Source of the DNA: an uncultured Rhizobiaceae bacterium
GTDB taxonomy: Bacteria; Pseudomonadota; Alphaproteobacteria; UBA828
Direction: 5' to 3'
NCBI GenBank assembly: GCA_964429775.1
Contig: CAYSDJ010000011.1
Span: forward strand, 2,692-66,691
DNA: 64,000 nt
Shown here: positions 1 through 64,000 of the stretch, in pieces
Layout of the letters: each line of letters opens with the position of its first letter
How positions within the stretch are numbered: the first letter of the stretch is position 1
The notes under the pieces: generated by a model
What the model was told of the DNA's origin: nothing
What the model saw: the letters and a program-made list of their open reading frames with translations, nothing else
The model's database searches: none
Translations under genes and position numbers: made by a program

Positions 1-17
1 CGCGCCATGACCCCTAT

Positions 18-1202
18 TTACGCTGAAATCTCATTGAGGAAAGAGCGGCCATGTTTGAGCGGCGCCAGGCCGAGATGACCGGCGAGCGTCTGGCCGATAT
101 CGGCGAAGCTTTCGCGTATGCCGAGCGCGACGGGCTTAACGCCAGGACCGAAAGCCAGCACCGGCACATTCTCGCGCGTATGATCCGTGCCCGGCCAGGT
201 CGGGTCGCAGCCATGGTCCGCGGTGATGATGGCGAGATCGCCCGGGCGCATTAGCGCCTCGAATTCGGGCAGCAATTTATCAAACGCTTCCAACGCGCCG
301 GCATAGCCCTTGGTATCGCGGCGGTGGCCGTAGAGCATATCGAAATCTACGAAATTGGTCAGGGCCAATAGATTTTCATCATCGCCGCCGGCGACGTGCA
401 ACGTCTTTTGCCATAGCGCGTCATTGCCGTTCGCCTTGATAACATCGCCGGTGCCCTGGTGAGCAAAAATATCGCCGATTTTGCCGATCGACACGGTCCT
501 GCCTTCGAAACGGTCGAGCAGGGTAGGGGCCGGCGGCAACACGGAATAGTCGCGCCGATTTCCGGTGCGCACATAACGGCCGGCGGGCCCTTTGAAGGGC
601 CGCGCGATCACCCGTCCGACATTATAGGCATCGACCAATTCGCGCGCGATCTCGCACAGCTCAAGGAGGCGCGCGAGGCCGAAGCTTTGTTCATGCGCGG
701 CAATCTGTAACACCGAATCGGCGGAGGTGTAGAGGATCGGCTTGCCGCTCGCCACATGGGCGTCGCCAAGCTCGGCGATGATCTCCGTGCCCGAAGCATG
801 GCGATTGCCGAGAATGCCGGGAAGGCCGGCGCGTGCGATCAGGGCGTCGGTCAAGGCGGCCGGGAAACAGGGTTCGGTGCGCGGGAAATATCCCCACTCC
901 GTCATCACCGGCACGCCGGCCATTTCCCAATGGCCGCTCGGCGTATCCTTGCCGGCGCTTTGCTCCCGCGCCGCGCCATAGGCGCCTGTTAGGCGCCCGT
1001 TCGCCGGCAGGTTTGCAAGCGCTTCGCCACTGCTTTCGAGCGCGGCCGCACCGAGGCCAAGGCGTAAGAGGTTGGGAATCTCAATTTTTCTCGCACCGGC
1101 GATATGGCCCAATGTATTGGCGCCGCTGTCGCCGAACTTCTCCGCATCCGCCGCGCCGCCTAGCCCGAGTGAATCCATCACCAGCACAAAGGCGCGGCTC
1201 AT
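18..1202 (-). CDS. deoB: phosphopentomutase
   Basis: ORF 18..1334; conserved N-term [15 protein letters not shown] at internal ATG 1202; start overlaps deoA stop (ATGA); metalloenzyme fold motifs. Confidence 0.9.
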
Positions 1203-2542
1203 GATTTGTCGGGGCCGACCCTGCGGCGGACGACCGGCGCTTTGGGCGGCGCCTCGTCGCCCATCGTGAAGGCGGCGCGAATTTCGTCCGCGGCGCGGTG
1301 TGCGTCCGCCTCCGTCGCGGCATGAACAATACATAACGGTCGCTCGGTATCGGCACGTTCGCCAATGGCAGCGATCTCGCCGAGGCCGACGCTATAGTCG
1401 ATATCGTCCTCGGCGCGCCGCCGTCCGCCGCCGAGACCCATGATGGCGATGCCGAGCGCACGCGCATCGACCGCCGTCACAATACCGGGCCGGGCTGGTG
1501 CGGCGGCGAAGATCACCTTGGCTTCGGGTAAATGCCTGGCGCCGCGCGCCATGATATCGGCGGGGCCGCCGAGCTCAGCCACCATGCGGGCAAAATGCTC
1601 TGCTGCGCGGCCGGAGCTTAAGGCATGTTCCGCCTTGGCGCGGCCTTCTTCGACATCGTTGCTGAGGCCGCCGATGGTGAGAATTTCGGCGGCGAGCGAC
1701 ATCGTCACTTCATGCAGGCGCGCATCGCGCTTGAGACCGCTCAGATGGTCGATCGATTCCTGCACCTCGAGCGCGTTGCCGGCGCTGCGCCCAAGCGCCT
1801 GGTTCATGTCGGTAAGAAGTGCTGCGCAGGGCAGACCGGCGCCATTGGCGACCGAAACAATGCTTTCAGCCAGGCTATGCGCCTCATCAAAGGCGCTGGC
1901 AAAGGCGCCCGAGCCGTATTTCACATCCATCACCAATCCGTCGAGACCGGCGGCGAGCTTTTTTGAGAGTATCGAGGCGGTGATCAGCGATAGCGATTCG
2001 ACCGTCGCGGTAACATCGCGGATGGCGTAGAGGCGGCCGTCCGCCGGGGCCAGTTCCGCCGTCTGACCGATAATGGCGCAGCTGGCCTGTTTGACCGTTC
2101 GCCGCAACGTCGTGAGGTCGGGCGTGGTGTTGTAGCCAGGGATCGAATCGAGCTTATCCAGCGTGCCGCCGGAATGGCCCAGCCCCCGGCCTGAGATCAT
2201 CGGCACGGCGGCGCCGCAGGCGGCCATCACCGGCGCCAGAATAAGGCTCACCTTGTCGCCGATGCCGCCGGTCGAGTGTTTGTCCAGTACCGGGTCGTCG
2301 AAACCGGCATCGGACCAGTCGAGCACCGTGCCGGAATGGGTCATGGCGCGGGTCAGCGCGACACGCTCCTCCATGTTCATGCCGTTGAAAAACACCGCCA
2401 TGGCGAAGGCGCCGATCTGGCTTTCCGAGATCGCGCCGGAGGTCAGGCCGTCGACCATGAATTCGATTTCGGCGTCGCTCAGCACCGCGCCGTCGCGCTT
2501 GTTGCGGATAATTTCCTGCGGGAAGAAGTCGGTTTGGCCCAT
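1199..2542 (-). CDS. deoA: thymidine phosphorylase
   Basis: N-term [18 protein letters not shown] matches the E. coli DeoA start; glycosyl-transferase family 3 motifs (HSTGGIGDK). Confidence 0.9.
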
Positions 2543-2544
2543 CG

Positions 2545-4932
2545 TCACTCGCCGTAAGGCGCCCACACATTCTTGACCGAAACCGTATGGTGCAACACTT
2601 CCCGGCCCTCGCTTTGTTGGTTGCTATACCAATCCCACCGGCGGCCATGATTGCTCCAGACGCGTTTGAGATTACCTGCCGCGGCGCGCTCCACTGCTTC
2701 CCCACCAGCTGCCGGGCCGAAATACCAGATCGCCTGCACATCATCATGTTCAGCCAGCACTTGCGCCAGCTCATCGCGCCCGCCGGTGACGATGTTGAGA
2801 ACACCGCCCGGCAGATCGGAGGTATCGAGAACCTGATAGAGATCGGTGGCGCAGAGCGAATGGCGCTCGGCGGGAACGACAATGACGCGGTTGCCCATCG
2901 CCAAGGCCGGCGCGGCGAGCGAGACCAAAGCCAAGAGCGGATGTTCGTCCGGGCAGGCGATGCCGATCACACCAATAGGCTCATTGAGGGCGAGCGCAAT
3001 GCCGCGCAGCGGCGGCTGATGTACTGTGCCCTCATATTTATCCGCCCAGGCCGCGGCGCTAAAGAGGCGCGAGACGGAGGTGCGGACTTCCTTTGCCGCT
3101 TGCGTGCGCGAAGCGCCGCACATCGCCATCAGGCGGTCGCGGAATTCGCCGGCCCGCGCCTCGAGATTTTCGCCGATATAGTAGAGCACCTGGGCCCGGT
3201 TATGGGCGCTCACCTTGCTCCAGCCGCCGGCTTTCCCAGCCGCTTCCACCGCCTCACGCACATCCTTGCGGTTGCCAGCGCCGACCTCGCCCAGCAACGT
3301 ACCGTCGGGCGCGAGGACGGGATCGGAATAGCCCGAATCCGGACGTTTCTGCTTGCCATCGATATAGAGCTTGGCGGTGCGATCGAGCGGCAATTCCGCG
3401 CCCGCTGTCGGCGCGCGTTGCGCAGGCAGGGTCGGGGGCGCTTCAATGGCTGGCAGATTCACTTCCCATGTGGGGCGGAGATATTCCACCAGCCCCTCGC
3501 GGCCGCCTTCGCGGCCAAATCCCGATTCACGCACGCCGCCAAAGCCGCAAGCCGCATCGAACAGATTGGTGGCGTTAATCCAGACGCTGCCGCAGGCAAG
3601 CTTGGGCGCGATGTCGAGGGCGAGGTTGATGTTCTCGCTCCACACACTGGCGGCCAGGCCATAACGGGTGTTGTTGGCCAACGCCACGGCTTCCGCAGGT
3701 GAGCGGAATGTCATCGCCACCAAAACGGGGCCGAAAATTTCTTCCTGTACAATCGTTGCCGAGGGCGTCACATCGGTAAAGAGCGTCGGCGGATAGAAAC
3801 AGCCCCCGTTCGGGCAGGCTGCTTCGGGCTGCCATAGGGTGCCGCCTTCTTGTTGGCCGGTCGCGACCAGTTTCTCGATGCGCACCAACTGCGTTGGCGA
3901 GACGATGGCGCCGATATCAATGCCCTTTTGCATCGGGTCGCCGACGATCAGATTTTCCATGCGGGCGCGGATCTTGGCGTAGAACGGCTCGGCGATGCTC
4001 TCCTGCACCAGCAAGCGCGAGCCGGCGCAACAGACCTGGCCCTGATTGAACCAGATGGCGTCGACCAGTCCCTCGACGGCGCTGTCGAGATCGGCATCGT
4101 CAAAAACGATAAAGGGCGATTTGCCGCCGAGTTCGAGCGATATTTTTTTTCCGGAGCCGGCGGTCGTTTCGCGAATCTTGCGCCCGACTTTGGTCGAGCC
4201 GGTAAAGGCGATCTTGTCGATATCCGGGTGCGCCGTGATCAGCTCGCCGGTGGCACCGTCGCCGGTAACGATATTTACCACGCCGGGCGGCAGGCCGGCC
4301 TCTTGGCACAACTCGGCAAAAAGGAGGGCGCTCAGGCTGGTCTGCTCGGCTGGCTTGAGCACCACCGTGTTACCGGTGGCGATGGCCGGGGCAATCTTCC
4401 AGGCGAGCATCAAGAGGGGAAAATTCCACGGGATAATTTGTCCGGCGACGCCGAGAGCTGCGTGGCCAGGAAACGCCTGCTCGAGGATTTGGGCCCAGCC
4501 GGCATGGTGATAAAAGTGGCGTGCGACGAGCGGGATATCGATATCGCGCGTCTCGCGGATCGGCTTGCCGTTATCGAGCGTCTCGAGCACCGCCAACAGA
4601 CGTGCATGGCGCTGTACCAGGCGGGCCAGGGCATAGAGGTAGCGCGCCCGCTTATGGTCCGGGAGTTTGGCCCAACCGCTTTGCGCCGCGCGCGCGGCGG
4701 CGACGGCGGCATCGACATCGGCTGCACCGGCCTGGGCGATTTGAGCCAGCGCCTGGGCGTTGGCGGGGTTGAACGATTCGAAACTCTGGCCGCCGGCAGC
4801 AGGGCGCCATTCACCGCCGATAAAATGGCCAAAATTCCGCTCATGGCCGTCCAGCCATTTTTCCGCTTCGCCAGCGCTTTCTGGCGCCGGGCCATATTCC
4901 ATGCTGTCGAAAATATCGGCAGTGCTTGTCAT
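2545..4932 (-). CDS. aldehyde dehydrogenase with a C-terminal truncated, non-catalytic ALDH-like domain
   Basis: First ~490 aa are a full ALDH (ELGGKSP glutamate, FNQGQVCCAGSR catalytic Cys). The C-terminal ~300 aa repeat an ALDH NAD-binding fold but lack Cys/Glu motifs. ATG at 4932 sits 1 nt after the deoC stop. Confidence 0.8.
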   Translation of the reverse strand: MTSTADIFDSMEYGPAPESAGEAEKWLDGHERNFGHFIGGEWRPAAGGQSFESFNPANAQALAQIAQAGAADVDAAVAAARAAQSGWAKLPDHKRARYLYALARLVQRHARLLAVLETLDNGKPIRETRDIDIPLVARHFYHHAGWAQILEQAFPGHAALGVAGQIIPWNFPLLMLAWKIAPAIATGNTVVLKPAEQTSLSALLFAELCQEAGLPPGVVNIVTGDGATGELITAHPDIDKIAFTGSTKVGRKIRETTAGSGKKISLELGGKSPFIVFDDADLDSAVEGLVDAIWFNQGQVCCAGSRLLVQESIAEPFYAKIRARMENLIVGDPMQKGIDIGAIVSPTQLVRIEKLVATGQQEGGTLWQPEAACPNGGCFYPPTLFTDVTPSATIVQEEIFGPVLVAMTFRSPAEAVALANNTRYGLAASVWSENINLALDIAPKLACGSVWINATNLFDAACGFGGVRESGFGREGGREGLVEYLRPTWEVNLPAIEAPPTLPAQRAPTAGAELPLDRTAKLYIDGKQKRPDSGYSDPVLAPDGTLLGEVGAGNRKDVREAVEAAGKAGGWSKVSAHNRAQVLYYIGENLEARAGEFRDRLMAMCGASRTQAAKEVRTSVSRLFSAAAWADKYEGTVHQPPLRGIALALNEPIGVIGIACPDEHPLLALVSLAAPALAMGNRVIVVPAERHSLCATDLYQVLDTSDLPGGVLNIVTGGRDELAQVLAEHDDVQAIWYFGPAAGGEAVERAAAGNLKRVWSNHGRRWDWYSNQQSEGREVLHHTVSVKNVWAPYGE

Positions 4933-4933
4933 C

Positions 4934-5941
4934 TTAGGCCATCGGCTGGTGATGGCGCGCGGCATAGCGCGCGGTGGCGCGGTGCTCAAGCTGGCGTTCG
5001 ATATCGGTTAAGAGGCTGGACGCGCCGATGCGGAACAATTCGGGTTCGAGCCACGGCCGGCCAAGCTCTTCTTTCATCATAAAGAGATAGCCGAGCGCCG
5101 CCTTGGCTGTGCCAATGCCGCCGGCGGGTTTAAAGCCAACGCGGCAGCCCGTGCGCTCGCCGTAGCTGCGGATCATGCGCAACATCACCAGGCTCACCGC
5201 CGGCGTGGCGTTGGTGCTCTCCTTGCCCGTAGAGGTCTTGATGAAATCGGCGCCGGCCATCATGCACACCAGGCTGGCCTTGGCGGTGTTCTTGAGCGTC
5301 GCCAGATCGCCGGTGGCGATGATGGTTTTCAGGTGCGCCACGCCGCAAGCCTCGCGGTAGGCGCGCACTTCGTCATAAAGCGCCTGCCAGTCGCCGGTTA
5401 AAACATTGCTACGATCAATCACGATATCGATCTCGCTCGCTCCGGCGGCGATAGACTCCTCGACCTCAAGCAGACGTGCGCGCGGCGCGCTGAGGCCGGC
5501 GGGAAAGCCGGTCGAGACGGCGGCGATGGGAATGCCGCTGCCGGCAAGCGCTTGCACGGCCGGTGCGATCATGGCGTGGTAGACGCACACCGCGCCGACC
5601 CGGATGCCGAGATCGCCCGCGCCGAGCACATCGAGAACCTCCTGCCGCACCGGCTGGCGCGCCTTGGCGCAGAGCCGTTTGACGCGGCCCGGCGTATCAT
5701 CGCCCGAGAGGGTGGTAAGGTCGATGCAGGTGAGCGCCTTCAACAACCAAGCCGTCTGCCAGTCTTTTTTAACCGTGCGCCGGGCCGGAATATTGGCCGC
5801 GCGGCGCTCGACGGCGCTGGTGTTGATGCGCACCTCTTCCAGCCATTTCGGCTCGAAAGCCATGCCTGGGTTGCGCTCCGGTTCGCCACGCGTCGGCAGA
5901 ATACTGACATTATTGCTCATATCCGGCCCAGTGTGACTCAT
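4934..5941 (-). CDS. deoC: deoxyribose-phosphate aldolase (long form)
   Basis: DeoC/TIM-barrel aldolase similarity (GADFIKTSTG Schiff-base Lys region); start overlaps the PNP stop (ATGA). Confidence 0.85.
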   Translation of the reverse strand: MSHTGPDMSNNVSILPTRGEPERNPGMAFEPKWLEEVRINTSAVERRAANIPARRTVKKDWQTAWLLKALTCIDLTTLSGDDTPGRVKRLCAKARQPVRQEVLDVLGAGDLGIRVGAVCVYHAMIAPAVQALAGSGIPIAAVSTGFPAGLSAPRARLLEVEESIAAGASEIDIVIDRSNVLTGDWQALYDEVRAYREACGVAHLKTIIATGDLATLKNTAKASLVCMMAGADFIKTSTGKESTNATPAVSLVMLRMIRSYGERTGCRVGFKPAGGIGTAKAALGYLFMMKEELGRPWLEPELFRIGASSLLTDIERQLEHRATARYAARHHQPMA

Positions 5942-6771
5942 GAGCCTGATTCCGACGAGAGGCCGGATAAAAATTCCGGCAGCAGTCGGCTTAGGTCTTT
6001 CGCCGCCACGGCGCCGACGGCGAGGGATTGCTCGTGACTCAGCTCTTCATCGGTCATGCCGGCGGCAAGATTGGTGAGGCTCGAGATCGCTGCGACGCGC
6101 ATGCCGCAATGGCGCGCCACCAGACATTCCGGCACCGTCGACATGCCGACCGCGTCCGCGCCCATGGTGCGGAAGGCGCGTATTTCCGCTGGGGTTTCGA
6201 AATTGGGCCCCAACAGCGCCATATAGACGCCTTCATTGAGGATAATGCCGAGCGACGTGGCGGCGACCGCGAGGCGGCGGCGCAGCTCCGGGTCGTAGGC
6301 CTGCGTCATATCGAAAAAGCGCTCGCCGAAGCGTTCGTCGTTGGCGCCCCGCAGCGGATTGAGGCCGGTCATGTTTATGTGATCGGAGAGCATCATCAGG
6401 CTGCCGGGCAGAAATCTCGGATTGAGGCTGCCCGCCGCGTTGGTGAGGATCAGCGTAGCGCAGCCGGCCAGGTGGAGGGCGCGGATGGGCAGCGCCAGGT
6501 CCGGTGCCGGATGCCCCTCATAGAGATGCGCCCTGCCTTGCATGCAGGCGACATCGACGCCGGCCAATTTGCCCAGCATCAGGCGCCCGGCATGGCCCTC
6601 GACGGCGGAGCGCGGAAAGCCCGGCAGGTCGCCATAATCGATAATGAAGGGATGCTCGATTGCCTCGGCCAGGGCGCCAACGCCGGTGCCCAAAACAAGT
6701 GCGAGGCGAGGTTGAAAGCCGGGTGCGCCTGAGCGGATGACTTCCGCCGCCACTTCTGGATCATGCGCCAT
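5938..6771 (-). CDS. purine nucleoside phosphorylase (PunA/XapA-type, PNP family 2)
   Basis: Motifs GTGVGALA, MQGRAHLYEG and STVPE are typical of trimeric PNPs. Confidence 0.85.
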   Translation of the reverse strand: MAHDPEVAAEVIRSGAPGFQPRLALVLGTGVGALAEAIEHPFIIDYGDLPGFPRSAVEGHAGRLMLGKLAGVDVACMQGRAHLYEGHPAPDLALPIRALHLAGCATLILTNAAGSLNPRFLPGSLMMLSDHINMTGLNPLRGANDERFGERFFDMTQAYDPELRRRLAVAATSLGIILNEGVYMALLGPNFETPAEIRAFRTMGADAVGMSTVPECLVARHCGMRVAAISSLTNLAAGMTDEELSHEQSLAVGAVAAKDLSRLLPEFLSGLSSESGS

Positions 6772-7176
6772 TTAATCCTCCAGATTATCGGCGATGAAAG
6801 CATAGGGCAGTAAGTCTCCAAGGGGAATGGTCTGGCGCAGGCCCTTCGGGCCGCACACATGCACCGGCGTCTCGGGGCCGGCGAATTCGCTCAGGCGTTG
6901 GCGGCAGCCGCCACATGGCGTGCACAGGCGCTCGCCGTCGCCCATCACCAGGATTTCCACGATTTTGTTATCGCCGCCGCTCACCATGGCACCGATTGCC
7001 GAGGCTTCGGCGCATTGGCCTTGCGGATAGGCGGCGTTCTCGACATTGCAGCCGGCATAAAGGCGCCCGCTTTCGGCCCGGATGCAGGCGCCGACATGAA
7101 AGCCGGAATAGGGCGCGTGGGCATTCTTGCGCACCGTGGATGCCCGCTCGATCAATTCTGTCAGGTCCGCGCTCAT
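6772..7176 (-). CDS. cdd: cytidine deaminase
   Basis: HAPYSGFHVGA, CAEASA and PCGGCRQ zinc-binding motifs; internal ATG 7176 overlaps the permease stop (ATGA). The upstream 216 nt of the ORF are non-protein-like. Confidence 0.85.
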   Translation of the reverse strand: MSADLTELIERASTVRKNAHAPYSGFHVGACIRAESGRLYAGCNVENAAYPQGQCAEASAIGAMVSGGDNKIVEILVMGDGERLCTPCGGCRQRLSEFAGPETPVHVCGPKGLRQTIPLGDLLPYAFIADNLED

Positions 7177-8147
7177 TTTTCCTTCACATAGGGGATGCCG
7201 CTCGCCCTGGGCGGTATCGCCTTGCCAACGAAACCGGCCAGCAGCAGCACGGTCAACACATAGGGCAGCGCTTGAATGGCCTGTACCGGAACGATGCCGA
7301 CGCCAGGAATGTCGACGCCCTGCAGGCGCGCCTCGAGCGCCTGGGCGAAAGCGAACAGGAAACAGGCGAGCAGTGTCGGCAGCGGCTTCCACTTGCCGAA
7401 TATTAACGCCGCGAGTGCGAGATAGCCCATGCCTGCGGTCATGTCGCGGACGAAGAAGGTGTTCATGGCAATGGCGAGATAGGTGCCGGCAACGCCGCAG
7501 AGAATGCCGCAGACGATCATCGCCCGGTAGCGCATGCCGGCAACCGAGATGCCCGCCGTATCGACCGCCTCGGGATTCTCGCCGACGGCTCTCAGACGCA
7601 AACCGAAGCGGGTGCGGTAAATAAACCAGCCGGCGAGCGGCACCATGCCCATGGCGAGATAAACGATTATGTTATGGCCGCTGATGATTTCGCTATAGAC
7701 CTCGCCGATCACCGGCACTTCCGACAGGCGGTCCGAAAATGGCAGGTGGATCGGCCTAAAGCGCGCCAATTCGGAAATCATCGGCGTTTGCGAACCCTGA
7801 TTGAACCAGTTGAACGCCAGCACCGGGCCAAGCCCGGCGACCATGATGTTCAGTGCCATGCCCGAGACCACCTGGTTGCCGTTATGGGTGACGCAGGCGA
7901 AGGCGTGAATCATCGCCAATCCGATCGAAACGCTGATGCCGGCGGCAAGGCCGAGCCACGCCGAATCGGTGACCAGGGCGACCGTCGCGGCGGCGAAGGC
8001 GGCGCCCAACATTTTGCCTTCGAGGCCGATATCGACGACGCCCGAGCGCTCGGCGAACATGCCGGCGAACGAAGCGAGGATGAGCGGGGTCGAGACGCGC
8101 AGCATGGCATCGACCATGAGCACGAAGAAAGTGACCGTGTCGCCCAT
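7173..8147 (-). CDS. ABC transporter permease (nucleoside/simple-sugar type)
   Basis: Multi-TM protein in operon with the BMP binding protein and ATPase. Confidence 0.8.
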   Translation of the reverse strand: MGDTVTFFVLMVDAMLRVSTPLILASFAGMFAERSGVVDIGLEGKMLGAAFAAATVALVTDSAWLGLAAGISVSIGLAMIHAFACVTHNGNQVVSGMALNIMVAGLGPVLAFNWFNQGSQTPMISELARFRPIHLPFSDRLSEVPVIGEVYSEIISGHNIIVYLAMGMVPLAGWFIYRTRFGLRLRAVGENPEAVDTAGISVAGMRYRAMIVCGILCGVAGTYLAIAMNTFFVRDMTAGMGYLALAALIFGKWKPLPTLLACFLFAFAQALEARLQGVDIPGVGIVPVQAIQALPYVLTVLLLAGFVGKAIPPRASGIPYVKEK

Positions 8148-8155
8148 GACCCTTC

Positions 8156-9268
8156 CTACTCCGTCGCCGCCTGAGCGCGGCGCACAAACAGTGCTTCGAT
8201 ACGCGGGCGGAACATGTTTTCGAGCGCGCCGGAGAATAGAATTACCAGACCCTGGATCACCACCACCATTTCACGCCGAATACTCGGCATATCGAAGGCG
8301 AGGTCGTTACCGCCCTGGTAGAGCGCGCCGAACAGAAGTGCCGCAAAAAATATCCCGAACGGATGGTTGCGCCCCATCAGCGCAACGGCGATTCCGACGA
8401 AACCGTAACCGGCGGTGAATTCCAACAGCAAGCGGTGATGCACGCCGAGGATTTCGTTGACGCCGACCAACCCGGCGAGGGCACCGGAGATGCACATGGC
8501 GACGATGATGGCGCGCGACGGCAAAATGCCGCCATAGACGCCGGCCGATTCGTTCTGCCCGATGGTGCGTATTTCGTAGCCCCAGCGCGTGCGCCAGACG
8601 AAGAACCAGAACCCGATGCTGCACAGGATCGCCAGGACGAATGAGAGGTTGAGGGCGGAATGGCCGGCGTCGATTCCGATCAGCGCCAGAATGTTGTGCA
8701 CGCGCGGCAGCATTGCGCCTGATTCGAAATCCCGGCTCTCGGCGGCCTGTTGGCCCGGTTCGATAAGGATTTCCACCATCAAATAGGTCATCAGGATGGC
8801 GGCGATGAAGTTGAACATGATCGTCGTAATGACGATATGGCTGCCGCGCTTGGCCTGCAGCCAGCCTGGGATGAAACCCCAGATGCCGCCGAACAGGGCC
8901 GCCGCGACAATGCCGGCGATAAGCACGATCGGCGCCGGCCAATGGCCGATGGCGAGGCCGACCAGCCCGGCGCCGAGGCCGCCGAGATAGGCCTGGCCCT
9001 CGCCGCCGATATTGAACAGGTAGCAATGAAAGGCCATGGCGACGGCGAGCCCGGTAAATATGAAATTGGTGGTGTAATAGAGCGTGTAGCCGATTGCCTC
9101 GGGATAGCCGAAGGCGCCATAGGCGAGAATCGATATGGCTTCGAACGGGTCCTCGCCGAGCGCCCATATCAGCAGGCCGGACATAAACAGCGCCAGCGCC
9201 AAATTGATCGCCGGCACCAGCGCGTGGGTCACCCAGCGCGGCGCCTCGGTGGGAGCGCCAATGCTCAC
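8156..9268 (-). CDS. ABC transporter permease (nucleoside/simple-sugar type)
   Basis: Multi-TM; start overlaps the ATPase stop (ATGA). Confidence 0.8.
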   Translation of the reverse strand: MSIGAPTEAPRWVTHALVPAINLALALFMSGLLIWALGEDPFEAISILAYGAFGYPEAIGYTLYYTTNFIFTGLAVAMAFHCYLFNIGGEGQAYLGGLGAGLVGLAIGHWPAPIVLIAGIVAAALFGGIWGFIPGWLQAKRGSHIVITTIMFNFIAAILMTYLMVEILIEPGQQAAESRDFESGAMLPRVHNILALIGIDAGHSALNLSFVLAILCSIGFWFFVWRTRWGYEIRTIGQNESAGVYGGILPSRAIIVAMCISGALAGLVGVNEILGVHHRLLLEFTAGYGFVGIAVALMGRNHPFGIFFAALLFGALYQGGNDLAFDMPSIRREMVVVIQGLVILFSGALENMFRPRIEALFVRRAQAATE

Positions 9269-10869
9269 GGTGCGTTTTCCTGGGCTGCGGGTGTTCGCTG
9301 CGCTGCTTGCCGCTCGCCCGCCATCATCAGCCCGAGTGCCTGCTCTGTCGCCTCGCTCTCAGTCACCTCGCCGACGATTTCACCATCGAACATCACCAGG
9401 ATGCGGTCCGAGAGCGACATGATTTCATCGAGTTCGACCGAAACCAAAAGCACCGCCTTGCCCGAATCCCGCATCGCCACGAGGCGGCGGTGGATGAATT
9501 CGATGGCGCCGATATCGACGCCGCGTGTCGGCTGGCCGACAAGCAGAATATCCGGATCGCGGTCCATTTCGCGGCCGAGCACGATTTTTTGCTGGTTGCC
9601 GCCGGAGAAGGCGCCGGTGCGCAGACGCGGCAATGGCGGGCGCACGTCGTATTCCTCCATTTGGCGGCCAACGTCGGCAATCGTTGCGCCATAATCCATC
9701 AGAATCCGGCCATTGTATTTTTCGTCCCGGTGATAGCCGAGAATGCCGCTTTCATTGGCTTCGAAGGACGTCACCAGACCCATGCGCTGGCGATCCTCCG
9801 GCACATGGCCGACACCGGCGGCGCGCACATTGCGCGCACCGCGCGCTGTCGAGCCGGATATTTCCTCGCCCTTGATGCGGATGTGGCCGGATTGCGCCGG
9901 CAGAATTCCGGCCAACGCCTCGAGCAGTTCCGACTGGCCGTTGCCGGCGACGCCGGCAATGCCGAGGATTTCGCCCGCCCGCACGGAAAAGCTGACATTG
10001 CGGAGGCGCGGCAAGCCGCTCCTGTCATTGACGTTCAGACCCTCGACTTCGAGCAGCGCCTCGCCCGGATGCGCCTCGCCTTTTTCGACCCGCAAGAGGA
10101 CAGTGCGCCCGACCATCATGGCGGCCAGATCCTCGCGCGTCGTCTCGGCGGTCATCACTTGGGAAACCACCTCACCGCCGCGCATCACCGTCACCTCGTC
10201 GGTCAGCGCCATAATCTCGCGCAGCTTATGGGTGATCAGAATGATGGTTTTGCCTTGTTCCCTGAGCGCCGCCAGGATGCGGAACAGGTGATCGACCTCC
10301 TGCGGTGTGAGCACGCCGGTCGGCTCGTCGAGAATAAGGATATCGGCGCCGCGATAGAGCGCCTTCAGAATTTCCACCCGTTGCTGCACACCAACCGGCA
10401 GCTCGCCGACAATCGCGTCCGGGTCAACTTCAAGATTGTAATCGCGCTCAAGGCGCTCCAATTCTTCACGCGCCGCCGCCAGGCTCGGCGCCAGCATACG
10501 GCCGCTTTCGACGCCGAGTACGATATTTTCCAGAACCGTGAAGGTATCGACGAGCATGAAATGCTGATGCACCATGCCGATGCCGGCAGCAATGGCGTGC
10601 TCGGGGCCTTTGATTTGCACCGCTTCGCCGCCGACACGGATCTCGCCGCTGTCTGCTTGGTAATAACCGTAAACGACGCTCATCAGCGTCGATTTGCCGG
10701 CGCCATTTTCGCCAATAATGCCGTGGATGGTGCCCGCCGCGACGCGCACATTGACGTTGGAATTCGCGTGAACGGAGCCGAACCATTTTTCGACTCCGAT
10801 GACTTCGAGAGCGGGCGGGGCGGCGCCGGAAGGGGGCGAGGCTCCTCGCCCTGCGTCCGACGCCGCCAT
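9265..10869 (-). CDS. ABC transporter ATP-binding protein with two fused NBDs
   Basis: Walker A GENGAGKST plus a second NBD; RbsA-like architecture. Confidence 0.85.
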   Translation of the reverse strand: MAASDAGRGASPPSGAAPPALEVIGVEKWFGSVHANSNVNVRVAAGTIHGIIGENGAGKSTLMSVVYGYYQADSGEIRVGGEAVQIKGPEHAIAAGIGMVHQHFMLVDTFTVLENIVLGVESGRMLAPSLAAAREELERLERDYNLEVDPDAIVGELPVGVQQRVEILKALYRGADILILDEPTGVLTPQEVDHLFRILAALREQGKTIILITHKLREIMALTDEVTVMRGGEVVSQVMTAETTREDLAAMMVGRTVLLRVEKGEAHPGEALLEVEGLNVNDRSGLPRLRNVSFSVRAGEILGIAGVAGNGQSELLEALAGILPAQSGHIRIKGEEISGSTARGARNVRAAGVGHVPEDRQRMGLVTSFEANESGILGYHRDEKYNGRILMDYGATIADVGRQMEEYDVRPPLPRLRTGAFSGGNQQKIVLGREMDRDPDILLVGQPTRGVDIGAIEFIHRRLVAMRDSGKAVLLVSVELDEIMSLSDRILVMFDGEIVGEVTESEATEQALGLMMAGERQAAQRTPAAQENAP

Positions 10870-10941
10870 GGAAATCTCCCTAAATCTTTCCGTCCGCTCT
10901 CAAGCGCCGCAGCCCGCGTTCAGGCTTGGCGGCGCCCCTCC

Positions 10942-11940
10942 CTACTGCGCCATATAATCCGTCACCGCGATCTTGCCGCCGATGATGTCTTTGCGCGCGG
11001 CTTCGATCTTCGCTTCCATATCGGAGGAGACGAGATCACGATTATATTCGTCGAGTGCAAAGCCGACGCCATCTTCGGCCAGGCCGAGGACCTTGAATCC
11101 ACCTTGCCAGGTGCCGTTCTTGGCCGACATGAAGGCTTCATAGACGGCCACGTCGACGCGTTTGACCATTGAGGTCAGCATGGTGCCGGGGTGGATGTAG
11201 TTCTGGTTGCTGTCGACGCCGATGGCGAGTTTGCCGGCATCCTTGGCCGCCTGATAGACGCCAACGCCGGTGCCGCCGGCCGCCGCATAGACCACGTCCG
11301 CGCCACGGTCGAACTGGCTGCGCGCCAACTCGCCGCCCTTGGTCGGGTCGTTCCACGCCGAGGGGGTCGTGCCGGTCATGTTTTGAAAGACCTCGATATT
11401 GGCATCGACGTATTTCGCGCCTTCGACATATCCGAGCGCGAATTTACGAATGAGCGGAATATCCATGCCGCCGATGAAGCCGACTTTGCCGGTCTTCGAG
11501 GCCAGCGCTGCCGCCATGCCGACGAGGAACGAGCCTTCATGCTCCTTGAAAATCACCGACTGCACATTCGGTAGATCGACGACCATGTCGATCAAGGTGA
11601 ATTTGGTGTCAGGAAATTCTTTCGCCACCGTCTCGACGGCCGCCGCCTGGGCGAAGCCCATGGCGACAATCACCGTGGCGCCGCGCCGCGCCATGTTGCG
11701 CATGGCCTGCTCGCGCTGGGACGGGTTGGTAACTTCGAACTCGCGGTATGCAACGCCGCTTTCCGATTTAAATTTCTCGGCGCCATTATAGGCGGCTTCA
11801 TTAAAGGACTTGTCGAATTTGCCGCCCATATCGAAGACGATGGCGGGCGCGAAATCATCGGCCGCTGCCGGACCCGTGGCGAATGCGCCGGTGACCGTCA
11901 GAGCCAGCGCGGCAAGCGCGCCGATAAATAGTTTTTTCAT
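10942..11940 (-). CDS. BMP-family (basic membrane protein) ABC substrate-binding lipoprotein, probably nucleoside-binding
   Basis: Signal peptide MKKLFIGALAALALTVTGAFA; BMP/PnrA-like similarity; first gene of the deo operon. Confidence 0.85.
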   Translation of the reverse strand: MKKLFIGALAALALTVTGAFATGPAAADDFAPAIVFDMGGKFDKSFNEAAYNGAEKFKSESGVAYREFEVTNPSQREQAMRNMARRGATVIVAMGFAQAAAVETVAKEFPDTKFTLIDMVVDLPNVQSVIFKEHEGSFLVGMAAALASKTGKVGFIGGMDIPLIRKFALGYVEGAKYVDANIEVFQNMTGTTPSAWNDPTKGGELARSQFDRGADVVYAAAGGTGVGVYQAAKDAGKLAIGVDSNQNYIHPGTMLTSMVKRVDVAVYEAFMSAKNGTWQGGFKVLGLAEDGVGFALDEYNRDLVSSDMEAKIEAARKDIIGGKIAVTDYMAQ

Positions 11941-12031
11941 ATTGCATACCTCCCAGTGTGATCTGTTTTCATTTGTTTAGGCCCTCATGTTAGCGGTGTT
12001 TGTGTGCCTGCCGCCAGTGATATTTCGTTAA

Positions 12032-12868
12032 TTAGAAGCCTCTGAGCGGCATACTGTGATCACGCTGCAGCCAGTTTTCCGGCAGGTAACGGCAGATTCC
12101 GTCAATCAGGTGAAGCGTATAGGCGTGGCGCGACTGGGCCGAGCGGTTGGCGGCGCTGCCGTGGGGAAACATACCGTCAAATATAATGAGGGTTCCCTTG
12201 GCCACTTCGAGCGGTATGAAGTCATCATCAGGCCAGGGCGTATCGTCGTCGATGATGGTTTCGACGCCGCCGCCCGTTGCACGCAGAAATCGCGATCTGA
12301 GGCCCATGCGATGGCCGCCAGGCAGGCCCCAAAGGCAGCCATTGTCGCGCGTCGCATCCTCGAGCGCGAACCACATGCCGAGCACGCGCGAAGGCTCGGT
12401 GTGCAGAAATGTGGCGTCCTGGTGCCACACGACTTCGCCGCCGATGCGCGGCGGTTTGAATATCACCATGGATTGCAGAATGAGCGGCTCGGCGAGGCCG
12501 GCATCGGTGGCGATTTCGGCCAAGCCTGGCTGGCGCGAGAAAGCATCGAACACCGGATCGAGATCATGCATGGCATGGCCGATTTTGTTGAGCGAGCGCA
12601 TTTTGTCGTGGCGCAAATCGCCATTGGCGTCGAACGCATCCTGCTCGAAGAAAAAACGGATTTTGTCGCCTGAACCCAGGAAGTAATCGTCGCTCGTCTG
12701 CTCCTGTTCGACCGTCGAAAAGATGGATTTCTTTGCCGGCGGCTCGAATGCGGCCACCATCTCGGCCGTCCGCGTGACAAGGGCATCACAGTCCGCATGT
12801 GCAGCGAACTTCTCCAGCACGAGAAATCCGTCGCGCCGATAGTCGCTCAGTTGTTGGCTGTTCAGCAT
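12032..12868 (-). CDS. phytanoyl-CoA dioxygenase (PhyH) family Fe(II)/2OG-dependent oxygenase
   Basis: PhyH-family motifs (WHQD...H facial triad, R for 2OG). Confidence 0.75.
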   Translation of the reverse strand: MLNSQQLSDYRRDGFLVLEKFAAHADCDALVTRTAEMVAAFEPPAKKSIFSTVEQEQTSDDYFLGSGDKIRFFFEQDAFDANGDLRHDKMRSLNKIGHAMHDLDPVFDAFSRQPGLAEIATDAGLAEPLILQSMVIFKPPRIGGEVVWHQDATFLHTEPSRVLGMWFALEDATRDNGCLWGLPGGHRMGLRSRFLRATGGGVETIIDDDTPWPDDDFIPLEVAKGTLIIFDGMFPHGSAANRSAQSRHAYTLHLIDGICRYLPENWLQRDHSMPLRGF

Positions 12869-12940
12869 GATAGCGCTCTCGGGTTACGGGGCCGGGCCAT
12901 ATCGTTATACAATCCGGCACCACACGGAAAGGAAATCGTC

Positions 12941-13984
12941 ATGCGGCTTGGTTTGTTTACGGGCTATTCAGGGCCCAAATTTTCTATCGATATGGATATG
13001 GTGCTCGAGGCCGAGCGTCTCGGCTTCGATTCGGTCTGGACCTCGGAGGCCTATGGCTCCGATGCGGTGACGCCCGCTGCCTGGATGCTGGCGCAAACCT
13101 CGCGCATTAATGTCGGCACCGGCATTATCCAAATGCCGGCGCGCACCCCGGCCTGCGCCGCGATGACGGCGATGACCCTGCAGGCGCTTTCCGGCGGCCG
13201 CTTTATTCTCGGCATTGGTCCCTCCGGGCCGCAGGTGATCGAAGGCTGGCACGGCGTTGCTTACGGCCGCCCGCTGACGCGAACGCGCGAATATATCGAT
13301 ATCATCCGCCAGGCGCTGAAGCGCGAAGCACCCGTTACCCATGACGGCTATCACTATCAACTGCCCTACAAGGGCGCGGATGCGAGCGGCCTCGGCAAGC
13401 CGCTTAAGAGCATCCTGCATGGCGACCCGGCCCTGAAGATTTTCACCGCCGCCGTCGCGCCCGCCGGCATCCGCTTGTCCGCCGAAATCGCCGACGGCAT
13501 GTTCCCGATCTTCATGTCGCCCGAGCGCTTCGATGTGTTCGAAGATGATCTCAACGCCGGTTTTGCCAAGGCTGGCAATGGCAAAGGACTCGCTGATTTC
13601 GAAATTGCGCCCATCGTGCCGCTCGCCATGGGCCCGAGCGTCGAAATGTGCCGCCAACCGATCCGGCGCCATCTCGCACTCTATATCGGCGGCATGGGTG
13701 CGCCGGACAAGAATTTCTACAACGACTACGCCAAGCGCCTCGGCTACGAGGCGGCGGCGGTAAAAATTCAGCAGCTCTATCTCACCGGCAAGAAGAAAGA
13801 GGCCGAGGCCGCAGTACCAAAAGAACTGATCGACTCCATCGCACTGGTCGGCCCCAAAGAGCGTATCAAGGAACGCCTCACGGTGTGGAAGGACGCCGCC
13901 AAGGAGGGCAAGGTCTCGTCGCTCCTCTTAAGTGGCGGCGGCGCACCTGATGCGTTTCGCTTCGTGGCCGAGGAAGTGCTTTAG
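12941..13984 (+). CDS. LLM-class (luciferase-like) flavin-dependent oxidoreductase
   Basis: Start chosen at ATG 12941 behind SD AAGGAAA; bacterial luciferase-like TIM-barrel motifs. The upstream 144 nt of the ORF were rejected. Confidence 0.75.
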   Translation: MRLGLFTGYSGPKFSIDMDMVLEAERLGFDSVWTSEAYGSDAVTPAAWMLAQTSRINVGTGIIQMPARTPACAAMTAMTLQALSGGRFILGIGPSGPQVIEGWHGVAYGRPLTRTREYIDIIRQALKREAPVTHDGYHYQLPYKGADASGLGKPLKSILHGDPALKIFTAAVAPAGIRLSAEIADGMFPIFMSPERFDVFEDDLNAGFAKAGNGKGLADFEIAPIVPLAMGPSVEMCRQPIRRHLALYIGGMGAPDKNFYNDYAKRLGYEAAAVKIQQLYLTGKKKEAEAAVPKELIDSIALVGPKERIKERLTVWKDAAKEGKVSSLLLSGGGAPDAFRFVAEEVL

Positions 13985-13985
13985 T

Positions 13986-15452
13986 TCACATCCCGAGCGC
14001 GCCCGGGTTCATCAAACCACGCGGATCAAGGCGCTGCTTGAGCGCGCGGATGTTTGCTTCCGCCAAATACGGATAGAGCTTTCCGCTTTGCATGTGTGTT
14101 GCGCCGAGCTCGGCAAAAAGCGCAATCACATCCTGGCGTATTTCCATTACCGCATGGCGGGCTTCCGGGTTGGCAGGATTCTTGCCATAGCGGGCACGCT
14201 GTTGGTCGCTAACATTATGCAGGTGAAACTGCGAGAGGCGGTCGGGCCAGAAGAATTGCGGCTCGTATAGGATTTGACCGCCGATCAGAACGGTGAGGAA
14301 CGCGACACGAATTTTATGCTGTCGTAATTGCGCCCACTTTTCCTTGAAAAATGTTTCCGTACGTTGAACCAACCGTTCGGCCTCGCCGTGCGGCACGATG
14401 GCGTGGACCGGCAGCCAGTTTTCGCCGTTTGGGCCGAGCAAAGCCTTGATCGGGCGGAACGGCTTGGCGCGGGTGACGCGCGGGATAGTATCGGGAAGCG
14501 GGGCGCCGCCCGCCTCCATGGCACAGGCGGTGAGGTGCGCCACAGCCGCCGAATTATCTTCGACCACGGCATGCAGGGAATATTGCAAATCCTTCATGCG
14601 CGTCACTTGCGCGGCGGTTTTGATCGCCTGGCCAATCCCTTGCGCGCGTGCCACATCGCCCAGTGCCGACATCCCTTCAAATAAGTTGAAGCCGCTCTTT
14701 CCCAGATTGCGGTGGCTCTCTGGATCAAAACCGAAACACTCGGCCAAGCCAGACGTGTTTGCCATAGCGCCCTGGGCACGGAGCAGGTCGGGATAATCGT
14801 CGAAAGCGAATGAGGCGAAGGCGCATTCGCGCGGCACGGGGATGAGTTTCAGGGTGATGGTGGCCTTGATGCCGAGAGCGCCGGCATCGCCGATGAAAGG
14901 CGCGGGATTGCCGGGTTGGAACAGCGTGCCGTCGGCGCCGATAATTTCCAGGCCGAGCACGCTCTCGCACATGCTGCCATGGCTGGCCGAGCCGAAGAAG
15001 GCGGCGTTCTGCGCAGCGCTGCCGCCGATTGTCGCCTGGATACCGGAGAGCGGGCCGAAAAAAGGCGTGCGCAATTTCTGTTCGCTAAGCGTGTCGTAAA
15101 GCTGCTTCCAGGTGCAGCCGGCCTGTGCGGTGACGTATTTCTTATCCGCGTTGATTTCGACAATGCGGTCGAGCCTGCGCATGTCGATGATGACGGAGCG
15201 TTCGCGCGTCGGCACATAGCCCTTCGAATAGGACATGCCGCCGCCGCGCGCGAGGATTGCCAAATCCATTTCCGCCGCCGCACGCACACAAGCGGCCAGC
15301 TCATCCACGTTGCCCGGCTGCAACACCAGTGCGGCGATGGCATCACCGCCGCCGGATATATCGGTGGAAAAATATTCGCGTTGCACCGCGTCTTCGACAA
15401 CATGCTCTGGCCCGATGAGCGCGCGGAAATGCCCGGCAATTTCCGCAGCCAT
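13986..15452 (-). CDS. FAD-linked oxidase (GlcD/FAD_binding_4 family)
   Basis: FAD_binding_4 N-terminal domain plus FAD-oxidase C-terminal fold. Confidence 0.75.
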   Translation of the reverse strand: MAAEIAGHFRALIGPEHVVEDAVQREYFSTDISGGGDAIAALVLQPGNVDELAACVRAAAEMDLAILARGGGMSYSKGYVPTRERSVIIDMRRLDRIVEINADKKYVTAQAGCTWKQLYDTLSEQKLRTPFFGPLSGIQATIGGSAAQNAAFFGSASHGSMCESVLGLEIIGADGTLFQPGNPAPFIGDAGALGIKATITLKLIPVPRECAFASFAFDDYPDLLRAQGAMANTSGLAECFGFDPESHRNLGKSGFNLFEGMSALGDVARAQGIGQAIKTAAQVTRMKDLQYSLHAVVEDNSAAVAHLTACAMEAGGAPLPDTIPRVTRAKPFRPIKALLGPNGENWLPVHAIVPHGEAERLVQRTETFFKEKWAQLRQHKIRVAFLTVLIGGQILYEPQFFWPDRLSQFHLHNVSDQQRARYGKNPANPEARHAVMEIRQDVIALFAELGATHMQSGKLYPYLAEANIRALKQRLDPRGLMNPGALGM

Positions 15453-15455
15453 GTG

Positions 15456-16982
15456 TCAGTCGCTTTCGCGCAAGCTTCGTTTCAATATCTTGCCCGCCGG
15501 GTTGCGCGGCAGGGCGTCGATGAAGGCGATATCCTTTGGCACTTTGTAAGGCGCCAAATTTTCCTTGGCAAAGGCGGTGATGTCTTCAGCACCCGGAGTA
15601 TCCTCATCGACGGCGACGACAAAGGCCTTCACCCGCTCGCCCCAATAGTCATCTTTCACGCCGACCACGGCGGCTTCCGAAATGCCGGCATGTCGGATCA
15701 GCACTTCCTCGATTTCGCGTGGATAGATATTGACGCCGCCGGAGATAATCATGTCCTTCTTGCGGTCGACGAGGAAGACATATCCTTCCTCGTCGCGCCG
15801 CGCCATGTCGCCGGCCGTAACCCAGCCGTCGCGGACGATGGCGGCTGTTTCCTCCGGCTTGCCCCAATAGCCGTTAAAGAGATAGGGCGAGTTGCTGTAA
15901 AGTTCGCCGACCTCGCCTTGGGCGACATCCTGGCCGCCGCCATCGAGCAAACGGATACGGGTGCAGACGAAGGGATGGCCGACGCATTGAATTTTGCGCA
16001 GTTGATCGGGCGGGCGCAGATTGGTGACGATGCCGGCTTCGGTCGAGCCATAGGTTTCGTGCAGCACGCCTTCGCCGAATTGCGCGACGATGGCTTCCTT
16101 GGTCGCCTGCGGCAGGGCTGCGGCATTCGAGATCAGGCTGGTGAGATGGTGCTGGCGGTAGCGCTCAAGGATGGCATTTTCGAGCGCCAGGATTGCGTGG
16201 TAATGGGTCGGCACCATGAAGGTGCCGGTGAACGGTTCCTCATGCAGCCGGCGCATGATCTCTTCCGGATTGAAGGCCGGCAGCACCTCGCAAAAACCGC
16301 CGAGAAAAACGCTGCCCATGGCAAAGGCGAAGCCGCCGCCATGGAAAAAAGGCGCCACGCCGAGATAGCTGTCTTCCGGCCCGTAGCAGCCATATTCCGA
16401 CGCCATGGCGAGAAAGGTCATCACCCGCGAGCGGTGCGAGAGAACGATGCCCTTGGCCTGGCCGGTGGTGCCGGAAGTGTAGGAAATGGCAAACGAGTGG
16501 CGCTCGTCCACCGCCACTTCGGGCGCCTGCGGTTTGGCGCTGGCGATCCAATCTTCATAATCGTCGCCAAGAATAAGCACGCCTACGGGTTTGGCGAGGC
16601 CGGCATCGCGCACGGCCTCCTCCACCGCCGGGTGGGCGATGACGATACGCGCCGCGCAATCCTCGGCGATGGCGGCGATCTCACGCGCCGTCTGGCGTGG
16701 ATTGATGGTGGCGACGGCGACACCCACCTCGGCAAAGCCGGCGACGATCTCGATATATTCGAGGCAGTTGGGCGCCAGCAGCATGACATTGTCGCCAGGC
16801 CTGAGGCCAAGGTCGTGGTGCGCGGCATTGGCGACGCGGTCGATGCGCTCGACTAGCTGGGCATAGCTGAGCTCGCGTGCGCCTTCTCTGAGGGCGACCT
16901 TATTCGGCGTGCGTTCAGCCGAAGTGCGCACGCCGGAGGTAATGGTGACGGGGCGGTAGCTGTTTATCCCGTTGTCGGCCAT
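15456..16982 (-). CDS. AMP-dependent acyl-CoA synthetase/ligase
   Basis: SYTSGTTGQAKG AMP-binding motif, GYWGKPEET, PAGKILKR; start at ATG 16982. Confidence 0.85.
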   Translation of the reverse strand: MADNGINSYRPVTITSGVRTSAERTPNKVALREGARELSYAQLVERIDRVANAAHHDLGLRPGDNVMLLAPNCLEYIEIVAGFAEVGVAVATINPRQTAREIAAIAEDCAARIVIAHPAVEEAVRDAGLAKPVGVLILGDDYEDWIASAKPQAPEVAVDERHSFAISYTSGTTGQAKGIVLSHRSRVMTFLAMASEYGCYGPEDSYLGVAPFFHGGGFAFAMGSVFLGGFCEVLPAFNPEEIMRRLHEEPFTGTFMVPTHYHAILALENAILERYRQHHLTSLISNAAALPQATKEAIVAQFGEGVLHETYGSTEAGIVTNLRPPDQLRKIQCVGHPFVCTRIRLLDGGGQDVAQGEVGELYSNSPYLFNGYWGKPEETAAIVRDGWVTAGDMARRDEEGYVFLVDRKKDMIISGGVNIYPREIEEVLIRHAGISEAAVVGVKDDYWGERVKAFVVAVDEDTPGAEDITAFAKENLAPYKVPKDIAFIDALPRNPAGKILKRSLRESD

Positions 16983-16989
16983 GTTGCGT

Positions 16990-17850
16990 TTAACCGCTTT
17001 CCGGCAGGTTGAAGATGCGCAGTGCATTGCCGCGCATCAGCAGTTCCTTGGCTTCCGATTTGATATCGAGTTCGGCGATCTCCGCCATGGCGCGCTCCGG
17101 ATCAATCACCGGCCAGTCGGTGCCGAACAGCACCTTCTTGCGGCCATAGCTGTTGAGATAATGGACGATCTCGGGCGGCCAATAGCGCGGCGCATAGGCA
17201 TCGACGCCGATAAAAATATTCTCGTGTTTCCACGCCATGGAGATCATCTCTTCCGTCCACGGCACACCAATATGAATGCCCAAGAGGCGCAGCTCGGGAA
17301 AATCGATGGCCACCTGATCGAGGCAGATCGGCCGCCCGACGCTGGGCAGGCGACGCTCACGCGAATAGACCAGATTGTGGCCGACCTGCATCATGATCGG
17401 AATGTCGAGCTCGCAGCATTTGGCGTAATAGGGATAGACCAGGCGGTGGTCGGGCGCCAGGCCGAACCAATGGGGATAGAAATGCGCGCCGACAAAGCCG
17501 AAATCGCGCACCGCTTCTTCCAGATCCCTGAGGCCCTGCATGCCGCGCGTCGGGTCAACGCCGGCGAGGCCGGAGAAGCGGTCGGGATATTGCTGGCAGA
17601 TGTCATGCACGCGGCTATAGGGGATTTCGAACGAGCCCTTGACCATCAAATCGCCGGCGCGCACCGCGATTAAGAGCGAGCGCTGGATGCCGGCGCGGTC
17701 CATGCGGCCGAGATAATTCTCGATCGATACGCCGCCGCGCATCTCCTCGGGCATGCGGATCTGCGCTTTGAAGGTCTCATCCAGGCCGGTCTGGCCGAGC
17801 CGCACTTCCTCCTCGGTGAAGAGATTGACGACAATATCGATGGCGTTCAT
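16990..17850 (-). CDS. amidohydrolase-2 family metal-dependent hydrolase/decarboxylase
   Basis: PF04909-like GTDWP motif; start ATG 17850 behind SD AAGGAG. Confidence 0.75.
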   Translation of the reverse strand: MNAIDIVVNLFTEEEVRLGQTGLDETFKAQIRMPEEMRGGVSIENYLGRMDRAGIQRSLLIAVRAGDLMVKGSFEIPYSRVHDICQQYPDRFSGLAGVDPTRGMQGLRDLEEAVRDFGFVGAHFYPHWFGLAPDHRLVYPYYAKCCELDIPIMMQVGHNLVYSRERRLPSVGRPICLDQVAIDFPELRLLGIHIGVPWTEEMISMAWKHENIFIGVDAYAPRYWPPEIVHYLNSYGRKKVLFGTDWPVIDPERAMAEIAELDIKSEAKELLMRGNALRIFNLPESG

Positions 17851-17863
17851 GTTTTCAGCTCCT

Positions 17864-19690
17864 TCAATCCTCAGCGCCCGCAAAGTCACCTTCGGTCACC
17901 CGCCAGCAGCGGATTTCACGCCCGTCCGGCATGGCGCGAAGTTCCTGTGCCATGTCGGCGCAGGCGTCTTTTTGGCTTGGGCAGCGGCCATAAAGATAGC
18001 ACCCTTTGGGCAGCGACACAGGGCTCGGAATCTCTCCTTCCAGGGTGATGCGCTCAGTGTGGTCGACGCGGCGGTCGGCGATATCGGGGAAAAGGTGCGA
18101 CGCGAGCAGCGCCTTCGAATAGGGATGGCGCGGCTCGGCGAAGACCGCATCCTTATCGCCGACTTCGACGATTTGCCCGAGATACATGACAATCACGCGG
18201 TGGCAGATCACTTTCACCGTGGTCAGATCGTGCGAGATGAAGAGATAGGCGAAGCCGAGCTTGCGCGACAGTTCCATCAACAGCTGGATGATCTCGACCC
18301 GCGTTTCCGGGCTGAGGGCCGAAGTCGGCTCATCGAGAACGATAAATTCGGGATTGGTCGCGATGGCGCGTGCGATCACCACGCGCTGCTGTTGTCCGGC
18401 GCTGAGCTGGCGCGGTTGGTCGTTTCGGAGCGCCGCATCGAGGCCGACCATTTCGAGCAGTTCCGCCACCCGAGTGCGTTTCTCCTGCGGGCTCATGTCG
18501 GTGTGCAGATCGAGCGGTTCGGTTAGCACCTTCTCCACCGTCCAGCGCGGGTTCATCGAATCGAACGGATCCTGAAAAACGATCTGGATCGCCTTGCGGT
18601 AAGGTACGAAGGCTGAGCGTTTGATGGCGCCGAGGGCGGTGTCGTGAAACATAATCTCACCCGCGGTCGGCTCTTCGAGGCGCACCAGACAGCGCCCGAC
18701 GGTGGTCTTGCCCGAGCCGCTTTCGCCGACCAGGCCGATCGCCTCGCCGTGCCTGATATCGAACGACACATCATCGACCGCATGCACCTTCTGGTCGCTG
18801 CCGCGGATGGGGAATTGTTTATAGAGGCCGGCGACGCGGATGATGGTCTCGGCATCGCTGAGCTCGCCGTGATGCGCTTCGCCGGAGGTATCGCCGCCCT
18901 CCTGACGCTGGGTGGTGAGAATGCGCCGGCTGTAATCCTGCTCGGGCGCCTGGAAGAATTGCTGTACCGGCGCCTCTTCAATGATGCGCCCCTCAGCCAT
19001 GATCAACACGCGGTCGCAATAATTGGCGACGATACCGAGGTCCTGGGTGACCAGCAGCACCGCCGAGCCGGTTTCATTCGCCGTCTGCCACATCTGGTCG
19101 AGAAATTGCGCCTGGATGGTGACGTCGAGGCCGCTGGTTGGCTCGTCGGCGATCAGCAAGCGCGGCTTCGAACTCATCGCCATGGCGATCAGCACGCGCT
19201 GGGTCATGCCGCTCGACAGTTCATGCGCGTGCGCCTTGACGCGGCGTTCCGGGTCGTTCATGCCGACCATGCGCAGCATGCTGATAGCGTGCTGCCACGC
19301 CTCTTTCTTGCTCACCTTGTTGTGCGCCCGGTAGACGCGCGAAATCTGGTTGCCGACTGTCAGCATGGGATGGAGCGAGGTGCGTGGGTTTTGTACGATC
19401 AGGCCGATATCCTTGCCACGGATGGCGGCGATCTCGTCATCGTTCATGGCGAGGAGATCCTGGCCGAGAAACTGCACGCTGCCGCCTGAAATCTCGCCGG
19501 GCGGGCGCACCAGGCCCATCAGGGCTATGGCGGCGGTCGATTTGCCGCAACCGGGCTCACCCATGATGCCGACAAATTCGCCTGGCCGGATGATGAGGGA
19601 AAAATCATCGACCGCAACCGTCTCGCCGTCTTCCGTGCCGGCAAAGCGCACCGTCAACCCGGCTGCCTCAAGGATCGGCTCGGTGCTCAT
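17864..19690 (-). CDS. ABC transporter ATP-binding protein, two fused NBDs (DppD/DppF-like)
   Basis: Two Walker A motifs ([18 protein letters not shown]); conserved start [12 protein letters not shown] at ATG 19690 overlaps the permease stop (ATGA). Confidence 0.85.
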
Positions 19691-20598
19691 GCTTCGCGGA
19701 ATTTCTGTTCGATGGCATGACCAACGATGGCATAGCCGAACACGGTTATGGTGATGGCCAGGCCGGGAAAAATCGACGGCCACCATTCGCCGAGAATGAG
19801 CTGCTGCGCGCCGATCGAGATCATGATGCCCCATTCGGGCGTCGGCGGGCGTACCCCGGCGCCGACGAAACTGAGGCCCGCTGTCAGGATAATGGCGAAG
19901 CCGACGGTTACCGACAATTGCACCAGCGAAGGCACCAGCGAATTGGGCAGCACATGCTTGACGGCGATCTTGAAGCCGTTATTGCCGACCGCCCACGCCG
20001 CCTGGACATAACCACGCGCGCTCTGGCCCATCACTTCCGAGCGCGTCAGGCGTATGAAGATCGGCGTGTAGACGAGGGCCAGGGCGAGCACCAAATTTCC
20101 GGTCTCGCGCCCGGCGAGCGCGACCAGAATCATCGCCGTGATGAACACCGGAAAGGCCTGCAGCACATCCGAGACGCGCATCATCAGCTCGGTCGCCCAA
20201 TTGCGGTAGAAGCCGGCGATGAGGCCAAGAAAGGTGCCAAGAAAGAGCGAAATCAACGCACCACCGAGGGCAATCGACATATCGGCGCGCGGCGCCGAGA
20301 TCACGCGCGAGAACACATCGAGCCCGGATTGATCGGTGCCGAACCAGTGCGGCGGCTGTTCCAGCTCGCCCGCGACGGCGAGATAGAAGAGGCGCGGCCA
20401 ATCTTCGATGGGTGGCGGCGGCACCGAAATATCGCCGGTCGCCTCCATTGGGTCGTAGGGGCTGATGGCAGCGCCGAAGGCGGCGAGAAAGATGGAAAGC
20501 GCGACGATAGTGCCACCGAAGATGAGATATTTCTTGCCGCTGAATCTGTCGAGGCGGGCAAAGCGCCGGCGTGGGGGAGCGCTCTCAGCGATAGTCAT
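19687..20598 (-). CDS. ABC transporter permease (DppC-like)
   Basis: BPD-transporter inner-membrane fold. Confidence 0.8.
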   Translation of the reverse strand: MTIAESAPPRRRFARLDRFSGKKYLIFGGTIVALSIFLAAFGAAISPYDPMEATGDISVPPPPIEDWPRLFYLAVAGELEQPPHWFGTDQSGLDVFSRVISAPRADMSIALGGALISLFLGTFLGLIAGFYRNWATELMMRVSDVLQAFPVFITAMILVALAGRETGNLVLALALVYTPIFIRLTRSEVMGQSARGYVQAAWAVGNNGFKIAVKHVLPNSLVPSLVQLSVTVGFAIILTAGLSFVGAGVRPPTPEWGIMISIGAQQLILGEWWPSIFPGLAITITVFGYAIVGHAIEQKFREA

Positions 20599-20613
20599 GC
20601 CGGCGCCCCCACA

Positions 20614-21636
20614 TTAATACTGCACCCGGGGATCAAGATAAGCGTGGATGATATCCAGGAGGAGATAGATGAAGAGCGAGAGCAGCGCCACCGTCAGCAC
20701 CACGCCCTGGATCGCCGGATAATCGAACGAGAGGATCGAGCGGATGGCATATTGGCCGATGCCGCTCAGTGAAAACACCAGCTCGACCGTTACCGCCGCG
20801 CTCAGCAGAATCATGTAGAAGATGCCGACCAAGGTGACCGCCGGGGTGAGCGCGGCGCGGAGCGCATAGCGCCCGACTTCTTTCTTGGAGAGGCCGTTGG
20901 CGCGCGCATAGAGGATGTAATCCGAGGCCAGCGCACGCACCATATTCTGGCGCACCATCTTGGTGATGGCGCCCGAGATGACGAACACCAGCGTCGCCAC
21001 CGGCAGCATCAGGTGATAGAGCACCGAAACAAAGACATCGAAGCGCCCAAGCAAGATTGAATCGATCGTCAGGAATCCGGTGATAACGCTTGGCCGCGAC
21101 ATCATCGGATCGATGCTGCCCATCGGCGGCGGCGCCACGCCGAGAACGAAAAAGAAGACGAAGACAAACAGCAGCCCCCACCAATAATCCGGCTGGGCGC
21201 CGGCGAACATGCCCCATATGAGCGCGATCTTGTCGGCGATGCTGCCCGGCTTGGTGGCGCTCGCCATGCCGAGCGGAATGGCGATCAGGAAGGAGAGCAG
21301 CAGGCTGAAGGTGACAAGTTCGAGTGTCACCGGCAGGAAGCGGCCGATCTCGAGAAAGACCGGCTCGTTGGTCACCCACGAGATGCCGAGGCTGGCATCA
21401 ACCAGGCCCGGATCCTCGGAAAAGCCGAGAAAGACCGAGAGCTGTTCGAAGATGGATTTATCGAGGCCCAGCGATTGTTCGGCCTGTTTATAGGCTTCCT
21501 CGCTGGCGTTGAGGCCAACCAGACCGGCAACCGGATCGGCCGGCAGAAGGCGGATCAGGAAAAAAACGACAAGCGAGACGCCAAGCAATTGAAAGAATGC
21601 GATGATGACGCGCCGGAGGATGAAGCGGCCAATCAT
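20614..21636 (-). CDS. ABC transporter permease (DppB-like)
   Basis: BPD-transporter inner-membrane fold. Confidence 0.8.
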   Translation of the reverse strand: MIGRFILRRVIIAFFQLLGVSLVVFFLIRLLPADPVAGLVGLNASEEAYKQAEQSLGLDKSIFEQLSVFLGFSEDPGLVDASLGISWVTNEPVFLEIGRFLPVTLELVTFSLLLSFLIAIPLGMASATKPGSIADKIALIWGMFAGAQPDYWWGLLFVFVFFFVLGVAPPPMGSIDPMMSRPSVITGFLTIDSILLGRFDVFVSVLYHLMLPVATLVFVISGAITKMVRQNMVRALASDYILYARANGLSKKEVGRYALRAALTPAVTLVGIFYMILLSAAVTVELVFSLSGIGQYAIRSILSFDYPAIQGVVLTVALLSLFIYLLLDIIHAYLDPRVQY

Positions 21637-21690
21637 CGGGCAGGCTCTAGCGCACCACGGCGATCAACTTGGCGGCGGGCAGTGACAGGA

Positions 21691-22311
21691 TCACTTATTG
21701 CCCTCGCCCCAGACCGCGAGCACTTCATCTTTCTCGACGATTTTGGCGAACATCCAGGCCATGCCGGCGATGGCGCCGTCATAGCGCATTTGTTCGAGCT
21801 CGCCGGTGGCGTCCTTGACGACGAATACCTTGTAATCGCGCTCGCTCGCGTCGCGCACCGTCGATTCGACGCAAATATTGGTGGTGACGCCGCAGACCAC
21901 CAGCGAATCGACATCGAGGCCGTTCAGAATCGGTTCGATATTGGTGGCGTAAAAGGCGCTCGGCCGATTTTTGTCGATGACGAACTCGCCGTCGACGGGC
22001 TCGAGCAGGTCGATGATTTCGATATCCTTGGTGCCGGCGGCGAGCGAATTCACATCCTTCAATTGCGGCAGCAGATAGCGGATGACGACGCCGCCATCGG
22101 CATAATCGGCGCGGTAGACATAGCGCGTGAAAATCACCGGCACGCCGGCCCGGCGGGCGGAATCGAGCAATTCGCGGCACGGCGTCACGGCGCCAACGAG
22201 GGGTGAGATATCAAGCCCGGCGCCGGCGAGCGAGCCGTCATCGGCACAAAAGGCGTTCTGCATGTCGATGACGACCAGCGCCGTGCGCTCGGTCTTCAGC
22301 TCCATCTCCAT
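21691..22311 (-). CDS. isochorismatase-family cysteine hydrolase
   Basis: ALVVIDMQNAF start and VVCGVTTNICVEST catalytic Cys region. Confidence 0.8.
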   Translation of the reverse strand: MEMELKTERTALVVIDMQNAFCADDGSLAGAGLDISPLVGAVTPCRELLDSARRAGVPVIFTRYVYRADYADGGVVIRYLLPQLKDVNSLAAGTKDIEIIDLLEPVDGEFVIDKNRPSAFYATNIEPILNGLDVDSLVVCGVTTNICVESTVRDASERDYKVFVVKDATGELEQMRYDGAIAGMAWMFAKIVEKDEVLAVWGEGNK

Positions 22312-22321
22312 ATTTTGTTCC

Positions 22322-22364
22322 TCTAAAAGAGGCAGGGAGGGCGGCAGGCCGCCACCCTCCCTGC
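22322..22364 (-). terminator. stem-loop plus U-tract (intrinsic terminator or attenuator) after the binding-protein gene
   Basis: Minus-strand transcript GCAGGGAGGGUGGCGGCCUGCCGCCCUCCCUGC followed by UCUUUUAGAGG. The isochorismatase SD and ATG follow immediately. Confidence 0.5.
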
Positions 22365-22379
22365 GGCGCTCCCTACGCT

Positions 22380-24077
22380 TTATTTCGCCGGCTTCAAATC
22401 ATGCAGGCGAAGCGCGTTATCCGGGTGCCAGACCATGCCGGTAACGTTGGCCGCCGTCGCCCAATGGGTGCGGAATTCAAGGATCGGCACGACCGCCAAA
22501 TCCGTCATCAGCTGCTCCTGGATTGCCGCCAGCATCTCATTGCGTTTGTCGTTGTTGCCTTCAGCGAGTGAGCCGTAGAGCGTACCGTCGACCATGTCGC
22601 TCGAATAGTTGGACGAGTTGAGAATGCCGCCCTTGTTGCCCGAAACATAACTGAGGAGGGTGCCATAAGCCGCATCGACGCCAATCGGTTTGACATGCGC
22701 CGTGAGGCCCATCGGCAGGTCCTTCTTGACCAATTCCCGGTCGCCATATTGTGCCTGGGGAATTGGATCGAGCTCGACATTTATACCGACATCGCGGAAG
22801 GCGGTGTGAAGGATCGTCGCGGTCGGTCCCAATTCCGATTCGCGCTCCAGCATGTAGCTCAGTTTGAAGGCATCGGGAAATGCCTCCAATCCTGCGCCGC
22901 CCGCATAGCCGGCCTCGGCGAGCAGCGCCTTGGCCTTTTCCGGATCGTAATCATATTGCGTGCTGGTCTTGTGGAAGCCCGGATAGGTCGAAGGCACCAT
23001 GCCGGCCCACTTGTGCGCTTTGCCGAAATAGCTCGTATCGATGATTTTCTGATACGGCACCGCGTGAGCAATAGCCTGGCGCACCAAGGGGTTGTCGAAG
23101 GGCGGAGAGCTGAAATTGAGAATCATGAACATGTTCTCATTGCCCTGCACGCCGACCACGCTGACATTCTTCGCTTTCGAGAGATTGTCATATTCCTTGG
23201 GCGTCAGATGTTCGGCGATCTGAGCGCCGCCGGAGCGCAATATGGCCACGCGGTTGGCACTTTGCGGCACCTTGCGCACCACCACCCGGTCATAGACCGG
23301 GGCGCCGCGGTAATAATCCGCATTGCCGGTCATCGAAAAGCTTTCGCCCTTGCGCCACTCATTGAGACAATAGGGGCCGAAGCCGGCAATGCCGACATTG
23401 TTGGCGTAAGTATGGCTCCACGGATCGTCCTCGGTGGCGTTGGCCTCCATGGTCTCCTTGTCGAAGATATAGAGGGCAAAAATCGACAGCACCTTGAGGA
23501 ACAGCTGATTGGGTGCGGATTGGCGAATTTGCACCGTGTAATCGTCGATCTTCTTGACTTCGTCGCCGAGCTTGCGTGCTGCAGCGCCATCGTCGGTCGG
23601 TGCAAACACGGCCGGCGTGAAGCCGTCGACCGAACCGGTGCTGGCAAGGAACCAGCCGATCGGCGCGGAGCCGCTAACCGATTTTGCCCGGGCGAAGGTA
23701 TAGAGCACGTCATCGGCATTGAAGGTGGCACCGTTGCAGCCTTTCACGCCTTTGCGCAGATTGAAGGTCCAGGTCAGCGAGGCGGCGTCGAAGCTCCACG
23801 ATTCGGCAAGCCGGCCCTCGAATTTATTGAAGTCGAGAAGCTGCACACCATCCTCATTAACAGCGCCCTTGGCGTGGTAGACGAGCGGGTCGAGCATATT
23901 ATCCCAGCCCACCCAGTTGGTATCGACGGATGCGGTCGCTCCGTCATAATTCAAACTCACCGGCACTTCCTCGCTGAGGATCAGCAAATCCTCGGCATGG
24001 GCAGTGCCGCTCAGGGCCGCGCCGCCGATACCGGCGGCAGCGACAATCGATAGGACAGAACGCGGTAGCCATTTCAT
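22380..24077 (-). CDS. ABC substrate-binding protein, family 5 (peptide/opine/nickel type)
   Basis: Signal peptide plus SBP_bac_5 similarity. Confidence 0.85.
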   Translation of the reverse strand: MKWLPRSVLSIVAAAGIGGAALSGTAHAEDLLILSEEVPVSLNYDGATASVDTNWVGWDNMLDPLVYHAKGAVNEDGVQLLDFNKFEGRLAESWSFDAASLTWTFNLRKGVKGCNGATFNADDVLYTFARAKSVSGSAPIGWFLASTGSVDGFTPAVFAPTDDGAAARKLGDEVKKIDDYTVQIRQSAPNQLFLKVLSIFALYIFDKETMEANATEDDPWSHTYANNVGIAGFGPYCLNEWRKGESFSMTGNADYYRGAPVYDRVVVRKVPQSANRVAILRSGGAQIAEHLTPKEYDNLSKAKNVSVVGVQGNENMFMILNFSSPPFDNPLVRQAIAHAVPYQKIIDTSYFGKAHKWAGMVPSTYPGFHKTSTQYDYDPEKAKALLAEAGYAGGAGLEAFPDAFKLSYMLERESELGPTATILHTAFRDVGINVELDPIPQAQYGDRELVKKDLPMGLTAHVKPIGVDAAYGTLLSYVSGNKGGILNSSNYSSDMVDGTLYGSLAEGNNDKRNEMLAAIQEQLMTDLAVVPILEFRTHWATAANVTGMVWHPDNALRLHDLKPAK

Positions 24078-24210
24078 GATGCAACCTCCCCGATGGAATT
24101 TATTTCCTGTGCCGCTCCTGTCCCCGGTGGATTGGGGCTATTGACGGCTTATTTCGTTGCTTCATCCTAGCGCCAGTTGGGCTGAACGCAACAGGTATGG
24201 AGAACGAGTT

Positions 24211-25011
24211 ATGCGAGCCGTCATTATCGGGCTGGGCGCGATTGGGCGCATGATCGTGGATGGATTGGCGGGCGATGAGTCTCCGGTCCGTCTCACCGGT
24301 GTGGCCGTGCGCCCGGCGCGCGCGGCTGAGGCGCGGGCGGAATTGGCCTCCGATATCGCCGTTTTCACCTCGGCTGAGGAAGTTATCGCCGCCCGGCCCG
24401 ACATGGTGGTGGAGTGCGCCGGGCAGGCGGCGTTGCGCCAATATGGGGAATCCGTGCTCGCCGCCGGCCTCGATCTCATGGTGGTGGCGACCGGCGCGTT
24501 AGCGGATGGCGATTATCGGGTGCGCTTGATGGCGGCGGCGGAGAAGGGCGGCGCGCGTCTGCATGTACCGGCCGGCGCCACCGCCGGGCTCGACGGCCTC
24601 GGCGCGCTCAAGGCCGGCGGCCTGGACAAGGTCACCTATGTCTCGACAAAACCGAGCCATGCCTGGAAGGGCACGCCGGCCGAGCAGGCGTTTGATTTGG
24701 ATAGCCTTGGCGAGAGCACAGTGATCTATGAGGGCCGGGCCGAGGCGGCGGCGCTCGACTATCCGCAGAACGCCAACCTCGCCGCGACCATCGCGCTGGC
24801 TGGCGCCGGTTTCGACAATACCTTCGTCCGCCTGGTGGCGGATCCCCATGCGGAGGTTAATTGTGGCCGCATCGAAGCTGAGGGAAAGTTCGGCCACATG
24901 ATCATGGAAATGCGCGGCAAACCGATGGCGAGCAATCCCAAGACTTCTGCCGTAACGGCGCTGAGTTTGATTTATGCGCTGAACAAAGAAAAAAGTAGGT
25001 TTGTAATTTAG
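24211..25011 (+). CDS. aspartate dehydrogenase-family (NadX-like) NAD(P)-dependent dehydrogenase
   Basis: MRAVIIGLGAIG Rossmann start at ATG 24211; Asp-DH C-terminal domain similarity; divergent from the catabolic cluster. Confidence 0.7.
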   Translation: MRAVIIGLGAIGRMIVDGLAGDESPVRLTGVAVRPARAAEARAELASDIAVFTSAEEVIAARPDMVVECAGQAALRQYGESVLAAGLDLMVVATGALADGDYRVRLMAAAEKGGARLHVPAGATAGLDGLGALKAGGLDKVTYVSTKPSHAWKGTPAEQAFDLDSLGESTVIYEGRAEAAALDYPQNANLAATIALAGAGFDNTFVRLVADPHAEVNCGRIEAEGKFGHMIMEMRGKPMASNPKTSAVTALSLIYALNKEKSRFVI

Positions 25012-26091
25012 TTACCTGGCTTCACGCTGGAGGCTGCCGCGGATGACCAGGGCGAGGCCGACGAAGAGCAGCACCAGGGCGAGCCATATCCAGATACTAT
25101 GTGCCTCGCTGTGGATCAGCATGCCCCAGGCAATGCCGGACAAGGTGGCGATATAGTTCTGCACCGAGAAGAAGACCGGCCCGGCGAGGCGGATGATTTC
25201 GAGCAACAGCCAGAAGAAAACCGCATTGATCAGCACCACCGCGATCAAGGCCCAGTCACCGCCGGTCATGGTGCCGTCAAACCACCACCAGCCGCCGGAA
25301 GCCACCATCACCACGCCCATAATAACGGCGCCGGTCAGCAAAATCGCCGAGGCGAGGGCGAGGGAGGTTGATTCGGGTGGGCGCATAACCGCGATCAGCA
25401 CGTTGGCCATGCCGTAACAGAGCGGCGTGATAAACGAGACCAACACCCAGATCACCATGTCGGGCGAGGGCAGGCTGGTTTGCGGCAGTACGACGACGAG
25501 AACGGCGGAAAGGCCGACACCCAACCCGGCCAATTTGAACGCATTGACCTTATCGACCCGGAACAGCAGCGCGAACGCATAGGTCAGCATTGGCACCAGG
25601 GTTTGCTGCAAGCCGACGACCCCGGCGGGCAGCTTGGCGGCGACGAAATTCACCACCAGCAGCGGCACCGACATGCCGATCGAGCCCAACACGGCGTAGA
25701 CCATGAGGTGGCGCGGCGTCAGGCGCGGCGGGTGGCGGGCGAGAAACGACAGGATCAGCAATATCAGGCCGGCGCCGAGCGCCTGCCAGAACACATAGGG
25801 GATAAACGGAATGCCGTCGGTGATGGCGATGCGGTTGAGGGAGAATGTCAGGCCGAGCGATATGCCGGCGGTGAACAACATTACCGTCGGCACCAGGCTG
25901 ACATTTAACCTGGCCGGCGCGGCGGACGCCGCTTCGGCTCTGTCCGCCACCGGCACGGCCATTGATGGCTCCGCCGGCGGTTGATGCCAACGCCCGCCGC
26001 ATTTGGCGCAGCGCACTTTTCGCCCCGCCGGTCCAAGTGCCTGTGGGTCGACCTTAAAATGCGAAGCGCAAGAGGGGCAGCTGATGATCAT
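25012..26091 (-). CDS. MJ0042-type zinc-ribbon domain fused to an EamA/DMT-family 10-TM transporter
   Basis: N-term MIISCPSCASHFKV...VRCAKCGGRW (CXXC...CXXC), then ~10 hydrophobic helices. Confidence 0.7.
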   Translation of the reverse strand: MIISCPSCASHFKVDPQALGPAGRKVRCAKCGGRWHQPPAEPSMAVPVADRAEAASAAPARLNVSLVPTVMLFTAGISLGLTFSLNRIAITDGIPFIPYVFWQALGAGLILLILSFLARHPPRLTPRHLMVYAVLGSIGMSVPLLVVNFVAAKLPAGVVGLQQTLVPMLTYAFALLFRVDKVNAFKLAGLGVGLSAVLVVVLPQTSLPSPDMVIWVLVSFITPLCYGMANVLIAVMRPPESTSLALASAILLTGAVIMGVVMVASGGWWWFDGTMTGGDWALIAVVLINAVFFWLLLEIIRLAGPVFFSVQNYIATLSGIAWGMLIHSEAHSIWIWLALVLLFVGLALVIRGSLQREAR

Positions 26092-26178
26092 GGAGGCATT
26101 CGAGGCGTAAAACCGATTAGCGAATTGATTGCGCGGTTATAGTGCCTCCACAAGCCGGCCTTCGCACCAATAATGTGG

Positions 26179-26997
26179 TTATTTTGATGGAATAGATTGT
26201 TGGAGGAAATCGAGGGTGAGGCGGCCCATGCCGTGCTCGTAGAGATCGTTATGCCCGGCGTTGGGATAAATCTGCATCTGCTTCGGTTCGGATGCGGCGG
26301 CAAAGAGCTTCTTGCCGAAGCGGACTGGAATGGTGCCGTCGCGCGCGCCGTGCACGATCAGAAGCGGCGCCGCCACGCCCGCGATCTTGGCTTCCGAATC
26401 GAAGCGGTCGAGCACCAGTGGTTTCACCGGCAGGAGCGGAATGCGTGCCTGGGCGACATCGGCGATGCAGTTATAGGGCGCCTCCAGCACCACGGCGGCG
26501 GGCGCCTGCTCGGCCGCCAATTGCACGGCGACCCCGGTGCCGAGTGATTCGCCATAAAGAATAATCTCGCCGGGCGCGACGCCGGAGCTCAGCAGATAGT
26601 CCCGCGCGGCGCGCCCATCGTGATAGAGCCCATCTTCGTCCGGTTTGCCGGGGTTGCCGCTATAGCCGCGCCAGGTCGTGAGCAGCACGCCGAGGCCGGC
26701 ATCGAGATAGGGCCGCACCTTGTCGGCGCGCATGCCGATATGGCCGGCATTGCCGTGAAAATAGATCAAGGTCGGAAGGCGCGCGTCCCTGGGTGGGCGA
26801 TGCCAGGCGAGCAGGGTGAGGCCGTCACCGGTTTTGAGCGCTACTTCGGCCATCTCCGCAACCCCGCTCTCGCCCGGTGCCGGACGCTGCGAATCGGGAA
26901 AATACATCAAATGACGCTGGCTGGCGAAGACGCCGCCGAAAGCCATGCCATAAACGCCCACTCCCGCCACAATGCCGCGCCACAGCCACTCATTCAT
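26179..26997 (-). CDS. alpha/beta hydrolase
   Basis: GESLG nucleophile elbow; His near the C-terminus. Confidence 0.75.
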   Translation of the reverse strand: MNEWLWRGIVAGVGVYGMAFGGVFASQRHLMYFPDSQRPAPGESGVAEMAEVALKTGDGLTLLAWHRPPRDARLPTLIYFHGNAGHIGMRADKVRPYLDAGLGVLLTTWRGYSGNPGKPDEDGLYHDGRAARDYLLSSGVAPGEIILYGESLGTGVAVQLAAEQAPAAVVLEAPYNCIADVAQARIPLLPVKPLVLDRFDSEAKIAGVAAPLLIVHGARDGTIPVRFGKKLFAAASEPKQMQIYPNAGHNDLYEHGMGRLTLDFLQQSIPSK

Positions 26998-27015
26998 GCC
27001 GCACGTCCTGTTAAG

Positions 27016-27045
27016 AAAACACCCGGCACGATGGCCGGGTGTTTT
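27016..27045 (-). terminator. perfect 12-bp hairpin flanked by A/U tracts (bidirectional-type intrinsic terminator)
   Basis: aaaacacccggc-acgatg-gccgggtgtttt, directly after the BI-1 family gene. Confidence 0.6.
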
Positions 27046-27070
27046 GGTCTCAGGGGTATGGTCCCGTCCG

Positions 27071-27799
27071 CTATTCGCGGCTGCCGCCGAACAGCATTAG
27101 CAGCATCATGAACAGATTGATGAAGTTCAGATAGAGCGATAGCGCACCCATGATGGCTTTCTTCGTCATCACCGATTGGCCATCCGATTCGACATAGCTC
27201 TCTTTGATGCGCTGGGTGTCGTAGGCGGTAAGGCCGGTGAAGACGAGAACGCCGACGACGGAGATGACGAAATGCATCAGCGTCGACTGCATGAAGATAT
27301 TCACCACCATGGCGATGATGATGCCGATCAGGCCCATAAAGAGGAACGAGCCCCAGCGCGCCAGCGAGCGCTTGGTGGTATAGCCGTACAGGCTCATGGC
27401 GCCGAATGTGGCGGCGGTGATGAAGAACACGCGCACGATACTGGTCGCGGTATAGGTGAGGAACACGTATGACAGCGAGGCGCCCATCAGAATTGAGAAC
27501 ACCCAAAATAGTGTCTGTGCCGTGCTCGGCTTCATGCTGTTAATCTTGGCGCCCATGAAAAAGATGATGCCAAGCGGCGCAAACATGACGACAAATCCGA
27601 TGCCCGAGCCGAACAGCGCCTGATAGAGGCTGGTGTGGGCGACGACATAGGCAACGATGCCCGTGAGCGCCAGACCCGAGCCCATATAATTGTAAACCCG
27701 CAGCATATAGCTGCGCAGACCCTCATCGACCTGGGTCTGTGTCAGTGTCGTACCGAAGTTACGGCGTTCCGAGCCAGTGGCCATGGAATATGTCCTCAT
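27071..27799 (-). CDS. Bax inhibitor-1/YccA family membrane protein
   Basis: 7-TM BI-1 family similarity; alternative start at ATG 27784. Confidence 0.75.
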   Translation of the reverse strand: MRTYSMATGSERRNFGTTLTQTQVDEGLRSYMLRVYNYMGSGLALTGIVAYVVAHTSLYQALFGSGIGFVVMFAPLGIIFFMGAKINSMKPSTAQTLFWVFSILMGASLSYVFLTYTATSIVRVFFITAATFGAMSLYGYTTKRSLARWGSFLFMGLIGIIIAMVVNIFMQSTLMHFVISVVGVLVFTGLTAYDTQRIKESYVESDGQSVMTKKAIMGALSLYLNFINLFMMLLMLFGGSRE

Positions 27800-27911
27800 C
27801 TCAAAATTTTGGATTTCCTGGCCATTATATAAGGCTAAAGAGGCAGTTTTTCAACATTTCAGGTAAATTTGCCCGATCAAATTGGTCGGAATCGCGCCAA
27901 GGACAAGCCAT

Positions 27912-28472
27912 ATGCACCGTCTCTTTATCGCCATCGACATGCCGCCGGCCGTTAACCAGAGCCTGATCGGCCTGTGCCAGGGCGTGAGCGGGGCAAAATG
28001 GGCCGATATCTCGCATTTCCACTTAACGCTGCGCTTCATCGGCGATGCCGATGACGGCCTCATGCGCGATATCGAGCTCGCCCTGGCCGAAATCGAGGCG
28101 CCGGCCTTCGAACTCGCTCTGAATGGCGTCGGCTATTTCCCACCGCGCGGCCCGGCCAAAATCCTGTGGGCCGGAATCGAGCCCGAGGGCCTGCCGACCC
28201 GCTTGCGCGATCAGGTGGTTGCGGCGCTTGGCGTACTTGGCCTTGAGCCCGAGCGCCGCAAATTCGCGCCACATATTACCCTCGCCCGCTTCAAACGCGG
28301 CGCAGCGCCAGGGCAGGTCGCGGAATTTCTCAGCCGCCATGCGCTGTTTCGCACCGAGCCCTTTGCGGTCAACCAATTTCATCTCTATTCGAGCCTGTTG
28401 CGCCCGGATGGTGCGCTGCACCGCATCGAGGCGAGCTATCCGCTGGTCGATGTCGCGGCGTTTGGCGGCTAA
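27912..28472 (+). CDS. thpR: RNA 2',3'-cyclic phosphodiesterase (2H phosphoesterase, ThpR/LigT)
   Basis: Two H-x-T/S-x motifs (HLTLRF, HITLAR); start ATG 27912. Confidence 0.8.
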   Translation: MHRLFIAIDMPPAVNQSLIGLCQGVSGAKWADISHFHLTLRFIGDADDGLMRDIELALAEIEAPAFELALNGVGYFPPRGPAKILWAGIEPEGLPTRLRDQVVAALGVLGLEPERRKFAPHITLARFKRGAAPGQVAEFLSRHALFRTEPFAVNQFHLYSSLLRPDGALHRIEASYPLVDVAAFGG

Positions 28473-28867
28473 GCGGATTCCTCGATATCTTCCATGTCAT
28501 CGTCGGAGAAGCCGAAATGATGGCCGATTTCATGGATCAGCACATGGCGCACCACATCCTCGAGGCGCTCATTGTTTTCGACCCAATAATCCAACAGCGG
28601 GCGGCGATAGAGAAAGATCATGTCGATATCGTGGCGTACGTCGCTAACGCTCTTGTCGCCGATCGGCACGCCCTGATAGAGGCCGAGGAGATCGAACGAA
28701 GAATCGATCGCCATCTCGCGCATCACTTCGGCGCTGGGAAATTCCGTAACCCGGATGCGCACCTCGGCGGCGTGTTTGCGCAGCGTCTCCGGAATGGTTT
28801 CGAACACGCGCGCGGCAATTTGCTCTATATCGCCTGCGGTGGGTGGCTTGCCGTCGTGCGCGTTCAT
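28469..28867 (-). CDS. DUF1025/COG3824-like minimal Zn-metallopeptidase
   Basis: HEIGHHFG (HExxH) motif. Confidence 0.65.
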   Translation of the reverse strand: MNAHDGKPPTAGDIEQIAARVFETIPETLRKHAAEVRIRVTEFPSAEVMREMAIDSSFDLLGLYQGVPIGDKSVSDVRHDIDMIFLYRRPLLDYWVENNERLEDVVRHVLIHEIGHHFGFSDDDMEDIEESA

Positions 28868-28886
28868 TGAATCCTATCTTGGCGCC

Positions 28887-29651
28887 CTATCTCGGTGCCA
28901 TGCGCAGCGCGCCGTCGAGGCGGATCACCGTACCGTTGAGATAGCGGTTCTCGGCGATGTGCTTGGCCAGTTCGCCATATTCATTGGCATGGCCGAGGCG
29001 CTTGGGAAAGACCGTTGTCTCGACCAGAGATTGGCGCACTTCGTCGGGCAGGCCGTCCATCATTGGCGTGTCCATCAGGCCGGGCGAGATACAGTTGACG
29101 CGGATGCCCTCGCGCGCCAATTCACGCGCGAATGTGATCGTCGAGGCGGTGACGCCGCCCTTGGAGGCGGAATAATCGCCTTGCCCGATCTGGCCCTCGA
29201 AGGCGGCAATCGAGGCGGTTGTGACGATTGCGCCGCGCTCATTGTCATCCAAGGGATCCATTGCCGCCATATCGGCGGCGGCCAAGCGCATGGAGTTGAT
29301 CGTGCCGATGAGGTTGACCTGAATGGCGCCGGTCAGTTTTTCGAGTGGCGCGGCATTGCCGTCCCGGCTCACCAGCTTGGCGCCGGTGGCGATGCCGGCG
29401 CAGGCGATGAAAATACGCGCCGGACCGATGGCGTCGCGCAGGGAAGCCATCGCCGCCTCGTGGCTGGCGGCGTCGGAAACATCGCACGCGGCCGATGCGC
29501 CGCCGAGCTCACCCGCCACCTTGGCGGCCAATTCCGCGTTCATGTCAAGCACGCCGACGGTGGCGCCCGCCGCGGCGAGAATGCGCGCCGTCGCCTCGCC
29601 GAGGCCCGATGCGCCGCCGGTGATGTATGCCGTTTGGCCTTTGATCTCCAT
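28887..29651 (-). CDS. SDR-family oxidoreductase (3-hydroxyacyl-CoA dehydrogenase type II-like)
   Basis: TGGASGLG and YSASK motifs. Confidence 0.8.
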
Positions 29652-29714
29652 CTCTCGTCTCCTTGGATGTGTTGTTTGCCCGCTTCATAGCAGAAGCGGG
29701 CGAATAGAATCCAA

Positions 29715-30635
29715 TCAATCCGGAATAGTGTCCGGTGTTGCCGCCTTGCGCTGCAATTTCGCTTCGCGCCGCGCGATATAGATGGCGCTCGCGGCGATCA
29801 GTGCCGCGCCTGGCCAGATCCACACGCCCGGCACCTCGCCAAAGGCGAAGTAACCGATCAAAGCGGCGAAGGGTAGGCGGGTGAAATCGAGCGGCATGAT
29901 CGAAGAGGCCTCGACCAGGGAAAGCGCGCGGGCCATGCCGAAATGGGCAATCGTGGCCAAGAAACCGATAACAAACAACCAACCCCATTCAGCCAAGCTC
30001 GGCATGGTCCAATAGGCGATGGCGGGGCCGAGGGAGAGCGGTGTCATCAGAAGATTCATGTAAAAAACGATGGCGATGGGCCGCTGGGTGCGGGTTAAGA
30101 GACGCACCAGGGCCATCGAAACGGCAAACATCAGGGCCGAAAAGATGGCCAGCAGGCTGCCCAGGCTGACGGTTTGCGCGCCCGGTTGCATGACGATCAG
30201 CACGCCGCAAAAGCCGATAATGGTGGCGGCCCAGCGGCGCACGCCGACTTTCTCGCCTAAGAGCAGAATGGCCACCGGAATCATCCATAAGGCGACGGTA
30301 AAATTGAGCGTGATGGCTTCGGCCAGTGGCGTGAAGCTGAGCGCCGAATACCACGCCCACATGGCGCAAATACCGATCACGGCGCGGATGCCATAGGCTT
30401 TCAGCGCCGGCGCCGGTGGAAATTCAAAGCCGATGCGCCACATCACCGGTAGTAGCAACACCAGGCCGATGGCGTTGCGGAAAAAGGCGATTTCAAAGGG
30501 CGATATGGTGCTCGAGAGGTCGCGGATAAGCGCCGACATGCCGGCAAAGCAGGCGCAGGTGAAGATCATCAGCAGCGATGCTTCGATCGGCGGGCTGAGC
30601 AGGCGGCTGCCTGTCGCGGATCGGTCAGATGCCAT
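29715..30635 (-). CDS. EamA/DMT-family transporter
   Basis: 10-TM, two EamA repeats. Confidence 0.75.
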   Translation of the reverse strand: MASDRSATGSRLLSPPIEASLLMIFTCACFAGMSALIRDLSSTISPFEIAFFRNAIGLVLLLPVMWRIGFEFPPAPALKAYGIRAVIGICAMWAWYSALSFTPLAEAITLNFTVALWMIPVAILLLGEKVGVRRWAATIIGFCGVLIVMQPGAQTVSLGSLLAIFSALMFAVSMALVRLLTRTQRPIAIVFYMNLLMTPLSLGPAIAYWTMPSLAEWGWLFVIGFLATIAHFGMARALSLVEASSIMPLDFTRLPFAALIGYFAFGEVPGVWIWPGAALIAASAIYIARREAKLQRKAATPDTIPD

Positions 30636-32424
30636 TGATGCCGACCAAGGCGCTCGCCGCTTTGCTCAGCGCCCGGGCGCGCGCCCAGGGATCGGCAATC
30701 TTGGCTGCCACCTCGACAGCCTCGCCGAGGATCGCCCGCCCGGCGGCGCCATCGCCGCCCGCCGCCTGTGACGATGCCAGATCGGCGAGAACGAAGGCCT
30801 TGTCGAGCGGATTGGTCAATCCGCGCGCCAGGGTGATCGCCTCATTGCTGAGACGGGCGGCGCTATCTTGGTCACCATTGCCGCGCGCGATCCGGCTCAT
30901 CGTCACATAGGCATTGATGCGCAGTTTCATGTCTTGGATGGAATCGATCAGGCGCAGCGCTTCCACCATCTGGTGGCTGCGTGCCATGGCGAGCACGATG
31001 CGGGCAAGAACAAAGGAATGCATGTAGCCGAATTCAATGCCGCGCGCGTGCTTCAGCGCGTCGTCGAATTCCTTCAGTGCGGCGTGCGATGCCGCCAGGC
31101 AGGCGCGTGCCTGCTGGCGCTCGGCCGGGCGCGAGATGGCGGATAAGGTGGTTTGCGCGATCTCCAAGGTTTGCCGGGCGCGTTTTTCCCGCCCCGAGCG
31201 CAGTTCGGCAATAACGATATCGCACAGAGCCTGCACCCGGTTCTTGGCCGAGCCGATACGGGCGATCATGATATTGGCTTTGGCACCCTCGCCGACGGCG
31301 GCCATCAGCGATGCCATTTCACTGAGCGCCCATTCGCGGAACAGTTCGGCGGTGATGCTGTCGGCCAGGCGTTCGGCTTCCATGGCAAGGCCGTGCGCCA
31401 CATCGCCGTAACCGCGCGCCAGATAGGCGTGCGCGGTGGCGACCAATGTCGGCAGGCGCTCATGCGGCGCTTCGATCAGCGATACCGTCACCTCGGCGAA
31501 GTCCGGCCGGCCGGCGGCCAACTGCCCTTCCGCTACGGCGCGCAGCGCCTTGTCGCGCAGCGTTGCATCAGGGACCTGCTGGGCCGCCTCAAGCGCCTCT
31601 TCGATACGCCCGGCGCGGGCAAGCGCCACCGCGATACCGCTCAGTGCCGCAATCACCGAGCGCGGATCATTGATTGCCCGCGCCACGCGCAGCGCCTGAT
31701 CGGCCTGGCCGATGCGGGCCTGGGCCTGGATCACTTCGCTGAGCGCCCAATCGCGGAGATTATCCTTCTCGACGCTTTCCGCCGCGTGCTCCGCCTCAAC
31801 GATCAGGCAGGCCGGTTCGGGTGCCTGGTAGCAACCCTCGGCGCGTGCCTTGAGAACTTCGAGGTCTGGTTTTGCGCCAGTCACCACGGCGCGCGCCTGT
31901 TGCGCCCAATCCGGCCCGAAGGCCTGTTCGAGATCGTCCCTCGCCTGTTCGATCTGGTCTTTCTGGGCGCGGTCAAGGCGCAGCAGGAGATGTTGCGCGT
32001 CGCCGGCAGCCGAGGTCAGGGCATCAAGCAATTCATGGCTCGGCTTGCCATCGACGGGCAAATTGACAAAACGCTGGAAGGTACGGATGGCCTCGGCGGT
32101 CTCGGCCGACATGACGCCGCCGATACGTCCGCCATAAAGGCCGATTTCGGCCAGACGGAGCTGAATTTGGCGCACCAACAGGCTGTAGCGCCCGGTTTGG
32201 GTTTCGGCGTCAATATCCGTATCACCCAGCGCTGCCGGGATCAGATGGGGGCGGGCGTAGGGCGTACCGGGCTGCACTGTTGCGCCCGCGCCAGCCGCTC
32301 CGGCCGCGATGAGAATCAGCGCCATGGCCGATACAGCGGCGGCCCGCAGCCAGCGCTGCGTGTCAAAATCCGAATTCAATATTTTCTCCACAAGAGATAA
32401 TACCCGTCTGCGGCCCGCCGGCAT
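30625..32424 (-). CDS. membrane-anchored protein with a peptidoglycan-binding (PG_binding_1) domain and alpha-helical (TPR/HEAT-like) repeats
   Basis: RQIQLRLAEIGLYGG...IRTFQRFVNLPVDGKPSHELLDAL matches PG_binding_1; N-terminal hydrophobic anchor; start chosen at ATG 32424 (ORF begins at GTG 32442). Confidence 0.55.
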   Translation of the reverse strand: MPAGRRRVLSLVEKILNSDFDTQRWLRAAAVSAMALILIAAGAAGAGATVQPGTPYARPHLIPAALGDTDIDAETQTGRYSLLVRQIQLRLAEIGLYGGRIGGVMSAETAEAIRTFQRFVNLPVDGKPSHELLDALTSAAGDAQHLLLRLDRAQKDQIEQARDDLEQAFGPDWAQQARAVVTGAKPDLEVLKARAEGCYQAPEPACLIVEAEHAAESVEKDNLRDWALSEVIQAQARIGQADQALRVARAINDPRSVIAALSGIAVALARAGRIEEALEAAQQVPDATLRDKALRAVAEGQLAAGRPDFAEVTVSLIEAPHERLPTLVATAHAYLARGYGDVAHGLAMEAERLADSITAELFREWALSEMASLMAAVGEGAKANIMIARIGSAKNRVQALCDIVIAELRSGREKRARQTLEIAQTTLSAISRPAERQQARACLAASHAALKEFDDALKHARGIEFGYMHSFVLARIVLAMARSHQMVEALRLIDSIQDMKLRINAYVTMSRIARGNGDQDSAARLSNEAITLARGLTNPLDKAFVLADLASSQAAGGDGAAGRAILGEAVEVAAKIADPWARARALSKAASALVGINGI

Positions 32425-32425
32425 A

Positions 32426-32453
32426 TTGAATAAGGCCGGCACATACCCATATT
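32426..32453 (+). promoter_or_regulatory. sigma32 (RpoH)-type heat-shock promoter for hsp20
   Basis: TTGAAT-N14-CCCATATT matches the TTGAAA-N13-15-CCCCATnT consensus. Confidence 0.5.
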
Positions 32454-32459
32454 AGCTTG

Positions 32460-32582
32460 GCAGGTGGCGCTGATCGTTCAGGCCGGCCTGTGGTGAGGTC
32501 GTGGCGCGCCGGTTTTTCCGGATAATTCGCGCATTTGCGGCCTTGTCGTCGAAATACTCGCTCGCGAGGAGGAGTGCCGACG
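32460..32582 (+). promoter_or_regulatory. long structured 5'UTR of hsp20, possibly a ROSE-type RNA thermometer
   Basis: ~120-nt leader with hairpins (CCGGtttttCCGG) and a strong SD GAGGAGGAG flanked by CUCGCUCG. ROSE elements commonly precede alphaproteobacterial hsp20 genes. Not folded here. Confidence 0.3.
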
Positions 32583-33074
32583 ATGACAAGATTATCGCCG
32601 TTCAACAGCCCGCTTCTGCTCGGGTTCGATCACCTCGAACAAATTTTGCAGCGGGTATCGAAAACTTCCGGCGACGGATATCCCCCCTATAACGTGCTGC
32701 AGACGGATGAAGACTGTCTGCGCATCAGCTTGGCCGTGGCCGGCTTTAGCGAGGATGAATTATCTGTGACGGTGGAGCAGAACCAGTTGCACATCCACGG
32801 CCGTCAGGAGGAAGACCCGGATGCCGTCTTTTTGCACCGTGGCATTGCGGCCCGGCGCTTTCACCGCACATTTTTGCTCGCCGAGAGCATCGAAGTGGAA
32901 GGGGCGACGCTCGACAATGGGCTCTTGAACATCGATCTGGTGCGGCCCGAACCGGCGCAATCGGTGCGCACCGTCGAAATCCAGCGCCGCGCGGCAAAGG
33001 GCGGCGAGAAGAGGCAGCTCTATGAGGGCGCGCGGGATCGCAAGGCAGCGACTACCGGAAGGAGGTCATTATGA
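32583..33074 (+). CDS. Hsp20/alpha-crystallin family small heat-shock protein (IbpA-like)
   Basis: GYPPYNV and GLLNIDL motifs; start ATG 32583 behind SD GAGGAGGAG. Confidence 0.85.
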   Translation: MTRLSPFNSPLLLGFDHLEQILQRVSKTSGDGYPPYNVLQTDEDCLRISLAVAGFSEDELSVTVEQNQLHIHGRQEEDPDAVFLHRGIAARRFHRTFLLAESIEVEGATLDNGLLNIDLVRPEPAQSVRTVEIQRRAAKGGEKRQLYEGARDRKAATTGRRSL

Positions 33075-33286
33075 ATATCAAGGCAGACCACCGTTTGGAC
33101 CTGGATGCCACGCTTGGCGGCCCCGGCAATTCCAATATCGTGTTTATCGACCGCCGCCCGTGGGAGGGCAAGCTGCGCTATGTCATCGTCGATGGCGAGA
33201 GCGAAATCATCGGCGTTGCCGATGACCGCGAGGTCGCCTTTGCCGCGGCGCGGCAATATGGCCTGGAGCCTGTCAGCGCCCACTAA
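33071..33286 (+). CDS. DUF1150-family small protein (Hsp20-associated)
   Basis: 71 aa; ATGA overlap with hsp20. This pairing is typical in Rhizobiales. Confidence 0.7.
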   Translation: MNIKADHRLDLDATLGGPGNSNIVFIDRRPWEGKLRYVIVDGESEIIGVADDREVAFAAARQYGLEPVSAH

Positions 33287-33288
33287 GC

Positions 33289-35082
33289 CTAGAAATCATC
33301 CTCGTCGAATTGCGCCATGGCGGTTTTTCCGGTCATGATGCGCAGGAACAGCGATGCCGATTCGGGCAGCAGCTTGTACATATAGAAGCGCGCCGTCTTC
33401 ATTTTGTTTTCATAATAGCGCGCATCGCCATCCGCATCGCCGTTTGATTTCTTCACTGCCTTTTCGGCCATCAGCAACCACATATAGCCGATCGCCACGA
33501 GGCCGAACATTTTAAGATAGTCGGTGGCGACGGCGGCTGCTTCTTCCGGATCGCCCAGGCCTTTTTGCGCAATCACCAGGGTCGCCTGTTGCAGCTTGCC
33601 GAGCGCCTTGGCGAACGGCAGGACGAGGTCTTTCAACGCTTCGTCTTCCTGATGTTCCTCGACAAAGGCGGTCGCCGGGTGGAAGAAATGGCGCAGCAGG
33701 CGGCCGGTATTCATGCCCAGTTTGCGCCCGACCAGATCGAGCGCCTGGATGCCATTGGTACCTTCATAGAGCTGGGCGATGCGCGCATCACGCACCAATT
33801 GTTCCATGCCATGCTCGGCGATATAGCCATGCCCGCCATGTACCTGGACCGCCAGATTTGCGGCTTCGAAGCCACGGTCGGTGAGGAAGGCCTTGATGAT
33901 CGGCGTCATCAACTGCACCAGCTCATCGGCGTCGCGGCGCACTTCGGCGTCCGGATGCTTGGCCGAGATATCGAGCTTCAACGCCGTCCAATAGGCAAGC
34001 GCGCGGGTGCCCTCATTATAGGCGCGCGCGGTAAGCAGCATGTTGCGCACGTCGGGGTGAACGATGATCGGATCGGCCTTCTCGCCACTGTCTGCGCCCT
34101 TGGCCAGGCTCTTGCCCGAGCGCCGCTCTTTCGCGTACACGGTGGCTGATTGATAGGCGGTCTCGCCGAGCGCCAAGCCTTGCATGCCGACGCCGAGGCG
34201 CGCACCATTCATCATGGTGAACATGCAACGGAGACCCTTATGCGGCTCGCCAATGAGATAGCCTTCAGCATCGTCGAAATTGAGCACGCAGGTGGCCGAA
34301 CCGTGAATGCCCATTTTCTTTTCGATCGAGCCACACGAGACGCCGTTGCGCGGGCCGAGCGCGCCATCCGTCTTGACGTTGACTTTCGGCACCAGGAAAA
34401 GCGAGATGCCGCGCACGCCGTCCGGCGCATCGGGCAGCTTGGCCAAAACCAAATGAATAATATTATCGGCCAGATCATGCTCGCCGCCGGTGATGAACAT
34501 CTTGCTGCCGCTGATGCGGTAGGCGCCGTTGTCGCCGGGCATCGCCTTGGTGCGAATGAGGCCGAGATCGGTGCCGCAATGGCTCTCGGTTAAGCACATG
34601 GTGCCGCTCCACGAGCCGTCGGTCAGATGCGGCAAGTAGGTATCTTTGAGGGTGTCGCTGGCATGGGTCTCGATTAAGGCGGCGGCACCGCGTGACAATA
34701 ACGGATAGACGCCGAAGGCGAGGTTGGTTGAGCACACCATCTCCTCGATAACGAAATTGAGCAGCGCCGGCAGCCCCTGGCCGCCATATTTCGGGTCGGA
34801 CGAGATCGATTGCCAGCCGGCGCCGACAAAATCGTCATAGGCCTGTTTGAAACCGGCCGGCGTGCGCACCACGCCATTTTCATAGGTGCAGCCCTCTTCA
34901 TCACCAATACGATTCAGCGGCAGCAGCTTGTCTTCGCAGAATTTGGCGCCCTCTTCCATGATGGCGTCGATGGTGTCCGCGGTGGCGTCTTCATAGCCGG
35001 GCAGTTTGGATAATTGATCCGCTTCGAGCATTTCATGCAGGACGAAACGCATGTCGCGCAAGGGTGCTTTATAGGTTTGCAT
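33289..35082 (-). CDS. acyl-CoA dehydrogenase (long, ~600 aa, with C-terminal domain)
   Basis: ACAD N-terminal, middle and C-terminal domains plus a C-terminal extension; head of the fad operon. Confidence 0.85.
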   Translation of the reverse strand: MQTYKAPLRDMRFVLHEMLEADQLSKLPGYEDATADTIDAIMEEGAKFCEDKLLPLNRIGDEEGCTYENGVVRTPAGFKQAYDDFVGAGWQSISSDPKYGGQGLPALLNFVIEEMVCSTNLAFGVYPLLSRGAAALIETHASDTLKDTYLPHLTDGSWSGTMCLTESHCGTDLGLIRTKAMPGDNGAYRISGSKMFITGGEHDLADNIIHLVLAKLPDAPDGVRGISLFLVPKVNVKTDGALGPRNGVSCGSIEKKMGIHGSATCVLNFDDAEGYLIGEPHKGLRCMFTMMNGARLGVGMQGLALGETAYQSATVYAKERRSGKSLAKGADSGEKADPIIVHPDVRNMLLTARAYNEGTRALAYWTALKLDISAKHPDAEVRRDADELVQLMTPIIKAFLTDRGFEAANLAVQVHGGHGYIAEHGMEQLVRDARIAQLYEGTNGIQALDLVGRKLGMNTGRLLRHFFHPATAFVEEHQEDEALKDLVLPFAKALGKLQQATLVIAQKGLGDPEEAAAVATDYLKMFGLVAIGYMWLLMAEKAVKKSNGDADGDARYYENKMKTARFYMYKLLPESASLFLRIMTGKTAMAQFDEDDF

Positions 35083-35101
35083 AGTCTGTTTCTCCTGCCG
35101 C

Positions 35102-37435
35102 CTAGTTTCTCAGCGGCTTGCCGGTTTCCAGCATATGTTCCATGCGGGCCATGGTGAGAGGGTCGCGCGACAGCGTTATCAGCGCCTTGCGCTCGAGCGC
35201 GGAGAGATCGTCCTCACTCACCGCATCGGTGGTATCCGTCTTGCCGCCGGTGAGGACGATGCCGAGCTGATCGACCACGGTGAGGTCGTGCGGTGTCGCC
35301 TTGCGCGTTTTGGCCAGGCCGCGCACCGCCATCATCAGCGCCACGCGGGCCGATTTGCCGGGCAGTTTGATCTCCTGCGGCTCGGGCGCTTGATAGCCCT
35401 CGGCCAGCTCAAGCGCGCGCGCCTTGGCATCAGCGAGAAGCCGGTCGCGGTTGGCGGTGACGCGGTCACCGTCGCGCAAATAGCCCATCTCGAAGGCCTG
35501 CGCCGCCGAGCGCGATACCTTGGCCAGGCCGATGGTCTGGAACAGTTTGGATATCACCGGCATGGCGCCGCCGCCGAGAAGACCACGGCTCTTGCCGGTC
35601 AGGTTGCGCACCAATAATTCCTTGCAGCCGCCCCAGCCGGGAATGAGGCCGACGCCGACCTCGACCAGGCCGATATAGGATTCGGCATGGGCCTGCACCG
35701 CGTCGCAGTGGAGAAGGCTTTCGCAGCCGCCACCCAAGGCCATGCCCGAAGGCGCGCCGACCACCGGGAAGGGTGCGAATTTGAGCGCCTTAAAGGCATC
35801 CTGGCCCTGCTTGATCATGTCTTCCATCATCGGCCAGGCGCCGACATTGATGGCAAACAATGCCAAGCCCAGATTGACCCCAACCGAATAATTGCTGCCC
35901 TCATTGTGCAGCACCAGGGCCTTGAAGTCCTTGCTCACGGTTTCGACCGATTTACCGATCAGGCCAAGGGTTTCCGGGTCGATGGCGTTCATCTTGCTGT
36001 GGAATTCGAGGCAGGCGACGCCGTCGCCGATATCCCAGAGACTTGCCGAGCCGTTGCGCATGATCGGCTTCGAGGCGCGTTTGACATCGCTCAGCAACAG
36101 CACGCCGGCCGGGCGCTCAATCGTCACATAGCTGCCGTCGGTGCTGAGATATTGCAGGCGGCCCTGTTCGGTGCGGTAAAATCCGCCCTTCTCGGCGGCG
36201 AGAGCCAACAGCGCCGGGACTTCACGGTTTTCCGCTTTTAGGCGTTCCACCAACCAGTCGGCGCCGATCTTGTCGATCAGCTCGAACGGCCCGCCCTTCC
36301 AGGCATAGCCGAGTTTCATCGCGTCATCGGCCGCGACCACATTATCGGCGATCTCGGGGATGAGATCGGCGGCATAACAAAGCGTGCTCGACATGACCTG
36401 CCAGGCGAAGGCACTGGAGGCATCGTCATGCTCGAACAATTTGCGCGGCGAGCGCTTGGCGGCGCGCACGCTGTCCGGTGTCGGCCGGAGAGCTTTCGAG
36501 TAATTTCCGCTGGCGAGGTCGATCACTTCCTTGATCGGTTTGCTGCCTTCCTTGTTGAGGCGGTAAAATCCGCCCTTGCCTTTGCGTCCGATCGAGCCCT
36601 CGGCGATCATTTTCTTGATCAGTTCGGGCTCGCCGTAAAGCGTGCGGTAGGCGTCATTTTCAGGCACGGCGTCATAGAGGCTTTTGCTCACCAGCGGCAT
36701 CAGGTCGATGCCGACCAGGTCCATCAGGCCGAAAATGCCGGTCTTGGGGATGCCGAGCGCGCGGCCGATGGCGGCGTCGGCCTCCTCGACCGTGACATTG
36801 CCCTTGAAAGCCTCGACCACCGCTGCCTGAATCCAGAAGGTGCCAATGCGGTTGGCGATAAAGCCCGGTGTGTCCTTGCAGTCGACGACGCCCTTGCCGA
36901 GCTTGATATCGGCAAATTCGCTGACCGTCGCAATCGCTTCGGGCCGGGTTTTCTCGCCGGCGACAATCTCCAAGAGACGCATATAGCGCGGCGGATTGAA
37001 GAAGTGGGTGATGAGGAAATCGCGCTGGAAACTCTCATCCATGCCCTCCATCAGATCGCGGCACGGAATGGTCGAGGTGTTGGACGAGACGATGCTGCCG
37101 TCTTTGCGCACGCCATCGATCATGCGGTAGATCGACTGCTTGATATCGCGCTTCTCGATCACCGCCTCGACGATCCAGTCGGCATCGGCGAGCAGTTTCA
37201 GGTCATCCTCGATATTGCCGCAGGTAACGCGTTTGGCGGTGCGTTTTTCCATGAAGGCGGCGGGTTCGGTTTTGAGCATGCGTTCGACGGCACCCAGCGC
37301 CAGCTCGCTGCGTTTCTTGGCGCCGTCCGGCACGATATCGAGCAGCACCACGTCATGGCCGGCATTGGCGACATGGGCGGCGATGCCGCTGCCCATCAGG
37401 CCGGCGCCGATAACGGCAACCTTGTTAATCGCCAT
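35102..37435 (-). CDS. fused 3-hydroxyacyl-CoA dehydrogenase (N-terminal) / enoyl-CoA hydratase (C-terminal), fatty-acid oxidation complex alpha subunit
   Basis: VIGAGLMGSGIA Rossmann fold and 3HCDH domains, then crotonase fold. Confidence 0.85.
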   Translation of the reverse strand: MAINKVAVIGAGLMGSGIAAHVANAGHDVVLLDIVPDGAKKRSELALGAVERMLKTEPAAFMEKRTAKRVTCGNIEDDLKLLADADWIVEAVIEKRDIKQSIYRMIDGVRKDGSIVSSNTSTIPCRDLMEGMDESFQRDFLITHFFNPPRYMRLLEIVAGEKTRPEAIATVSEFADIKLGKGVVDCKDTPGFIANRIGTFWIQAAVVEAFKGNVTVEEADAAIGRALGIPKTGIFGLMDLVGIDLMPLVSKSLYDAVPENDAYRTLYGEPELIKKMIAEGSIGRKGKGGFYRLNKEGSKPIKEVIDLASGNYSKALRPTPDSVRAAKRSPRKLFEHDDASSAFAWQVMSSTLCYAADLIPEIADNVVAADDAMKLGYAWKGGPFELIDKIGADWLVERLKAENREVPALLALAAEKGGFYRTEQGRLQYLSTDGSYVTIERPAGVLLLSDVKRASKPIMRNGSASLWDIGDGVACLEFHSKMNAIDPETLGLIGKSVETVSKDFKALVLHNEGSNYSVGVNLGLALFAINVGAWPMMEDMIKQGQDAFKALKFAPFPVVGAPSGMALGGGCESLLHCDAVQAHAESYIGLVEVGVGLIPGWGGCKELLVRNLTGKSRGLLGGGAMPVISKLFQTIGLAKVSRSAAQAFEMGYLRDGDRVTANRDRLLADAKARALELAEGYQAPEPQEIKLPGKSARVALMMAVRGLAKTRKATPHDLTVVDQLGIVLTGGKTDTTDAVSEDDLSALERKALITLSRDPLTMARMEHMLETGKPLRN

Positions 37436-38571
37436 CAGGCCGCCTCAAGCACGGTCGAGATGCCCTGGCCGCCGCCGATGCATTGGGTGGCGAGCGCGTA
37501 TTTTTTACTTTCACGCTTCAGGAGCTGCGCCGCCTTGCCGGTGATGCGCGCACCCGTGGCGCCAAGCGGATGGCCGAGCGCCATGGCGCCACCGTCGAGG
37601 TTCATCTTGTCGAGATCGATCGAAAGTTCGCGCACGCAGGCGAGCGCCTGCACGGCGAAGGCCTCATTGAGCTCGATCAGGTCGATATCCGACATGCCGA
37701 TGCCGGCGCGCTCGAGCGCCTTCACCGTGGAGACGACCGGGCCATAGCCCATGATCTCGGGCTGGCAACCGGCGACGGCGATGCTTTTGATCGACGCCAG
37801 GACGTCGAGATTGTTGGCGCTGGCGAAATCCTCGGTACAGACCAGCACGGCGGAGGCGCCGTCGGTGAGTGGTGAGGATGTCGCGGCTGTCACCGTGCCC
37901 TCGGCATCGAAGGCCGGTTCCAGACCGGCCAGCGCTTCCATGTTGGTGCCGGGGCGGATACAGCCGTCCTGATCGACCGTTTCGCCCTCGCAATCCACGG
38001 GCACGATCTCGCCGGCGAGGCGGCCTTCCTCACGCGCGGCCGTCGCCTTGGCATGGCTGGAAACGGCGAGCTGTTCCTGCTCCTCGCGCGGTATCTGGTA
38101 TTTCTGCGCCAGGTTTTCCGCCGTCTCGCCCATCGCCATATAGGCGCCTTCATTCTTTTCGTAGAGATCGGCATTGGGCATCGGGTTGTAGCCGCCCATC
38201 GGAATACGCGACATCGATTCGACGCCGGCGCAAATGAATGCGTCGCCGGCATTCATCTGAATGGCGCCAGCGGCAAAGTGGATCGATTGCATCGACGAAC
38301 CACAGAAACGGTTGACCGTGACGCCGGCGACGGAAATCGGCAGATCGGAGAGGAGGCCGACAATGCGCGCTACGTTGAAGCCCTGCTCGCCCTCCGGGAA
38401 GGCGCAGCCCATGATCAGATCCTCGATGCCGGCGGGATCGACGCCGCTCTGTTCGATCAGCCCGCGCACCACATCGGCAGCCAGATCGTCGGGCCGTTTT
38501 TTCACCAATTGACCCTTGTGGGCGAAATGGAAGGGTGATCTTTTGTATCCTGCGATGACAACGGGTTTCAT
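37435..38571 (-). CDS. fadA: acetyl-CoA C-acyltransferase (thiolase)
   Basis: Thiolase motifs NRFCGSS and GGGQG; 1-nt TGATG overlap with the downstream gene. Confidence 0.9.
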   Translation of the reverse strand: MKPVVIAGYKRSPFHFAHKGQLVKKRPDDLAADVVRGLIEQSGVDPAGIEDLIMGCAFPEGEQGFNVARIVGLLSDLPISVAGVTVNRFCGSSMQSIHFAAGAIQMNAGDAFICAGVESMSRIPMGGYNPMPNADLYEKNEGAYMAMGETAENLAQKYQIPREEQEQLAVSSHAKATAAREEGRLAGEIVPVDCEGETVDQDGCIRPGTNMEALAGLEPAFDAEGTVTAATSSPLTDGASAVLVCTEDFASANNLDVLASIKSIAVAGCQPEIMGYGPVVSTVKALERAGIGMSDIDLIELNEAFAVQALACVRELSIDLDKMNLDGGAMALGHPLGATGARITGKAAQLLKRESKKYALATQCIGGGQGISTVLEAA

Positions 38572-38636
38572 GGCTCTATCCTCGCGCTAATAAATTTGTC
38601 CGGCCTGTGTATCACGCCGGTCGGGTGGGTTTCGAC

Positions 38637-40355
38637 TCAAGAAGGTGCAGTTTTTTCGCGTTTGGCCGCTTCCTCCGCGATCAATTCCTTCTTCGACAAT
38701 TTGCCGATCAGGGTTTTCGGCAATTCGTCGCGGAATTCGATCTGCTTGGGCATTTCGATGGCGGAGAGCTTGTCTTTGAGGAAGGCGCTGAGGCCTTCCG
38801 CGTCCAAGCTCTGGCCGGCACGCAGTTTGACATACGCCTTGACCGTCTCCTGGCGGTACTCGTCCTCGATGCCGGCAACGGTCACTTCCTCGACCGCCGG
38901 GTGGCGGTATATCGCCTCTTCGACGTGGCGCGGATAGATATTGTAGCCGCCGGCGATAATAACTTCTTTCAGCCGGTCGATGAGGAAGGTGTAGCCGTCC
39001 TCGTCTATATAGCCGACATCGCCGGTATGGAAACGCCCGTCAAGGAGGGCCGCTGCGCTTTCCTCGGCGCGGTTCCAATAGCCGCGCATGACCTGCGGGC
39101 CGGTGATGCAAATCTCGCCGGTCTCGCCTTGCGGCAAAACGGTTGAGGGGTTTTCGACATCGGTTATCTCGACAATCGTGCCCGGCGTCGGCAGGCCGAG
39201 CGAGCCGGCGCGCGATGAGCCGGTTGGCGGATTACAGAGGGCCACCGGCGAGGTTTCGCTCAGGCCATAGCCTTCCAACAGGCGGCAGCCGGAGAGGGAT
39301 TCGAATTTCTCCTGCACGTCGCGCGGCAGGGTATCGCCGCCGGCGAGGCAATATTTCATCGATGTCAGATCGTATTTTTTTGCCGCGACATCGGGATGGT
39401 TGTTGATCGCGATATAGATCGTCGGCACGGCGGGGAAGAAGGTCGGGCGCTTTTTGTGGATGATCTTGAGCGCCGCCTCCAATTCGAAGCGTGGCAGCAG
39501 GATCATCTTGGCGCCGGCATGGACGCTGAAATTCATCACCACCGTCATGGCGAAGACATGAAAGATCGGCAGCACACCCATCATCACTTCCTCGCCGAAC
39601 CTGGTTTCGGGGAAGAAATAGGTCGCCTGCTGCACATTGGTGGAGAGATTTGCGTGCGTCAGCATGGCGCCCTTGGGCCGGCCGGTGGTGCCGCCGGTAT
39701 ATTGCAGCACCGCGATATCCTCATGCGGATCGATCTCGACCGCCGCCGGCCGGCCGTCATTGGCGGTCAGGCTCTTAAACGAGATGTGGCGGCTATCGGA
39801 AGGTATCTGGGCGATGGAGCTGCGTCGCAACAGTTTATAGAGCAGGCTTTTCGGGAATGGCAGTTGCTCGGCCATGGTGACGACAACGATTTTTTTTAGG
39901 CCTGTATTGCCCAGCATTTGGGCCGCTTTATCGTAGATCATCGGCATGTCGAGGGTGATCATGGTCTCGCATTCGGAATCCTCGATCTGCTCGCGGATCT
40001 GGTCCTCGGCGTAAAGCGGATTGAAATTGACCACTGTGCCGCCGGCCCTCAAGACGGCGTAGTACGAGATCACCATAGCCGGGCAGTTGGGCAGCATCAG
40101 GCCGACGCGGCTGCCATTTTTAACCCCTTCGTCCTGCAAACCCTTGGCGGCGCGCTTCACCAGATCGGCCACTTCGCTGAAGCTGTAGATACGGTCCATG
40201 AAATCGATGGCGGGCCGGCTACCGTATTTTTTCTCTGCCGTGTCCATCAGGTCCGGCATGGCGCAGGCGGTGAGCGGCGCGTGCCAATCGATATCATCGG
40301 GCAGAGATTTTTCCCAAAAATGGGTTTCAGCGTTGGCCTGCGTCTGATCGGGCAT
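38637..40355 (-). CDS. fadD: long-chain fatty acid--CoA ligase
   Basis: YTGGTTGRPKGA AMP-binding motif and FACS motif; start ATG 40355 behind SD GGAG. Confidence 0.85.
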   Translation of the reverse strand: MPDQTQANAETHFWEKSLPDDIDWHAPLTACAMPDLMDTAEKKYGSRPAIDFMDRIYSFSEVADLVKRAAKGLQDEGVKNGSRVGLMLPNCPAMVISYYAVLRAGGTVVNFNPLYAEDQIREQIEDSECETMITLDMPMIYDKAAQMLGNTGLKKIVVVTMAEQLPFPKSLLYKLLRRSSIAQIPSDSRHISFKSLTANDGRPAAVEIDPHEDIAVLQYTGGTTGRPKGAMLTHANLSTNVQQATYFFPETRFGEEVMMGVLPIFHVFAMTVVMNFSVHAGAKMILLPRFELEAALKIIHKKRPTFFPAVPTIYIAINNHPDVAAKKYDLTSMKYCLAGGDTLPRDVQEKFESLSGCRLLEGYGLSETSPVALCNPPTGSSRAGSLGLPTPGTIVEITDVENPSTVLPQGETGEICITGPQVMRGYWNRAEESAAALLDGRFHTGDVGYIDEDGYTFLIDRLKEVIIAGGYNIYPRHVEEAIYRHPAVEEVTVAGIEDEYRQETVKAYVKLRAGQSLDAEGLSAFLKDKLSAIEMPKQIEFRDELPKTLIGKLSKKELIAEEAAKREKTAPS

Positions 40356-40539
40356 TGGTCTTACTCCACAGCACGCGGCGGCGAGAATTCGCCCCGCCAT
40401 TCATGGCCGCTCAAACGATAGATGTAGTAAATGCTGAACATTTTGTATAATATTTACTCACGGCCATTCGGGTCAAGCGATTTTGAACCATTTGTGGCGC
40501 TGGGCGCAATATTTCTCCGGCGTCGAAGAAAAGTGCGCG

Positions 40540-40547
40540 TTAACCAT
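40540..40547 (+). promoter_or_regulatory. CtrA-type 8-mer TTAACCAT
   Basis: Exact match to the CtrA half-site consensus, ~140 nt upstream of the CheY gene in a low-GC intergenic region. Confidence 0.45.
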
Positions 40548-40638
40548 GTTAAGTGTTAGCCAAGTTGTGCTTCGAGGGGTTAATAGTAATTTACCGAACT
40601 TGACGTTGTGGACTGGCCGGACCACAGTTGTTACCGGG

Positions 40639-40666
40639 ATGGTTAACCATAATTACAAGCTATAAT
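40639..40666 (+). promoter_or_regulatory. perfect palindrome ATGGTTAACCAT (TTAACCAT on both strands) over the -35 position, plus a TATAAT -10
   Basis: Palindrome 40639-40650; TATAAT 40661-40666; ATG at 40689. Confidence 0.5.
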
Positions 40667-40688
40667 AGACGAAAGGTCCGACCCAAGT

Positions 40689-41078
40689 ATGCCGGACGGG
40701 AATAAACCCAAGATTTTGGTAATTGATGATGACGATCTGGTGCGCGCGACGATAGTGGCCGTGCTGGATCGCGCTGATGTTGAGGTTTCTGAAGCCGCCG
40801 ACGGCGATGTCGGCATGCGCCTTTTTGAAGAAGGTGGGCATGATGTCGTCATCACCGATATTCTGATGCCCAACCGTGAAGGTATTGAGACCATTCGCGA
40901 TTTGCGCCGCAGCAATGAGAGCGTGAAAATCATCGCCATTTCCGGCGGCGGTAATATCGACAAAATGCAATTGTTGGATTTGGCGCAAAAATTCGGCGCC
41001 GACCGGGTGCTGCCCAAGCCCTTCACGCCGCAGCAGGTGTTGACCACGCTGGATGAAGTTCTGGCGGAGCGCGCCTAG
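40689..41078 (+). CDS. single-domain response regulator (CheY-like receiver)
   Basis: ILVIDDD acidic pocket, ITDILMP phospho-Asp, conserved T and K; no output domain. Confidence 0.85.
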   Translation: MPDGNKPKILVIDDDDLVRATIVAVLDRADVEVSEAADGDVGMRLFEEGGHDVVITDILMPNREGIETIRDLRRSNESVKIIAISGGGNIDKMQLLDLAQKFGADRVLPKPFTPQQVLTTLDEVLAERA

Positions 41079-41091
41079 ACTTCAACTTGTT

Positions 41092-42327
<1,236 letters not shown>

Positions 42328-42342
42328 CTAACGCTGCTTTGC

Positions 42343-43173
42343 CTAGCCGAGCACCTTTTCGTTGGCGCGGTGGAGAAAATCGATCGTCGAGGCGATGGTT
42401 TTCTCCGGGCACTCCACCAAATCCGCATGGCCGATATCCTCGTAAACGATTATTTCGCAGCCCGGAATATTGTCGGCGACCCATTGTGCGCCGGCACCCG
42501 TGCTGCCGGTTTCCATGGGTGTTAACATATCTTTTTTAGCGGTGATGACGAGGGTCGGGTTGGTAATTTTTTTACAGTCCTCGCGCAAGTCCATGTTTTC
42601 CATAGCGATGCAGGCCTGCACCACCGTCTCGACCGAATTGAGCCCGACAATGGTGCGCACCATGTCAATCAATCCCGCGCCGTTCGGGCCGTCGAGATAA
42701 TCGGCGCCGACTGCCTGGGTGACGACATGGTCGGCAAATTCGGGCGAGCAGCCCCATGAGGTCGCCATATGGCGCCAGGTGCGGAACATGATCTTGCGCA
42801 TGCCATCGCATTTGGCAAAAGCGCAATCGCTCACCACGCCGATGCATTTCTCGGGGTATTTGGCGGCGAATTTAAGCGCGATCATGCCGCCGGCCGAGGT
42901 TCCCATGACGTGCGCGCGCGGGATGCCGAGCTTGTCCATCAGGGCGGCGAGATCATCGGCCCAGAGATCGAGATCATAGGCTTGCAGCGGCCGGTCGGTC
43001 TGGCCGTAGCCGCGCTGGTCGTAGCTGATGAGCTTGAAGTTCTCGGCCAAGCCTTCCCACACCATGGCGAAATTCTGGCGTCCGAACAGCGAGCCGCCGA
43101 TCAAGGCGAGCGGCTCGCCATCGCCCATATATTCATAAAAAATATTAATCCCGTTTGCTTCGACTTTTGGCAT
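42343..43173 (-). CDS. alpha/beta hydrolase
   Basis: GTSAG nucleophile elbow; co-oriented immediately upstream of ispG. Confidence 0.75.
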   Translation of the reverse strand: MPKVEANGINIFYEYMGDGEPLALIGGSLFGRQNFAMVWEGLAENFKLISYDQRGYGQTDRPLQAYDLDLWADDLAALMDKLGIPRAHVMGTSAGGMIALKFAAKYPEKCIGVVSDCAFAKCDGMRKIMFRTWRHMATSWGCSPEFADHVVTQAVGADYLDGPNGAGLIDMVRTIVGLNSVETVVQACIAMENMDLREDCKKITNPTLVITAKKDMLTPMETGSTGAGAQWVADNIPGCEIIVYEDIGHADLVECPEKTIASTIDFLHRANEKVLG

Positions 43174-43437
43174 GAGCTGATTCCTGATTGCCTGGAGTGC
43201 GCCGCGATCTTTTCGAGGCTGATTTCGCCACCATTATGCCGCCCCATCGGGATCAGGTCGATGGTCAGTCTCATGGCTCTATTCATTGCGGTAGGGGAAC
43301 TGACTTTTGCCTCCCGGTCCAGTGCCTTAGCATTTGGGAGTACCAGACTTAGGCGATGAAACACTATGTACCTTCATTGCGCCATAGACACCTGTCAACA
43401 TCTGTAATCTACTGATTTTGTTATATTAATTGCGGTG

Positions 43438-43453
43438 TTAATGTTTCATTAAT
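43438..43453 (+). promoter_or_regulatory. CtrA-like full site TTAA-N7-TTAAT
   Basis: ttaatgtttcattaat versus consensus TTAA-N7-TTAAC; also TTAA-N6-TTAACC at 43484-43499 and GANTC at 43514. Confidence 0.35.
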
Positions 43454-43521
43454 GTCTCACTTCTAGGATCGGGTTAAGAGAAATTAAGTTTTGTTAACCT
43501 AAGATCGTTCATGATTCGATT

Positions 43522-45309
43522 GTGGTGACGGCAAATAAAAATATTGGCGGGACATCTACGCCTTTCGATGAAATGGAATCGCTTGGCGCCCAATCAGGCC
43601 AGTCACCGCCCAACTTCCTGTCTGTCCTCAATGTTTTAAGATTTCTGCAATTGCGGCATTCGCTCAAGTGGACGATCGTTCTTCCCATTCCACTCATCAT
43701 CGCCGTCGCCATAATTTGTATTTCCATATTGGTGCCCAAATTGACGGCGGACAATGCGCGAGAAACCGCTGTGAATTCGGCAATTCAAACCGCGACCCAG
43801 TTCCGGATATTGCGCGAATATTATACCGAATCCGTGATTTCCAAGGCGATGAAGAATGGTGCGTTGTCGCCGAGCCATGATCACCAGACGGATTCAAACG
43901 CCATTCCGCTGCCGGCCACCTTCATTCATGACATGAGTGATCTGCTCAAAAACGAAAACACCACAATGAGTCTCTATAGCGCCCTGCCTTTTCCGTTTCG
44001 AAACGTGCGGGTTCTGGACGATTTTCAGAGGGAAGCGTGGCGTCAGCTTTCCATAGACCCAGAGAGCATCTTCACACGCCAGGTAGATCGCGATGGCAGC
44101 AATTTCTTGCGCGTTGCCATCGCCGACCGGATGGTCACCGAGGCCTGCGTGAACTGTCACAACAGCCACCCCGATTCGCCGAAGACGGATTGGAAACTTG
44201 GGGACGTCCGCGGCATTCTGGAAATCAATACTTCCATTGACGACCAACTCGCCGCCGGGGCGCATCTCGCCAACATATTGATTCTGATCGCCGGGATTGG
44301 CGGCGGCTTTGTCATGCTCATTGCGCTATTCCTCGGGCGGCGCATATCCCTTCCTTTGCTCGGCATGGCACAGACCATGACAGATATTGCGGACGGCAAG
44401 GAAAGTGTCAGAATTTCCGGCGCGGAGAGGCGCGATGAGATTGGTGCGACGGCGCGTGCGCTGGAAGTGTTCAAGCGGAGCGTCGACACCATCAAGAAAA
44501 ACGAAGCCGACCTTCTCCGTATGCGCGACACGCTGGAGCAACGTGTGGTCGAACGGACATATGAATTGGATCATGCGCTGCATATCGCAGAGGAGGCGAA
44601 TCGGGCGAAATCTGATTTTTTGGCGACAATTAGCCACGAATTGCGAACGCCGCTAAATGCCATTATCGGCTTCTCGGAGATTATGAAAAGTGAGGCGATC
44701 GGGCCGATTAAAGCGGAGAAATATCAGGAATATGCGACCGACATAAACTATTCCGGTCAACACTTGCTGGATTTGATAAACGATATTTTGGACCTTACCA
44801 AGGTGGAAGCGGGCAAGTTTGAATTGAAAGAGGAAAATGTCGATGTCGCCGGCACCATCAACGCCTGCGTGGTCATGGTTAGTGAAGCGGCGCGCTCAGC
44901 CAGTCTTACCGTTGAACAATTAATGCCCGATCGGGCGCCCGTTTTGCGCGCAGATCCGCGACTGTTGAAGCAGATCTTGGTCAATCTTCTTTCCAACGCC
45001 GTCAAATTTACTGAAGCGGGTGGCAATATCTCTATCCGCGCATATACATCGGAGGCGGGTGAATTCGTCATTCAGGTTTCCGATACCGGCATCGGCATCA
45101 AGCCTGAAAATATTTCGAAAGTGATGGCGGTGTTCGGTCAGGTCGACAATTCCCTCAGCCGCAAACATGAGGGCTCCGGGCTTGGCTTACCATTGACCAA
45201 GGGTCTGGTCGAACGGCACGGTGGGTCGCTGACGCTGGAAAGCGAGGTCGGTGTGGGCACGGTCGTCACTCTGCAATTCCCGACCTACCGAATTGTTGGC
45301 GGGGCATAA
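43522..45309 (+). CDS. sensor histidine kinase with a periplasmic CXXCH (putative c-type haem, DUF3365/Tll0287-like) sensor domain, HAMP, HisKA and HATPase_c
   Basis: TM1 aa~50-72 and TM2 aa~245-265 flank a domain with EACVNCHNSHPD; ISHELRTPLN H-box; GSGLGL G2 box. The start is uncertain: GTG 43522 or ATG 43573. Confidence 0.8.
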   Translation: MVTANKNIGGTSTPFDEMESLGAQSGQSPPNFLSVLNVLRFLQLRHSLKWTIVLPIPLIIAVAIICISILVPKLTADNARETAVNSAIQTATQFRILREYYTESVISKAMKNGALSPSHDHQTDSNAIPLPATFIHDMSDLLKNENTTMSLYSALPFPFRNVRVLDDFQREAWRQLSIDPESIFTRQVDRDGSNFLRVAIADRMVTEACVNCHNSHPDSPKTDWKLGDVRGILEINTSIDDQLAAGAHLANILILIAGIGGGFVMLIALFLGRRISLPLLGMAQTMTDIADGKESVRISGAERRDEIGATARALEVFKRSVDTIKKNEADLLRMRDTLEQRVVERTYELDHALHIAEEANRAKSDFLATISHELRTPLNAIIGFSEIMKSEAIGPIKAEKYQEYATDINYSGQHLLDLINDILDLTKVEAGKFELKEENVDVAGTINACVVMVSEAARSASLTVEQLMPDRAPVLRADPRLLKQILVNLLSNAVKFTEAGGNISIRAYTSEAGEFVIQVSDTGIGIKPENISKVMAVFGQVDNSLSRKHEGSGLGLPLTKGLVERHGGSLTLESEVGVGTVVTLQFPTYRIVGGA

Positions 45310-45340
45310 ATTTTGCTTGCGACGGCGAATCTGTGTCGCG

Positions 45341-46354
45341 TTAGGCCACGGATTTTTGCTGTTCGGCGGCGCGTGGCTTGGTACGCAATTCCTTCAGCTC
45401 GAACGGATCGGCGTGAATATCTTGCATATCCGCGCCGGCGAGGAAGGCGCGTTTTTTGGCGCCGTGCACCATCGGCGGGTTGCCGCAGAGATAGACGCGC
45501 CACCCCTTGAGGTTTTTGAGTTCCGCGAGCGCCACCTCGTCGGCCCGGCCACGGGTGTAGCCGAGCGGTGGGTTTTCGCCCGAGAGACAGCCGGTATATC
45601 TGAAATTGGGATAGGTCTGGGCAAGATCAAACAGGCTGTCGCGGTGGTATAGGCCGGCCGGCTCGCGCGAGCCATGATAGAGCCGGACCTCGCCGCTATG
45701 GCCGTCGTTCAGCGCATCGCGGGCAATTGCCACGAGTGGCGCGAGACCGGTGCCGCTGCCGATGAGCAGCAGGTTTTTCTCGGGCGCACCGGGCAGGTAG
45801 AAGCAGGCACCGTTCGGGCCCTGGATATCGACACTTTCGCCGATCTTCATCTCATTGAAGGCCCAGTTACTCATTTTGCCGCCGGGCAGGCGCTTGATAT
45901 GGAATTCGAGATAGCGGTCGAGGTTGGGCACGCTGGCGAGGGAGTAGGAACGGCACAGGCCATCGCCGCGGCGTAAGTTGAGAAACTGCCCGGCGTGGTA
46001 ATAGAGCGGCGTCGCCGGCTCGAGCATAACGCGGCAAATATCGGGCGCCAGCAATTCGCGTGACTGAACCAGGGCGCGCTGATAGATCGCCGCGTCCTCG
46101 GCCTGCACGACCCGGATATCGCCCTCGGGCACGCACAGGCAGGAGAGAAAATAGCCCTCGACGCGCAGTGTCTCGCGTAAGCCCGCTTGCGCTTTTTCCG
46201 GCACACCGCCATCGGGCGTGCGCATCATGCAGTTGAAGCAGGTGCCCTTGCGGCACGAATAGTTCGGTTCCTCGCCGTTGCGCAGCAGGGTATCGAGGAC
46301 CGATTCCGATGGCTCGGCCTCGTAAACCCTGTTGCTGAATTCTACGCTCGGCAT
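45341..46354 (-). CDS. ferredoxin--NAD(P)H reductase with an N-terminal plant-type 2Fe-2S domain (BenC/XylA-like), likely the trHbN reductase
   Basis: CRKGTCFNC...C Fe-S cluster; RSYSLAS FAD motif; LLLIGSGTGLAP NAD motif; ATG 46354 lies 24 nt after the trHbN stop with SD AGCAGG. Confidence 0.8.
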   Translation of the reverse strand: MPSVEFSNRVYEAEPSESVLDTLLRNGEEPNYSCRKGTCFNCMMRTPDGGVPEKAQAGLRETLRVEGYFLSCLCVPEGDIRVVQAEDAAIYQRALVQSRELLAPDICRVMLEPATPLYYHAGQFLNLRRGDGLCRSYSLASVPNLDRYLEFHIKRLPGGKMSNWAFNEMKIGESVDIQGPNGACFYLPGAPEKNLLLIGSGTGLAPLVAIARDALNDGHSGEVRLYHGSREPAGLYHRDSLFDLAQTYPNFRYTGCLSGENPPLGYTRGRADEVALAELKNLKGWRVYLCGNPPMVHGAKKRAFLAGADMQDIHADPFELKELRTKPRAAEQQKSVA

Positions 46355-46378
46355 GGTTTGCCTGCTTCGCACTGTTGC

Positions 46379-46747
46379 CTATTGGTTGAGAACGTCGCCC
46401 TTCGTGCTGGCGGCAACGGACATGATTTCACCGGCGATATTCTCCGGCACGCCGAGCTCGCTCAGCGTATCCTGCAAATGGCCGGCCACGGCGTCGAAGT
46501 GCGAGCTGTTGAGGCCCTTTTCCACGAGCTTGGCGTGGGCGGTACGCATATCCTTGCCGGTATATTCATTTGGCCCGCCGAACACCATCGTCAGGAAAGC
46601 TTTCTGCTTTTCGCGCTGGGCGTCCATATCGGTATCATCAAAAAATCCGCTGATAGAATCATCGCTCAATACTTTGCGATAGAACACATCGACCGCGGCA
46701 TTCACGGCAGCTTCGCCACCAATTTGCTGATAGATCGACCCGGTCAT
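46379..46747 (-). CDS. glbN: group I truncated haemoglobin (trHbN)
   Basis: 122 aa; 2-on-2 globin signature (FY..V..D......FF, GGP..Y.G, proximal His in MRTAHAKL). Confidence 0.85.
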   Translation of the reverse strand: MTGSIYQQIGGEAAVNAAVDVFYRKVLSDDSISGFFDDTDMDAQREKQKAFLTMVFGGPNEYTGKDMRTAHAKLVEKGLNSSHFDAVAGHLQDTLSELGVPENIAGEIMSVAASTKGDVLNQ

Positions 46748-46848
46748 TTTGACATTCCCCTAAAGTGATAAATATCTCGCAGTGGAGCTACGAATATCCT
46801 CCGAAGGCGTTACCAAAGGGTGAAAATCAGCCGAAAATTGATAGCGGA

Positions 46849-47325
46849 CTAAGGCCCCACAGCCTGTGCAGCAATGGCGGCAAAGATGGCGTCGAGCTCG
46901 GCCGCCATCTCATCCAGGGCGGCACTCTTATAGGGCGCGAAAACCGCTGTAGGTGTGCGGTAGGTCAGATTGGCGCTGCCGTCCGCATTGGCGGTGAGAT
47001 AGAAGCGGAGCGGCGCCTCGATACCGGATTGGATGCTCGCATCCAGCATGCGCACAGCATAGTCGTTGCGAAATACCCCGATCACCATATTGCCGGCGAT
47101 GTCGATGCCGCGCCGCTTGGCCCCGGCGCTGGCGCTGGCCTTGCTCACCGTGAACATGCCATTGTCCTTGATCGCGCTGCCGAGCGCCGTTACCAGCTCG
47201 GCGAAGGATTTCCCGCTGGCCAGGCTGCGCGTGCCGGGATGGGGCCATTCGGCGGCGCCGAGTGGCGGCGCCAGCAGGAACAGGAATAAGGCAGCGAAAA
47301 TAGAGTGTTTTAAAAAGCGCGGCAT
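46849..47325 (-). CDS. secreted DUF302-like hypothetical protein
   Basis: Signal peptide; weak DUF302-like similarity. Confidence 0.5.
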   Translation of the reverse strand: MPRFLKHSIFAALFLFLLAPPLGAAEWPHPGTRSLASGKSFAELVTALGSAIKDNGMFTVSKASASAGAKRRGIDIAGNMVIGVFRNDYAVRMLDASIQSGIEAPLRFYLTANADGSANLTYRTPTAVFAPYKSAALDEMAAELDAIFAAIAAQAVGP

Positions 47326-47407
47326 GGTCTCTCCCGGTCTTGAGCAATTGTTTTAATATCGGGATTATAGAGGGCGATTTGTGCACGCGGGATAACAGTC
47401 GGGTGAA

Positions 47408-48028
47408 GTGGTGGCGAGAGGATTTCTAAGCGATAGCCGGCAGGCGGGCGAGGTGCTTTCCAGGCTCGCGGCGGAAGATGCCGCGTGTCTGCCTCTATTG
47501 TCCGCATCTGAACTTCCGCCGTTTCTCGAGGTGGCGCGCGGGCTCAGCTACCGCACCGCTCGGGGAGAAGTCGGCGCCGGCGCGCGCGCGGTGCGGCAGG
47601 ATTTCGATATCTGCATGTCGCCGCCCCGGCCTGGTCTGTTGTGGGACTTGGTGGCGCGGGTGGAGGAATTTCTCGGCAAAGCTCTGGCCGAAAACCAGCC
47701 TGCCTTGCTGGACGGGCCGCTCATCCTCAATGACCTCGTCGTCCAGCACTATCAAGCCGGTTCGCTCGGCATCACCGCACACCGCGATCATGTTCGCTAC
47801 ACGGGCTTGGTCGCGTTGATTCTACTGTCAGGTGAAGGCGGGCGCTTTTATGCCTGCACTGAACGCTCAGGCCTTGATGCGCGCGAAATTCCCTGGCGCC
47901 CGGGCGACATGCTTTTGATGCGCGCTCCCGGCTTCGCCGAACGCACCGACCGTCCATTTCATTATTTGTGCGATGTGACGACGGAACGCTACAGCATCGG
48001 TCTGCGCCACGACACGCAAGAAGATTAA
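47408..48028 (+). CDS. hypothetical protein, probably a 2OG-Fe(II) oxygenase (AlkB-like fold)
   Basis: H-R-D-H...H triad candidates (ITAHRDH, FHYL) and RYSIGLRH 2OG-binding Arg motif. Confidence 0.5.
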
Positions 48029-49836
48029 TCCTCGCCCATCTTGAGGGCGGCGAGGAAGGCTTCGTGCGGGATTTCGACATTGCCGAACTGGCGCATGCGT
48101 TTCTTGCCGCGTTTCTGCCGGTCGAGCAGTTTGCGTTTGCGGCTGACATCGCCGCCATAGCATTTCGCGGTGACGTCCTTGCGCATCGCGCTCACCGTCT
48201 CGCGCGCCACCACCTTGCCGCCGATCGCCGCCTGGATGGCAACCTTGAACAGTTGGCGCGGGATCAGGTCTTTGAGGCGCAAACAGAGCGCCCGGCCGCG
48301 CGATTCGGCCTGATCGCGGTGCACCACCATGGAGAGCGAATCGACCGGCTCGCCATTGATCAGAATGCCGAGCTTGACCAGATTGCTCTCCTGATAGCCG
48401 TCGAGATGGTAATCGAAGCTGGCATAGCCGCGCGAAATAGATTTCAGCCGGTCGTAAAAATCGAACACCACTTCGTTGAGCGGCAGGCGGTAGGTCACTA
48501 GGGCGCGGCTGCCGGCATAGGTGAGGTCGGTCTGCTCGCCGCGCTTGTCCTGGCAAAGGGCCAGAACGGGGCCGAGATAGTCGTCCGGCACCATAATGCT
48601 GGCCTTGATCCAGGGTTCGTCGATGGAGCGAATCTTGGTCGGATCGGGCATGTCGGCAGGATTGTGCAGCTCAAATTCTTCGTCTTGCGTGGTGCGCAGG
48701 TGATAGACGACGCTCGGCGCCGTCGCCACCAGGTCGAGATCGAATTCACGCTCAAGCCGCTCTTCGACGATTTCGAGATGCAACAGGCCGAGGAAGCCGC
48801 AGCGGAAGCCCATGCCGAGCGCCGCCGAAGTCTCGGCCTCATAATGAAAGCTCGAATCATTGAGGCTGAGCTTGGCCAGGCTTTCGCGCAGGCGTTCGAA
48901 ATCGTCTGAATCGGCGGGAAACAGACCGCAGAAGACAACCGGCACGCTTGGCTTGAAGCCGGGCAGGGGCTCGGCCGTTTGGCGCCGCTCCTCGGTGAAG
49001 GTATCGCCGACCTCGCATTCGGAAACATCCTTGATGCTGGCGGTGATAAAACCGATTTCGCCCGGGCCGAGAGCCTCGACAATCTCGTTTTTGGGGGTAA
49101 ACACGCCAACGCGCTCGATATCGTGGATTGAGCCGAGCCCCATCATGCGCACCTTCATGCCCTTGCGCAGATACCCGTCCTGTACCCGCACCAAAATCAT
49201 GACGCCGAGATATTGGTCGTACCAGCTATCGACGAGCAATGCCTTCAAGGGCGCATCCGCATCGCCTTCAGGTGGGGGCAAACGCTCGACCAGCGCATCG
49301 AGCACATCGCTGACACCGGTGCCGGTCTTGGCCGATACCTCCAGCGCGTCGGTGGCGTCGATGCCGATGACATCCTCGATCTGTTGCTGAATGCGCTCGG
49401 GCTCGGCCGAAGCAAGATCAATCTTGTTCAAGACCGGGATCACCTCATGCCCACCATCGACGGCGAGATAGGCATTGGCGAGGGTTTGCGCCTCGACCCC
49501 TTGGGTTGCATCGACCACCAGCAGGGAGCCTTCGCAAGCTGCCAGCGAGCGGCTCACCTCATAGGAAAAATCGACATGGCCCGGCGTGTCGACCAGGTTG
49601 AGGGTATAGATATTGCCGTCTTTCGCCTTGTGCATGAGACGCACGGTTTGGGCCTTGATGGTGATGCCGCGCTCGCGCTCGATATCCATCGAATCGAGCA
49701 CCTGGCTGGTCATCTCGCGCTTTTGCAGGCCGCCGCAAATTTCGATCATGCGGTCGGCCAGGGTCGATTTGCCATGATCGATATGGGCGATAATGGCGAA
49801 ATTGCGGATGTGGGCGAGATCGGTCATGTCGGTCAT
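48025..49836 (-). CDS. lepA: elongation factor 4
   Basis: [14 protein letters not shown]1 motif, DTPGHVDF, LepA C-terminal domain. Confidence 0.92.
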
Positions 49837-49878
49837 TAATAATGAACAAAAGCGCGCCGTTCTGTGGCGCCGGTAGGC

Positions 49879-52287
49879 TCAGCCGCGCAGTTCTCCGCCG
49901 GTGACCTTCTTCACATTGTCGATCACCTTTTTCGCCACCGCCTCGATCTCCGCATCGGTCAGCGTGCGGTCGCTGGGCTCGAGGCGGACGGCGATGGCGA
50001 GCGATTTCTTGCCCTCGCCCACCCCTTCGCCCTCATAAATATCAAACAGGGCAACATCGGCGATCAGTTTCTTATCGACGCCGCGCGCCGCGCGCAGGAC
50101 ATTTTCAGCCGGTACATCGGCATCGACAATAAAGGCGAAGTCGCGCTCGACGGCGGGAAAGTCCGATACGTTCAGCGCCGCCTTGGCGCGCCCGGCCTTG
50201 GCTTTGGGCGTCGGAATGGCGTCGATGAAAAGCTCGAAACCGACGAGCGGAAAATCGACATCGAGGGCGGCGAGGGTCGCCGGGTGCAGCTCGCCGAAAT
50301 GGCCGAGCACATTGGGACCGAGAGCGAGGCTGCCCGAGCGCCCCGGATGATACCAGTCGGGCGCTTCGTTCTTGACCTGCAGGCTCGCCACCGGCGCACC
50401 AGCCGCACCGAGCGCCGCCAGAGCATCGGCCTTGGCATCGAAACAATCGACGTCGCGCGCCGGCGTGTACGGGTTGCGGTTCACCGCCTGTCCGGCGCGT
50501 ACGCCGGTGATCATGCGGTGCTGCGCCTCGGCTTCCTCGCCGGCATATTGCGGACCGCCCTCGAACAGAGCCAAATCAGCAAAGCCGCGATCCGTGTTGC
50601 GCCGGCAGGCCATCACCAGATTGGGCAGGATCGAGGGCCGCATGACACCGAGGTCGCTGCTGATCGGGTTGGCGAGAGTAAGCTCCGGCAAGCCGCCGCC
50701 GAACAGTTTTGCCTGTGCCTCGGACATAAAGGACCAGGTGACCGCTTCGGACATGCCGCGCGCGGCCAGGGCGCGGCGCGCCCAGCCGAGTCGGCGCGGT
50801 GCCAAAGCGATGGCGTTGCCGGCGCGGCGCCGTAAGCGCGGCAGCGAGACAGCCGGAATATTGTCGAAACCGTGGATGCGCAGCACTTCCTCGACCAAAT
50901 CAGCTTCGCCGACGATATCGGCGCGCCATGCGGGCGGCCCGGCGGCGATGTGATCGGAGCCCAATTGCTCGGTCTCGAAGCCGAGATTTTGCAGGATCGT
51001 GTCGCAGGTAAGCGCGTCGAGCTCGACGCCGCCCAACGAATGCACGCGCGACGGGCGGAAGGCGACCTCGCGCCGCCACTCGGGCACGGCGCCAGTGACG
51101 ACCAGTTCGCTCGCCTCGCCGCCACACATGTCCTGTACCAGGCGGGTCGCCACTTCCATGCCGGGCACGGCGAATTCAGGATCGACCCCGCGTTCGAAAC
51201 GATAGCGCGCATCCGATTCGAGATTGAGCTTGCGTCCGGTGGCGGCTGTCCTGACCGGGTCGAACAATGCGATCTCGATGAAGACGTTGGTAGTTACTTC
51301 GGTGCAACCCGAGCTGTCGCCGCCCATCACGCCGGCCAGGCTGAGGACGCCCGTCTCGTCGCCGATCGCCGTCATCTCGCCGTCGAGGGTATATTCCTTG
51401 CCGTTCAGCGCATCGAATTTGGCACCGTCGCAGCCGGTGCGCAGCCACAGGTGATCGCCCGCGACCTTATCGGCATCGAACACGTGCACCGGGCGATTGA
51501 GGTCGATGGTGAGATAGTTGGTCATGTCGACCAGGGCCGAGATCGGCCTGAGGCCAACCGAGAGCAGCCGGTCCTGCATCCATTTCGGGCTGGCGCCATT
51601 GTTGACGCCCTTGATATAGCGTCCGACAAACATCGGGCAGGCGTCTTCATTACCGGCGGCAAAATCGAAACGCACATCGAGCGGGCTCTTGAATTTGCCC
51701 GGAATGGGCGTCACATCGGGCGCGATAAAGCGTCCCATGCCGGCGGCGGCGAGATCGCGCGCAATGCCGGAGACGCCGAGGCAATCGGCGCGATTCGGCG
51801 TTATAGCGATATCGAACAGCGGATCGTCGAGGCCCATATAGGCGGCGAAAGGCTGGCCGATCGGCGCGTCCTCGGGCAGGTCGATGATGCCCTCATGATC
51901 GTCGCTGAGACCCATCTCGCGTTCCGAACACAGCATGCCATTGCTCTCGACGCCGCGAATCTTCGATGGCTTGAGTTTCAGTCCGGTGCCGGGAATGGTG
52001 CTGCCTGACGGCGCGAACACGCCTTTCATGCCGGTCCGTGCATTGGGCGCGCCGCACACCACCTGGACATGCCCCTCGCCGGTATCGATGATGCAGAGGC
52101 GCAGCTTGTCGGCATTGGGGTGCTGCTTGGCTTCGATGACGTGCGCGATATGGAACGGCGCCAGTTTGACCGCCGGGTCCTCGATGCCCTCGACCTCAAG
52201 GCCGATGGCGGTCATGCTGGTGGCCAGCTCGTCGACCGATTTATCGGTCTCGAGATATTGGCGCAGCCAGGACAGGCTGAATTTCAT
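49879..52287 (-). CDS. pheT: phenylalanine--tRNA ligase beta subunit
   Basis: MKFSLSWL conserved start at ATG 52287 (ATGA overlap with the pheS stop); B3/4, B5 and FDX-ACB domains. Confidence 0.9.
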
Positions 52288-53360
52288 CGCGTCAACCCGC
52301 CGACCAGGCTCGGCACGTCTCCGGCGGCGAAACCGTAATGTTTCAGCCAACGTGCATCGGCGTCGTAAAAGGTTCTGAGATCCGGAATGCCGTATTTCAG
52401 CATCGCCGAACGCTCGACCCCAAGGCCGAAGGCGAATCCCTGATAGCGCTCCGGGTCGACGCCCGACATCTCGAGAACGCGCGGATTGACGATGCCGCAG
52501 CCGACAATCTCCATCCAGTCGGCGCCTTCGCCGATGCGCAATACGCCGCCCTCGCGCGAGCAGCCGATATCCATTTCCGCCGAGGGCTCGGTGAAGGGGA
52601 AGTAGCTCGGGCGGAAGCGCACCGGTAGATTGTCGACCTCGAAGAAGGTCTTGGCGAAATCGATCAGGCAGCCCTTGAGGTGCCCCATATGGGTTTTTTC
52701 GTCGACCACCAGGCCTTCGATCTGATGGAACATCGGCGTGTGGGTAATGTCATAGTCGCAGCGATAGGTGCGGCCCGGCGCGACAATGCGGTAGGGCGGC
52801 TTGCCCGCTTTCATGGTGCGGACCTGCACCGGCGAGGTGTGGGTGCGTAAGAGCAGGCGCGAACCATCGTCGCGCTCGGGAAAATAGAAGGTGTCGTGCA
52901 TCTGCCGCGCCGGGTGCTCGGGCGGGATGTTGAGGGCGGTGAAATTGTGGAAATCATCCTCGATATCCGGCCCTTCCACGATGGAAAAGCCCATATCGCC
53001 GAATATCGCCGCCATCTCATCGAGCACCTGGCTGATCGGATGAATGCGGCCTTCATCCTCGGGCCGTACGGGCAGGGTGATATCGACTTTCTCGCCGCCG
53101 AGGCGGGCATCGAGGGCGCCGCCTTCGAGCGCGGCACGGCGCGCATCGAGCGCTTCGGTGAGTTCGCCCTTGAGGCGGTTCAGTGCCTGGCCGGCTTCCT
53201 TACGCGCCTCCGGCTCGAGCCCGCCCAGACCCTTCATGCGTTCGGTCAAGCGGCCCTTCTTGCCGAGCGCGGCGACGCGCGCTTGATCGAGCGCCGCCAG
53301 ATCGGCCGCTTGTTCGAAGGATGCGAGCAATTCCGCTCGAAGCGCTTCTAATTCCTGCAA
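52284..53360 (-). CDS. pheS: phenylalanine--tRNA ligase alpha subunit
   Basis: Class II aaRS motifs ([21 protein letters not shown]); likely TTG start at 53360 behind SD GGGAGGAAAG. The 5' 120 nt of the ORF lack ATG and SD. Confidence 0.85.
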
Positions 53361-53418
53361 GGCTCTCTTTCCTCCCGGCGCCCGCCGCGAGGTGGTCGAC
53401 CGTATTCTATTGCGGGCG

Positions 53419-53781
53419 TCAGTTCTTCGCGAGACTGCCGCGCGCCTGCTCGACCAGCGCTTCAAACGCCTCGGGCTCACGCACAGCGAGATCGGCCAGG
53501 ACCTTGCGGTCGATGGCGATGCCGGCCTCCGAGAGGCCGTGGACGAATTTGGAATAGGTCATATCATGGGCGCGCACGGCGGCATTGATACGCTGGATCC
53601 AAAGAGCGCGGAAATCGCGCTTGCGCGTACGGCGGTCGCGATAGGCATATTGCAGCCCTTTCTCGACCCGCTCGATGGCAACGCGGAAACTGGAATTGGA
53701 GCGCCCGCGATAGCCGCTGGCGCGGGCGAGCACTTTTTTATGGCGGGCGTGGGATGTGACGCCCCGTTTGACGCGAGACAT
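53419..53781 (-). CDS. rplT: 50S ribosomal protein L20
   Basis: [16 protein letters not shown] start. Confidence 0.95.
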
Positions 53782-53793
53782 AGCCGGACTTCC

Positions 53794-53991
53794 TTAAATG
53801 TAGGGCATCCAGCGTTTTACCGCCGGCGAATTGGTTTTATCCATGACGCTCAGCCCACGATGGCTGCGGCGTACTTTCTTTGCCTGTTTGGACAAATTGT
53901 GGCGATGCTTTGCATGGCCGCGGCGCAATTTGCCGCTGCCGGTAATCGTAAAGCGCCCTTTGGTGCTGCTCTTGGTTTTGAGCTTAGGCAT
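53794..53991 (-). CDS. rpmI: 50S ribosomal protein L35
   Basis: MPKLKTKSSTKGRF start. Confidence 0.95.
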   Translation of the reverse strand: MPKLKTKSSTKGRFTITGSGKLRRGHAKHRHNLSKQAKKVRRSHRGLSVMDKTNSPAVKRWMPYI

Positions 53992-54169
53992 TTCTATTTC
54001 TTTCTCTCTATTTTATCGCCCAGCCAGCCTGATAAAATGGCGGGGATGGGCGAATGTCGTTTCAAACCGGGTGGTTGGGCATGCCTTAAGCCGCGCCACC
54101 TCTACGAGGAGGCAGTTTGTAGCCACAGTGGCGCCAAATTGCAAGCGATAGGATGGGCTAATTACGTGA

Positions 54170-54562
54170 CTATTTGGCCATCCAGTGGAGCAGGCGCTTT
54201 TTCAGCATTTTAGGCTGGATCGGCTTGACGATGTAATCGTCCCCGGCCACCTTCATGGCCTTGAGAATGTCGTCTTTTGAATTCAAGGCGGTCTGAAAGA
54301 TGATGCGGCATTTGAGCAGGGGATAATCCTTGCGAATGCGGCTACAGACCTCGAATCCGTCCATATCCGGCATCATGATGTCCAACAGGATGATGCGCGG
54401 CGCGGTTTTCTTGAGAATATTCAGGCATTCAATACCATTCCGCGCGCCGACGAAGCGGTAGCCCATGCTGGCGACCGTCGCCGACAGCAATTTCAGGTTC
54501 AGCATCTCGTCATCGACGCCGAGCACCATGCTGCCGGGCCTGGGAAAACTCTCTTGGGACAT
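54170..54562 (-). CDS. single-domain response regulator (CheY-like) inserted between infC and rpmI
   Basis: VDDE acidic pair, LLDIMMPDMDG phospho-Asp, FQTA, VKP; start ATG 54562 (the ORF's first codon at 54607 is GTG); GC is visibly lower than flanks. Confidence 0.75.
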   Translation of the reverse strand: MSQESFPRPGSMVLGVDDEMLNLKLLSATVASMGYRFVGARNGIECLNILKKTAPRIILLDIMMPDMDGFEVCSRIRKDYPLLKCRIIFQTALNSKDDILKAMKVAGDDYIVKPIQPKMLKKRLLHWMAK

Positions 54563-54648
54563 TTTTATCTCGCCGTGGGATGAACATGGCATGGCCGGTA
54601 AATTCACATTGCCGCGCCACGCGTTGGCACGAGACTAACCGGCAATGG

Positions 54649-55185
54649 TTACTTTTGCGTCACCACCATGGTCATTTGCCGCCCTTCCATTTTGGGCAGC
54701 TGTTCCACTTTGCTGATTTCCTCAAGATCGTCGCGCACCCGCATCAAAACTTTCATGCCGAGATCCTGATGCACCATTTCACGGCCACGGAAGCGCAAAG
54801 TGATTTTCACCTTGTCGCCCTCGCCGAGAAAGCGCCGGATATTGCGCAGTTTGACCTCATAATCGGCGGAACTGATGCCCGGGCGGAACTTCACCTCTTT
54901 AACGTCGATGGTCTTTTGCTTCTTGCGCGCCATCGCCGCTTTTTTCTGGGCTTCGTATTTGTACTTGCCATAGTCCATCAATTTACAGACGGGCGGTTCC
55001 GCGCCGGGTGAAATTTCGACCAGGTCGAAGCCACTCTCGGCGGCAAGTTCTAGTGCTCTATCTATATCGACGACGCCAACCTGTTCACCGGCACCGTTAA
55101 TGAGCCGAACACTGGCGACAGCGATGTCGCTATTTACGCGCGGACCTTCGCGCTTGGGCGGAACTAAACTGGTATGCCTAACGAT
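54649..55185 (-). CDS. infC: translation initiation factor IF-3 (non-AUG start)
   Basis: Hand-translated N-terminus ...[70 protein letters not shown] has no in-frame ATG. Candidate start is ATC 55185 or ATA 55191 behind GAGAGGGGA; there is an in-frame stop at 55207. Confidence 0.8.
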
Positions 55186-55261
55186 GCTTATTCCCCTCTC
55201 TTTTCCTCAACAAATAAAGGCCGCAGAACGGTATTTCCGGCCCGGATACATTAAAAACCAT

Positions 55262-57181
55262 TTAATTTGCCCGCGCCAGAGGCCCTGCCGCCTCTATTTG
55301 AAGTCTATCCACGGCCTCGTCGAGCGCAAGCACTTCTTGCTGTTTGTTGCCGAGGCGGCGCATGGCGACGGTCCGGCCCTCCGCTTCGCGCCCGCCGACG
55401 GCGAGAATGACGGGCAGTTTGGCGACGCTGTGTTCGCGCACCTTAAAACCGATCTTCTCGTTGCGGAGATCCGTCTCGGCACGGAGGCCCGCGGCGCGCA
55501 GACACGCGGCGACTTCCCCGGCATAGGCATTGCTATCATCGGTGATGGTCGCCACAACCACTTGGCGCGGCGCTAGCCAGAGCGGAAAACGCCCGGCATG
55601 ATGCTCAATCAGAATGCCGAGAAAACGCTCGATCGAACCGAGAATAGCGCGGTGCAGCATGACCGGGCGATGGCGCTCGCCATCCTCGCCGACATAGGAC
55701 GCATCAAGCCGCTCGGGCAGAACGAAATCGACCTGCAGGGTACCGCATTGCCAATCGCGACCGATCGCGTCGCGCAGCACGAATTCGAGCTTGGGGCCGT
55801 AAAAGGCGCCTTCTCCGGGATTGAGATGAACCTCAAGGCCGGCGCTCTTGACCGCTTCCATCAAGGCCCCTTCGGCGCGGTCCCAAACTTCATCGGCGCC
55901 GGCGCGCACCGGCGGTCGATCGGCGAAATTGACCAGCACTTTCTCGAAGCCGAAATCTTTGTATATCGACATCAGGAGATCGCAGAAATCCTTGGTCTCG
56001 GGCGTGATCTGATCCTCGGCGCAGAAAATATGCGCATCATCCTGAACGAACCCGCGCACCCGCATCAGCCCGTGCAGCGCGCCGGACGGCTCATTGCGGT
56101 GGCAGGCGCCGAACTCGGCCATGCGCAACGGCAGGTCGCGGTAGCTTTTGATGCCCTGGCGGAAAATTTGCACATGGCCGGGGCAATTCATCGGCTTTAG
56201 CGCCAGAACGCGTTCTTCCGCCTCGGTGGTGAACATATGCTCGCGGAATTTTTCCCAATGGCCGGAGGCTTCCCACAGGGTGCGGTCGACCAGTTCGGGC
56301 GTTTTGACCTCGATATATCCGGCATCGTCGAGACGCGTGCGCATATAGTTTTGCAAGATGCGGTAGAGCTGCCAGCCATCGGCGTGCCAAAACACCATGC
56401 CCATGGCTTCCTGCTGGAGATGAAACAGATTCATCTCGCGCCCGAGGCGGCGGTGATCGCGCTTTTCCGCTTCTTCGAGGCGGAACAGATAGGCCTTGAG
56501 ATCTTTTTCGGTTGCCCAGGCGGTGCCGTAAATGCGTTGCAGCATTTCGTTGTTGGAATCGCCGCGCCAGTAAGCGCCGGCAATCTTGGTCAGCTTGAAG
56601 GCGCCGATGCGCCCGGTCGAGGGCAAATGCGGCCCGCGGCAGAGGTCGATAAAATCGCCCTGGCGGTAGAGCGTGACGTCCTCACCTTCGGGAATAGCGG
56701 CGATCAGTTCCGCCTTGTAGCTCTCGCCGGCCTGCTCAAACAATTCGATCGCCTTGTCGCGCGGCCACACTTCACGGGTGATCTCCTCGTCGCGCTTGAC
56801 GATCTCGGTCATGCGCGCTTCGATAGTCACGAGATCATCCGGCGTGAACGGTTCGGGCCGGGCGAAATCGTAGTAGAAGCCGTCTTCAATGGCCGGGCCG
56901 ATGGTAACCTGGGTGTCGGGGTAGAGTTCCTTGACCGCCTCGGCCATCACATGAGCGGTATCGTGGCGCAACACCTCAAGCCCGGCATCGTCTTTGGCGG
57001 TGACGATACTGACCGCCGCGTCGGCCTCTATCAGGCGCGATAAATCCCACAATTCGCCATCGACCGAGACCACCAGCGCCGCCTTGGCGAGGCCGGGGCC
57101 GATACTGGCGGCAATCTCCAACCCGCTTACGGGCGCATCGAATGAACGTTTCGAGCCGTCTGGCAATGTGATGTCGGGCAT
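55262..57181 (-). CDS. thrS: threonine--tRNA ligase
   Basis: TGS and editing domains; class II motifs; HRA...GSIERF. Confidence 0.92.
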
Positions 57182-57276
57182 GGACCTCTTAATTCTATCT
57201 CTGAATGGCTAAAAGTGGCGGCACTCTAACGGGCGCGTGGCACCTGTCAAGCCGGGCCAGGGTTGCATATTTATGG

Positions 57277-58218
57277 TTAAGGCAACGTCAACGTGGCGCG
57301 CACTTCGTCGACCGGCAAATCCGCCATCCGCGTGCATTGTATCAACCGTACCCGGGCTCCGCGCGGCGCCGTGAGGTCAGGGTCGGAGGCGGCGGAAAAG
57401 ATCACCGTGGCGGCACAGCCGACTGAAGCGACGATATGCATGGGCCCGGTGTCATTGCCGACGGCACCCGCGGCGCGTCGCGCCAGGGCGGCGATCTGGC
57501 CGAAATCGGTGCGGCCGCACAGATTGAGCGCGTCCGGGCAATGGCTGCTGATCTCGGCCAGCACGTCACGCTCCGCCGCCGCGCCGATTAGGACGGGGCG
57601 ATAGCCGGCAGCAAAAATCTCTCTCGCAAGTTCGCCGTAGGCCCGTGCCGGCCAGCGCTTTTCCGGGCGATGTGCCGATCCGCCGGCAACCAGCAACACG
57701 CAAGGTTTCTCATTCCGGCCACCGGGCAGGAGGGCGGAGATATCGCCATCGAGCCAGGCTAGATCCGCATCCGGCACTTCATCGATGCCGGCCATGGCGA
57801 GCTGTTCGCGCTGGCGCTCGACGGTATGCATGCCGTCGCGCCGGGGATTGGCGTGCGGATGCGAGCAGCCCGGCGCAATGCCCGACCATTCCGGCCGGGG
57901 AGTAGTGAAATAGCGGTAATATGCGCTTGAGCGGCTCGAGGTCTGCAAATCATAGACACGGCCGAAGCCGCCCGAGCGCAGGCGCCGGCGCAGGGCGAGC
58001 CAGGCCGGAATATTCCACGCCTTGGCTCTCGGATCCAACCAGATACGGTCGAAATGGTCCGAGCGCTCGGCCATCGCGGCATAAGGGGCGGTGGTGAGAA
58101 GGGTGATGCGCGCCTCTTTATGATGCGCGCGGATGGCGGCGAACGGCCCCATCGAAAGCAGGAAATCGCCGAGGGCGCCATGCTTGATGACGAGAATTTC
58201 GGCCCGGCTCGCGCTCAC
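57277..58218 (-). CDS. glycosyltransferase family 9 (ADP-heptose:LPS heptosyltransferase-like)
   Basis: ILVIKHGALGDF start; GT9 fold. Confidence 0.8.
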   Translation of the reverse strand: MSASRAEILVIKHGALGDFLLSMGPFAAIRAHHKEARITLLTTAPYAAMAERSDHFDRIWLDPRAKAWNIPAWLALRRRLRSGGFGRVYDLQTSSRSSAYYRYFTTPRPEWSGIAPGCSHPHANPRRDGMHTVERQREQLAMAGIDEVPDADLAWLDGDISALLPGGRNEKPCVLLVAGGSAHRPEKRWPARAYGELAREIFAAGYRPVLIGAAAERDVLAEISSHCPDALNLCGRTDFGQIAALARRAAGAVGNDTGPMHIVASVGCAATVIFSAASDPDLTAPRGARVRLIQCTRMADLPVDEVRATLTLP

Positions 58219-59459
58219 CGCTCGCCCGGCGCACCTGCGGCGAGCACCTCTTCATATATGGCGAGCGTGCTGGCGCACATTTTTTCGAGAGTGAAATTCT
58301 CTGCGACGTGGCGGATCGCCACCTCGGCCATGCTCTTGCGCCGCTCGGCAGTGAGATCAAGCGCGGCACCGAGCGCCTGGGCGAGCTCGACGGCATTTTC
58401 CGGCTCGACCAACAGGCCGGTCTCGCCGCTGAGAATGGTTTCCTTGGCACCGCCATGGTCGAAGGCGACAACCGGGCGGCCCATCGCCTGGCCCTCGACA
58501 ATCACCCTGCCGAAGGCTTCCGGCTTGGTCGAGGCGTTGACCACCACATCGGCCGACATATAGGCCGCCGGCATGTCGCGGCACGGCCCGGCAAAGCGCA
58601 CGATATGGCCGAGATCGTTCTGCTCGACCTGGCGCTCAAGCTGATGGCGGTATTCGGCCCGGCCCTGTTCGTCGCCGACAAAGACGACGACATAATCATC
58701 GCGCCTGAGATGGGTCAGCGCGTCGAGCAATACCCGGTGGCCCTTCCAGGCGGTCAGGCGGCCGGGCAACATGATGACGGATTTCCCGTCCGGCAGGCGC
58801 CATTGCCCGGCGAGCTGGATCACCCGCGCCTGGGTTACGGCGCCGGGGTTATAGATCGAGATATCGACGCCGCGGCGGATCACGCGCAGATTTTTCTGCT
58901 CCATCGGGTAGGTGTGCATGATGTGATTGGCGGTGAACTCGGAATTGGCGATGACCAGTTCGCCCTTGGTCATGACGGCGTTGTAGCGCCGCTTGAGCGC
59001 GCCCGAGGTACCGTAAGCACCGTGAAACGTGGTGATGAAATGGCAGCCGGTTTTTTGCGCCGCGTGGAGCGCGCTCCAGGCCGGCGCGCGCGAGCGGGCA
59101 TGGATAATATCGATGCCTTCGGCCGCGATCAGCTCGGCCAGGCGGCCGGCATTCTTGCGGATTAGAATCGGGTTCTTGCCCTTGAGCGGCATTTCTATAT
59201 GGCGCGCCCCGGCAGACTCTATTTGATGCTGCATGGAACCGCCGGCTGAGGCGACCAGTGCAGTCCAGCCCGCCGCCACCAAGGCTTGCGCGATTTCCAC
59301 CGTCGAACGCTCGGTTCCGCCCGGCACGTCGAGCTCGGGCACGACCTGAAGGACAACCGGTTTGCGCTCTTCCCGCGTTTGCGGGGCGGTGCTAGGTTGG
59401 GGCTTGTTTGTCACTCTAATTCCGCGTTCTTTCCAGGACCGGTCCGGAGATAGTCTCAT
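58215..59459 (-). CDS. glycosyltransferase family 4 (GT-B, LPS core/EPS type)
   Basis: VVPELDVPGGTERS N-terminal motif and EAFGRVIVEGQAMGRPVV (E-X7-E); start ATG 59459 or GTG 59414. Confidence 0.75.
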   Translation of the reverse strand: MRLSPDRSWKERGIRVTNKPQPSTAPQTREERKPVVLQVVPELDVPGGTERSTVEIAQALVAAGWTALVASAGGSMQHQIESAGARHIEMPLKGKNPILIRKNAGRLAELIAAEGIDIIHARSRAPAWSALHAAQKTGCHFITTFHGAYGTSGALKRRYNAVMTKGELVIANSEFTANHIMHTYPMEQKNLRVIRRGVDISIYNPGAVTQARVIQLAGQWRLPDGKSVIMLPGRLTAWKGHRVLLDALTHLRRDDYVVVFVGDEQGRAEYRHQLERQVEQNDLGHIVRFAGPCRDMPAAYMSADVVVNASTKPEAFGRVIVEGQAMGRPVVAFDHGGAKETILSGETGLLVEPENAVELAQALGAALDLTAERRKSMAEVAIRHVAENFTLEKMCASTLAIYEEVLAAGAPGER

Positions 59460-60234
59460 AACTGATCAACAGGCGGCAAATTCGCCGGACGCGCGAATCT
59501 TAACCACGACAGACGGGCAGACAATCGCCTACCATGTGCTTGAGGGCAAGGCTCCCGGTGTCATATTCATGGGCGGCCTGATGTCCGATATGAGCGGAAG
59601 CAAGGCGCTGGCGCTCGAAGCCCATTGCCGCGCGGTGGGGCGCGCTTTTGTGCGCTTCGATTATACCGGGCACGGCGAATCGTCGGGCCAATTCACCGAT
59701 GGCACCATTGGCCAATGGCACACGGATTCTCTCACTGTTCTTGATGGCATCGCCAAGGGGCAGCAGATCCTGGTCGGCTCCAGCATGGGCGGCTGGCAGA
59801 TGCTGCTCGCCGCGCGCGCCCGGCCCGAACGTGTCTGCGGCCTGATCGGCATCGCGGCGGCGCCGGATTTCACCGAAGACCTGATATGGCAGCAGTTCGA
59901 CGATGCGGCGAAAGCGAAAATAAGCGCCGAGGGCATCCTTCATCTGCCGTCCGATTATGAGGATACGCCCTACCCCGTAACTCTCGGCCTGATCGAGGAT
60001 GGCCGCAATCATCTGCTGTTGCGCAGCCCGCTTGAGATTACCTGCCCCATCCATTTGATCCACGGCATGGAAGACAAAGACGTGCCGTGGCAAACGGCGC
60101 TCAACATCGCTGAAGCGGTGACAAGCGAAGAGGTAAGCGTGACCTTGGTCAAGGGCGGCGGCCACCGCTTGAGCGAGGAAGTCGATTTGGCGCGCCTTGC
60201 GGCGGCGGTCGAAAGCATGGCGGCGCGTGCATAG
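59362..60234 (+). CDS. alpha/beta hydrolase, possibly secreted
   Basis: GSSMGG nucleophile elbow; the N-terminus resembles a signal peptide; the 5' end overlaps the divergent GT4 gene. Confidence 0.7.
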   Translation: MRSSRVCGAVLGWGLFVTLIPRSFQDRSGDSLITDQQAANSPDARILTTTDGQTIAYHVLEGKAPGVIFMGGLMSDMSGSKALALEAHCRAVGRAFVRFDYTGHGESSGQFTDGTIGQWHTDSLTVLDGIAKGQQILVGSSMGGWQMLLAARARPERVCGLIGIAAAPDFTEDLIWQQFDDAAKAKISAEGILHLPSDYEDTPYPVTLGLIEDGRNHLLLRSPLEITCPIHLIHGMEDKDVPWQTALNIAEAVTSEEVSVTLVKGGGHRLSEEVDLARLAAAVESMAARA

Positions 60235-60318
60235 GGCGGATAAAGCGCCTTCAATTCCTGGTGAGGGGCACTGTTGCGACCTAGGCAGGCGGCAGCCGAT
60301 GCACTATGTAACCTGCCT

Positions 60319-60903
60319 ATGCAAACGATGAAATTACACCGCCTTCCGTTGCTTGGCTGGCCTGCTCTGGCGCTGGCCATTGCTTTGTTGTTCGCGCCGC
60401 CGCTCAGCGCGGAGAGTCTGAGACAGCTCGATACCCGCGCCGATGGCTCGCGCATATTGAACATGGTTGCGCATAGCGCGCCGCGCCCTGTGCCGGCGTT
60501 CAAATTCCTCGACGAGGACGGCAATTATCTCACCCTCGAAAATTTTCGCGGCAAGGTCGTGGCGCTGCAATTTTGGGCGACCTGGTGTTTCCCGTGCCGC
60601 GAGGAACTGCCGACGGTCGACGCCCTGCAAGGCGAGCTTGGCGGGGCGGATTTCACCTTCATTCCGCTTTCGGTGGACCGTGACGGCGCCGAATTGGTAC
60701 GACAATATTATACCGACAACGGCATCAAGAATCTGGCCATCTATATCGATGTCGGCATGGATGCGGCGCGGGCGATGCTGGTCAACGGCATTCCCTACAC
60801 AATATTGCTCAACCGCGAGGGCATGGAAATCGCGCGTGTACTCGGCGACCGCAACTGGTTCACGCCCGACGCCATCGACCTCATGCGGAAACTGATTGAA
60901 TAG
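60319..60903 (+). CDS. TlpA/ResA-like periplasmic thiol:disulfide oxidoreductase (thioredoxin fold)
   Basis: WATWCFPCREE (CXXC) motif and signal peptide; start ATG 60319 (the ORF begins at TTG 60274). Confidence 0.8.
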   Translation: MQTMKLHRLPLLGWPALALAIALLFAPPLSAESLRQLDTRADGSRILNMVAHSAPRPVPAFKFLDEDGNYLTLENFRGKVVALQFWATWCFPCREELPTVDALQGELGGADFTFIPLSVDRDGAELVRQYYTDNGIKNLAIYIDVGMDAARAMLVNGIPYTILLNREGMEIARVLGDRNWFTPDAIDLMRKLIE

Positions 60904-60962
60904 CATGGCGTGCCCTCACCGAAATAGCGGGACAGCCGTTTCAGGCATATAGTCCGGTAATC

Positions 60963-61712
60963 ATGGATCTCTCTCTCTTCGGTATTTTCATCGCTTTTGT
61001 GGCCGGCGTGATTTCATTTCTCTCGCCTTGTGTGCTGCCGTTGGTGCCGGGCTATGTGTCTTATATCGCCGGCGGTTCGCTCGAGGATTTGACCGAGGAT
61101 CCGAGCGCCAAGCGGCGCATGCGGGCGATTTATCTCAGCCTATTTTTCGTGCTCGGCTTTTCGCTCGTCTTCATCGCGCTTGGCGCCAGTGCCAGCGCCG
61201 TTGGCGAATTCCTGCTCAGCAACAAGCGGTTGTTCGAATATATTGCCGGCGCGGTGATTATCGTCTTCGGCCTCTATCTCATGGGCCTGTTAAAAATTCC
61301 CTTCATGGCGCGCGAGATGCGCTTCGTCAGCCACGCCGCCGGCGGTCATCCGGCCAGCGCGCTTCTGCTCGGCACCGCTTTCGCCTTCGGTTGGACGCCG
61401 TGCATTGGCCCGGTTCTGGGCGGCATTCTCACTATGAGCGCCAACACCAACGAGATCGGCGCCGGCGTGATATTGCTCGCTTTCTATTCGCTCGGTCTTG
61501 GCCTGCCGTTCCTGGCCGCCGCCGCCTTTACCGGCTTTTTTCTCAATTCGATGAAATCGATGCGCCGCGCCGGGCGTTATTTCCAAATCATCGCCGGCGC
61601 GGTCATGGTGGCGATGGGCGTTGCCCTGGTCACCGGTTATCTGACCTCGCTCGCCTATTGGCTGCTCGAATTGGCGCCGGGCTTAGCTACCCTCGAAGGC
61701 GCGCTTATTTGA
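60963..61712 (+). CDS. ccdA: cytochrome c-type biogenesis protein CcdA (DsbD-family thiol-disulfide transporter)
   Basis: Two conserved Cys (SPCVLPLVP, WTPCIGP); 6 TM helices. Confidence 0.85.
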   Translation: MDLSLFGIFIAFVAGVISFLSPCVLPLVPGYVSYIAGGSLEDLTEDPSAKRRMRAIYLSLFFVLGFSLVFIALGASASAVGEFLLSNKRLFEYIAGAVIIVFGLYLMGLLKIPFMAREMRFVSHAAGGHPASALLLGTAFAFGWTPCIGPVLGGILTMSANTNEIGAGVILLAFYSLGLGLPFLAAAAFTGFFLNSMKSMRRAGRYFQIIAGAVMVAMGVALVTGYLTSLAYWLLELAPGLATLEGALI

Positions 61713-62586
61713 TCTCTTCAGTGAGCAGCGCTTTCAGCCCGCTGCGGTAGTCCGGAAAGCGCAGTGCAACGCCGAGCTCATTCTTGATACGGTCGTTGCG
61801 CACCAGCCGGTTCTCGGCCCAAAAGCTTCGCGCCATGGTCGACATATTATTGGCGTCGTAGTCTTGCACGGGTGGCGGCGTGACACCGAGCAGCTCTGAG
61901 GCGTGGCTGACGACATCCGCCGGCGCCGCTGCTTCATCGTCGCATACATTATAGATCGCGCCGGGGTTGGGCGCGGCCATCGAGGCGAGCAACACCTGGA
62001 CGATATCATCAACATGAATGCGCGAGAATAAGTGCCCCGGTTTGACGATGCGTTTGGCCGTACCGGCGCGCACCGTTACCAGGGCGTTGCGCCCGGGGCC
62101 GTAGATGCCGGCCAGGCGAAAAATATGAACGGGGACACCACGTGACCGCCAGAGGTCGAGCCAGGCCTGCTCCGCCGCCAGGCGCTGGCGGCTGCGTTCA
62201 TTGCCCGGCTTCGGCGCGTCTTTTTCCGTGACCCAGGCGCCGCCCCTATCGCCGTAAACGCCGGTGGTTGAGAGATAGCCGAGCCAGGCGAGCTCCTGCA
62301 CAGCGGCGATTTTATCGGCCGCGGCGAGGAGCACCGGATCGCCGGTGGCGCCGGGCGGAATGGTGATGAGAATATGGCTGGTGCCGGGCGGAATTTCGGC
62401 ATTTTCCAGCTGCCCGCCGACGATGCCATGCGCCTCCAGTTCCTGCAGCGCCGCGCCATCGCGCGAGGTGCCGGCGACCTGCCAATCCAAAGCGCGCAGC
62501 GCCAGCGCCAAGCGCGCGCCGCTATAGCCGAGGCCAAAACAGAATAACTGGCCAAGCGGAAGCGCACTATGATAGGGGGAGCTCAC
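61705..62586 (-). CDS. NAD-dependent epimerase/dehydratase family protein (atypical SDR)
   Basis: GLGYSG Rossmann motif; putative GTG start at 62586. The 390-aa ORF's N-terminal extension overlaps the divergent TPR gene and looks non-coding. Confidence 0.55.
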   Translation of the reverse strand: MSSPYHSALPLGQLFCFGLGYSGARLALALRALDWQVAGTSRDGAALQELEAHGIVGGQLENAEIPPGTSHILITIPPGATGDPVLLAAADKIAAVQELAWLGYLSTTGVYGDRGGAWVTEKDAPKPGNERSRQRLAAEQAWLDLWRSRGVPVHIFRLAGIYGPGRNALVTVRAGTAKRIVKPGHLFSRIHVDDIVQVLLASMAAPNPGAIYNVCDDEAAAPADVVSHASELLGVTPPPVQDYDANNMSTMARSFWAENRLVRNDRIKNELGVALRFPDYRSGLKALLTEEIK

Positions 62587-62646
62587 GCCGCATAATAGAT
62601 TGTCAGGCCGATAATTGTCACAATCCTTAAGGAAAGCTTCGCCACC

Positions 62647-63405
62647 ATGCTCCGCCGCGCACTGATCACAACCTTGTTCGCACTGCTGTTTTGGCCGTCT
62701 TGGCCGGACGGCGCGGCGGTGGAGAATCTCGTTCAGGGGCGCGAATATGATCAATGTATCGAGCTTGCCATGCGCGAGCCGGAAGTCGGTTTCGAGCGCG
62801 CCATGGCGTGGCGTGATCTCGGCGGCGGTATCGCGGCCCGGCACTGCGTCGCCGTGGCGCTCTATGGGTTGGGGCATTTCGGCGAATCTGCGCTGCGTTT
62901 GGAGCGCCTGGTGCAGGAGAATGCCGATGCGGGCCTGCGCATCTCTCTGCTCGGCCAGGCCGGCAATGCCTGGTTGATGGCGGGTGAGATCGAGCGCGCC
63001 AATGCGGCGCTAACGGCCGGCCTCGAATTGGCGCCGAATAATATCGACCTCTTGATTGACCGTAGCCTGGTTTTGGCCGCCGCTGAGAATTATTGGGAGA
63101 CCGTCGACGATCTCAACCGGGCGCTCGATATCGACCCGGACAATTCAGACGCGTTGATCTTCCGCGCCAGCGCCTACCGCTATCTCGACAGCCTTGATTT
63201 GGCGGCGGATGATGTCAATCGGGCGTTGGAAATGGATGGCGACCATGTCGCAGCCTTTTTGGAGCGCGGCAATATCCGCCGCCTGCGCGGTGACGACGCC
63301 GGCGCACGCGAGGACTGGCTGCAGGTGACCAAACTTGCGCCCGATTCGCCGGCTGCCGATGCGGCCCGGCGCAATCTGGAAAAGTTGGATATCAAGCCGG
63401 AATAG
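62647..63405 (+). CDS. secreted tetratricopeptide-repeat protein
   Basis: Signal peptide plus several TPR-like repeats ([19 protein letters not shown]...). Confidence 0.7.
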
Positions 63406-64000
63406 CGCGCCACTCGGCGCATATCTCGGCATCCTTCTCTTGCGCCAGATGCTTAGCCTTGCATTGCTCGAAGCGCTCCGGGGGCGCGAGCCGGGCGAAC
63501 GCCCAGACGGCCATGGCACGGACCAGGGGCGATTCGTCGCCTAATCGCCTTTCGGCCACATCGGCGAGCGCCGCATCGCCGCTATTGCCTATCGCGATCA
63601 TCACGTTGCGCACGAAGCGGTCACGCCCGGTGCGCTTTATCGGTGAGCCGGAAAAAAGTTTGCGGAAGGTGCTGTCGTCGAGCTCGGCCAATTGCGCCAG
63701 GCGCGGCGCGCTCAATTCGGCGCGCGGCTCAAAAGCGTGCGCCGCCCCGGTTTGGGCGAATTTGTTCCACGGACAAACGGCGAGGCAATCGTCGCAGCCA
63801 TAAATGCGGTTGCCCATAGCGGCACGAAATTCACGCCCAATATGGCCCTTATGTTCGATCGTCAGATAAGAAATGCAGCGCCGGGCATCCAAACGGTAGG
63901 GCGCCGGAAAAGCAGCCGTCGGGCAGCTATCGAGGCACGACCGGCAACTGCCGCAATGGTCGCGCGCGGGTGCGTCAGCCGGCAGATCGAGGGTGGTGAA
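63392..64000 (-). CDS. queG: epoxyqueuosine reductase (C-terminal part; gene continues past the window end)
   Basis: DHCGSCRSC...CP 4Fe-4S motif translated in frame up to nt 64000; C-terminal HEAT-like region. Confidence 0.8.

Follow-up and report, generated by a model that had tools for sequence, protein, structure and literature searches.

Analysis of the window, by which we mean the whole 64,000-nucleotide stretch of DNA under study, establishes that the 13-kb region from 12032 to 25011 is not one pathway. The real unit is an eight-gene operon on the minus strand (13986-24077) that encodes, in order, a periplasmic binding protein followed by a hairpin, an isochorismatase-type cysteine hydrolase, the permeases DppB and DppC, the ATPase DppDF, an amidohydrolase-like protein (AH2), an acyl-CoA synthetase (ACS) and a GlcD/VAO-type flavoprotein (Table 1). 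We see about an even chance that these genes constitute one accessory operon that takes up a small carboxylic acid bearing an amide or ureido group and carries out the first stage of its catabolism. As part of this explanation, the flanking genes PhyH, LLM and AspDH are regarded as unrelated neighbors. The preliminary description of this region found no match to a well-known pathway, and this holds for the eight-gene operon, as none of its proteins reaches an NCBIfam equivalog cut-off, no characterized pathway matched and we found no paper describing the module. The operon is of an ordinary orphan kind with an uncharacterized core, the AH2-ACS pair.

Organization of the operon

Pfam and NCBIfam profile matches recover each of the gene families previously assigned to the region at the position where it had been placed. 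The twelve genes listed there are distributed over both strands and at least four transcription units. The idea of a single 13-kb cluster therefore stands for the eight-gene operon and falls for PhyH, LLM and AspDH, which are separate units absent from distant AH2 loci; membership in separate transcription units, which for three of the twelve genes is what we observe, had itself been named beforehand as evidence against the cluster. The proposal that one operon joins a Dpp-type importer to an amide hydrolase, an Amidohydro_2 protein, a CoA ligase and a flavoprotein is supported, with the correction that the isochorismatase gene lies not after the transporter but inside it, between the binding-protein and permease genes. 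Within the operon, neighboring genes overlap by up to 4 nt or are separated by up to 15 nt, apart from two longer junctions, one of 68 nt that follows the binding-protein gene and holds the hairpin and one of 54 nt that follows the hydrolase gene. The ACS start codon is located 7 nt past the AH2 stop codon, and DppDF likely starts at M49 of its longest open reading frame, which would make it overlap the DppC stop codon. Three independent metagenome assemblies of the source organism stop approximately 510 nt into the DppC gene, which counts among the signs that the block is an indel.

Table 1. Features of the operon and its surroundings in the window
Feature	Position	Strand	Basis
Periplasmic family-5 binding protein, first operon gene	22380..24077	-	PF00496, 255 bits
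GC-rich hairpin	22332..22364	-	folding
Isochorismatase-family cysteine hydrolase (amidase)	21691..22311	-	PF00857, 156 bits
DppB-type permease	20614..21636	-	PF00528 + PF19300
DppC-type permease	19687..20598	-	PF00528
Fused DppD/DppF ATPase, two ABC domains	17864..19690	-	PF00005 twice + oligo_HPY
AH2, non-canonical Amidohydro_2 (COG2159-type), 290 aa	16990..17862	-	PF04909, 135 bits, profile positions 68-289 only
ACS, ANL-family acyl-CoA synthetase, 508 aa	15456..16982	-	PF00501 + PF13193
FAD_binding_4 (GlcD/VAO superfamily) flavoprotein, last operon gene	13986..15452	-	PF01565, 120 bits, N-terminal half only
LLM oxidoreductase, Rv3520c subfamily, neighbor outside operon	12941..13984	+	TIGR03559
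Aspartate dehydrogenase family protein (AspDH), neighbor outside operon	24208..25011	+	NF009828
PHYHD1-type Fe/2OG dioxygenase (PhyH), neighbor outside operon	12032..12868	-	match to 2opw
Nucleoside uptake and catabolism operon, neighbor	18..11940	-	Pfam
Divergent intergenic region: operon's presumed promoter and AspDH promoter block	24078..24207		sequence

Genes flanking the operon

If all twelve genes formed one oxidative pathway for an imported nitrogen-containing carboxylate, PhyH and LLM would oxygenate the compound, ACS would activate it, the hydrolases would cleave it and AspDH would act as a dehydrogenase. The genes are indeed contiguous, L004, L005 and L112, the closest relatives, preserve their order, and the enzyme families are chemically compatible. 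However, beyond the division into transcription units described above, PhyH, LLM and AspDH are missing from all 79 of the more distant AH2 loci and occur together with AH2 only in the closest relatives. Furthermore, locus L089 retains AspDH and LLM, adjacent and co-directional, as well as PhyH with the nucleoside operon, but has none of the eight operon genes. A PHYHD1-type PhyH is linked to Bmp transporters both there and in the distant L090, and AspDH has a conserved promoter of its own that is independent of the operon block. We consider the one-pathway interpretation highly improbable and largely refuted.

Two of the neighbors had been called divergent, which they are not, as LLM matches TIGR03559 at 391 bits (cut-off 335 bits) and AspDH matches NF009828 at 281 bits (cut-off 177 bits). 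The LLM gene is convergent with the flavoprotein gene across a 1-nt gap. PhyH was correctly placed among PhyH-type Fe/2OG dioxygenases and can be further specified as PHYHD1-like, with an end-to-end match of 240 bits to human PHYHD1 (2opw) and conserved HxD...H residues. Demethylation of 2'-O-methyl-nucleosides by the PHYHD1/FJS family was shown in 2025, bacterial members being active (PMC12709175); that paper does not discuss a PhyH gene leading an operon for Bmp-type import and catabolism of nucleosides. This is the arrangement in the window, where PhyH shares with these demethylases its whole-length match and HxD...H residues and is probably a 2'-O-methyl-nucleoside demethylase that leads the adjacent nucleoside operon, an activity that is predicted. 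PhyH is also adjacent to Bmp genes in L001/L002, in L089 and in L090, which is a distant relative. By Pfam, the nucleoside operon has genes for a Bmp binding protein, an ABC ATPase and two permeases as well as for PNP, thymidine phosphorylase, phosphopentomutase, a DeoC-like aldolase and an aldehyde dehydrogenase, and synteny with L001 and L089 suggests a cytidine deaminase as well.

Transporter, hairpin and regulation

The operon resembles Dpp/Opp/Gsi (PepT-family) importers with a cluster-C binding protein in having a secreted SBP_bac_5 protein, DppB/DppC permeases and DppD/F domains with an oligo_HPY tail. It differs from them in that its two ATPases are fused in one polypeptide, in the cysteine hydrolase gene between the binding-protein and permease genes, and in a binding protein that matches no equivalog at cut-off in NCBIfam (the best, Opp4A, gives 125 bits against a cut-off of 650 bits). 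Among solved structures this protein is closest to 5u4o (126 bits), with DppA at approximately 106 bits, and its N-terminus carries a signal peptide ending in ...GTAHA/EDLL. In L047 and L056 the same cassette holds orthologues that are 69-71% identical to it. Paralogues with 56-63% identity are found in unrelated contexts, so the ligand class is not readable from membership in the binding-protein family.

The previously reported stem-loop downstream of the binding-protein gene is confirmed. Its 13-15 GC-rich pairs precede the sequence CUCUUUU, the folding energy is -41.1 kcal/mol with z = -2.95, and the structure looks like a partial terminator or mRNA stabilizer. A hairpin 3' of a binding-protein gene is a classic layout for over-production of the binding protein. 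L001 retains a remnant of the hairpin before its hydrolase gene although the binding-protein gene has been lost.

The intergenic region between the operon and AspDH is 85% identical to that of L004, with no inverted repeat and no Rfam match. It contains the AspDH promoter block ATTGACGGCT..TTCGTTGC.TCATCCTA, which is kept in the window, in L001 and in L089, whether the operon is complete, decayed or missing at this site and regardless of what lies upstream. The earlier observation that no transcriptional regulator is encoded locally is borne out by Pfam for the open reading frames from 18 to approximately 40400 and by synteny for the small reading frames outside that scan. This absence is particular to the present lineage, since orthologous modules elsewhere usually include IclR or GntR regulators.

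The cysteine hydrolase

The hydrolase has an intact D16/K114/C147 triad and shares its fold and D-K-C triad with BiuH and TrtA (which act on biuret and triuret), RutB (ureidoacrylate) and N-carbamoylsarcosine amidase. Its matches in the PDB are 3irv, biuret/triuret hydrolases, RutB and N-carbamoylsarcosine amidase, and its nearest named relatives (BiuH, TrtA-like proteins, RutB and N-carbamoylsarcosine amidase) all cut carbamoyl or ureido amides. The nearest NCBIfam families are BiuH (121 bits, cut-off 370) and RutB (113 bits, cut-off 378), scores that amount to only a third of the equivalog cut-offs. In the creatinine/N-methylhydantoin route such a hydrolase is combined with ATP-dependent HyuA/HyuB ring-opening enzymes, a combination also present in loci related to the operon. 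Compared with the Rut, Atz and creatinine systems, however, the operon lacks their partner genes and couples its hydrolase to a CoA ligase.

The similarity to RutB raises the question of a Rut-like pyrimidine-base branch of nucleoside catabolism, with a RutB-like hydrolase, the LLM protein as monooxygenase and ACS acting on 3-hydroxypropionate or malonate. A nucleoside uptake and catabolism operon does lie approximately 2 kb away, and ACS scores 277 bits to malonyl-CoA synthase. That score, like the one to RutB, is far below its cut-off (558 bits), LLM belongs to the Rv3520c subfamily with RutA not among its matches, and there are no RutC-G genes. Moreover, the proximity of the two operons is lineage-specific, as L089 has no such block and all other AH2 loci are without nucleoside genes. 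This interpretation is extremely improbable.

AH2, ACS and the flavoprotein

Sequence matches point to the TIM-barrel family of COG2159 Amidohydro_2 enzymes (LigW, gamma-resorcylate decarboxylase [gamma-RSD], ACMSD, the hydratase LigJ, LigY) for AH2. There is no NCBIfam match; the best structure is BB4693 (3irs, 76 bits), which is uncharacterized, followed by LigW, LigJ, gamma-RSD and ACMSD. With the metal-ligand positions taken from LigW and ACMSD, three of the four canonical ligands are missing. Unlike the COG2159 enzymes, AH2 has no strand-1 HxH or ExH, the HxH being absent because there is no His within roughly the first 80 residues, and it has Gln at the strand-5 His position of LigW. The strand-6 His (GIHIG) and the strand-8 Asp (GTDWP) are retained. 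Given the missing ligands, AH2 may have different chemistry or no catalytic role. An AlphaFold model of AH2 has a pLDDT of 54, which is too poor for use.

In ACS the YTSGTTGQAKG and YGSTE motifs are intact, as is the A10 Lys (PAGKILKR). The families nearest to it (PRK06187, FadD5, and the feruloyl-CoA and malonyl-CoA synthetases) all stay below cut-off, and in NCBIfam it matches medium- and long-chain fatty-acid ligases best. Only residues 3-230 of the flavoprotein align with its PDB matches (3pm9, glycolate oxidase, D-LDH, D-2HGDH and PCMH), and its C-terminus has the motif LDPRGLMNPGALG.

Part of this evidence is compatible with degradation of an aromatic or heteroaromatic amide (nicotinamide-, picolinamide- or salicylamide-like), as in pic/nic or CoA-dependent aryl-acid routes, where AH2 would be a non-oxidative (de)carboxylase whose unfavorable reaction is pulled by ACS. 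All solved AH2 relatives except BB4693 (LigW, gamma-RSD, 2,3-DHB decarboxylase, ACMSD, LigJ and LigY) use aromatic or conjugated carboxylates, ACS is about equally similar to feruloyl-, 4-chlorobenzoyl-, benzoate-type and fatty-acid ligases, the flavoprotein has PCMH/VAO-type matches, and IclR regulators and a bicupin with a DsbA-like protein occur in other AH2 loci. In the pic cluster, the Amidohydro_2 decarboxylase PicC is found together with an isochorismatase-type maleamate amidase (PicF, NicF in nic) and an alpha/beta-hydrolase (PicE, NicD in nic). Proteins of the first two families also co-occur in the operon, to which its relatives add an alpha/beta-hydrolase. However, the operon has neither a ring-hydroxylating nor a ring-cleaving oxygenase; relative to pic/nic it lacks the hydroxylase, ring-cleavage dioxygenase and maleate isomerase, and instead has a CoA ligase and a VAO/GlcD-type flavoprotein. 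AH2 is also without the metal ligands used by all of those decarboxylases, the hydrolase, which matches NicF only weakly (68 bits to 3ot4) and PncA at 39 bits, is nearer to ureido-amidases, and the best family match of ACS is to the fatty-acid ligases named above. An aromatic substrate of this kind is quite unlikely.

Distribution and decay of the module

No gene of the module is better conserved than AH2, which is 72-82% identical across 79 loci from alpha- and gammaproteobacteria and Binataceae, and its relatives occur in at least 544 species-representative genomes. Median identities across loci are 76% for AH2, 51% for ACS and 41% for the flavoprotein. ACS is directly downstream of AH2 in 70 of 77 alpha- and gammaproteobacterial loci, and this obligate pairing with an ANL ligase distinguishes AH2 from the characterized COG2159 members. 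The AH2-ACS pair is the very widely conserved core of the operon. The flavoprotein accompanies the pair in 21 of the 79 distant loci (36-45% identity).

Other partners vary. AH2-ACS loci elsewhere contain amidases (isochorismatase-type hydrolases, CN_hydrolases and caprolactamase-like HyuAB, sometimes two per locus), IclR or GntR regulators, CaiB-type CoA transferase, HMG-CoA-lyase-like, acyl-CoA dehydrogenase and enoyl-CoA hydratase genes as well as MmgE/PrpD, and TAXI-TRAP, TTT, SsuA-type or Liv-type transporters or none. In 26 gammaproteobacterial AH2-ACS loci the partners include a DUF4437 cupin, a DsbA-like protein and a type II DMSO-reductase-family Mo enzyme. Given the many transporter types and the differing gammaproteobacterial partners, AH2-ACS may serve different pathways, or the neighbors may partly reflect shared ancestry.

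This diversity is also what would be expected if two separate units were co-transcribed, an importer and hydrolase that scavenge peptides or amides, and an AH2-ACS-flavoprotein unit that acts on a different acid, either endogenous or separately imported. Consistent with such a division, hydrolase genes lie inside Dpp-type transporters without AH2 in the metagenome loci L117-L119 and L124, and the binding-protein paralogues serve other contexts. Several loci argue against it. For example, AH2 follows the transporter in two independent orders, binding protein-hydrolase-DppB-DppC-DppDF-AH2 in L047 and L056 (65-82% identity, L056 also having ACS) and DppB-DppC-binding protein-hydrolase-DppDF-AH2 in L125. 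Additionally, L001, L002 and L100 have lost the binding-protein and permease/ATPase genes but keep hydrolase-AH2-ACS-flavoprotein, so that the hydrolase gene stays beside AH2 once the transporter is gone. Transporter loss in L001/L002 goes along with a stop codon that interrupts the flavoprotein gene and is in-frame in L001. We consider two independent units fairly unlikely.

Proposed function

Under the preferred interpretation of one operon for an amide- or ureido-bearing carboxylic acid, the Dpp-type ABC system would import the compound, with the hairpin keeping binding-protein mRNA in excess of that of downstream genes. The amide side of this interpretation draws on the amidases that recur in AH2-ACS loci and on the carbamoyl- and ureido-cleaving relatives of the hydrolase, and its acid and CoA side on the IclR or GntR regulators, the transporters and the genes of CoA metabolism in those loci. 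In the cytoplasm, the cysteine hydrolase would remove the amide or carbamoyl nitrogen. AH2, as a member of the decarboxylase/hydratase/C-C-hydrolase branch with a degenerate metal site, may then hydrate, decarboxylate or ring-open the acid so formed, probably an unsaturated or dicarboxylic one. ACS would trap the AH2 product as a CoA thioester and the flavoprotein would oxidize a hydroxy or alkyl position, although the order of these enzymatic steps is pure inference. The final product would enter beta-oxidation-like or central metabolism encoded elsewhere. In related marine alphaproteobacteria, the operon that may provide this capacity is an accessory, strain-variable indel at one chromosomal site.

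Layout of the eight-gene operon

Listed ORFs, a gene map guided by GC3, and scans against Pfam and NCBIfam gave the gene layout, with start codons adjusted using homologue lengths and family alignments. By these measures every protein family that a preliminary description had listed for 12032-25011 is indeed encoded there, and eight of the genes form a minus-strand operon whose genes overlap by as much as 4 nt or stand at most 15 nt apart, with the exception of spacers of 68 nt (3' of the binding-protein gene) and 54 nt (3' of the hydrolase gene). The isochorismatase-type Cys hydrolase gene, which had been placed after the transporter, is located inside it, between the binding-protein and DppB genes. 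The stem-loop reported after the binding-protein gene was recovered as a hairpin of 13-15 GC-rich pairs followed by CUCUUUU (-41 kcal/mol, z = -2.95) within the 68-nt spacer, and is the sole strong hairpin of the region. The transporter is a PepT-type (Dpp/Opp) importer in that an SBP_bac_5 binding protein, two BPD_transp_1 permeases and two ABC domains with an oligo_HPY tail are encoded together; a signal peptide is present on the binding protein, and its mature form would start at residue 29.

Features of the region in window coordinates, with the operon genes in order of transcription
Feature	Position	Strand	Remark
SBP_bac_5 binding protein	24077-22380	-	first gene of operon
Hairpin	22364-22332		in 68-nt spacer
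Isochorismatase-type hydrolase	22311-21691	-	second, inside transporter genes
DppB permease	21636-20614	-	third
DppC permease	20598-19687	-	fourth
DppDF, fused two-domain ATPase	19690-17864	-	fifth
AH2, Amidohydro_2 protein	17862-16990	-	sixth
ACS, AMP-binding acyl-CoA synthetase	16982-15456	-	seventh
FAD_binding_4 flavoprotein	15452-13986	-	eighth
LLM, luciferase-like oxidoreductase	12941-13984	+	converges with flavoprotein gene, 1-nt gap
PhyH, Fe/2OG dioxygenase	12868-12032	-	divergent from LLM
AspDH, aspartate dehydrogenase	24208-25011	+	divergent from binding-protein gene
Bmp-type nucleoside operon	18-11940
Beta-oxidation set	33289-40400

The operon is an accessory block between native flanking genes

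With AH2 as the anchor, 83 loci were gathered from metagenomes and one-genome-per-species contigs, and every window protein was compared with them by tblastn. Neighbour calls in the fetched loci came from a crude ORF picker, so errors in single entries of the co-occurrence table are possible; tblastn is the source of the counts relied on here. Across the 83 loci PhyH, LLM and AspDH are confined to L001, L002, L004 and L005, the four closest relatives, and beyond this genus-level clade co-occurrence is limited to the eight minus-strand genes. Additionally, a locus retrieved with PhyH as the anchor (L089, with a PhyH 74% identical to the window copy) contains none of the eight operon genes. In the window the 10-kb operon separates AspDH from LLM; in L089 (4927-6929) the two genes are neighbours with the same orientation, 158 nt apart, and diverge from a PhyH-Bmp-ABC-cdd-PNP-TP arrangement.

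An intermediate state is present in loci L001, L002 and L100, which are ordered AspDH / hydrolase-AH2-ACS-flavoprotein / LLM / PhyH and lack the binding-protein, permease and ATPase genes. The flavoprotein gene of L001 (12411-13910) has an in-frame stop (…EINEQ*KFVI…), and in both L001 and L002 this gene is called as pieces of 103 and 339 aa. It is probably a pseudogene, judging from one in-frame stop translated in L001 and identical split calls in what are two separate assemblies. The AH2 of this stop-bearing lineage is 93% identical to the window copy, and a remnant of the hairpin persists 5' of the hydrolase gene in L001. A promoter-like block beside AspDH (ATTGACGGCT..TTCGTTGC.TCATCCTA) is kept in all three locus states (operon complete, decayed or absent), irrespective of the sequence upstream of it. 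Finally, three independent metagenome assemblies of the window organism (L092, L093 and L094), in which the binding-protein gene is 100% identical, all stop about 510 nt into DppC (window about 20090), which suggests a strain-level breakpoint inside the transporter or population-level variation at that point. The locus states, the AspDH promoter block and these contig ends together indicate that the eight genes form an accessory block, which was either inserted into or variably lost from the interval between LLM's stop codon and the promoter of AspDH. The native flanks of this block are LLM and AspDH, and AspDH thus lies outside the operon.

The preliminary description had proposed a single co-regulated 13-kb cluster. 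The gene-neighbourhood comparison that it recommended does hold the eight-gene block together, while PhyH, LLM and AspDH fall out of it, given that only eight genes co-occur beyond the genus-level clade and that L089 parts the flanking genes from the block. What had been described as a "13-kb regulator-less oxidative pathway" is an artefact that arises when neighbouring units are taken for a single one. We hold the eight-gene operon, its insertion/deletion status and the exclusion of PhyH, LLM and AspDH, taken jointly, to be highly probable.

Flanking genes

PhyH aligns end to end with human PHYHD1 (2opw; 240 bits, E = 3e-70; residues 2-274 versus 4-285). As had been suggested, its active site was compared with solved structures: the Fe(II) ligands of the HxD...H motif are conserved, with HQDA and the distal His aligning with PHYHD1, so that the protein appears by sequence to be of PHYHD1 type. 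PHYHD1 and related PF05721 enzymes were described in 2025 as carrying out 2OG-dependent demethylation of free 2'-O-methyl nucleosides, with active members that include bacterial enzymes from Sphingomonas, Poribacteria and Acidisoma (PMC12709175). A gene context with a Bmp-type nucleoside import and catabolism operon is absent from the discussion in that paper. The PhyH gene of the window is followed, after 91 nt, by the genes of a Bmp-type nucleoside ABC importer, 3' of which are genes for cytidine deaminase, PNP, a DeoC-like aldolase, aldehyde dehydrogenase, thymidine phosphorylase and phosphopentomutase. The same PhyH-Bmp adjacency recurs in L001/L002, in L089 and in the more distant L090 (66% identity), where an AMP nucleosidase gene is additionally located 7 nt upstream of PhyH. 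Taken together, the alignment and the nucleoside-operon context indicate that PhyH is best read as a putative 2'-O-methyl-nucleoside demethylase that would prepare modified nucleosides for the adjoining operon. A PHYHD1 homologue heading a bacterial nucleoside operon constitutes independent genomic-context support for the 2025 assignment.

The other two flanking proteins had been called divergent, and both score above the cut-offs of their subfamilies. LLM reaches 391 bits against TIGR03559 (the Rv3520c subfamily, nominally F420-dependent; cut-off 335), and AspDH reaches 281 bits against NF009828 (cut-off 177), which identifies it as an aspartate dehydrogenase of the NadX-like type.

Regulation

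The claim that the region is regulator-less holds locally, as a Pfam scan of ORFs from 18 to about 40400 detected no DNA-binding regulator; the small ORFs that fell outside the scan are, by synteny, a cytidine deaminase and an HSP20-family protein. No Rfam match indicative of a riboswitch or leader was obtained in the whole window, and no inverted-repeat operator was found in the 130-nt promoter region. The absent regulator is a lineage peculiarity, because IclR or GntR regulators accompany the module elsewhere.

The convergent pairs LLM/flavoprotein (13984/13986) and AspDH/EamA-like (25011/25012) have stop codons 0-1 nt apart. This leaves no space for terminators, and the convergent transcripts should therefore overlap. 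Elsewhere in the window the GC content dips to 0.55-0.57 at 40000-46000 and 54000-56000, versus about 0.62 in the remainder; the products of ORFs scanned at or near these dips are IspG, an alpha/beta-hydrolase, a ferredoxin reductase and ThrS, and the ORF map has gaps at 43200-45300.

Family assignment of the hydrolase, flavoprotein and binding protein

The hydrolase is a PF00857 member (156 bits, cut-off 27) with the triad D16, K114 and C147 in VVIDMQN, IDKNRPSAF and TTNICVEST contexts. Carbamoyl or ureido amides are what each of its nearest named relatives (BiuH, TrtA-like enzymes, RutB and N-carbamoylsarcosine amidase) cleaves. This kinship bears on a rival reading in which the operon is a Rut-like branch, and against that reading the hydrolase falls well below the RutB equivalog (113 versus 378 bits). 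It also stays below the BiuH equivalog (121 versus 370 bits).

The flavoprotein matches PF01565 alone, with no C-terminal Pfam domain and hence no FAD-oxidase_C cap. It scores 82 bits versus the GlcD cut-off of 568, and its PDB matches span residues 3-230 only. On its sequence it is assignable to the wider VAO/PCMH superfamily only, and not to GlcD or the D-2-hydroxyacid dehydrogenases. Paralogues of the binding protein (56-63% identity) have genes for GMC oxidoreductases and short-chain dehydrogenases around them, a setting unrelated to this operon, and are therefore uninformative on the ligand.

The AH2-ACS core pair

AH2 is retained at 72-82% identity in 79 distant loci from Alphaproteobacteria, Gammaproteobacteria and one Binataceae genome. 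Median identities in these same loci are about 76% for AH2, 51% for ACS and 41% for the flavoprotein; AH2 is thus held at about 76% across classes while its partner ACS drifts to about 51%. Of the 77 loci with enough flanking sequence, 70 have ACS as the next gene 3' of AH2, in the same orientation. Relatives of AH2 are present in at least 544 species-level genomes, and over 6,000 proteins in the database qualify as relatives at E <= 1e-20. Cultured carriers include Marinibaculum pumilum, Flavimaribacter sediminis and Hoeflea. Plasmids of Variovorax, Comamonas, Rhizobium and Roseomonas encode paralogues of about 50% identity, and there too the partner is an adenylate-forming enzyme. A look-up of the exact protein, made with an over-extended ORF of 299 aa (AH2 itself has 290 aa), returned no match.

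The amidohydrolase active site, which had also been singled out for comparison, gave a divided result in that the family match to LigW/ACMSD-type proteins stands whereas the strand-1 HxH and the strand-5 His are absent. The Pfam Amidohydro_2 match spans profile positions 68-289 only, and among solved relatives the uncharacterised BB4693 (3irs) ranks first, ahead of LigW, LigJ, gamma-resorcylate decarboxylase, ACMSD and LigY. The first His of AH2 is at about residue 82 and strand 1 reads IDIVVNLF; with no His in roughly the first 80 residues, the strand-1 HxH is missing. At the position that we take, from LigW and ACMSD, to be the strand-5 metal-binding His, AH2 has a Gln after DIPIMM versus the His after DQPLYI in aligned LigW. 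Among the expected ligands, the remainder of which were presumed in the same manner, only the GIHIG His and the GTDWP Asp are kept. Consequently, AH2 departs from the canonical metal-dependent Amidohydro_2 pattern of strand-1 HxH or E..H, strand-5 His and strand-8 Asp. An AlphaFold model from an 11-sequence AH2 alignment had a pLDDT of 54 and was unusable for fold comparison.

ACS is an intact member of the ANL superfamily, with AMP-binding (255 bits) and AMP-binding_C (75 bits) domains and the motifs YTSGTTGQAKG, YGSTE, DRKKDMIISGG and PAGKILKR (the A10 catalytic Lys); it reached no substrate-specific NCBIfam equivalog.

Neighbours of AH2-ACS in other genomes

Neighbouring genes were clustered across loci and representatives annotated. 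The typical alphaproteobacterial locus reads IclR / AH2-ACS-(double alpha/beta-hydrolase)-flavoprotein-(enoyl-CoA hydratase) and is associated with transporters of the TAXI-TRAP, SsuA, Liv or Dpp type. The double alpha/beta-hydrolase-fold protein, of about 550 aa, is regularly found 3' of ACS (L045 12477-14126 and 14 other loci), and its first half has GTHTG at the expected GxSxG nucleophile elbow. Further loci encode amide enzymes (caprolactamase-like HyuA/HyuB, a second isochorismatase-type hydrolase, CN_hydrolase) as well as CoA and acid enzymes (HMG-CoA-lyase-like, CaiB-type CoA transferase, acyl-CoA dehydrogenase, MmgE/PrpD or acetoacetate-decarboxylase-like). For example, L105, a metagenome locus retrieved with the hydrolase as the anchor, is arranged hydrolase-Amidohydro_2-ADC-AH2-ACS-CN_hydrolase-flavoprotein.

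A different arrangement, membrane protein / DUF4437 bicupin-AH2-ACS-DsbA-like-type II DMSO-reductase-family alpha subunit, is found in 26 gammaproteobacterial loci (L012-L081; e.g. L037 9000-15900). The alpha subunit is EbdA-like with a TAT signal, and nearby are an MFS transporter, a second Amidohydro_2 protein with a TAT signal and usually a CN_hydrolase. No beta or gamma subunits of the DMSO-reductase-family enzyme were seen at these loci, and the context of DUF4437 cupin, DsbA-like protein and DMSO-reductase-family enzyme offers no pointer to the substrate.

One rival reading takes the operon as two separate units that are co-transcribed. The cassette binding protein-hydrolase-DppB-DppC-DppDF-AH2, which joins transporter and enzyme genes, repeats at 65-82% identity in two loci: in L047 it is preceded by genes for a GntR regulator and a GMC oxidase, and ACS is absent, and in L056 it is followed by ACS, an alpha/beta-hydrolase and the flavoprotein. 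A metagenome search anchored on the hydrolase revealed another order, DppB-DppC-binding protein-hydrolase-DppDF, with AH2 next in L125. A plasmid DNA search with the whole region returned short ABC or ligase fragments only and no homologous cluster. What recurs among the loci is amide cleavage by at least one enzyme, CoA-ester chemistry of the kind usual for short or dicarboxylic acids, and regulators and transporters of the organic-acid type.

A proposed route and its significance

The earlier statement that the genes match no well-known pathway is borne out, as no operon protein reaches NCBIfam equivalog level, matching solved structures are generic family members only, and literature searches on the module (BB4693; family-name combinations; PF04909 with PF00501; K07045; COG2159 with CoA) found nothing relevant. 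The Rut pathway, biuret/cyanurate degradation, creatinine degradation, nic/pic clusters, Ent-type 2,3-DHB genes, staphylopine-type metallophore uptake and DMSP demethylation (DmdBCD) were each rejected on an equivalog score below cut-off or on missing defining partner genes; an aromatic-amide route was a further rival.

In the route that we propose, the transporter would import a small amide- or ureido-carboxylate, and the hairpin would keep the mRNA of the binding protein more abundant than that of the genes 3' of it, as is familiar from other operons for binding-protein-dependent systems. The Cys hydrolase would free ammonia or carbamate, as proposed from the carbamoyl and ureido specificities of its nearest named relatives. 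AH2 may then catalyze a hydration, decarboxylation or ring-opening step, after which ACS would form a CoA ester and the flavoprotein would oxidise it. A beta-oxidation set 9 kb from the operon (a 597-aa acyl-CoA dehydrogenase, a FadB-like 777-aa protein, a thiolase and a second acyl-CoA synthetase) could take up the CoA product. This chemical outline is tentative and we would sooner doubt it than rely on it; combined with the structural conclusions, the whole is evenly balanced between right and wrong.

An operon that joins an ABC importer to catabolic enzymes is of a very common sort. On a plain reading, a marine alphaproteobacterium has yielded another orphan operon for uptake and catabolism, and the claimed 13-kb pathway splits into unrelated units. 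The features that stand out are the abundance of AH2-ACS, its unequal conservation and the degenerate AH2 metal site. A bolder reading, which we regard as unlikely, is that AH2-ACS is an uncharacterised obligate two-protein catalytic unit of hundreds of proteobacterial species, in which the metal-site-degenerate AH2 works directly with an ANL ligase and defines a new CoA-entry route for amide-, imide- or lactam-derived acids. For example, AH2 might act on the acyl-adenylate or acyl-CoA, or hand an unstable acid to the ligase. The pair is plentiful in bacteria of marine, sponge, lichen and soil habitats, and its sequence is under unusual constraint. As it recurs with several kinds of amidase and varied transporters, one solved example would annotate hundreds of loci, and might expose a nitrogen-yielding route for small organic amides.

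Follow-up and report, generated by a model that had tools for sequence, protein, structure and literature searches.

CtrA-type boxes upstream of a receiver-only response regulator gene in an uncultured marine alphaproteobacterium

Does the spacer in front of a small response regulator gene place that gene under the control of CtrA? CtrA belongs to the OmpR family of response regulators; its recognition sequences are TTAA-N7-TTAAC and the half-site TTAACCAT. The locus lies in a 64-kb stretch of DNA, called the window below, from a genome most closely related to MAGs of marine alphaproteobacteria, namely Rhodospirillaceae bacterium SI073_bin108 and the MarineAlpha10 bins. Left of the spacer, on the minus strand, is an AMP-binding, long-chain-fatty-acid-CoA-ligase-like (fadD-like) gene that heads a cluster of thiolase, FadB-like and acyl-CoA dehydrogenase genes. 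On the other side, the response regulator gene (RR) is followed by ispG (-), an alpha/beta hydrolase gene (-) and a histidine kinase gene (+). The bounds of the spacer assume that the fadD-like gene starts at 40355, which gives a product of 572 aa in agreement with the gene calls in relatives; the longest open reading frame would start at 40400. The features discussed are collected in Table 1.

Table 1. Features of the response regulator spacer and of the kinase locus in window coordinates, with the identity of spacer blocks to the relative L001.
Feature	Position	Strand	Description	Identity to L001
Divergent intergenic region	40356-40688	.	fadD-like gene (-) / receiver-only RR gene (+)	
fadD-side candidate promoter and operator	40426-40476	-	TTGACC-N18-TATTAT; proposed from sequence and covariation in relatives	
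Box 1 block GTTAACCATGTTAAGTGTTAGCC	40539-40561	+	TTAACCAT (40540-40547), then GTTAAG and GTTAGC repeats	97% (over 40539-40571)
M site GGTTAATAGTAATTTACC	40578-40595	+	TTAA-N7-TTAC, near-full CtrA-type direct repeat; 9.9 bits	100% (over 40578-40596)
Promoter-like stretch	40597-40628			88%
P2 candidate promoter, best conserved	40599-40628	+	CTTGACGTTG with -35-like TTGACG (40600-40605), N17, -10-like CACAGT (40623-40628)	
Box 2 palindrome ATGGTTAACCAT	40639-40650	.	plus-strand 15-mer TTAACCATAATTACA, 12.1 bits; GTTGTTAACCTT in L001	75%
Remaining spacers between blocks				38-60% (those flanking box 1, 38-50%)
P3 candidate -10 TATAAT	40661-40666	+	strain-specific; 5' base of box 2 at about -30	
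Likely ribosome-binding site GAAAGG	40671-40676	+	GACGA(A/G)AGG block kept in orthologous leaders; putative function	
Receiver-only RR, 129 aa	40689-41078	+	Pfam Response_reg (PF00072), E = 4.5e-23, residues 9-121	
Array of six phased TTAA boxes	43426-43499	+	starts at 43426, 43438, 43449, 43474, 43484 and 43494	
Histidine kinase	43522-45309	+	two TM segments, Tll0287-like periplasmic domain, HAMP, HisKA, HATPase	

Boxes in the spacer and across the window

The spacer is the visibly AT-rich island that an earlier note on this DNA had described, with a GC content of 0.47 vs 0.61 for the whole window. Below-average GC extends into the RR gene (about 0.51-0.53), and the spacer and both genes, RR and kinase, are lower in GC and GC3 than their neighbours. 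On re-reading the sequence, we found the box, the palindrome and the TATAAT exactly where the earlier note had placed them. Box 1 opens with TTAACCAT on the plus strand, an exact CtrA half-site; box 2, a perfect 12-bp palindrome, carries the same 8-mer on both strands; and 22 nt separate the TATAAT from the ATG at 40689. The further GTTA(A/G/C)C words reported there are also present (GTTAGCC at 40555-40561, GTTAATAG at 40579-40586 and TGTTACC at 40629-40635). Two elements were absent from that account: a near-full site, TTAATAGTAATTTAC(C), with TTAA-N7-TTAC at 40580-40595 (the M site), and a canonical full site in front of the kinase gene. In support of the earlier note's assignment to CtrA, the forms published for its half-site and full site (PMC3692519, PMC6180460, PMC4287350) are matched exactly: TTAACCAT is found at positions 40540 and 40639/40643 and TTAA-N7-TTAAC at 43437, with TTAA-N7-TTAC at 40580 in addition.

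Such a concentration is hard to obtain by chance, as had been argued from the two 8-mers. The window holds four copies of TTAACCAT vs 0.52 expected, three of them in the RR spacer. In 200,000 first-order Markov simulations of 333 bp with the spacer's own dinucleotide make-up, the mean number of these 8-mers was 0.02, with P(>=2) = 2.4e-4 and P(>=3) < 5e-6, and the 12-bp palindrome arose at a frequency of 3.5e-5. TTAAC is found six times in the RR spacer and four times in the kinase-gene spacer; all other intergenic DNA, ~5.9 kb, contributes another four. The one copy of TTAACCAT outside the RR spacer is on the minus strand, within TTGACGTTGCCTTAACCAT (57266-57291; TTGA-N7-TTAACCAT, 11.3 bits), some 90-110 bp 5' of thrS, an unexpected location for a CtrA-type site.

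A weight matrix for full sites, built from 50 Caulobacter CtrA sites (S5 dataset of PMC4287350), gives a more sober picture of the RR spacer. With this matrix box 2 scores 12.1 bits, the M site 9.9 bits and box 1, a pure half-site, 1.6 bits; the window contains six matches of at least 12 bits vs 3.9 expected, and its intergenic DNA shows no enrichment after local-composition shuffles. What the matrix singles out is the site in the kinase-gene array, not the RR boxes. Second in rank is a match of 14.6 bits (TTAAAAACCATTTAA / TTAAATGGTTTTTAA, 55251-55265) at the thrS stop, 5' of infC, and a further one of 13.3 bits (TTCACCCTTTGGTAA, 46810-46824) lies 5' of a globin gene. The word GTTAACCA at 27951 was rejected as a regulatory site, being inside a coding region.

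On the fadD side of the spacer, a different palindrome, AGTAAAT-N19-ATTTACT (40426-40458), overlaps the minus-strand TTGACC-N18-TATTAT, and its half-sites covary in the relatives L002 and L003 (AGTGAATA...TATTCACT). This pattern suggests that it may be the operator of a dimeric repressor acting on the fatty-acid-degradation operon.

Conservation and promoter layout

We compared syntenic loci with the fadD-like and RR genes from the same marine clade (MarineAlpha10 and "Rhodospirillaceae" MAGs) at several distances. Two of them, L143 and L144, are identical to the window. In L001 and L050 the RR is 99% identical and the flanking genes are about 90% identical in DNA, while the spacer is only 72% identical, and along its length the conservation relative to L001 is strongly uneven (Table 1). 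The contrast between 97-100% identity in box 1 and the M site and 38-60% in the spacers between blocks speaks for selection on these two elements.

Five lineages could be aligned across the spacer: the window, L001, L042 (96% RR identity), L046 (92%) and L052/L086 (92%). The sole invariant 10-mer among them is CTTGACGTTG. All five keep TTAAC-type boxes at the position of box 1, as does every lineage with an RR identity of at least 92%, with turnover of the partner half-site. In L042 the box 1 stretch is invariant and forms a perfect full site, TTAATTGGTTGTTAACCAT (TTAA-N7-TTAACCAT, 15.9 bits); in L046 it reads TTAACATTTCTTAAC, with N6 spacing, and in L052 TTAACGATGTTTAGT. The left half of the M site is retained in L042, and L146 (90% RR identity) has a positional equivalent, TTTAGTGAGTTTAAC, beside the -35 element. 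The palindrome and the TATAAT, on the other hand, are specific to this strain. L001 keeps only GTTAACC of the palindrome, L042 has ATGGTTAA and L046 has lost it; the position of the TATAAT is occupied by TAAGAT (L001), AAAACT, GGTTAG or GAGTGA. No TTAAC boxes were found in L002 (89% RR identity) or L003 (85%), both syntenic, nor 5' of RR homologues at 61% identity or less. Orthologous promoters in the clade of at least 90-92% RR identity thus conserve box 1 and the M site but not the palindrome, and relatives at 85-89% conserve none of them.

The region 5' of the RR gene is also prone to larger rearrangement. In L002, tandem repeats of about 10 bp (GCGATTCCCC and variants, 5780-5850) replace the box region. 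In L045 (1-150), L044 and L049/L051 (1-90, corresponding to about 40655 of the window), the end of an IS30-family element replaces the DNA beyond about -35 bp from the RR ATG, and these population variants are without any of the boxes. The C-terminus of an IS30 transposase is recognisable in them (NF033563, E = 9e-5); two different IS elements have GTGTTGCGTCGA as their common end and are joined at an identical point. Numerous metagenome contigs stop 80-180 bp 5' of the RR gene.

The conserved positions also bear on which promoter is used. In the five aligned lineages the TTGACG hexamer is followed, after 17 nt, by (C/G)A(C/A)AGT, and L002, L003 and L146 have TTGACC at an equal distance from the ATG. 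We infer from these sequences that P2 is a promoter with a transcription start near 40635. Box 1 would then lie at about -96, the M site at about -56 to -41, its end 4 bp 5' of the -35-like hexamer, and the palindrome at about +3 to +15. The earlier note had instead placed the palindrome at the -35 position of the TATAAT. Both elements do occur in this strain, but their arrangement is not conserved in L042, L046 or L052, and we regard that layout as doubtful; in addition, the P3 arrangement leaves a leader of only ~17 nt, with the ribosome-binding site at its extreme 5' end. A better promoter candidate than the TATAAT is the invariant CTTGACGTTG-N17-nAnAGT element some 60 bp farther 5'. We favour a conserved promoter with activation from upstream, on which the palindrome would be a strain-specific overlay.

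In Caulobacter, CtrA sites that cover the -10 element repress; activating sites mostly have their 5' base at -38 to -40 and less often at -25 to -29 (PMC4287350). A box at about -30 has precedents there in fliL, dgrA and motA. Within the P2 spacer we also noticed a semi-conserved inverted repeat, TGTGGAC-N6-GACCACA (40607-40626; TGTGGA-N8-TCCACA in L042), which could be a further operator; its TCCACA/GACCACA resembles DnaA-box cores.

The response regulator and a haem-sensor kinase

The RR has all the catalytic residues of a receiver domain, namely the acidic pocket D13/D14, D57, S85 and K110, and its relatives in the PDB are generic receivers only. The name CheY, which the earlier note had given to it, does not hold: the CheY_Halo model scores 57.9 bits vs a cut-off of 200, and the window has no che genes. 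The two regulators of the CtrA circuit that had been put forward for comparison fare no better, with 44.7 bits vs a cut-off of 160 for DVU0259_DivK, the sole DivK-named model among the matches listed, and no adjacent pleD, and with 55.4 bits vs 180 for CpdR (NCBIfam). Osp, an inhibitor of CckA, was likewise rejected as an identity; judged against its published description (PMC9430884), the RR differs in keeping the acidic residues and K110. Homologues of the RR adjoin PAS or hybrid kinases. The description of the gene as an orphan stands insofar as the gene encodes a receiver only, but there is a kinase gene at a distance of 2.4 kb. Another response regulator with only a receiver domain (145 aa, 54170-54607, minus strand) sits between infC and rplT, inside the usual thrS-infC-rpmI-rplT-pheST cluster; it was discarded as a CpdR or DivK marker of a CtrA circuit, since it falls below every named NCBIfam cut-off. 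Within the 64-kb window, we found no ctrA, cckA, chpT, flagellar or chemotaxis genes.

The Tll0287-like domain of the kinase carries CVNCH, a haem-c motif; gene callers place the start of the gene at 43573. The boxes of the array upstream follow at 12, 11, 25, 10 and 10 bp and include the canonical full site TTAATGTTTCATTAA / TTAATGAAACATTAAC (43437-43452) as well as GTTAACC. At 17.9 bits this full site, 2.8 kb from the RR boxes, is the best matrix match of the window, with 0.02 expected at 17 bits or more. The kinase is missing in L001, L050, L041, L046, L049 and L052. Orthologues with 64-67% identity occupy the same syntenic site in L139-L142, which indicates that the gene is old and has been repeatedly lost and led us to reject the idea of a foreign island; no box array was found 5' of the kinase orthologues elsewhere. 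The kinase and its array form a 2.1-kb segment (43265-45340) that behaves as a presence/absence polymorphism and adjoins a truncated-globin and ferredoxin-reductase pair (45341-46747).

CtrA or another explanation

The earlier note had counted single-domain regulators among the components of the CtrA circuit. In Caulobacter, divK, two cheYIII genes (CCNA_02332 and CCNA_03367) and CCNA_03395 are CtrA-dependent receiver-only genes (Zhou et al. 2015, PMC4287350). As in those genes, boxes of the TTAA-N7-TTAA and TTAACCAT types precede a small receiver-only gene in the same orientation, and the box sequences are near-identical to the Caulobacter flbT (TTAACCATGTTTTGA), fliX (TTAACCATACTTCAA) and dgrB sites. 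The RR differs from the Caulobacter targets in being orthologous to neither DivK nor CheY, and the candidate P2 gives distances of about -96, -56 and +3 for the boxes, whereas the 5' base of the Caulobacter motif is for the most part at -38 to -40 of a mapped start. A second parallel is osp of R. (Cereibacter) sphaeroides, which encodes a CtrA-activated, single-domain inhibitor of CckA that resembles response regulators and has been reported only in Rhodobacterales (PMC9430884). The two genes share a monocistronic, single-domain make-up, a CtrA-type box some tens of bp 5' of the ATG that is conserved among close relatives, and a patchy distribution. In contrast to the RR, however, Osp is without the Mg-binding acidic pair and the conserved lysine, and works unphosphorylated. 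Finally, the 6-bp TTAA spacing of box 1 in L046 and of two boxes in the kinase array is that of the R. sphaeroides fla2 and Magnetospirillum sites (PMC6180460); N6 spacing is thus documented for CtrA sites, podJ P1 being an example in Caulobacter (PMC4287350). In contrast to the boxes described here, the fla2 and Magnetospirillum sites belong to flagellar genes, and their role has been probed with mutants (PMC6180460).

Weighing these observations, we consider CtrA-type control of the RR, and in this strain also of the kinase, to be somewhat probable. The matches are exact and improbable, and the host is an alphaproteobacterium; TTAAC-type boxes are kept at the position of box 1 at an RR identity of at least 92%, with an equivalent of the M site in L146; the boxes are almost identical to, and co-oriented with their gene like, the flbT, fliX and dgrB sites; the best full-site match of the window precedes the nearby kinase gene; and receiver-only genes are often CtrA targets, as in Caulobacter and in the case of osp. 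For these reasons we favour CtrA. Its case is weakened by the window's lack of ctrA, cckA, chpT and flagellar genes, by RR boxes that are unremarkable as full sites in intergenic DNA without enrichment, by the absence of the boxes at 85-89% RR identity and in farther homologues, by an M site that would start at about -56 under the conserved promoter vs a typical -38 to -40 in Caulobacter, and by kinase orthologues without an array. Some alphaproteobacteria lack ctrA altogether, none having been found in Pelagibacter and Granulibacter (Brilli et al., PMC2877005).

We envision that the boxes would put the RR gene under the CckA-ChpT-CtrA pathway, or under a regulator of equal specificity. The functional core would be the part conserved in relatives, box 1 (40539-40561) and the M site (40580-40595), directly 5' of the sigma-70-like promoter formed by TTGACG (40600) and CACAGT (40623). 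RNA polymerase may be recruited there by a phosphorylated dimer that occupies about -56 to -41, together with more molecules at about -96. The palindromic box 2 would be a recent addition in this strain, which could either form a second CtrA-dependent promoter with the TATAAT (box at about -30) or, as an alternative, act as a brake just 3' of the conserved start. In this strain, kinase and RR would be co-regulated, the kinase gene being preceded by an array of these boxes that is better still. In this scheme we infer CtrA as the binder, the promoter that is used and the sign of regulation; cell-cycle-regulated expression, as proposed in the earlier note, would be an extrapolation from Caulobacter.

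The strongest competitor, which we nevertheless hold to be unlikely, is a different DNA-binding protein that recognises GGTTAA/TTAACC repeats, such as another response regulator of the OmpR or NarL family, possibly the output regulator of the RR/kinase pathway itself, acting by autoregulation. It would account for the conservation of the boxes, for a motif shared by the upstream regions of an RR and a kinase that may form a pair, for the irregular repeat spacings (9, 7, 10, 11 and 12 bp), for the restriction of the boxes to a narrow clade and for a window without CtrA-regulon context or enrichment. Yet both canonical CtrA forms are matched exactly, including the TTAA-N7-TTAACCAT of L042 and the TTAA-N7-TTAAC of the kinase gene, and, with the RR retained in lineages that have lost the kinase, their pairing is not obligate. 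We know of no other alphaproteobacterial regulator with a GGTTAA/TTAACC consensus, which also counts against such a protein.

It is rather improbable, to our minds, that the boxes have no sequence-specific function and arose as by-products in DNA that is AT-rich, evolves fast and was possibly acquired horizontally, bound perhaps only by nucleoid proteins such as MucR-type silencers. The low GC and GC3 of spacer, RR gene and kinase gene would fit, as would a rearrangement hot spot with IS30 insertions and kinase gain or loss, a palindrome and TATAAT confined to one strain, and full-site matrix scores that are not significant. Simulations with the spacer's own composition nonetheless leave P at about 2e-4 for the two 8-mers and at 3.5e-5 for the palindrome, box 1 and the M site stand out at 97-100% from adjacent spacers at 38-60%, and the boxes recur in five lineages despite diverged surroundings.

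An RNA element (a 5' leader or a small RNA), or a mobile-element remnant bounded by the perfect 9-nt inverted repeat GTTAACCAT...ATGGTTAAC (arms 91 nt apart), is extremely improbable: transcripts from a candidate promoter farther 5', TTGAAC-N18-CAATAT (40483-40512), would span the entire block and IS insertions occur nearby in relatives, but the right arm is imperfect in relatives and the internal promoter-like element is common even to lineages without both arms. Both forms were rejected, the RNA on a single chance match in Rfam at E<=10 and a fold weaker than that of shuffles (z = +1.27), the remnant or MITE because neither the window nor the unrelated loci examined contain another copy.

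Returning to control by CtrA, one could go further and picture the RR and the c-haem kinase as a CtrA-controlled accessory module that feeds a redox, O2 or NO signal to CckA-CtrA, a DivK- or Osp-like loop made of unrelated parts and tuned by box turnover, IS30 insertion and kinase loss. We consider this extension highly improbable.

Taken as a whole, placing the RR in a CtrA regulon amounts to an ordinary promoter prediction, and one of a familiar type. Its use lies in regulon reconstruction; the outcome is the one expected from Caulobacter, Rhodobacter and other CtrA regulons, and opens no new question. If it is confirmed, one more target would join the CtrA regulon in this uncultured clade of marine alphaproteobacteria, namely a single-domain regulator that can be phosphorylated and, in this strain, also a haem-sensor kinase, and CtrA boxes would be seen to be gained and lost fast between populations that are about 80-90% identical in DNA.

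Follow-up and report, generated by a model that had tools for sequence, protein, structure and literature searches.

A group I truncated haemoglobin gene and the adjacent gene of a probable dedicated iron-sulfur flavoprotein reductase: a candidate two-gene NO dioxygenase cassette

In the 64,000-nucleotide stretch of DNA analysed here (the window), a gene for a group I truncated haemoglobin is followed on the same strand by a gene for a three-domain 2Fe-2S/FAD/NAD(P)H reductase. We read the two as a cassette in which the globin works as an NO dioxygenase and the reductase is its dedicated electron donor, a reading to which we assign a probability of roughly 0.6. The partnership itself, a widespread one, we regard as highly likely, and the reductase very probably supplies the globin with electrons; that NO dioxygenation is the main physiological reaction of the pair is a proposition that we hold with moderate confidence. 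The features of the locus, in window coordinates, are the following:

45341..46354, minus strand: three-domain Fer2/FAD/NAD(P)H reductase, 337 aa (Pfam Fer2, FAD_binding_6 and NAD_binding_1)
46355..46378, minus strand: intergenic junction between glbN and the reductase gene, 24 nt; the coding strand reads gcaacagtgcgaagcaggcaaacc
46379..46747, minus strand: glbN, group I (N-type) truncated haemoglobin, 122 aa (Pfam Bac_globin, E = 3e-21; ATG start, TAG stop)
46748..46848, minus strand: upstream intergenic region (promoter/leader), covered by motif scans and alignment

The 122-aa group I truncated haemoglobin gene named in the preliminary description of this DNA is present at these coordinates and on this strand, and its product matches PF01152 with 76.2 bits against a curated cut-off of 21. 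A sequence search of the PDB gave as best matches Synechocystis GlbN (1.7e-34), Chlamydomonas LI637/THB1 and Mycobacterium tuberculosis HbN, with group I proteins ranging from 1e-34 to 1e-21 and no group II protein better than 1e-8. The AF2 model of the globin (pLDDT 83.9) has THB1 as its top structural match (6cii, TM 0.90); the TM values are 0.81-0.90 against group I structures versus about 0.7-0.8 against group II. By sequence and model the protein is thus assigned to group I, with a predicted 2-on-2 fold, and not to group II or III. With helix positions assigned through the alignment to Synechocystis GlbN, the key residues are TyrB10 (Y23), GlnE7 (Q44), LysE10 (K47), GlnE11 (Q48) and the proximal HisF8 (H71). 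The residues H71, Y23, Q44 and Q48, together with the Gly-Gly hinges G10-G11 and G57-G58, are kept in 123-134 of 134 relatives, among which LysE10 is also conserved. By analogy with THB1, this lysine suggests a hexacoordinate resting state and possibly a slower binding of ligands, which counts against NO dioxygenation.

As regards the second gene, the mechanical call of its reading frame begins at a GTG at 46372 and yields 343 aa, while the ATG at 46354 yields 337 aa; the latter start is backed by homologues (P0001, 'MPSVEF'), and the protein likewise has 337 aa in public annotations of contigs from this population, so that the 337-aa reductase originally described is confirmed in position and strand. 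Its Pfam domains are Fer2 (8-76), FAD_binding_6 (109-186) and NAD_binding_1 (197-300), and the two motifs to which attention had been drawn, RSYS (135-138) and GSGTGLAPL (199-207), are both there. Over 20 homologues the 2Fe-2S cysteines C34, C39, C42 and C72 (C-x4-C-x2-C...C) are invariant, as are Y137-S138, G199-x-G201-x-G203-LAPL and C290-G291, and the R135-S-Y137-S138 flavin motif and the GxGxGxxP nucleotide motif as wholes are invariant or nearly so; the protein has a conserved, family-specific C-terminal tail (residues 313-328), IHADPFELKELR. The closest solved structure by sequence is GcoB (5ogx, 1.9e-47), and the best fold matches of the AF2 model (pLDDT 86.5) are 5ogx, 7c3a, 4wqm and 1krh. 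Domain order and fold thus bear out the BenC-class architecture proposed at the outset. Membership in the curated families of this class was nevertheless rejected, as the reductase falls below every NCBIfam equivalog cut-off: PRK05713 (175 vs 338 bits), MmoC (123 vs 500), BenC (121 vs 430) and AntC (100 vs 402). It therefore belongs to no named equivalog. Ten other globin-linked reductases score 151-210 bits against PRK05713. Annotation pipelines give the reductase only a generic name.

The 24-nt spacing between the two genes on the same strand, part of the preliminary description, is confirmed from the sequence, and the Shine-Dalgarno element placed before the reductase does exist, in the weak form GCAGG, 6 nt ahead of the start codon. 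Between glbN and the reductase gene the coding strand shows no terminator-like hairpin, and a junction of this length without a terminator implies that the two genes are probably co-transcribed. In orthologous pairs a distance of 10-85 nt separates the two tblastn alignments in most cases, the estimated gene gaps go down to 3-6 nt, and in Methylocystis the gap as annotated measures 4 nt. Upstream of glbN, at 46791-46827, there is a lineage-conserved motif of 37 nt, ATTTTCACCCTTTGGTAACGCCTTCGGAGGATATTCG, defined in an alignment of eight close relatives that include one (L083) whose upstream sequence aligns with none of the others; a sigma-70 promoter scan of positions 45100-47500 returned zero matches.

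Neither flanking gene belongs to the module. The DUF302 gene upstream (46849-47325) was rejected as a third operon member, as its conservation is limited to the closest relatives (L001-L004) and its stop codon lies within a region overlapped by a terminator-like hairpin (46860-46844). The convergent neighbour (43522-45309) does encode, as originally described, a histidine kinase of the haem-c type, with a Tll0287-like sensor domain and a CxxCH motif (CVNCH); it was likewise rejected, being missing in L001, whose reductase is 92% identical. The kinase corresponds to a 2.1-kb indel, in which 69 nt of L001 replace window positions 43206-45340. Two-component genes near other loci vary in both kind and placement. 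All-against-all clustering of the neighbouring ORFs revealed no third conserved gene within 4 kb on either side of the reductase.

BenC-class reductases usually serve an oxygenase or a P450, and the window protein, having the domain architecture of oxygenase reductases, might do so through a partner encoded elsewhere, its position next to glbN then being meaningless. The neighbourhoods of its relatives speak against this. The reference genomes contain 551 stretches that encode a relative of the reductase; in the best 80 of these 551, the truncated haemoglobin gene lies immediately upstream on the same strand at 55 loci, a different Bac_globin of about 140 aa lies immediately downstream at 12, and 5 are single-ORF reductase-globin fusions of 509-553 aa with the globin at the C-terminus. 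A truncated globin is thus adjacent or fused at 72 of the 80 loci, in Alpha- and Gammaproteobacteria and in one bin labelled Phycisphaerae, while the 4 of 80 at which no globin is found nearby are what a reductase with another client would lead one to expect. Seen from the globin side, the reductase is directly downstream in 48 of the 75 metagenome loci whose sequence extends far enough to judge, and at 26 of these 75 assessable loci a closely related trHbN gene stands alone; since about a third of the related globin genes are solitary, the partnership is not obligatory. Absence of co-conservation was the result that, according to the preliminary description, should count against the pair, and on both counts (72/80 and 48/75) the pairing survived. 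No conserved oxygenase gene could be recognized among the clustered ORFs near the reductase, and the type of globin is matched to the reductase clades, so that a chance adjacency is close to refuted.

Neighbour-joining places the reductases of the loci with a downstream globin in one clade and the fusions in another, while the four that have no globin nearby fall singly at different places among the globin-linked ones: reductase clades track the type of the partner globin. The distance matrices of globin and reductase are correlated (Mantel r = 0.67, a value reached in 0 of 2000 permutations), although a correlation of this kind is equally expected from shared vertical descent alone. The globin domain of the fusions is also found fused to a lone Fer2 domain, in proteins of 280-290 aa from cultured Marinobacter and Halospina, and these Fer2-globin fusions point to the 2Fe-2S cluster as the immediate electron donor. 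Among cultured organisms, carriers include Pelagibius litoralis DSM 21314, Methylocystis rosea (plasmid genes F7D13_RS17695/17700) and, with the Fer2 fusion, Marinobacter; many of the recovered loci belong to Alpha- and Gammaproteobacteria assembled from environmental metagenomes, those of the sea and of sediments among them.

If the pair works as we propose, the reductase would take a hydride from NAD(P)H onto its FAD and pass single electrons from the flavin to its own [2Fe-2S] cluster, from which they would presumably reach the ferric haem of the globin directly. The ferrous globin with bound O2 would then oxidise NO to nitrate, and the haem, left ferric after turnover, would be reset by the reductase. 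The pair would in this way be a functional analogue of flavohaemoglobin that is split in two and contains an Fe-S cluster.

The link to NO is suggested by several observations. The residues TyrB10, GlnE7 and GlnE11 are conserved together with LysE10, and THB1 comes out on top in the structural comparison. Of the 52 orthologous operons with readable upstream DNA, 8 are preceded by NsrR-like boxes (ATGYAT-N5-ATRCAT), as compared with 0.67 +/- 0.75 in shuffled sequences, and an NsrR homologue is encoded beside the fusion locus L061 and also in L039. The glbN-lpg2536 operon of Legionella is reported as the sole NsrR target there, and in Chondrinema a trHbN gene sits directly upstream of nirBD. All eight operons with NsrR-like boxes belong to gammaproteobacterial bins. 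Against this reading, the 250 nt that precede glbN in the window contain no NsrR operator with two or fewer mismatches to the consensus, and there is no FNR/DNR or NnrR box upstream of this gene either; its close relatives likewise have no NsrR, FNR or NnrR box and carry the conserved 37-nt motif instead. No NsrR-like gene was found within the 64-kb window.

The evidence for pairing is itself silent on the substrate, and the lack of an NO-responsive operator in the window's lineage would agree with a different role, in which the reductase is a dedicated met-haemoglobin reductase that keeps the haem ferrous while the globin deals with O2 (buffering, delivering, scavenging or reducing it under microaerobic conditions). 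Functions of trHbN related to terminal oxidases have been proposed by some authors, and the FNR-type boxes present at -69 to -71 in three alphaproteobacterial operons (L027, L028 and L044) would suit a control by O2. Over all orthologues, however, FNR-type boxes are not enriched (8 loci vs 6.2 +/- 2.3 in shuffles), and neither are NnrR patterns, whereas NsrR, whose boxes and genes accompany gammaproteobacterial and fusion members and whose control is reported in Legionella, senses NO and not O2. Slow reduction would, moreover, be enough for a stoichiometric carrier of O2, for which a co-evolving, at times fused, reductase with three cofactors is not obviously needed. We thus consider an O2 role unlikely.

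A further complication for an O2-dependent dioxygenase is that low O2 would limit it: many carriers are bins from the marine water column or sediment, and some bin names hint that the water may be poor in oxygen. Such settings could favour an O2-free reductive enzyme acting on NO, nitrite or hydroxylamine, with repeated electrons drawn from the reductase. The continuous electron supply suits a reductive cycle, the position of trHbN next to nirBD in Chondrinema would fit as well, and part of the literature describes NO reductase activity in haemoglobins, including proteins of the flavohaemoglobin type. On the other side, the pocket formed by TyrB10, GlnE7 and GlnE11 is the one that stabilises O2 in HbN and THB1, both characterised NO dioxygenases. 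The anaerobic reduction of NO by globins, flavohaemoglobin included, is generally much slower than dioxygenation. A reductive function is in our estimate improbable, slightly more so than the O2 role.

More improbable again is that the globin is a peroxidase or a peroxynitrite-detoxifying haem protein, recycled by the reductase under oxidative stress. Peroxidase activity, with a role in oxidative stress, is reported for a truncated haemoglobin of Roseobacter denitrificans; that protein is, however, the product of glbO, probably of group O and not N, and has no reductase neighbour (PMC4319818). The pair on the Methylocystis plasmid comes after a gene for an ECF-type sigma factor, which could be taken in favour of a stress function, but around the pair peroxide-stress genes show no conservation. 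NO dioxygenation stays our preferred function for the cassette.

The preliminary description had also held that trHbN proteins generally lack a known cognate reductase. In the biochemical sense this stands, and we found no biochemical test of a trHbN-reductase pair in the literature; as a statement on pairing it does not, as the Legionella glbN-lpg2536 pairing had already been predicted. The truncated-haemoglobin surveys and reviews PMC4720485, PMC7475203, PMC11904497 and PMC4319818 make no mention of a reductase partner or fusion, though an earlier description of the fusions may exist, and no family-level description of globin-linked reductases was found in the searchable literature. What may be new is the family-wide picture, of a distinct and unnamed reductase family tied to three types of globin, with natural fusions. 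Whether the ancestral and nearly exclusive job of this Fe-S flavoprotein family is to reduce truncated haemoglobins, with which it would have co-diversified in at least three lineages (the N-type upstream, the divergent type of about 140 aa downstream and the type of about 190 aa with the CxxC...CxxC tail) and to which it would have been repeatedly fused, is in our judgement an evenly balanced question. If it is, the flavohaemoglobin principle would have been invented a second time, independently, with a 2-on-2 globin and an iron-sulfur relay. What reduces bacterial truncated haemoglobins in the cell is a question some two decades old, and in-vitro work has relied on borrowed reductases (E. 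coli ferredoxin-NADP+ reductase or the spinach ferredoxin/FNR system); the present locus and its hundreds of relatives offer a specific candidate, which can be cloned together with its globin. Should the pair indeed be an NO dioxygenase, it would constitute an unrecognised NO sink.

These results can be set against several known systems. M. tuberculosis trHbN (GlbN), the best-studied NO dioxygenase among bacterial truncated haemoglobins and one without an established cognate reductase, shares with the window globin the group I fold and TyrB10/GlnE11; the window globin differs in lacking an N-terminal extension that would match the first ~10 residues of the mycobacterial chain (its residue 4 aligns to chain residue 14), in having GlnE7 and LysE10, and in that a reductase is encoded next door. 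Chlamydomonas THB1, also a group I truncated haemoglobin with LysE10 as distal ligand and a specific partner flavoenzyme, has NO dioxygenase activity with electrons from the FAD of nitrate reductase; there, and in the raphidophyte NR-trHb fusions, the partner is a bifunctional nitrate reductase and not a dedicated Fe-S flavoprotein, and there is no operon.

On the side of the reductase, GcoB and the BenC class share with the window protein the order of domains, the cofactor motifs and the fold. Since GcoB, a three-domain reductase, directly reduces the haem protein P450 GcoA, the Fer2-FAD-NAD architecture is able to serve a haem protein directly; the acceptor in the window is a globin, and not a P450 or a Rieske oxygenase, and the alignment to GcoB ends at residue 304, before the conserved C-terminal tail. 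Flavohaemoglobin (Hmp/FHb) resembles the pair in combining a haem globin with an FNR-like FAD/NAD(P)H module that supplies electrons, and the FAD/NAD part of the reductase matches Hmp in sequence (PDB 1gvh, 8.6e-14) and in fold. Hmp is, however, a single polypeptide with an N-terminal 3-on-3 globin and no Fe-S cluster, whereas in the window the globin is 2-on-2 and a separate protein, and a [2Fe-2S] domain stands between flavin and haem; the pair is not a member of the Hmp family, though it may work in an Hmp-like manner. The 'novel haemoglobin' of Acinetobacter baumannii (PMC11836069) was rejected as a precedent, being an unrelated 3-on-3 globin with a degenerate FAD-like domain.

The nearest precedent is the NsrR-controlled bicistronic operon glbN-lpg2536 of Legionella pneumophila, for which an Hmp-like oxidation of NO was proposed by Rodionov et al. 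in 2005 (PMC1274295), a proposal repeated by Gardner in 2012 (PMC3820574). This is a comparative-genomics prediction for one organism. As described in print, the gene of a truncated 'cyanoglobin' comes first and that of a ferredoxin reductase second, the same order as in the window. Eight gammaproteobacterial orthologues of the window pair share the NsrR-like box, which the window itself does not have. For the window the result is thus confirmatory rather than surprising: the pair is a real and well-supported instance of a kind already predicted.

In our reading the 2Fe-2S flavoprotein is a dedicated partner of truncated globins, with which it has co-evolved and is at times fused; we put the probability of this dedicated role at about 0.85. 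In the window this partnership takes the form of two adjacent genes:

46379-46747, reverse strand: glbN, truncated haemoglobin ORF, 122 aa, TAG stop; Pfam Bac_globin, 3e-21
45341-46354, reverse strand: reductase ORF, ATG at 46354, 337 aa; Pfam Fer2, FAD_binding_6 and NAD_binding_1

The two-gene layout of the preliminary description (a 122-aa globin, 24 nt, a 337-aa reductase) is thus borne out by both the ORFs and the Pfam matches. The 24 nt separate the TAG stop of glbN from the reductase ATG, and no terminator-like hairpin was found on the coding strand of this gap. A mechanical ORF list starts the reductase at a GTG at 46372, upstream of the ATG; the ATG at 46354 is the start in reductase homologues, and the public annotation of contigs from this population also gives 337 aa. 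The Shine-Dalgarno sequence said to precede the reductase is present but weak (GCAGG).

The partnership was examined from both sides. A scan of one genome per species for reductase relatives gave 551 stretches, of which the 80 best (48-92% identity) were taken. An N-type globin lies directly upstream on the same strand in 55 of these 80, usually with a gap of 10-85 nt; in 12 a different protein of about 140 aa, above the Bac_globin threshold, lies directly downstream, and in 5 the reductase continues, within one ORF of 509-553 aa, into a C-terminal truncated globin whose tail has a CxxC...CxxC pattern. The remainder comprises one locus with a globin 2.5 kb off (L039), four with no globin and three cut by a contig end. 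On the globin side we sampled 80 metagenome loci (59-93% globin identity), 75 of which had enough room to judge: 48 have the reductase directly downstream and 26 lack it, the reductase-less locus of highest identity being L096 (66%), and below about 69% identity the picture is mixed. A neighbour-joining tree of the reductase sequences gathers the downstream-globin loci in a single clade and the fusions in a second, while globin-less loci occur singly, dispersed among globin-linked reductases. Globin and reductase distances are correlated (Mantel r = 0.67; 0 of 2000 permutations), although shared descent alone could give the same result. No other conserved neighbour gene was found around the reductase loci. 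Adjacency or fusion is therefore widespread in relatives, and the proposal of a dedicated reductase holds up.

Separate pairs occur in cultured organisms, namely Pelagibius litoralis DSM 21314 (L014) and Methylocystis rosea, where a plasmid carries the pair with a 4-nt gap and a reductase sharing 39% identity with that of the window. On the latter plasmid (NZ_CP044330.1; L161, 3844-6312) genes for a sigma factor and an 81-aa hypothetical protein directly precede the pair and may provide dedicated sigma/anti-sigma control. In L002 (about 3140-3314) the globin apparently lacks residues 20-85 or so next to an intact reductase (80% identical to the window's), which points to a pseudogene or to a faulty assembly.

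The four cluster cysteines and the RxYS flavin, GxGxGLAPL nucleotide and CG-PPM motifs are invariant or nearly so among 20 homologues of the reductase (53-92% identity). Its nearest solved relatives in sequence and fold are GcoB (5ogx, 1.9e-47), carbazole dioxygenase reductase, T4moF and BenC, in agreement with the BenC-type architecture originally claimed and with the three Pfam domains. The family has no curated name, its members being labelled '2Fe-2S iron-sulfur cluster binding domain-containing protein' or 'NAD(P)H-flavin reductase'. Membership of an NCBIfam equivalog was rejected: the window protein misses every cut-off (at best 175 vs 338 bits, PRK05713), and ten other globin-linked reductases (151-210 bits) also miss that of PRK05713. 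The family is marked by a conserved C-terminal tail, IHADPFELKELR..PR (residues 313-337, window 45341-45418), which might help the globin to dock; the alignment with GcoB ends before it, and residues 323-337 are modelled with low confidence.

Electrons would pass from NAD(P)H through FAD and [2Fe-2S] to haem, a path best indicated by the repeated finding of globins fused to a ferredoxin domain alone. The fusion-type globin domain occurs standalone, fused to a full reductase (also in the database protein P0073) or fused to a lone Fer2; the many Fer2-globin fusions, of about 280-290 aa, include those of the cultured Marinobacter salinus and Halospina denitrificans. The Marinobacter protein (CP017715.1; L164, 4001-4864) has 287 aa, and the database matches P0285 and P0329 are built likewise; the gene directly follows a Robl_LC7 gene, with a small ATP_bind_1 (GTPase-like) gene further upstream. 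Relatives in this size range are also numerous in metagenomes. In two Methylococcales bins (L045, 5065-5967; L058, 3813-4724) the gene just before the reductase-globin fusion encodes a protein of about 300 aa, with Globin (PF00042) and Bac_globin (PF01152) domains in L045 and a similar sequence in L058. At two loci with the downstream-type globin (L021, 781-2400; L023, 4376-5995) a Urate_ox_N (PF06181) membrane protein and DUF1499 directly precede the reductase, and the four genes may form a cluster.

The substrate is less certain than the partnership. All the nearest solved structures to the glbN product in a PDB sequence search are group I truncated haemoglobins (Synechocystis GlbN, 1.7e-34; Chlamydomonas LI637 and THB1; M. 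tuberculosis HbN, 4.5e-23), whereas group II proteins match at 1e-8 or weaker; the AF2 model (pLDDT 83.9) superposes best on THB1 (TM 0.90). Alignment to Synechocystis GlbN places TyrB10 at Y23, GlnE7 at Q44, GlnE11 at Q48 and the proximal HisF8 at H71. E10 is lysine (K47), as in THB1 and unlike the histidine of Synechocystis GlbN, whose haem-linking His117 has no counterpart. The key residues, K47 included, are kept in 123-134 of 134 relatives. The O2-stabilising distal pocket, common to the characterised NO dioxygenases HbN and THB1, is thus kept. NsrR-like operators stand upstream of 8 of the 52 orthologous operons with readable upstream DNA (shuffles 0.67 +/- 0.75), all eight in gammaproteobacterial bins, and genes for NsrR homologues occur next to the fusion locus L061 and within L039. 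Because of this pocket, these operators and homologues and the Legionella case described below, we favour NO dioxygenation, at somewhat better than even odds. Against it count the third of related globins that have no partner and the window lineage itself, in which a scan upstream of glbN found no NsrR, FNR or NnrR box; the pair might instead have an O2-related role, reduce NO, nitrite or hydroxylamine anaerobically, or carry out peroxidase chemistry. A 37-nt motif upstream of glbN (ATTTTCACCCTTTGGTAACGCCTTCGGAGGATATTCG, 46791-46827, reverse strand) is conserved in eight close relatives, among them L083, whose upstream sequence does not otherwise align with that of the rest; it matched none of the NO- or O2-regulator consensuses tried.

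Other neighbours of related globins were recorded. On a plasmid of Chondrinema litorale, Bacteroidota (NZ_CP111059.1; L163, 3989-7340), a group I globin gene immediately precedes nirB-nirD (assimilatory nitrite reductase), another link of trHbN to nitrogen-oxide metabolism. In the metagenome loci L126, L135 and L141, standalone trHbNs 61-64% identical to the window's sit beside shared ORFs (506 aa in L135) that to the eye resemble phage portal/scaffold proteins; in L153, L157, L158 and L160 a standalone trHbN is followed by a 178-aa ORF with an HHPKED motif, which by eye looks hemerythrin-like.

The convergent histidine kinase described as adjoining the pair is indeed a haem-c sensor (Tll0287-like with CVNCH, plus HAMP, HisKA and HATPase), and every contig of the population to which the window belongs carries it. 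The relative L001 (reductase 92% identical) has just 69 nt in place of window 43206-45340; together with 316 nt of AT-rich sequence upstream of it, the kinase gene is therefore a 2.1-kb indel, and the kinase was rejected as part of the module.

These results can be compared with known systems. [quoted passage not shown] 2005, PMC1274295); a later review repeats the proposal and generalises ferredoxin reductases as donors to truncated haemoglobins (Gardner 2012, PMC3820574). A survey from 2016, covering 1107 truncated haemoglobins, leaves a partner reductase unmentioned, and we found no experimental follow-up of the Legionella proposal in the open-access literature. The window pair adds a case to hundreds of others of a kind that the literature had already predicted; the contribution of the comparative data is a distinct unnamed reductase family linked to three globin types, together with natural fusions and several cultured carriers, which make the long-open question of a cognate truncated haemoglobin reductase easy to test. 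Flavohaemoglobin is matched by the reductase in its FAD/NAD half only, whereas GcoB is a three-domain reductase that serves the P450 GcoA, so that there is precedent for direct service of this architecture to a haem protein.

Follow-up and report, generated by a model that had tools for sequence, protein, structure and literature searches.

An apparently old, lineage-specific response regulator gene between infC and rpmI in uncultured Alphaproteobacteria, upstream of a candidate L20 operator

The thrS-infC-rpmI-rplT-pheST cluster of Escherichia coli and Bacillus subtilis has the same gene order as a locus in the window (the whole 64,000-nucleotide stretch of DNA analyzed here), but unlike the cluster of these models, the window carries an extra gene, encoding a response regulator receiver, between infC and the rpmI promoter motif. 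The locus thus raises the question of how a signaling gene came to lie among translation genes, and whether its product has anything to do with translation. The original prediction offered two answers, namely, a horizontally inserted signaling gene co-transcribed with ribosomal genes or a regulator coupled to translation status. ORF coordinates and Pfam matches bore out the location itself: infC and rpmI flank the receiver gene on its own strand, in a series that runs entirely on the minus strand through thrS, infC, the receiver gene, rpmI, rplT, pheS, pheT, and then lepA (Table 1). The 178-nt spacer that had been described between the receiver gene and rpmI was also recovered, with both of the stem-loop strings quoted from it.

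Alignment of the thrS-infC spacer from five relatives indicated that infC likely starts at a conserved AUC, located 7 nt past a GAGGGG Shine-Dalgarno sequence, and no in-frame ATG, GTG, or TTG was found near the infC N-terminus. A non-canonical infC start codon would be a feature shared with the E. coli and B. subtilis models, as would the provision of rpmI-rplT with a promoter-like motif of its own and a conserved structured leader. For the receiver gene, the longest ORF (54170-54607) opens with a GTG at 54607 and encodes 145 aa. Since the homologues all begin with MSQ or MSN, the ATG at 54562 is the probable start, and the product would be 130 aa long.

Table 1. Features of the thrS-lepA region of the window.
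Feature	Position	Strand	Size	Evidence and remarks
thrS (threonyl-tRNA synthetase)	55262-57181	minus	639 aa	Pfam TGS, tRNA_SAD, tRNA-synt_2b, HGTP_anticodon; first gene of the cluster
infC (IF3)	54649-55185	minus	~178 aa	Pfam IF3_N, IF3_C; translation
infC-receiver spacer	54563-54648	minus	86 nt	GGCGAG just 5' of the ATG; GTAACCAT at the infC stop
Receiver (single-domain response regulator)	54170-54562	minus	130 aa	Pfam PF00072 alone; from the probable ATG start
rpmI promoter-like motif	54117-54144	minus		-35 TTGCAA (54144-54139); 16-nt spacer; -10 CTACAA (54122-54117)
Conserved rpmI 5' leader (candidate L20 operator)	53992-54116	minus		P1, GGCAUGCC-CAA, hairpin, purine-rich ribosome-binding site
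rpmI (L35)	53794-53991	minus	65 aa	Pfam Ribosomal_L35p
rplT (L20)	53419-53781	minus	120 aa	Pfam Ribosomal_L20
pheS	~52284-53360	minus		ORFs; gene calls on identical contigs
pheT	~49879-52287	minus		ORFs; gene calls on identical contigs
lepA	48025-49836	minus		Pfam; next after pheS-pheT

The sole Pfam domain of the receiver, Response_reg, covered residues 28-139 of the 145-aa ORF and positions 1-110 of the 111 in the profile, with an E value of 1.4e-24 and a score of 86.8 bits against a cut-off of 30.2. In alignments with relatives, the D-D-D-T-K set was intact as predicted (D17, D18, D61, T91, and K113), and the switch residue Y110 was present together with P114; all of these positions are invariant in six close relatives. 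Across an alignment of 18 family members, D61, the predicted phospho-acceptor, and K113 are invariant, while T91 and the two aspartates of the acidic pocket, D17 and D18, are nearly so. The AlphaFold2 model (pLDDT 83) adopted a (beta-alpha)5 arrangement of five strands alternating with five helices, and Foldseek aligned it with the receivers of RR468, DrrB, and PhoP at TM scores of 0.81-0.86 and rmsd values of 1.6-2.0 Å. Judged from its sequence, the gene is a genuine and functional one encoding a canonical single-domain response regulator that is predicted to be phosphorylatable on D61.

Single-domain response regulators of Alphaproteobacteria form a class that includes DivK, CpdR, CheY-like, and SdrG/LovR-type proteins. 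Like these stand-alone regulators, which likewise consist of a receiver of ~120-130 aa, the window protein combines the full D-D-D-T-K set with an aromatic switch residue, has no output domain, and is encoded by a gene that does not lie beside a kinase gene. Unlike them, its family has invariants of its own, C46 and W127, both present in the window copy, as well as a fixed infC-rpmI position and no match to a curated NCBIfam equivalog. The best-conserved parts of the family are the alpha4-beta5-alpha5 face and the C-terminal helix, which includes W127. Two cysteines, C46 and C73, are also conserved, and might conceivably act as a redox switch.

More specific identities were also considered. 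The receiver exceeded the cut-off of no NCBIfam family, so that no equivalog-level assignment was found, and its best match there was the first receiver domain of PleD. The same domain gave the best sequence match in the PDB (E value of 6.7e-19), with DivK weaker at 2.3e-13. Rec1 of Caulobacter PleD (PDB 1w25, 2wb4, and 9g85) shares with the receiver the motif IILLD(I/V)MMPxMDGF around the acceptor aspartate, but PleD adds a second receiver-like domain and a GGDEF output domain, whereas the window protein stops after alpha5. A PleD-type diguanylate cyclase was rejected on this length, on the single Pfam domain, and on an NCBIfam score of 97 bits against a cut-off of 474. An assignment as CheY proper was also rejected: no che or fli genes were present among the 47 window ORFs scanned or in the flanks of the relatives, and no CheY model appeared in the 25 best NCBIfam matches. 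The scan of window ORFs likewise found no che, cell-cycle, or stress-response genes near the receiver gene.

Of the 47 ORFs scanned, a single one, on the plus strand at 43522-45309, codes for a histidine kinase, which combines Tll0287-like, HAMP, HisKA, and HATPase domains. This gene lies in a low-GC stretch (GC down to 0.41), has foreign codon usage, and is missing from the syntenic site in the relative L094, which retains the receiver gene. The kinase is therefore not a conserved neighbor, although it might still serve as a partner, and the receiver is effectively an orphan.

Whether the receiver gene is a recent arrival can be judged from its composition. A foreign signaling gene recently inserted into a ribosomal operon, as the original prediction had it, would fit a total GC of 0.542 set against a window mean of 0.61, and would also fit the absence of the gene at this junction in most Alphaproteobacteria. 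The claim that its GC falls visibly below that of the neighboring translation genes did not hold up, however, given that infC (0.538) and rpmI (0.530) are equally low and that GC is higher only in rplT, pheS, pheT, and thrS. The low total GC arises from codon positions 1 and 2, i.e., from amino-acid composition, while GC3 (0.78) stands at the top of the local range and synonymous codon usage is ordinary (z = +0.29; 54 window genes scored against pooled usage). In the same test, the histidine kinase gene served as a positive control and reached z = -8.7, indicating that an atypical gene can be detected. GC3 and codon usage typical of the window therefore give no sign of recent transfer. Moreover, no mobility genes were found at the receiver flanks, where the neighbors are housekeeping genes only.

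Selection on the receiver gene was estimated against the relative L007, whose receiver is 81% identical. The resulting dN/dS of 0.10, compared with values near 0.06 for IF3, L20, and L35, indicates purifying selection, yet faster evolution than in IF3, L35, and L20. In keeping with this pace, identity to L005 is 60% for the receiver against 89% for IF3. A decaying or non-functional ORF remnant would have a precedent in L009, where the receiver is a pseudogene with two in-frame stops and a lost D18 next to an IF3 that is 94% identical. The window copy, in contrast, is intact, retains all catalytic residues under the purifying selection just described, and recurs with 100% identity on 18 or more contigs of several samples, marine ones such as JGI 3300008625 and ENA ERZ23498963 among them, which makes a remnant extremely improbable.

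The distribution of the family gives a measure of its age. A word-indexed protein search returned just eight close relatives of the receiver (60-100% identity), and about a dozen others (44-62%) came from a profile search, beyond which scores fell to the level of generic receivers. Genomic context was examined for ten receiver clusters on more than 15 contigs, spanning 46-100% protein identity. In all ten, rpmI-rplT-pheS-pheT directly follow the receiver gene, and infC precedes it on every contig that extends far enough; the contigs of L091 and L183 start at the receiver gene and thus leave the infC side outside. Among the ten is L180, with a receiver 52% identical and a concatenation of ThrRS, IF3, L20, and PheS just 72% identical to that of the window. 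Some lineages carry variants of the arrangement, namely, a DyP-type peroxidase gene added after the receiver gene in two lineages (L005/L096 and L182) and a second receiver in tandem at the same site in L183. A metagenome scan with the family alignment, in which the generic motif D[IV]MMPxxD drew the matches, yielded, among those listed, only unrelated receivers of at most 46% identity, none of them near infC, rpmI, or rplT.

The comparison of synteny and codon usage thus found the arrangement in every family-bearing relative, down to 46% receiver identity and out to ~72% flanking-protein identity, with a native composition, which speaks against the proposed horizontal insertion; we consider a recent event of this kind very improbable. 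The family is confined to one lineage of uncultured Alphaproteobacteria, labeled "Rhodospirillaceae bacterium" at NCBI. Within that lineage, losses also appear to have occurred. An IF3 scan of one genome per species (80 loci) detected receiver-like sequence in the infC-rpmI gap only in L009, the one other case among 73 evaluable genomes, and no receiver remnants were found in the gaps of L010 and L011. In a crude neighbor-joining tree, L010 and L011, neither of which has the receiver, group as the sister of the core clade, and L180 branches outside both, a topology that, in a tree without support values, suggests an old gain of the receiver followed by at least one further loss. On these sequence comparisons, we regard the receiver gene as an old, vertically inherited, lineage-specific feature; a recent foreign insertion is not supported.

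How unusual the location is depends on what the infC-rpmI junction looks like elsewhere. In 73 evaluable genomes, mostly of Alphaproteobacteria, infC and rpmI lie within 300 nt of each other in 20, are separated by 0.3-3.6 kb with other genes between them in 17, and are unlinked in 36, where rpmI is not within at least 2.5 kb of infC. Where the gap is 0.3-3.6 kb, the ORFs inside it seem to code for different proteins unrelated to the receiver, and some of them run on the opposite strand. The receiver is an extra gene compared with most Alphaproteobacteria, as had been claimed, but an interruption at this point is less unusual than was assumed. The boundary between infC and rpmI is one that often accepts genes and shows no tight operon link, which tempers any surprise at an "interrupted" operon. 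It could represent a permissive border between two transcription units, at which different genes would have settled in different Alphaproteobacteria.

The surrounding synteny is no less stable when the receiver is missing. Many genomes share the collinear order GT4-GT9-thrS-infC whether or not they carry the receiver gene, and a 12-gene neighborhood that includes the unrelated GT4, GT9, hydrolase, and AhpC genes is collinear in receiver-less genomes too. Since this background is equally stable without the receiver, its fixed position alone carries little weight.

Signals that might drive expression of the receiver gene were searched for by consensus and regex scans. A promoter-like motif, TTGCAA-N16-CTACAA, starts 25 nt past the receiver stop codon and matches the consensus at 11 of 12 positions, serving as a control in these scans; the form TTGC-N-CTAYAA precedes rpmI in many Alphaproteobacteria, whether infC or other genes lie upstream, and in all receiver-bearing relatives. 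Upstream of the receiver gene, no sigma-70-type, EcfG, sigma-54, or sigma-32 motif was found within 330 nt in four species, and a consensus scan of the minus strand from thrS to rplT detected no terminator-like site. Across relatives, the infC-receiver spacer measures between 31 and 113 nt; it is unconserved save for the GGCGAG before the ATG, and folds no better than shuffled sequences (z = -0.93). Having neither a promoter motif of its own nor a terminator motif before it, the receiver gene most likely travels on the thrS-infC transcript as a 3' passenger. From these motif patterns, we infer that it was appended to that transcript, and that rpmI-rplT keep their own promoter and leader.

A near-CtrA 8-mer had been pointed out just upstream. 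The 8-mer, GTAACCAT, does overlap the infC stop codon, but such matches occur at chance frequency, with 18 one-mismatch matches to TTAACCAT observed in the window against 17.9 expected, and this one is not conserved in L007, L005, or L009. A CtrA-regulated promoter (TTAA-N7-TTAAC or TTAACCAT) was rejected on its one mismatch, the lack of enrichment, and the lack of conservation.

The scans being simple consensus searches, a non-consensus promoter inside infC would escape them. The receiver gene might accordingly be an independent passenger with a non-consensus promoter of its own, perhaps in the 3' end of infC, and owe its location to an accident at a permissive site. Promoters within thrS and infC are established for the E. 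coli thrS-infC operon, and an independent gene would sit comfortably at a junction that takes unrelated genes, some on the opposite strand, in other Alphaproteobacteria; the variable and unconserved infC-receiver spacer is likewise what would be expected if no coupling had to be maintained. Weighing on the other side are the empty scans for four sigma classes in four species, the lack of a terminator-like site between infC and the receiver gene, and the fact that the receiver is always on the infC strand. We consider independent expression possible but on balance unlikely.

The spacer downstream of the receiver gene had been proposed to contain the L20 autoregulatory leader, on the basis of two stem-loops. 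Neither of them passed, although a conserved rpmI leader plausible as a candidate does lie in the spacer. The first, GCCACUGUGGC (also written GCCACTGTGGC), was rejected as a leader element, given that it falls within the 16-nt spacer of the promoter motif, between the -35 and -10 hexamers, and loses its pairing in L005, L089, and L091; at such a place, transcription together with rpmI is improbable. In six close sequences, the second stem-loop, CCUC...GAGG, pairs at 88% but shows no compensatory changes, and its score was equaled by 500 of 500 shuffles. When the two spacers and the leader were each folded as single sequences, the results were also no better than for shuffles.

A different helix, P1, emerged from comparison of the leaders. 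In the window, P1 pairs GGUGG (54100-54096) with CCACC (54074-54070) and encloses CGCGGC...GGCAUGCC (54085-54078) followed by CAA (54077-54075); on its 3' side lie a hairpin, UCGCCC/GGGCGA (54053-54048 with 54021-54016), and then a purine-rich ribosome-binding site. Other lineages form it as GGCGG/CCGCC, GGCGGU/ACCGUC, CAGCGGU/ACCGCUG, CGCGGC/GCCGCG, or GGGUG/CGCCC. Pairs were counted on seven distinct sequences, with leaders containing long internal inserts, which were out of register in the MAFFT alignment, left out: 35 of 35 cells were paired, and compensatory changes occurred at two of the five base-pair positions. The score of P1 was reached by 2 of 500 shuffles and slid registers paired at 26-69%, in a comparison where the structure was derived from the same sequences. 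A cruder helix-finder with shuffle control, run on 12 lineages, found no individually significant helix (Fisher combined p of ~0.14, calculated by hand). Given that P1 was derived from its own test sequences and that the cruder test was non-significant, we grade the evidence for P1 as a conserved leader helix as suggestive.

At least 14 lineages share the conserved sequence GGCAUGCC-CAA-CC(A/G)CC. The leader that carries it follows the receiver gene at all placed loci and also precedes rpmI in receiver-less Alphaproteobacteria. Its GCC-CAA-CCGCC segment resembles positions 976-996 of E. coli 23S rRNA, GGGAAACAACCC-AGA-CCGCC (GGG..CCC-AGA-CCGCC), which span hairpin H40 and the beginning of H41. 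L20 binds 23S rRNA at the H40/H41 junction. The window leader also has consecutive G-C pairs and an AA dimer beside a helix and may in this respect resemble known L20 leaders, which are mimics with an AA dimer and two G-C pairs in succession (PMC7247131). Gammaproteobacteria and Firmicutes are the only groups for which such leaders are established, and Deltaproteobacteria have a candidate (PMC7247131). The Firmicutes L20 leader in Rfam does not match that of the window; indeed, Rfam 15 gave no match at E<=1 in 52000-58000, nor any at gathering score in the whole window. A covariance model built from six close leaders (R1), which proved too clade-specific, retrieved nothing convincing outside the clade, and our literature search found no alphaproteobacterial L20 leader. 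From this resemblance, we consider the rpmI leader a plausible candidate L20 operator, with binding of L20 as a prediction.

The second answer of the original prediction, coupling of the receiver to translation status, would be possible only via co-transcription with infC, which we infer in turn from the absence of motifs. In the more general form of this idea, the phosphorylated receiver might bind IF3, L20, L35, the ribosome, or the rpmI leader. Such coupling would explain why the infC-rpmI position is kept in every member of the family across the divergence described above, and it would agree with the strong conservation of the alpha4-beta5-alpha5 face and the W127-bearing helix and with a transcript probably shared with infC. 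However, the 12-gene neighborhood, glycosyltransferases included, is collinear even where the receiver is absent; L010 and L011 do without the gene, and in L009 it has decayed while infC, rpmI, and rplT are intact. Furthermore, the receiver evolves much faster than its neighbors, and a literature search found no link of a receiver to infC-rpmI. We therefore consider translational coupling improbable, although it would let an environmental signal act on the initiation of translation or the assembly of ribosomes. A narrower version, a phospho-switch that shares the IF3 transcript and whose phosphorylated form binds a component of translation initiation or ribosome assembly, draws all of its positive support from the fixed position and the probable shared transcript, and we judge it quite improbable; if true, it would represent a two-component signal acting directly on the translation machinery.

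Taken together, the comparisons are best explained by a canonical orphan single-domain receiver that became fixed long ago at the 3' end of infC, has been vertically inherited since, and is expressed by read-through, an explanation to which we assign a probability of roughly 0.6. Under this preferred explanation, read-through from thrS-infC would transcribe the receiver gene, and the abundance of the protein would track that of the translation-initiation genes. Phosphorylation of the receiver on D61 would come from a histidine kinase or phosphotransferase encoded at an unlinked locus. Having no output domain, the receiver must act by contacting other proteins or else serve as a sink or shuttle for phosphate; like other single-domain receivers, it would bind a partner protein or drain phosphate from a kinase network. 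As a counterpoint, the retention of its position over such deep divergence could exceed what passive residence would produce.

Single-domain response regulators are common, and most are without a known target. For the one described here, a stable genomic address provides a testable expression hypothesis, namely, read-through from infC, and narrows the candidate partners to a short list. The leader downstream has a bearing of its own, as no L20 operator has been described for Alphaproteobacteria in Rfam 15 or in PMC7247131. If L20 does bind the rpmI leader, this would be another independent solution to L20 autoregulation. The candidate leader may prove a more useful lead than the receiver itself.

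Alignment of 18 members of the receiver family (residue numbers are those of the 130-aa receiver in the window) revealed conserved positions that set the family apart from receivers in general. Cys46, within the G-x-E-C-L motif of alpha2, and Trp127, close to the C-terminus, are invariant, and Cys73 in alpha3 is almost invariant. The alpha2 residue at the position of Cys46 is usually alanine in receivers. A redox role for the two family cysteines is only a thought.

The neighbourhood of the receiver holds the thiol-redox genes AhpC/Redoxin and DsbD. In related genomes, the infC-rpmI site itself was found to vary (see table). The receiver copy of locus L009 carries two in-frame stops, has lost Asp18, and is 42% identical to the window receiver, while its neighbours IF3 and L20 are 94% and 83% identical to those of the window. 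Furthermore, in some lineages additional genes separate the receiver from the rpmI promoter, among them DyP-type peroxidase genes, which in L005 start 25 nt downstream of the receiver stop.

Features in the window and at the infC-rpmI site of relatives
Feature	Location	Strand	Remarks
Promoter-like TTGC-N-CTAYAA motif and conserved rpmI leader	Window 53992-54144	-	Upstream of rpmI
Histidine kinase, 595 aa	Window 43522-45309	+	Tll0287-like sensor, HAMP, HisKA, HATPase
Receiver pseudogene	L009 4571-4888 (CAZUXZ010000089.1)		Same infC-rpmI site; MAG labelled uncultured Rhizobiaceae
DyP-type peroxidase	L005/L096 1452-2366		Between receiver and rpmI promoter
DyP-type peroxidase	L182 3903-4625		Between receiver and rpmI promoter
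Second receiver, 151 aa	L183 446-901		Tandem to first

Elsewhere in the window, the histidine kinase gene lies within a low-GC stretch (0.41-0.58), flanked by a hydrolase gene and a globin and ferredoxin-reductase-like gene pair. Of all window genes, it departs furthest from the pooled window codon usage (z -8.7). Because it is missing at the corresponding site in relative L094, this gene appears to have been inserted recently. In synonymous codon usage, the small heat-shock protein gene HSP20 (32535-33074, plus strand) ranks next after it (z -5.2).

Full CtrA sites matched eight times across the window, against 2.0 expected. A CtrA-type cluster occupies 40484-40650 of a 690-nt intergenic region (40401-41091, GC 0.46) that separates ispG (GcpE) from an acyl-CoA synthetase gene; this region contains three perfect TTAACCAT motifs, at 40540 (+), 40639 (-) and 40643 (+), and the cluster includes a TTAA-N7-TTAAC-like site at 40579-40595. 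Upstream of thrS, TTAACCAT and TTAAGGCAACGTCAAC occur at 57273-57292. A TTAA-N7-TTAA(T) site (55250-55266) overlaps the thrS stop; neither L089 nor L007 conserves it.

On the minus strand of the window, no in-frame ATG, GTG or TTG was found near the infC N-terminus. An AUC (55183-55185), 7 nt past a GAGGGG Shine-Dalgarno sequence, stands at the likely infC start and is kept in all five aligned relatives. IF3 autoregulation works through a non-canonical start codon, and the putative AUC start would fit this mode of control.

The TTGC-N-CTAYAA motif and the leader that follows it were also found 5' of rpmI in 13 other loci (L005, L007, L009, L015, L019, L027, L053, L057, L072, L178, L180, L182 and L183). 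The leader gave no match in Rfam 15. Its element, GGCAUGCC-(C/U)AA, shows compensatory changes in the putative closing helix and resembles the 23S H40/H41 junction. We propose the rpmI leader as a candidate L20 operator for Alphaproteobacteria.
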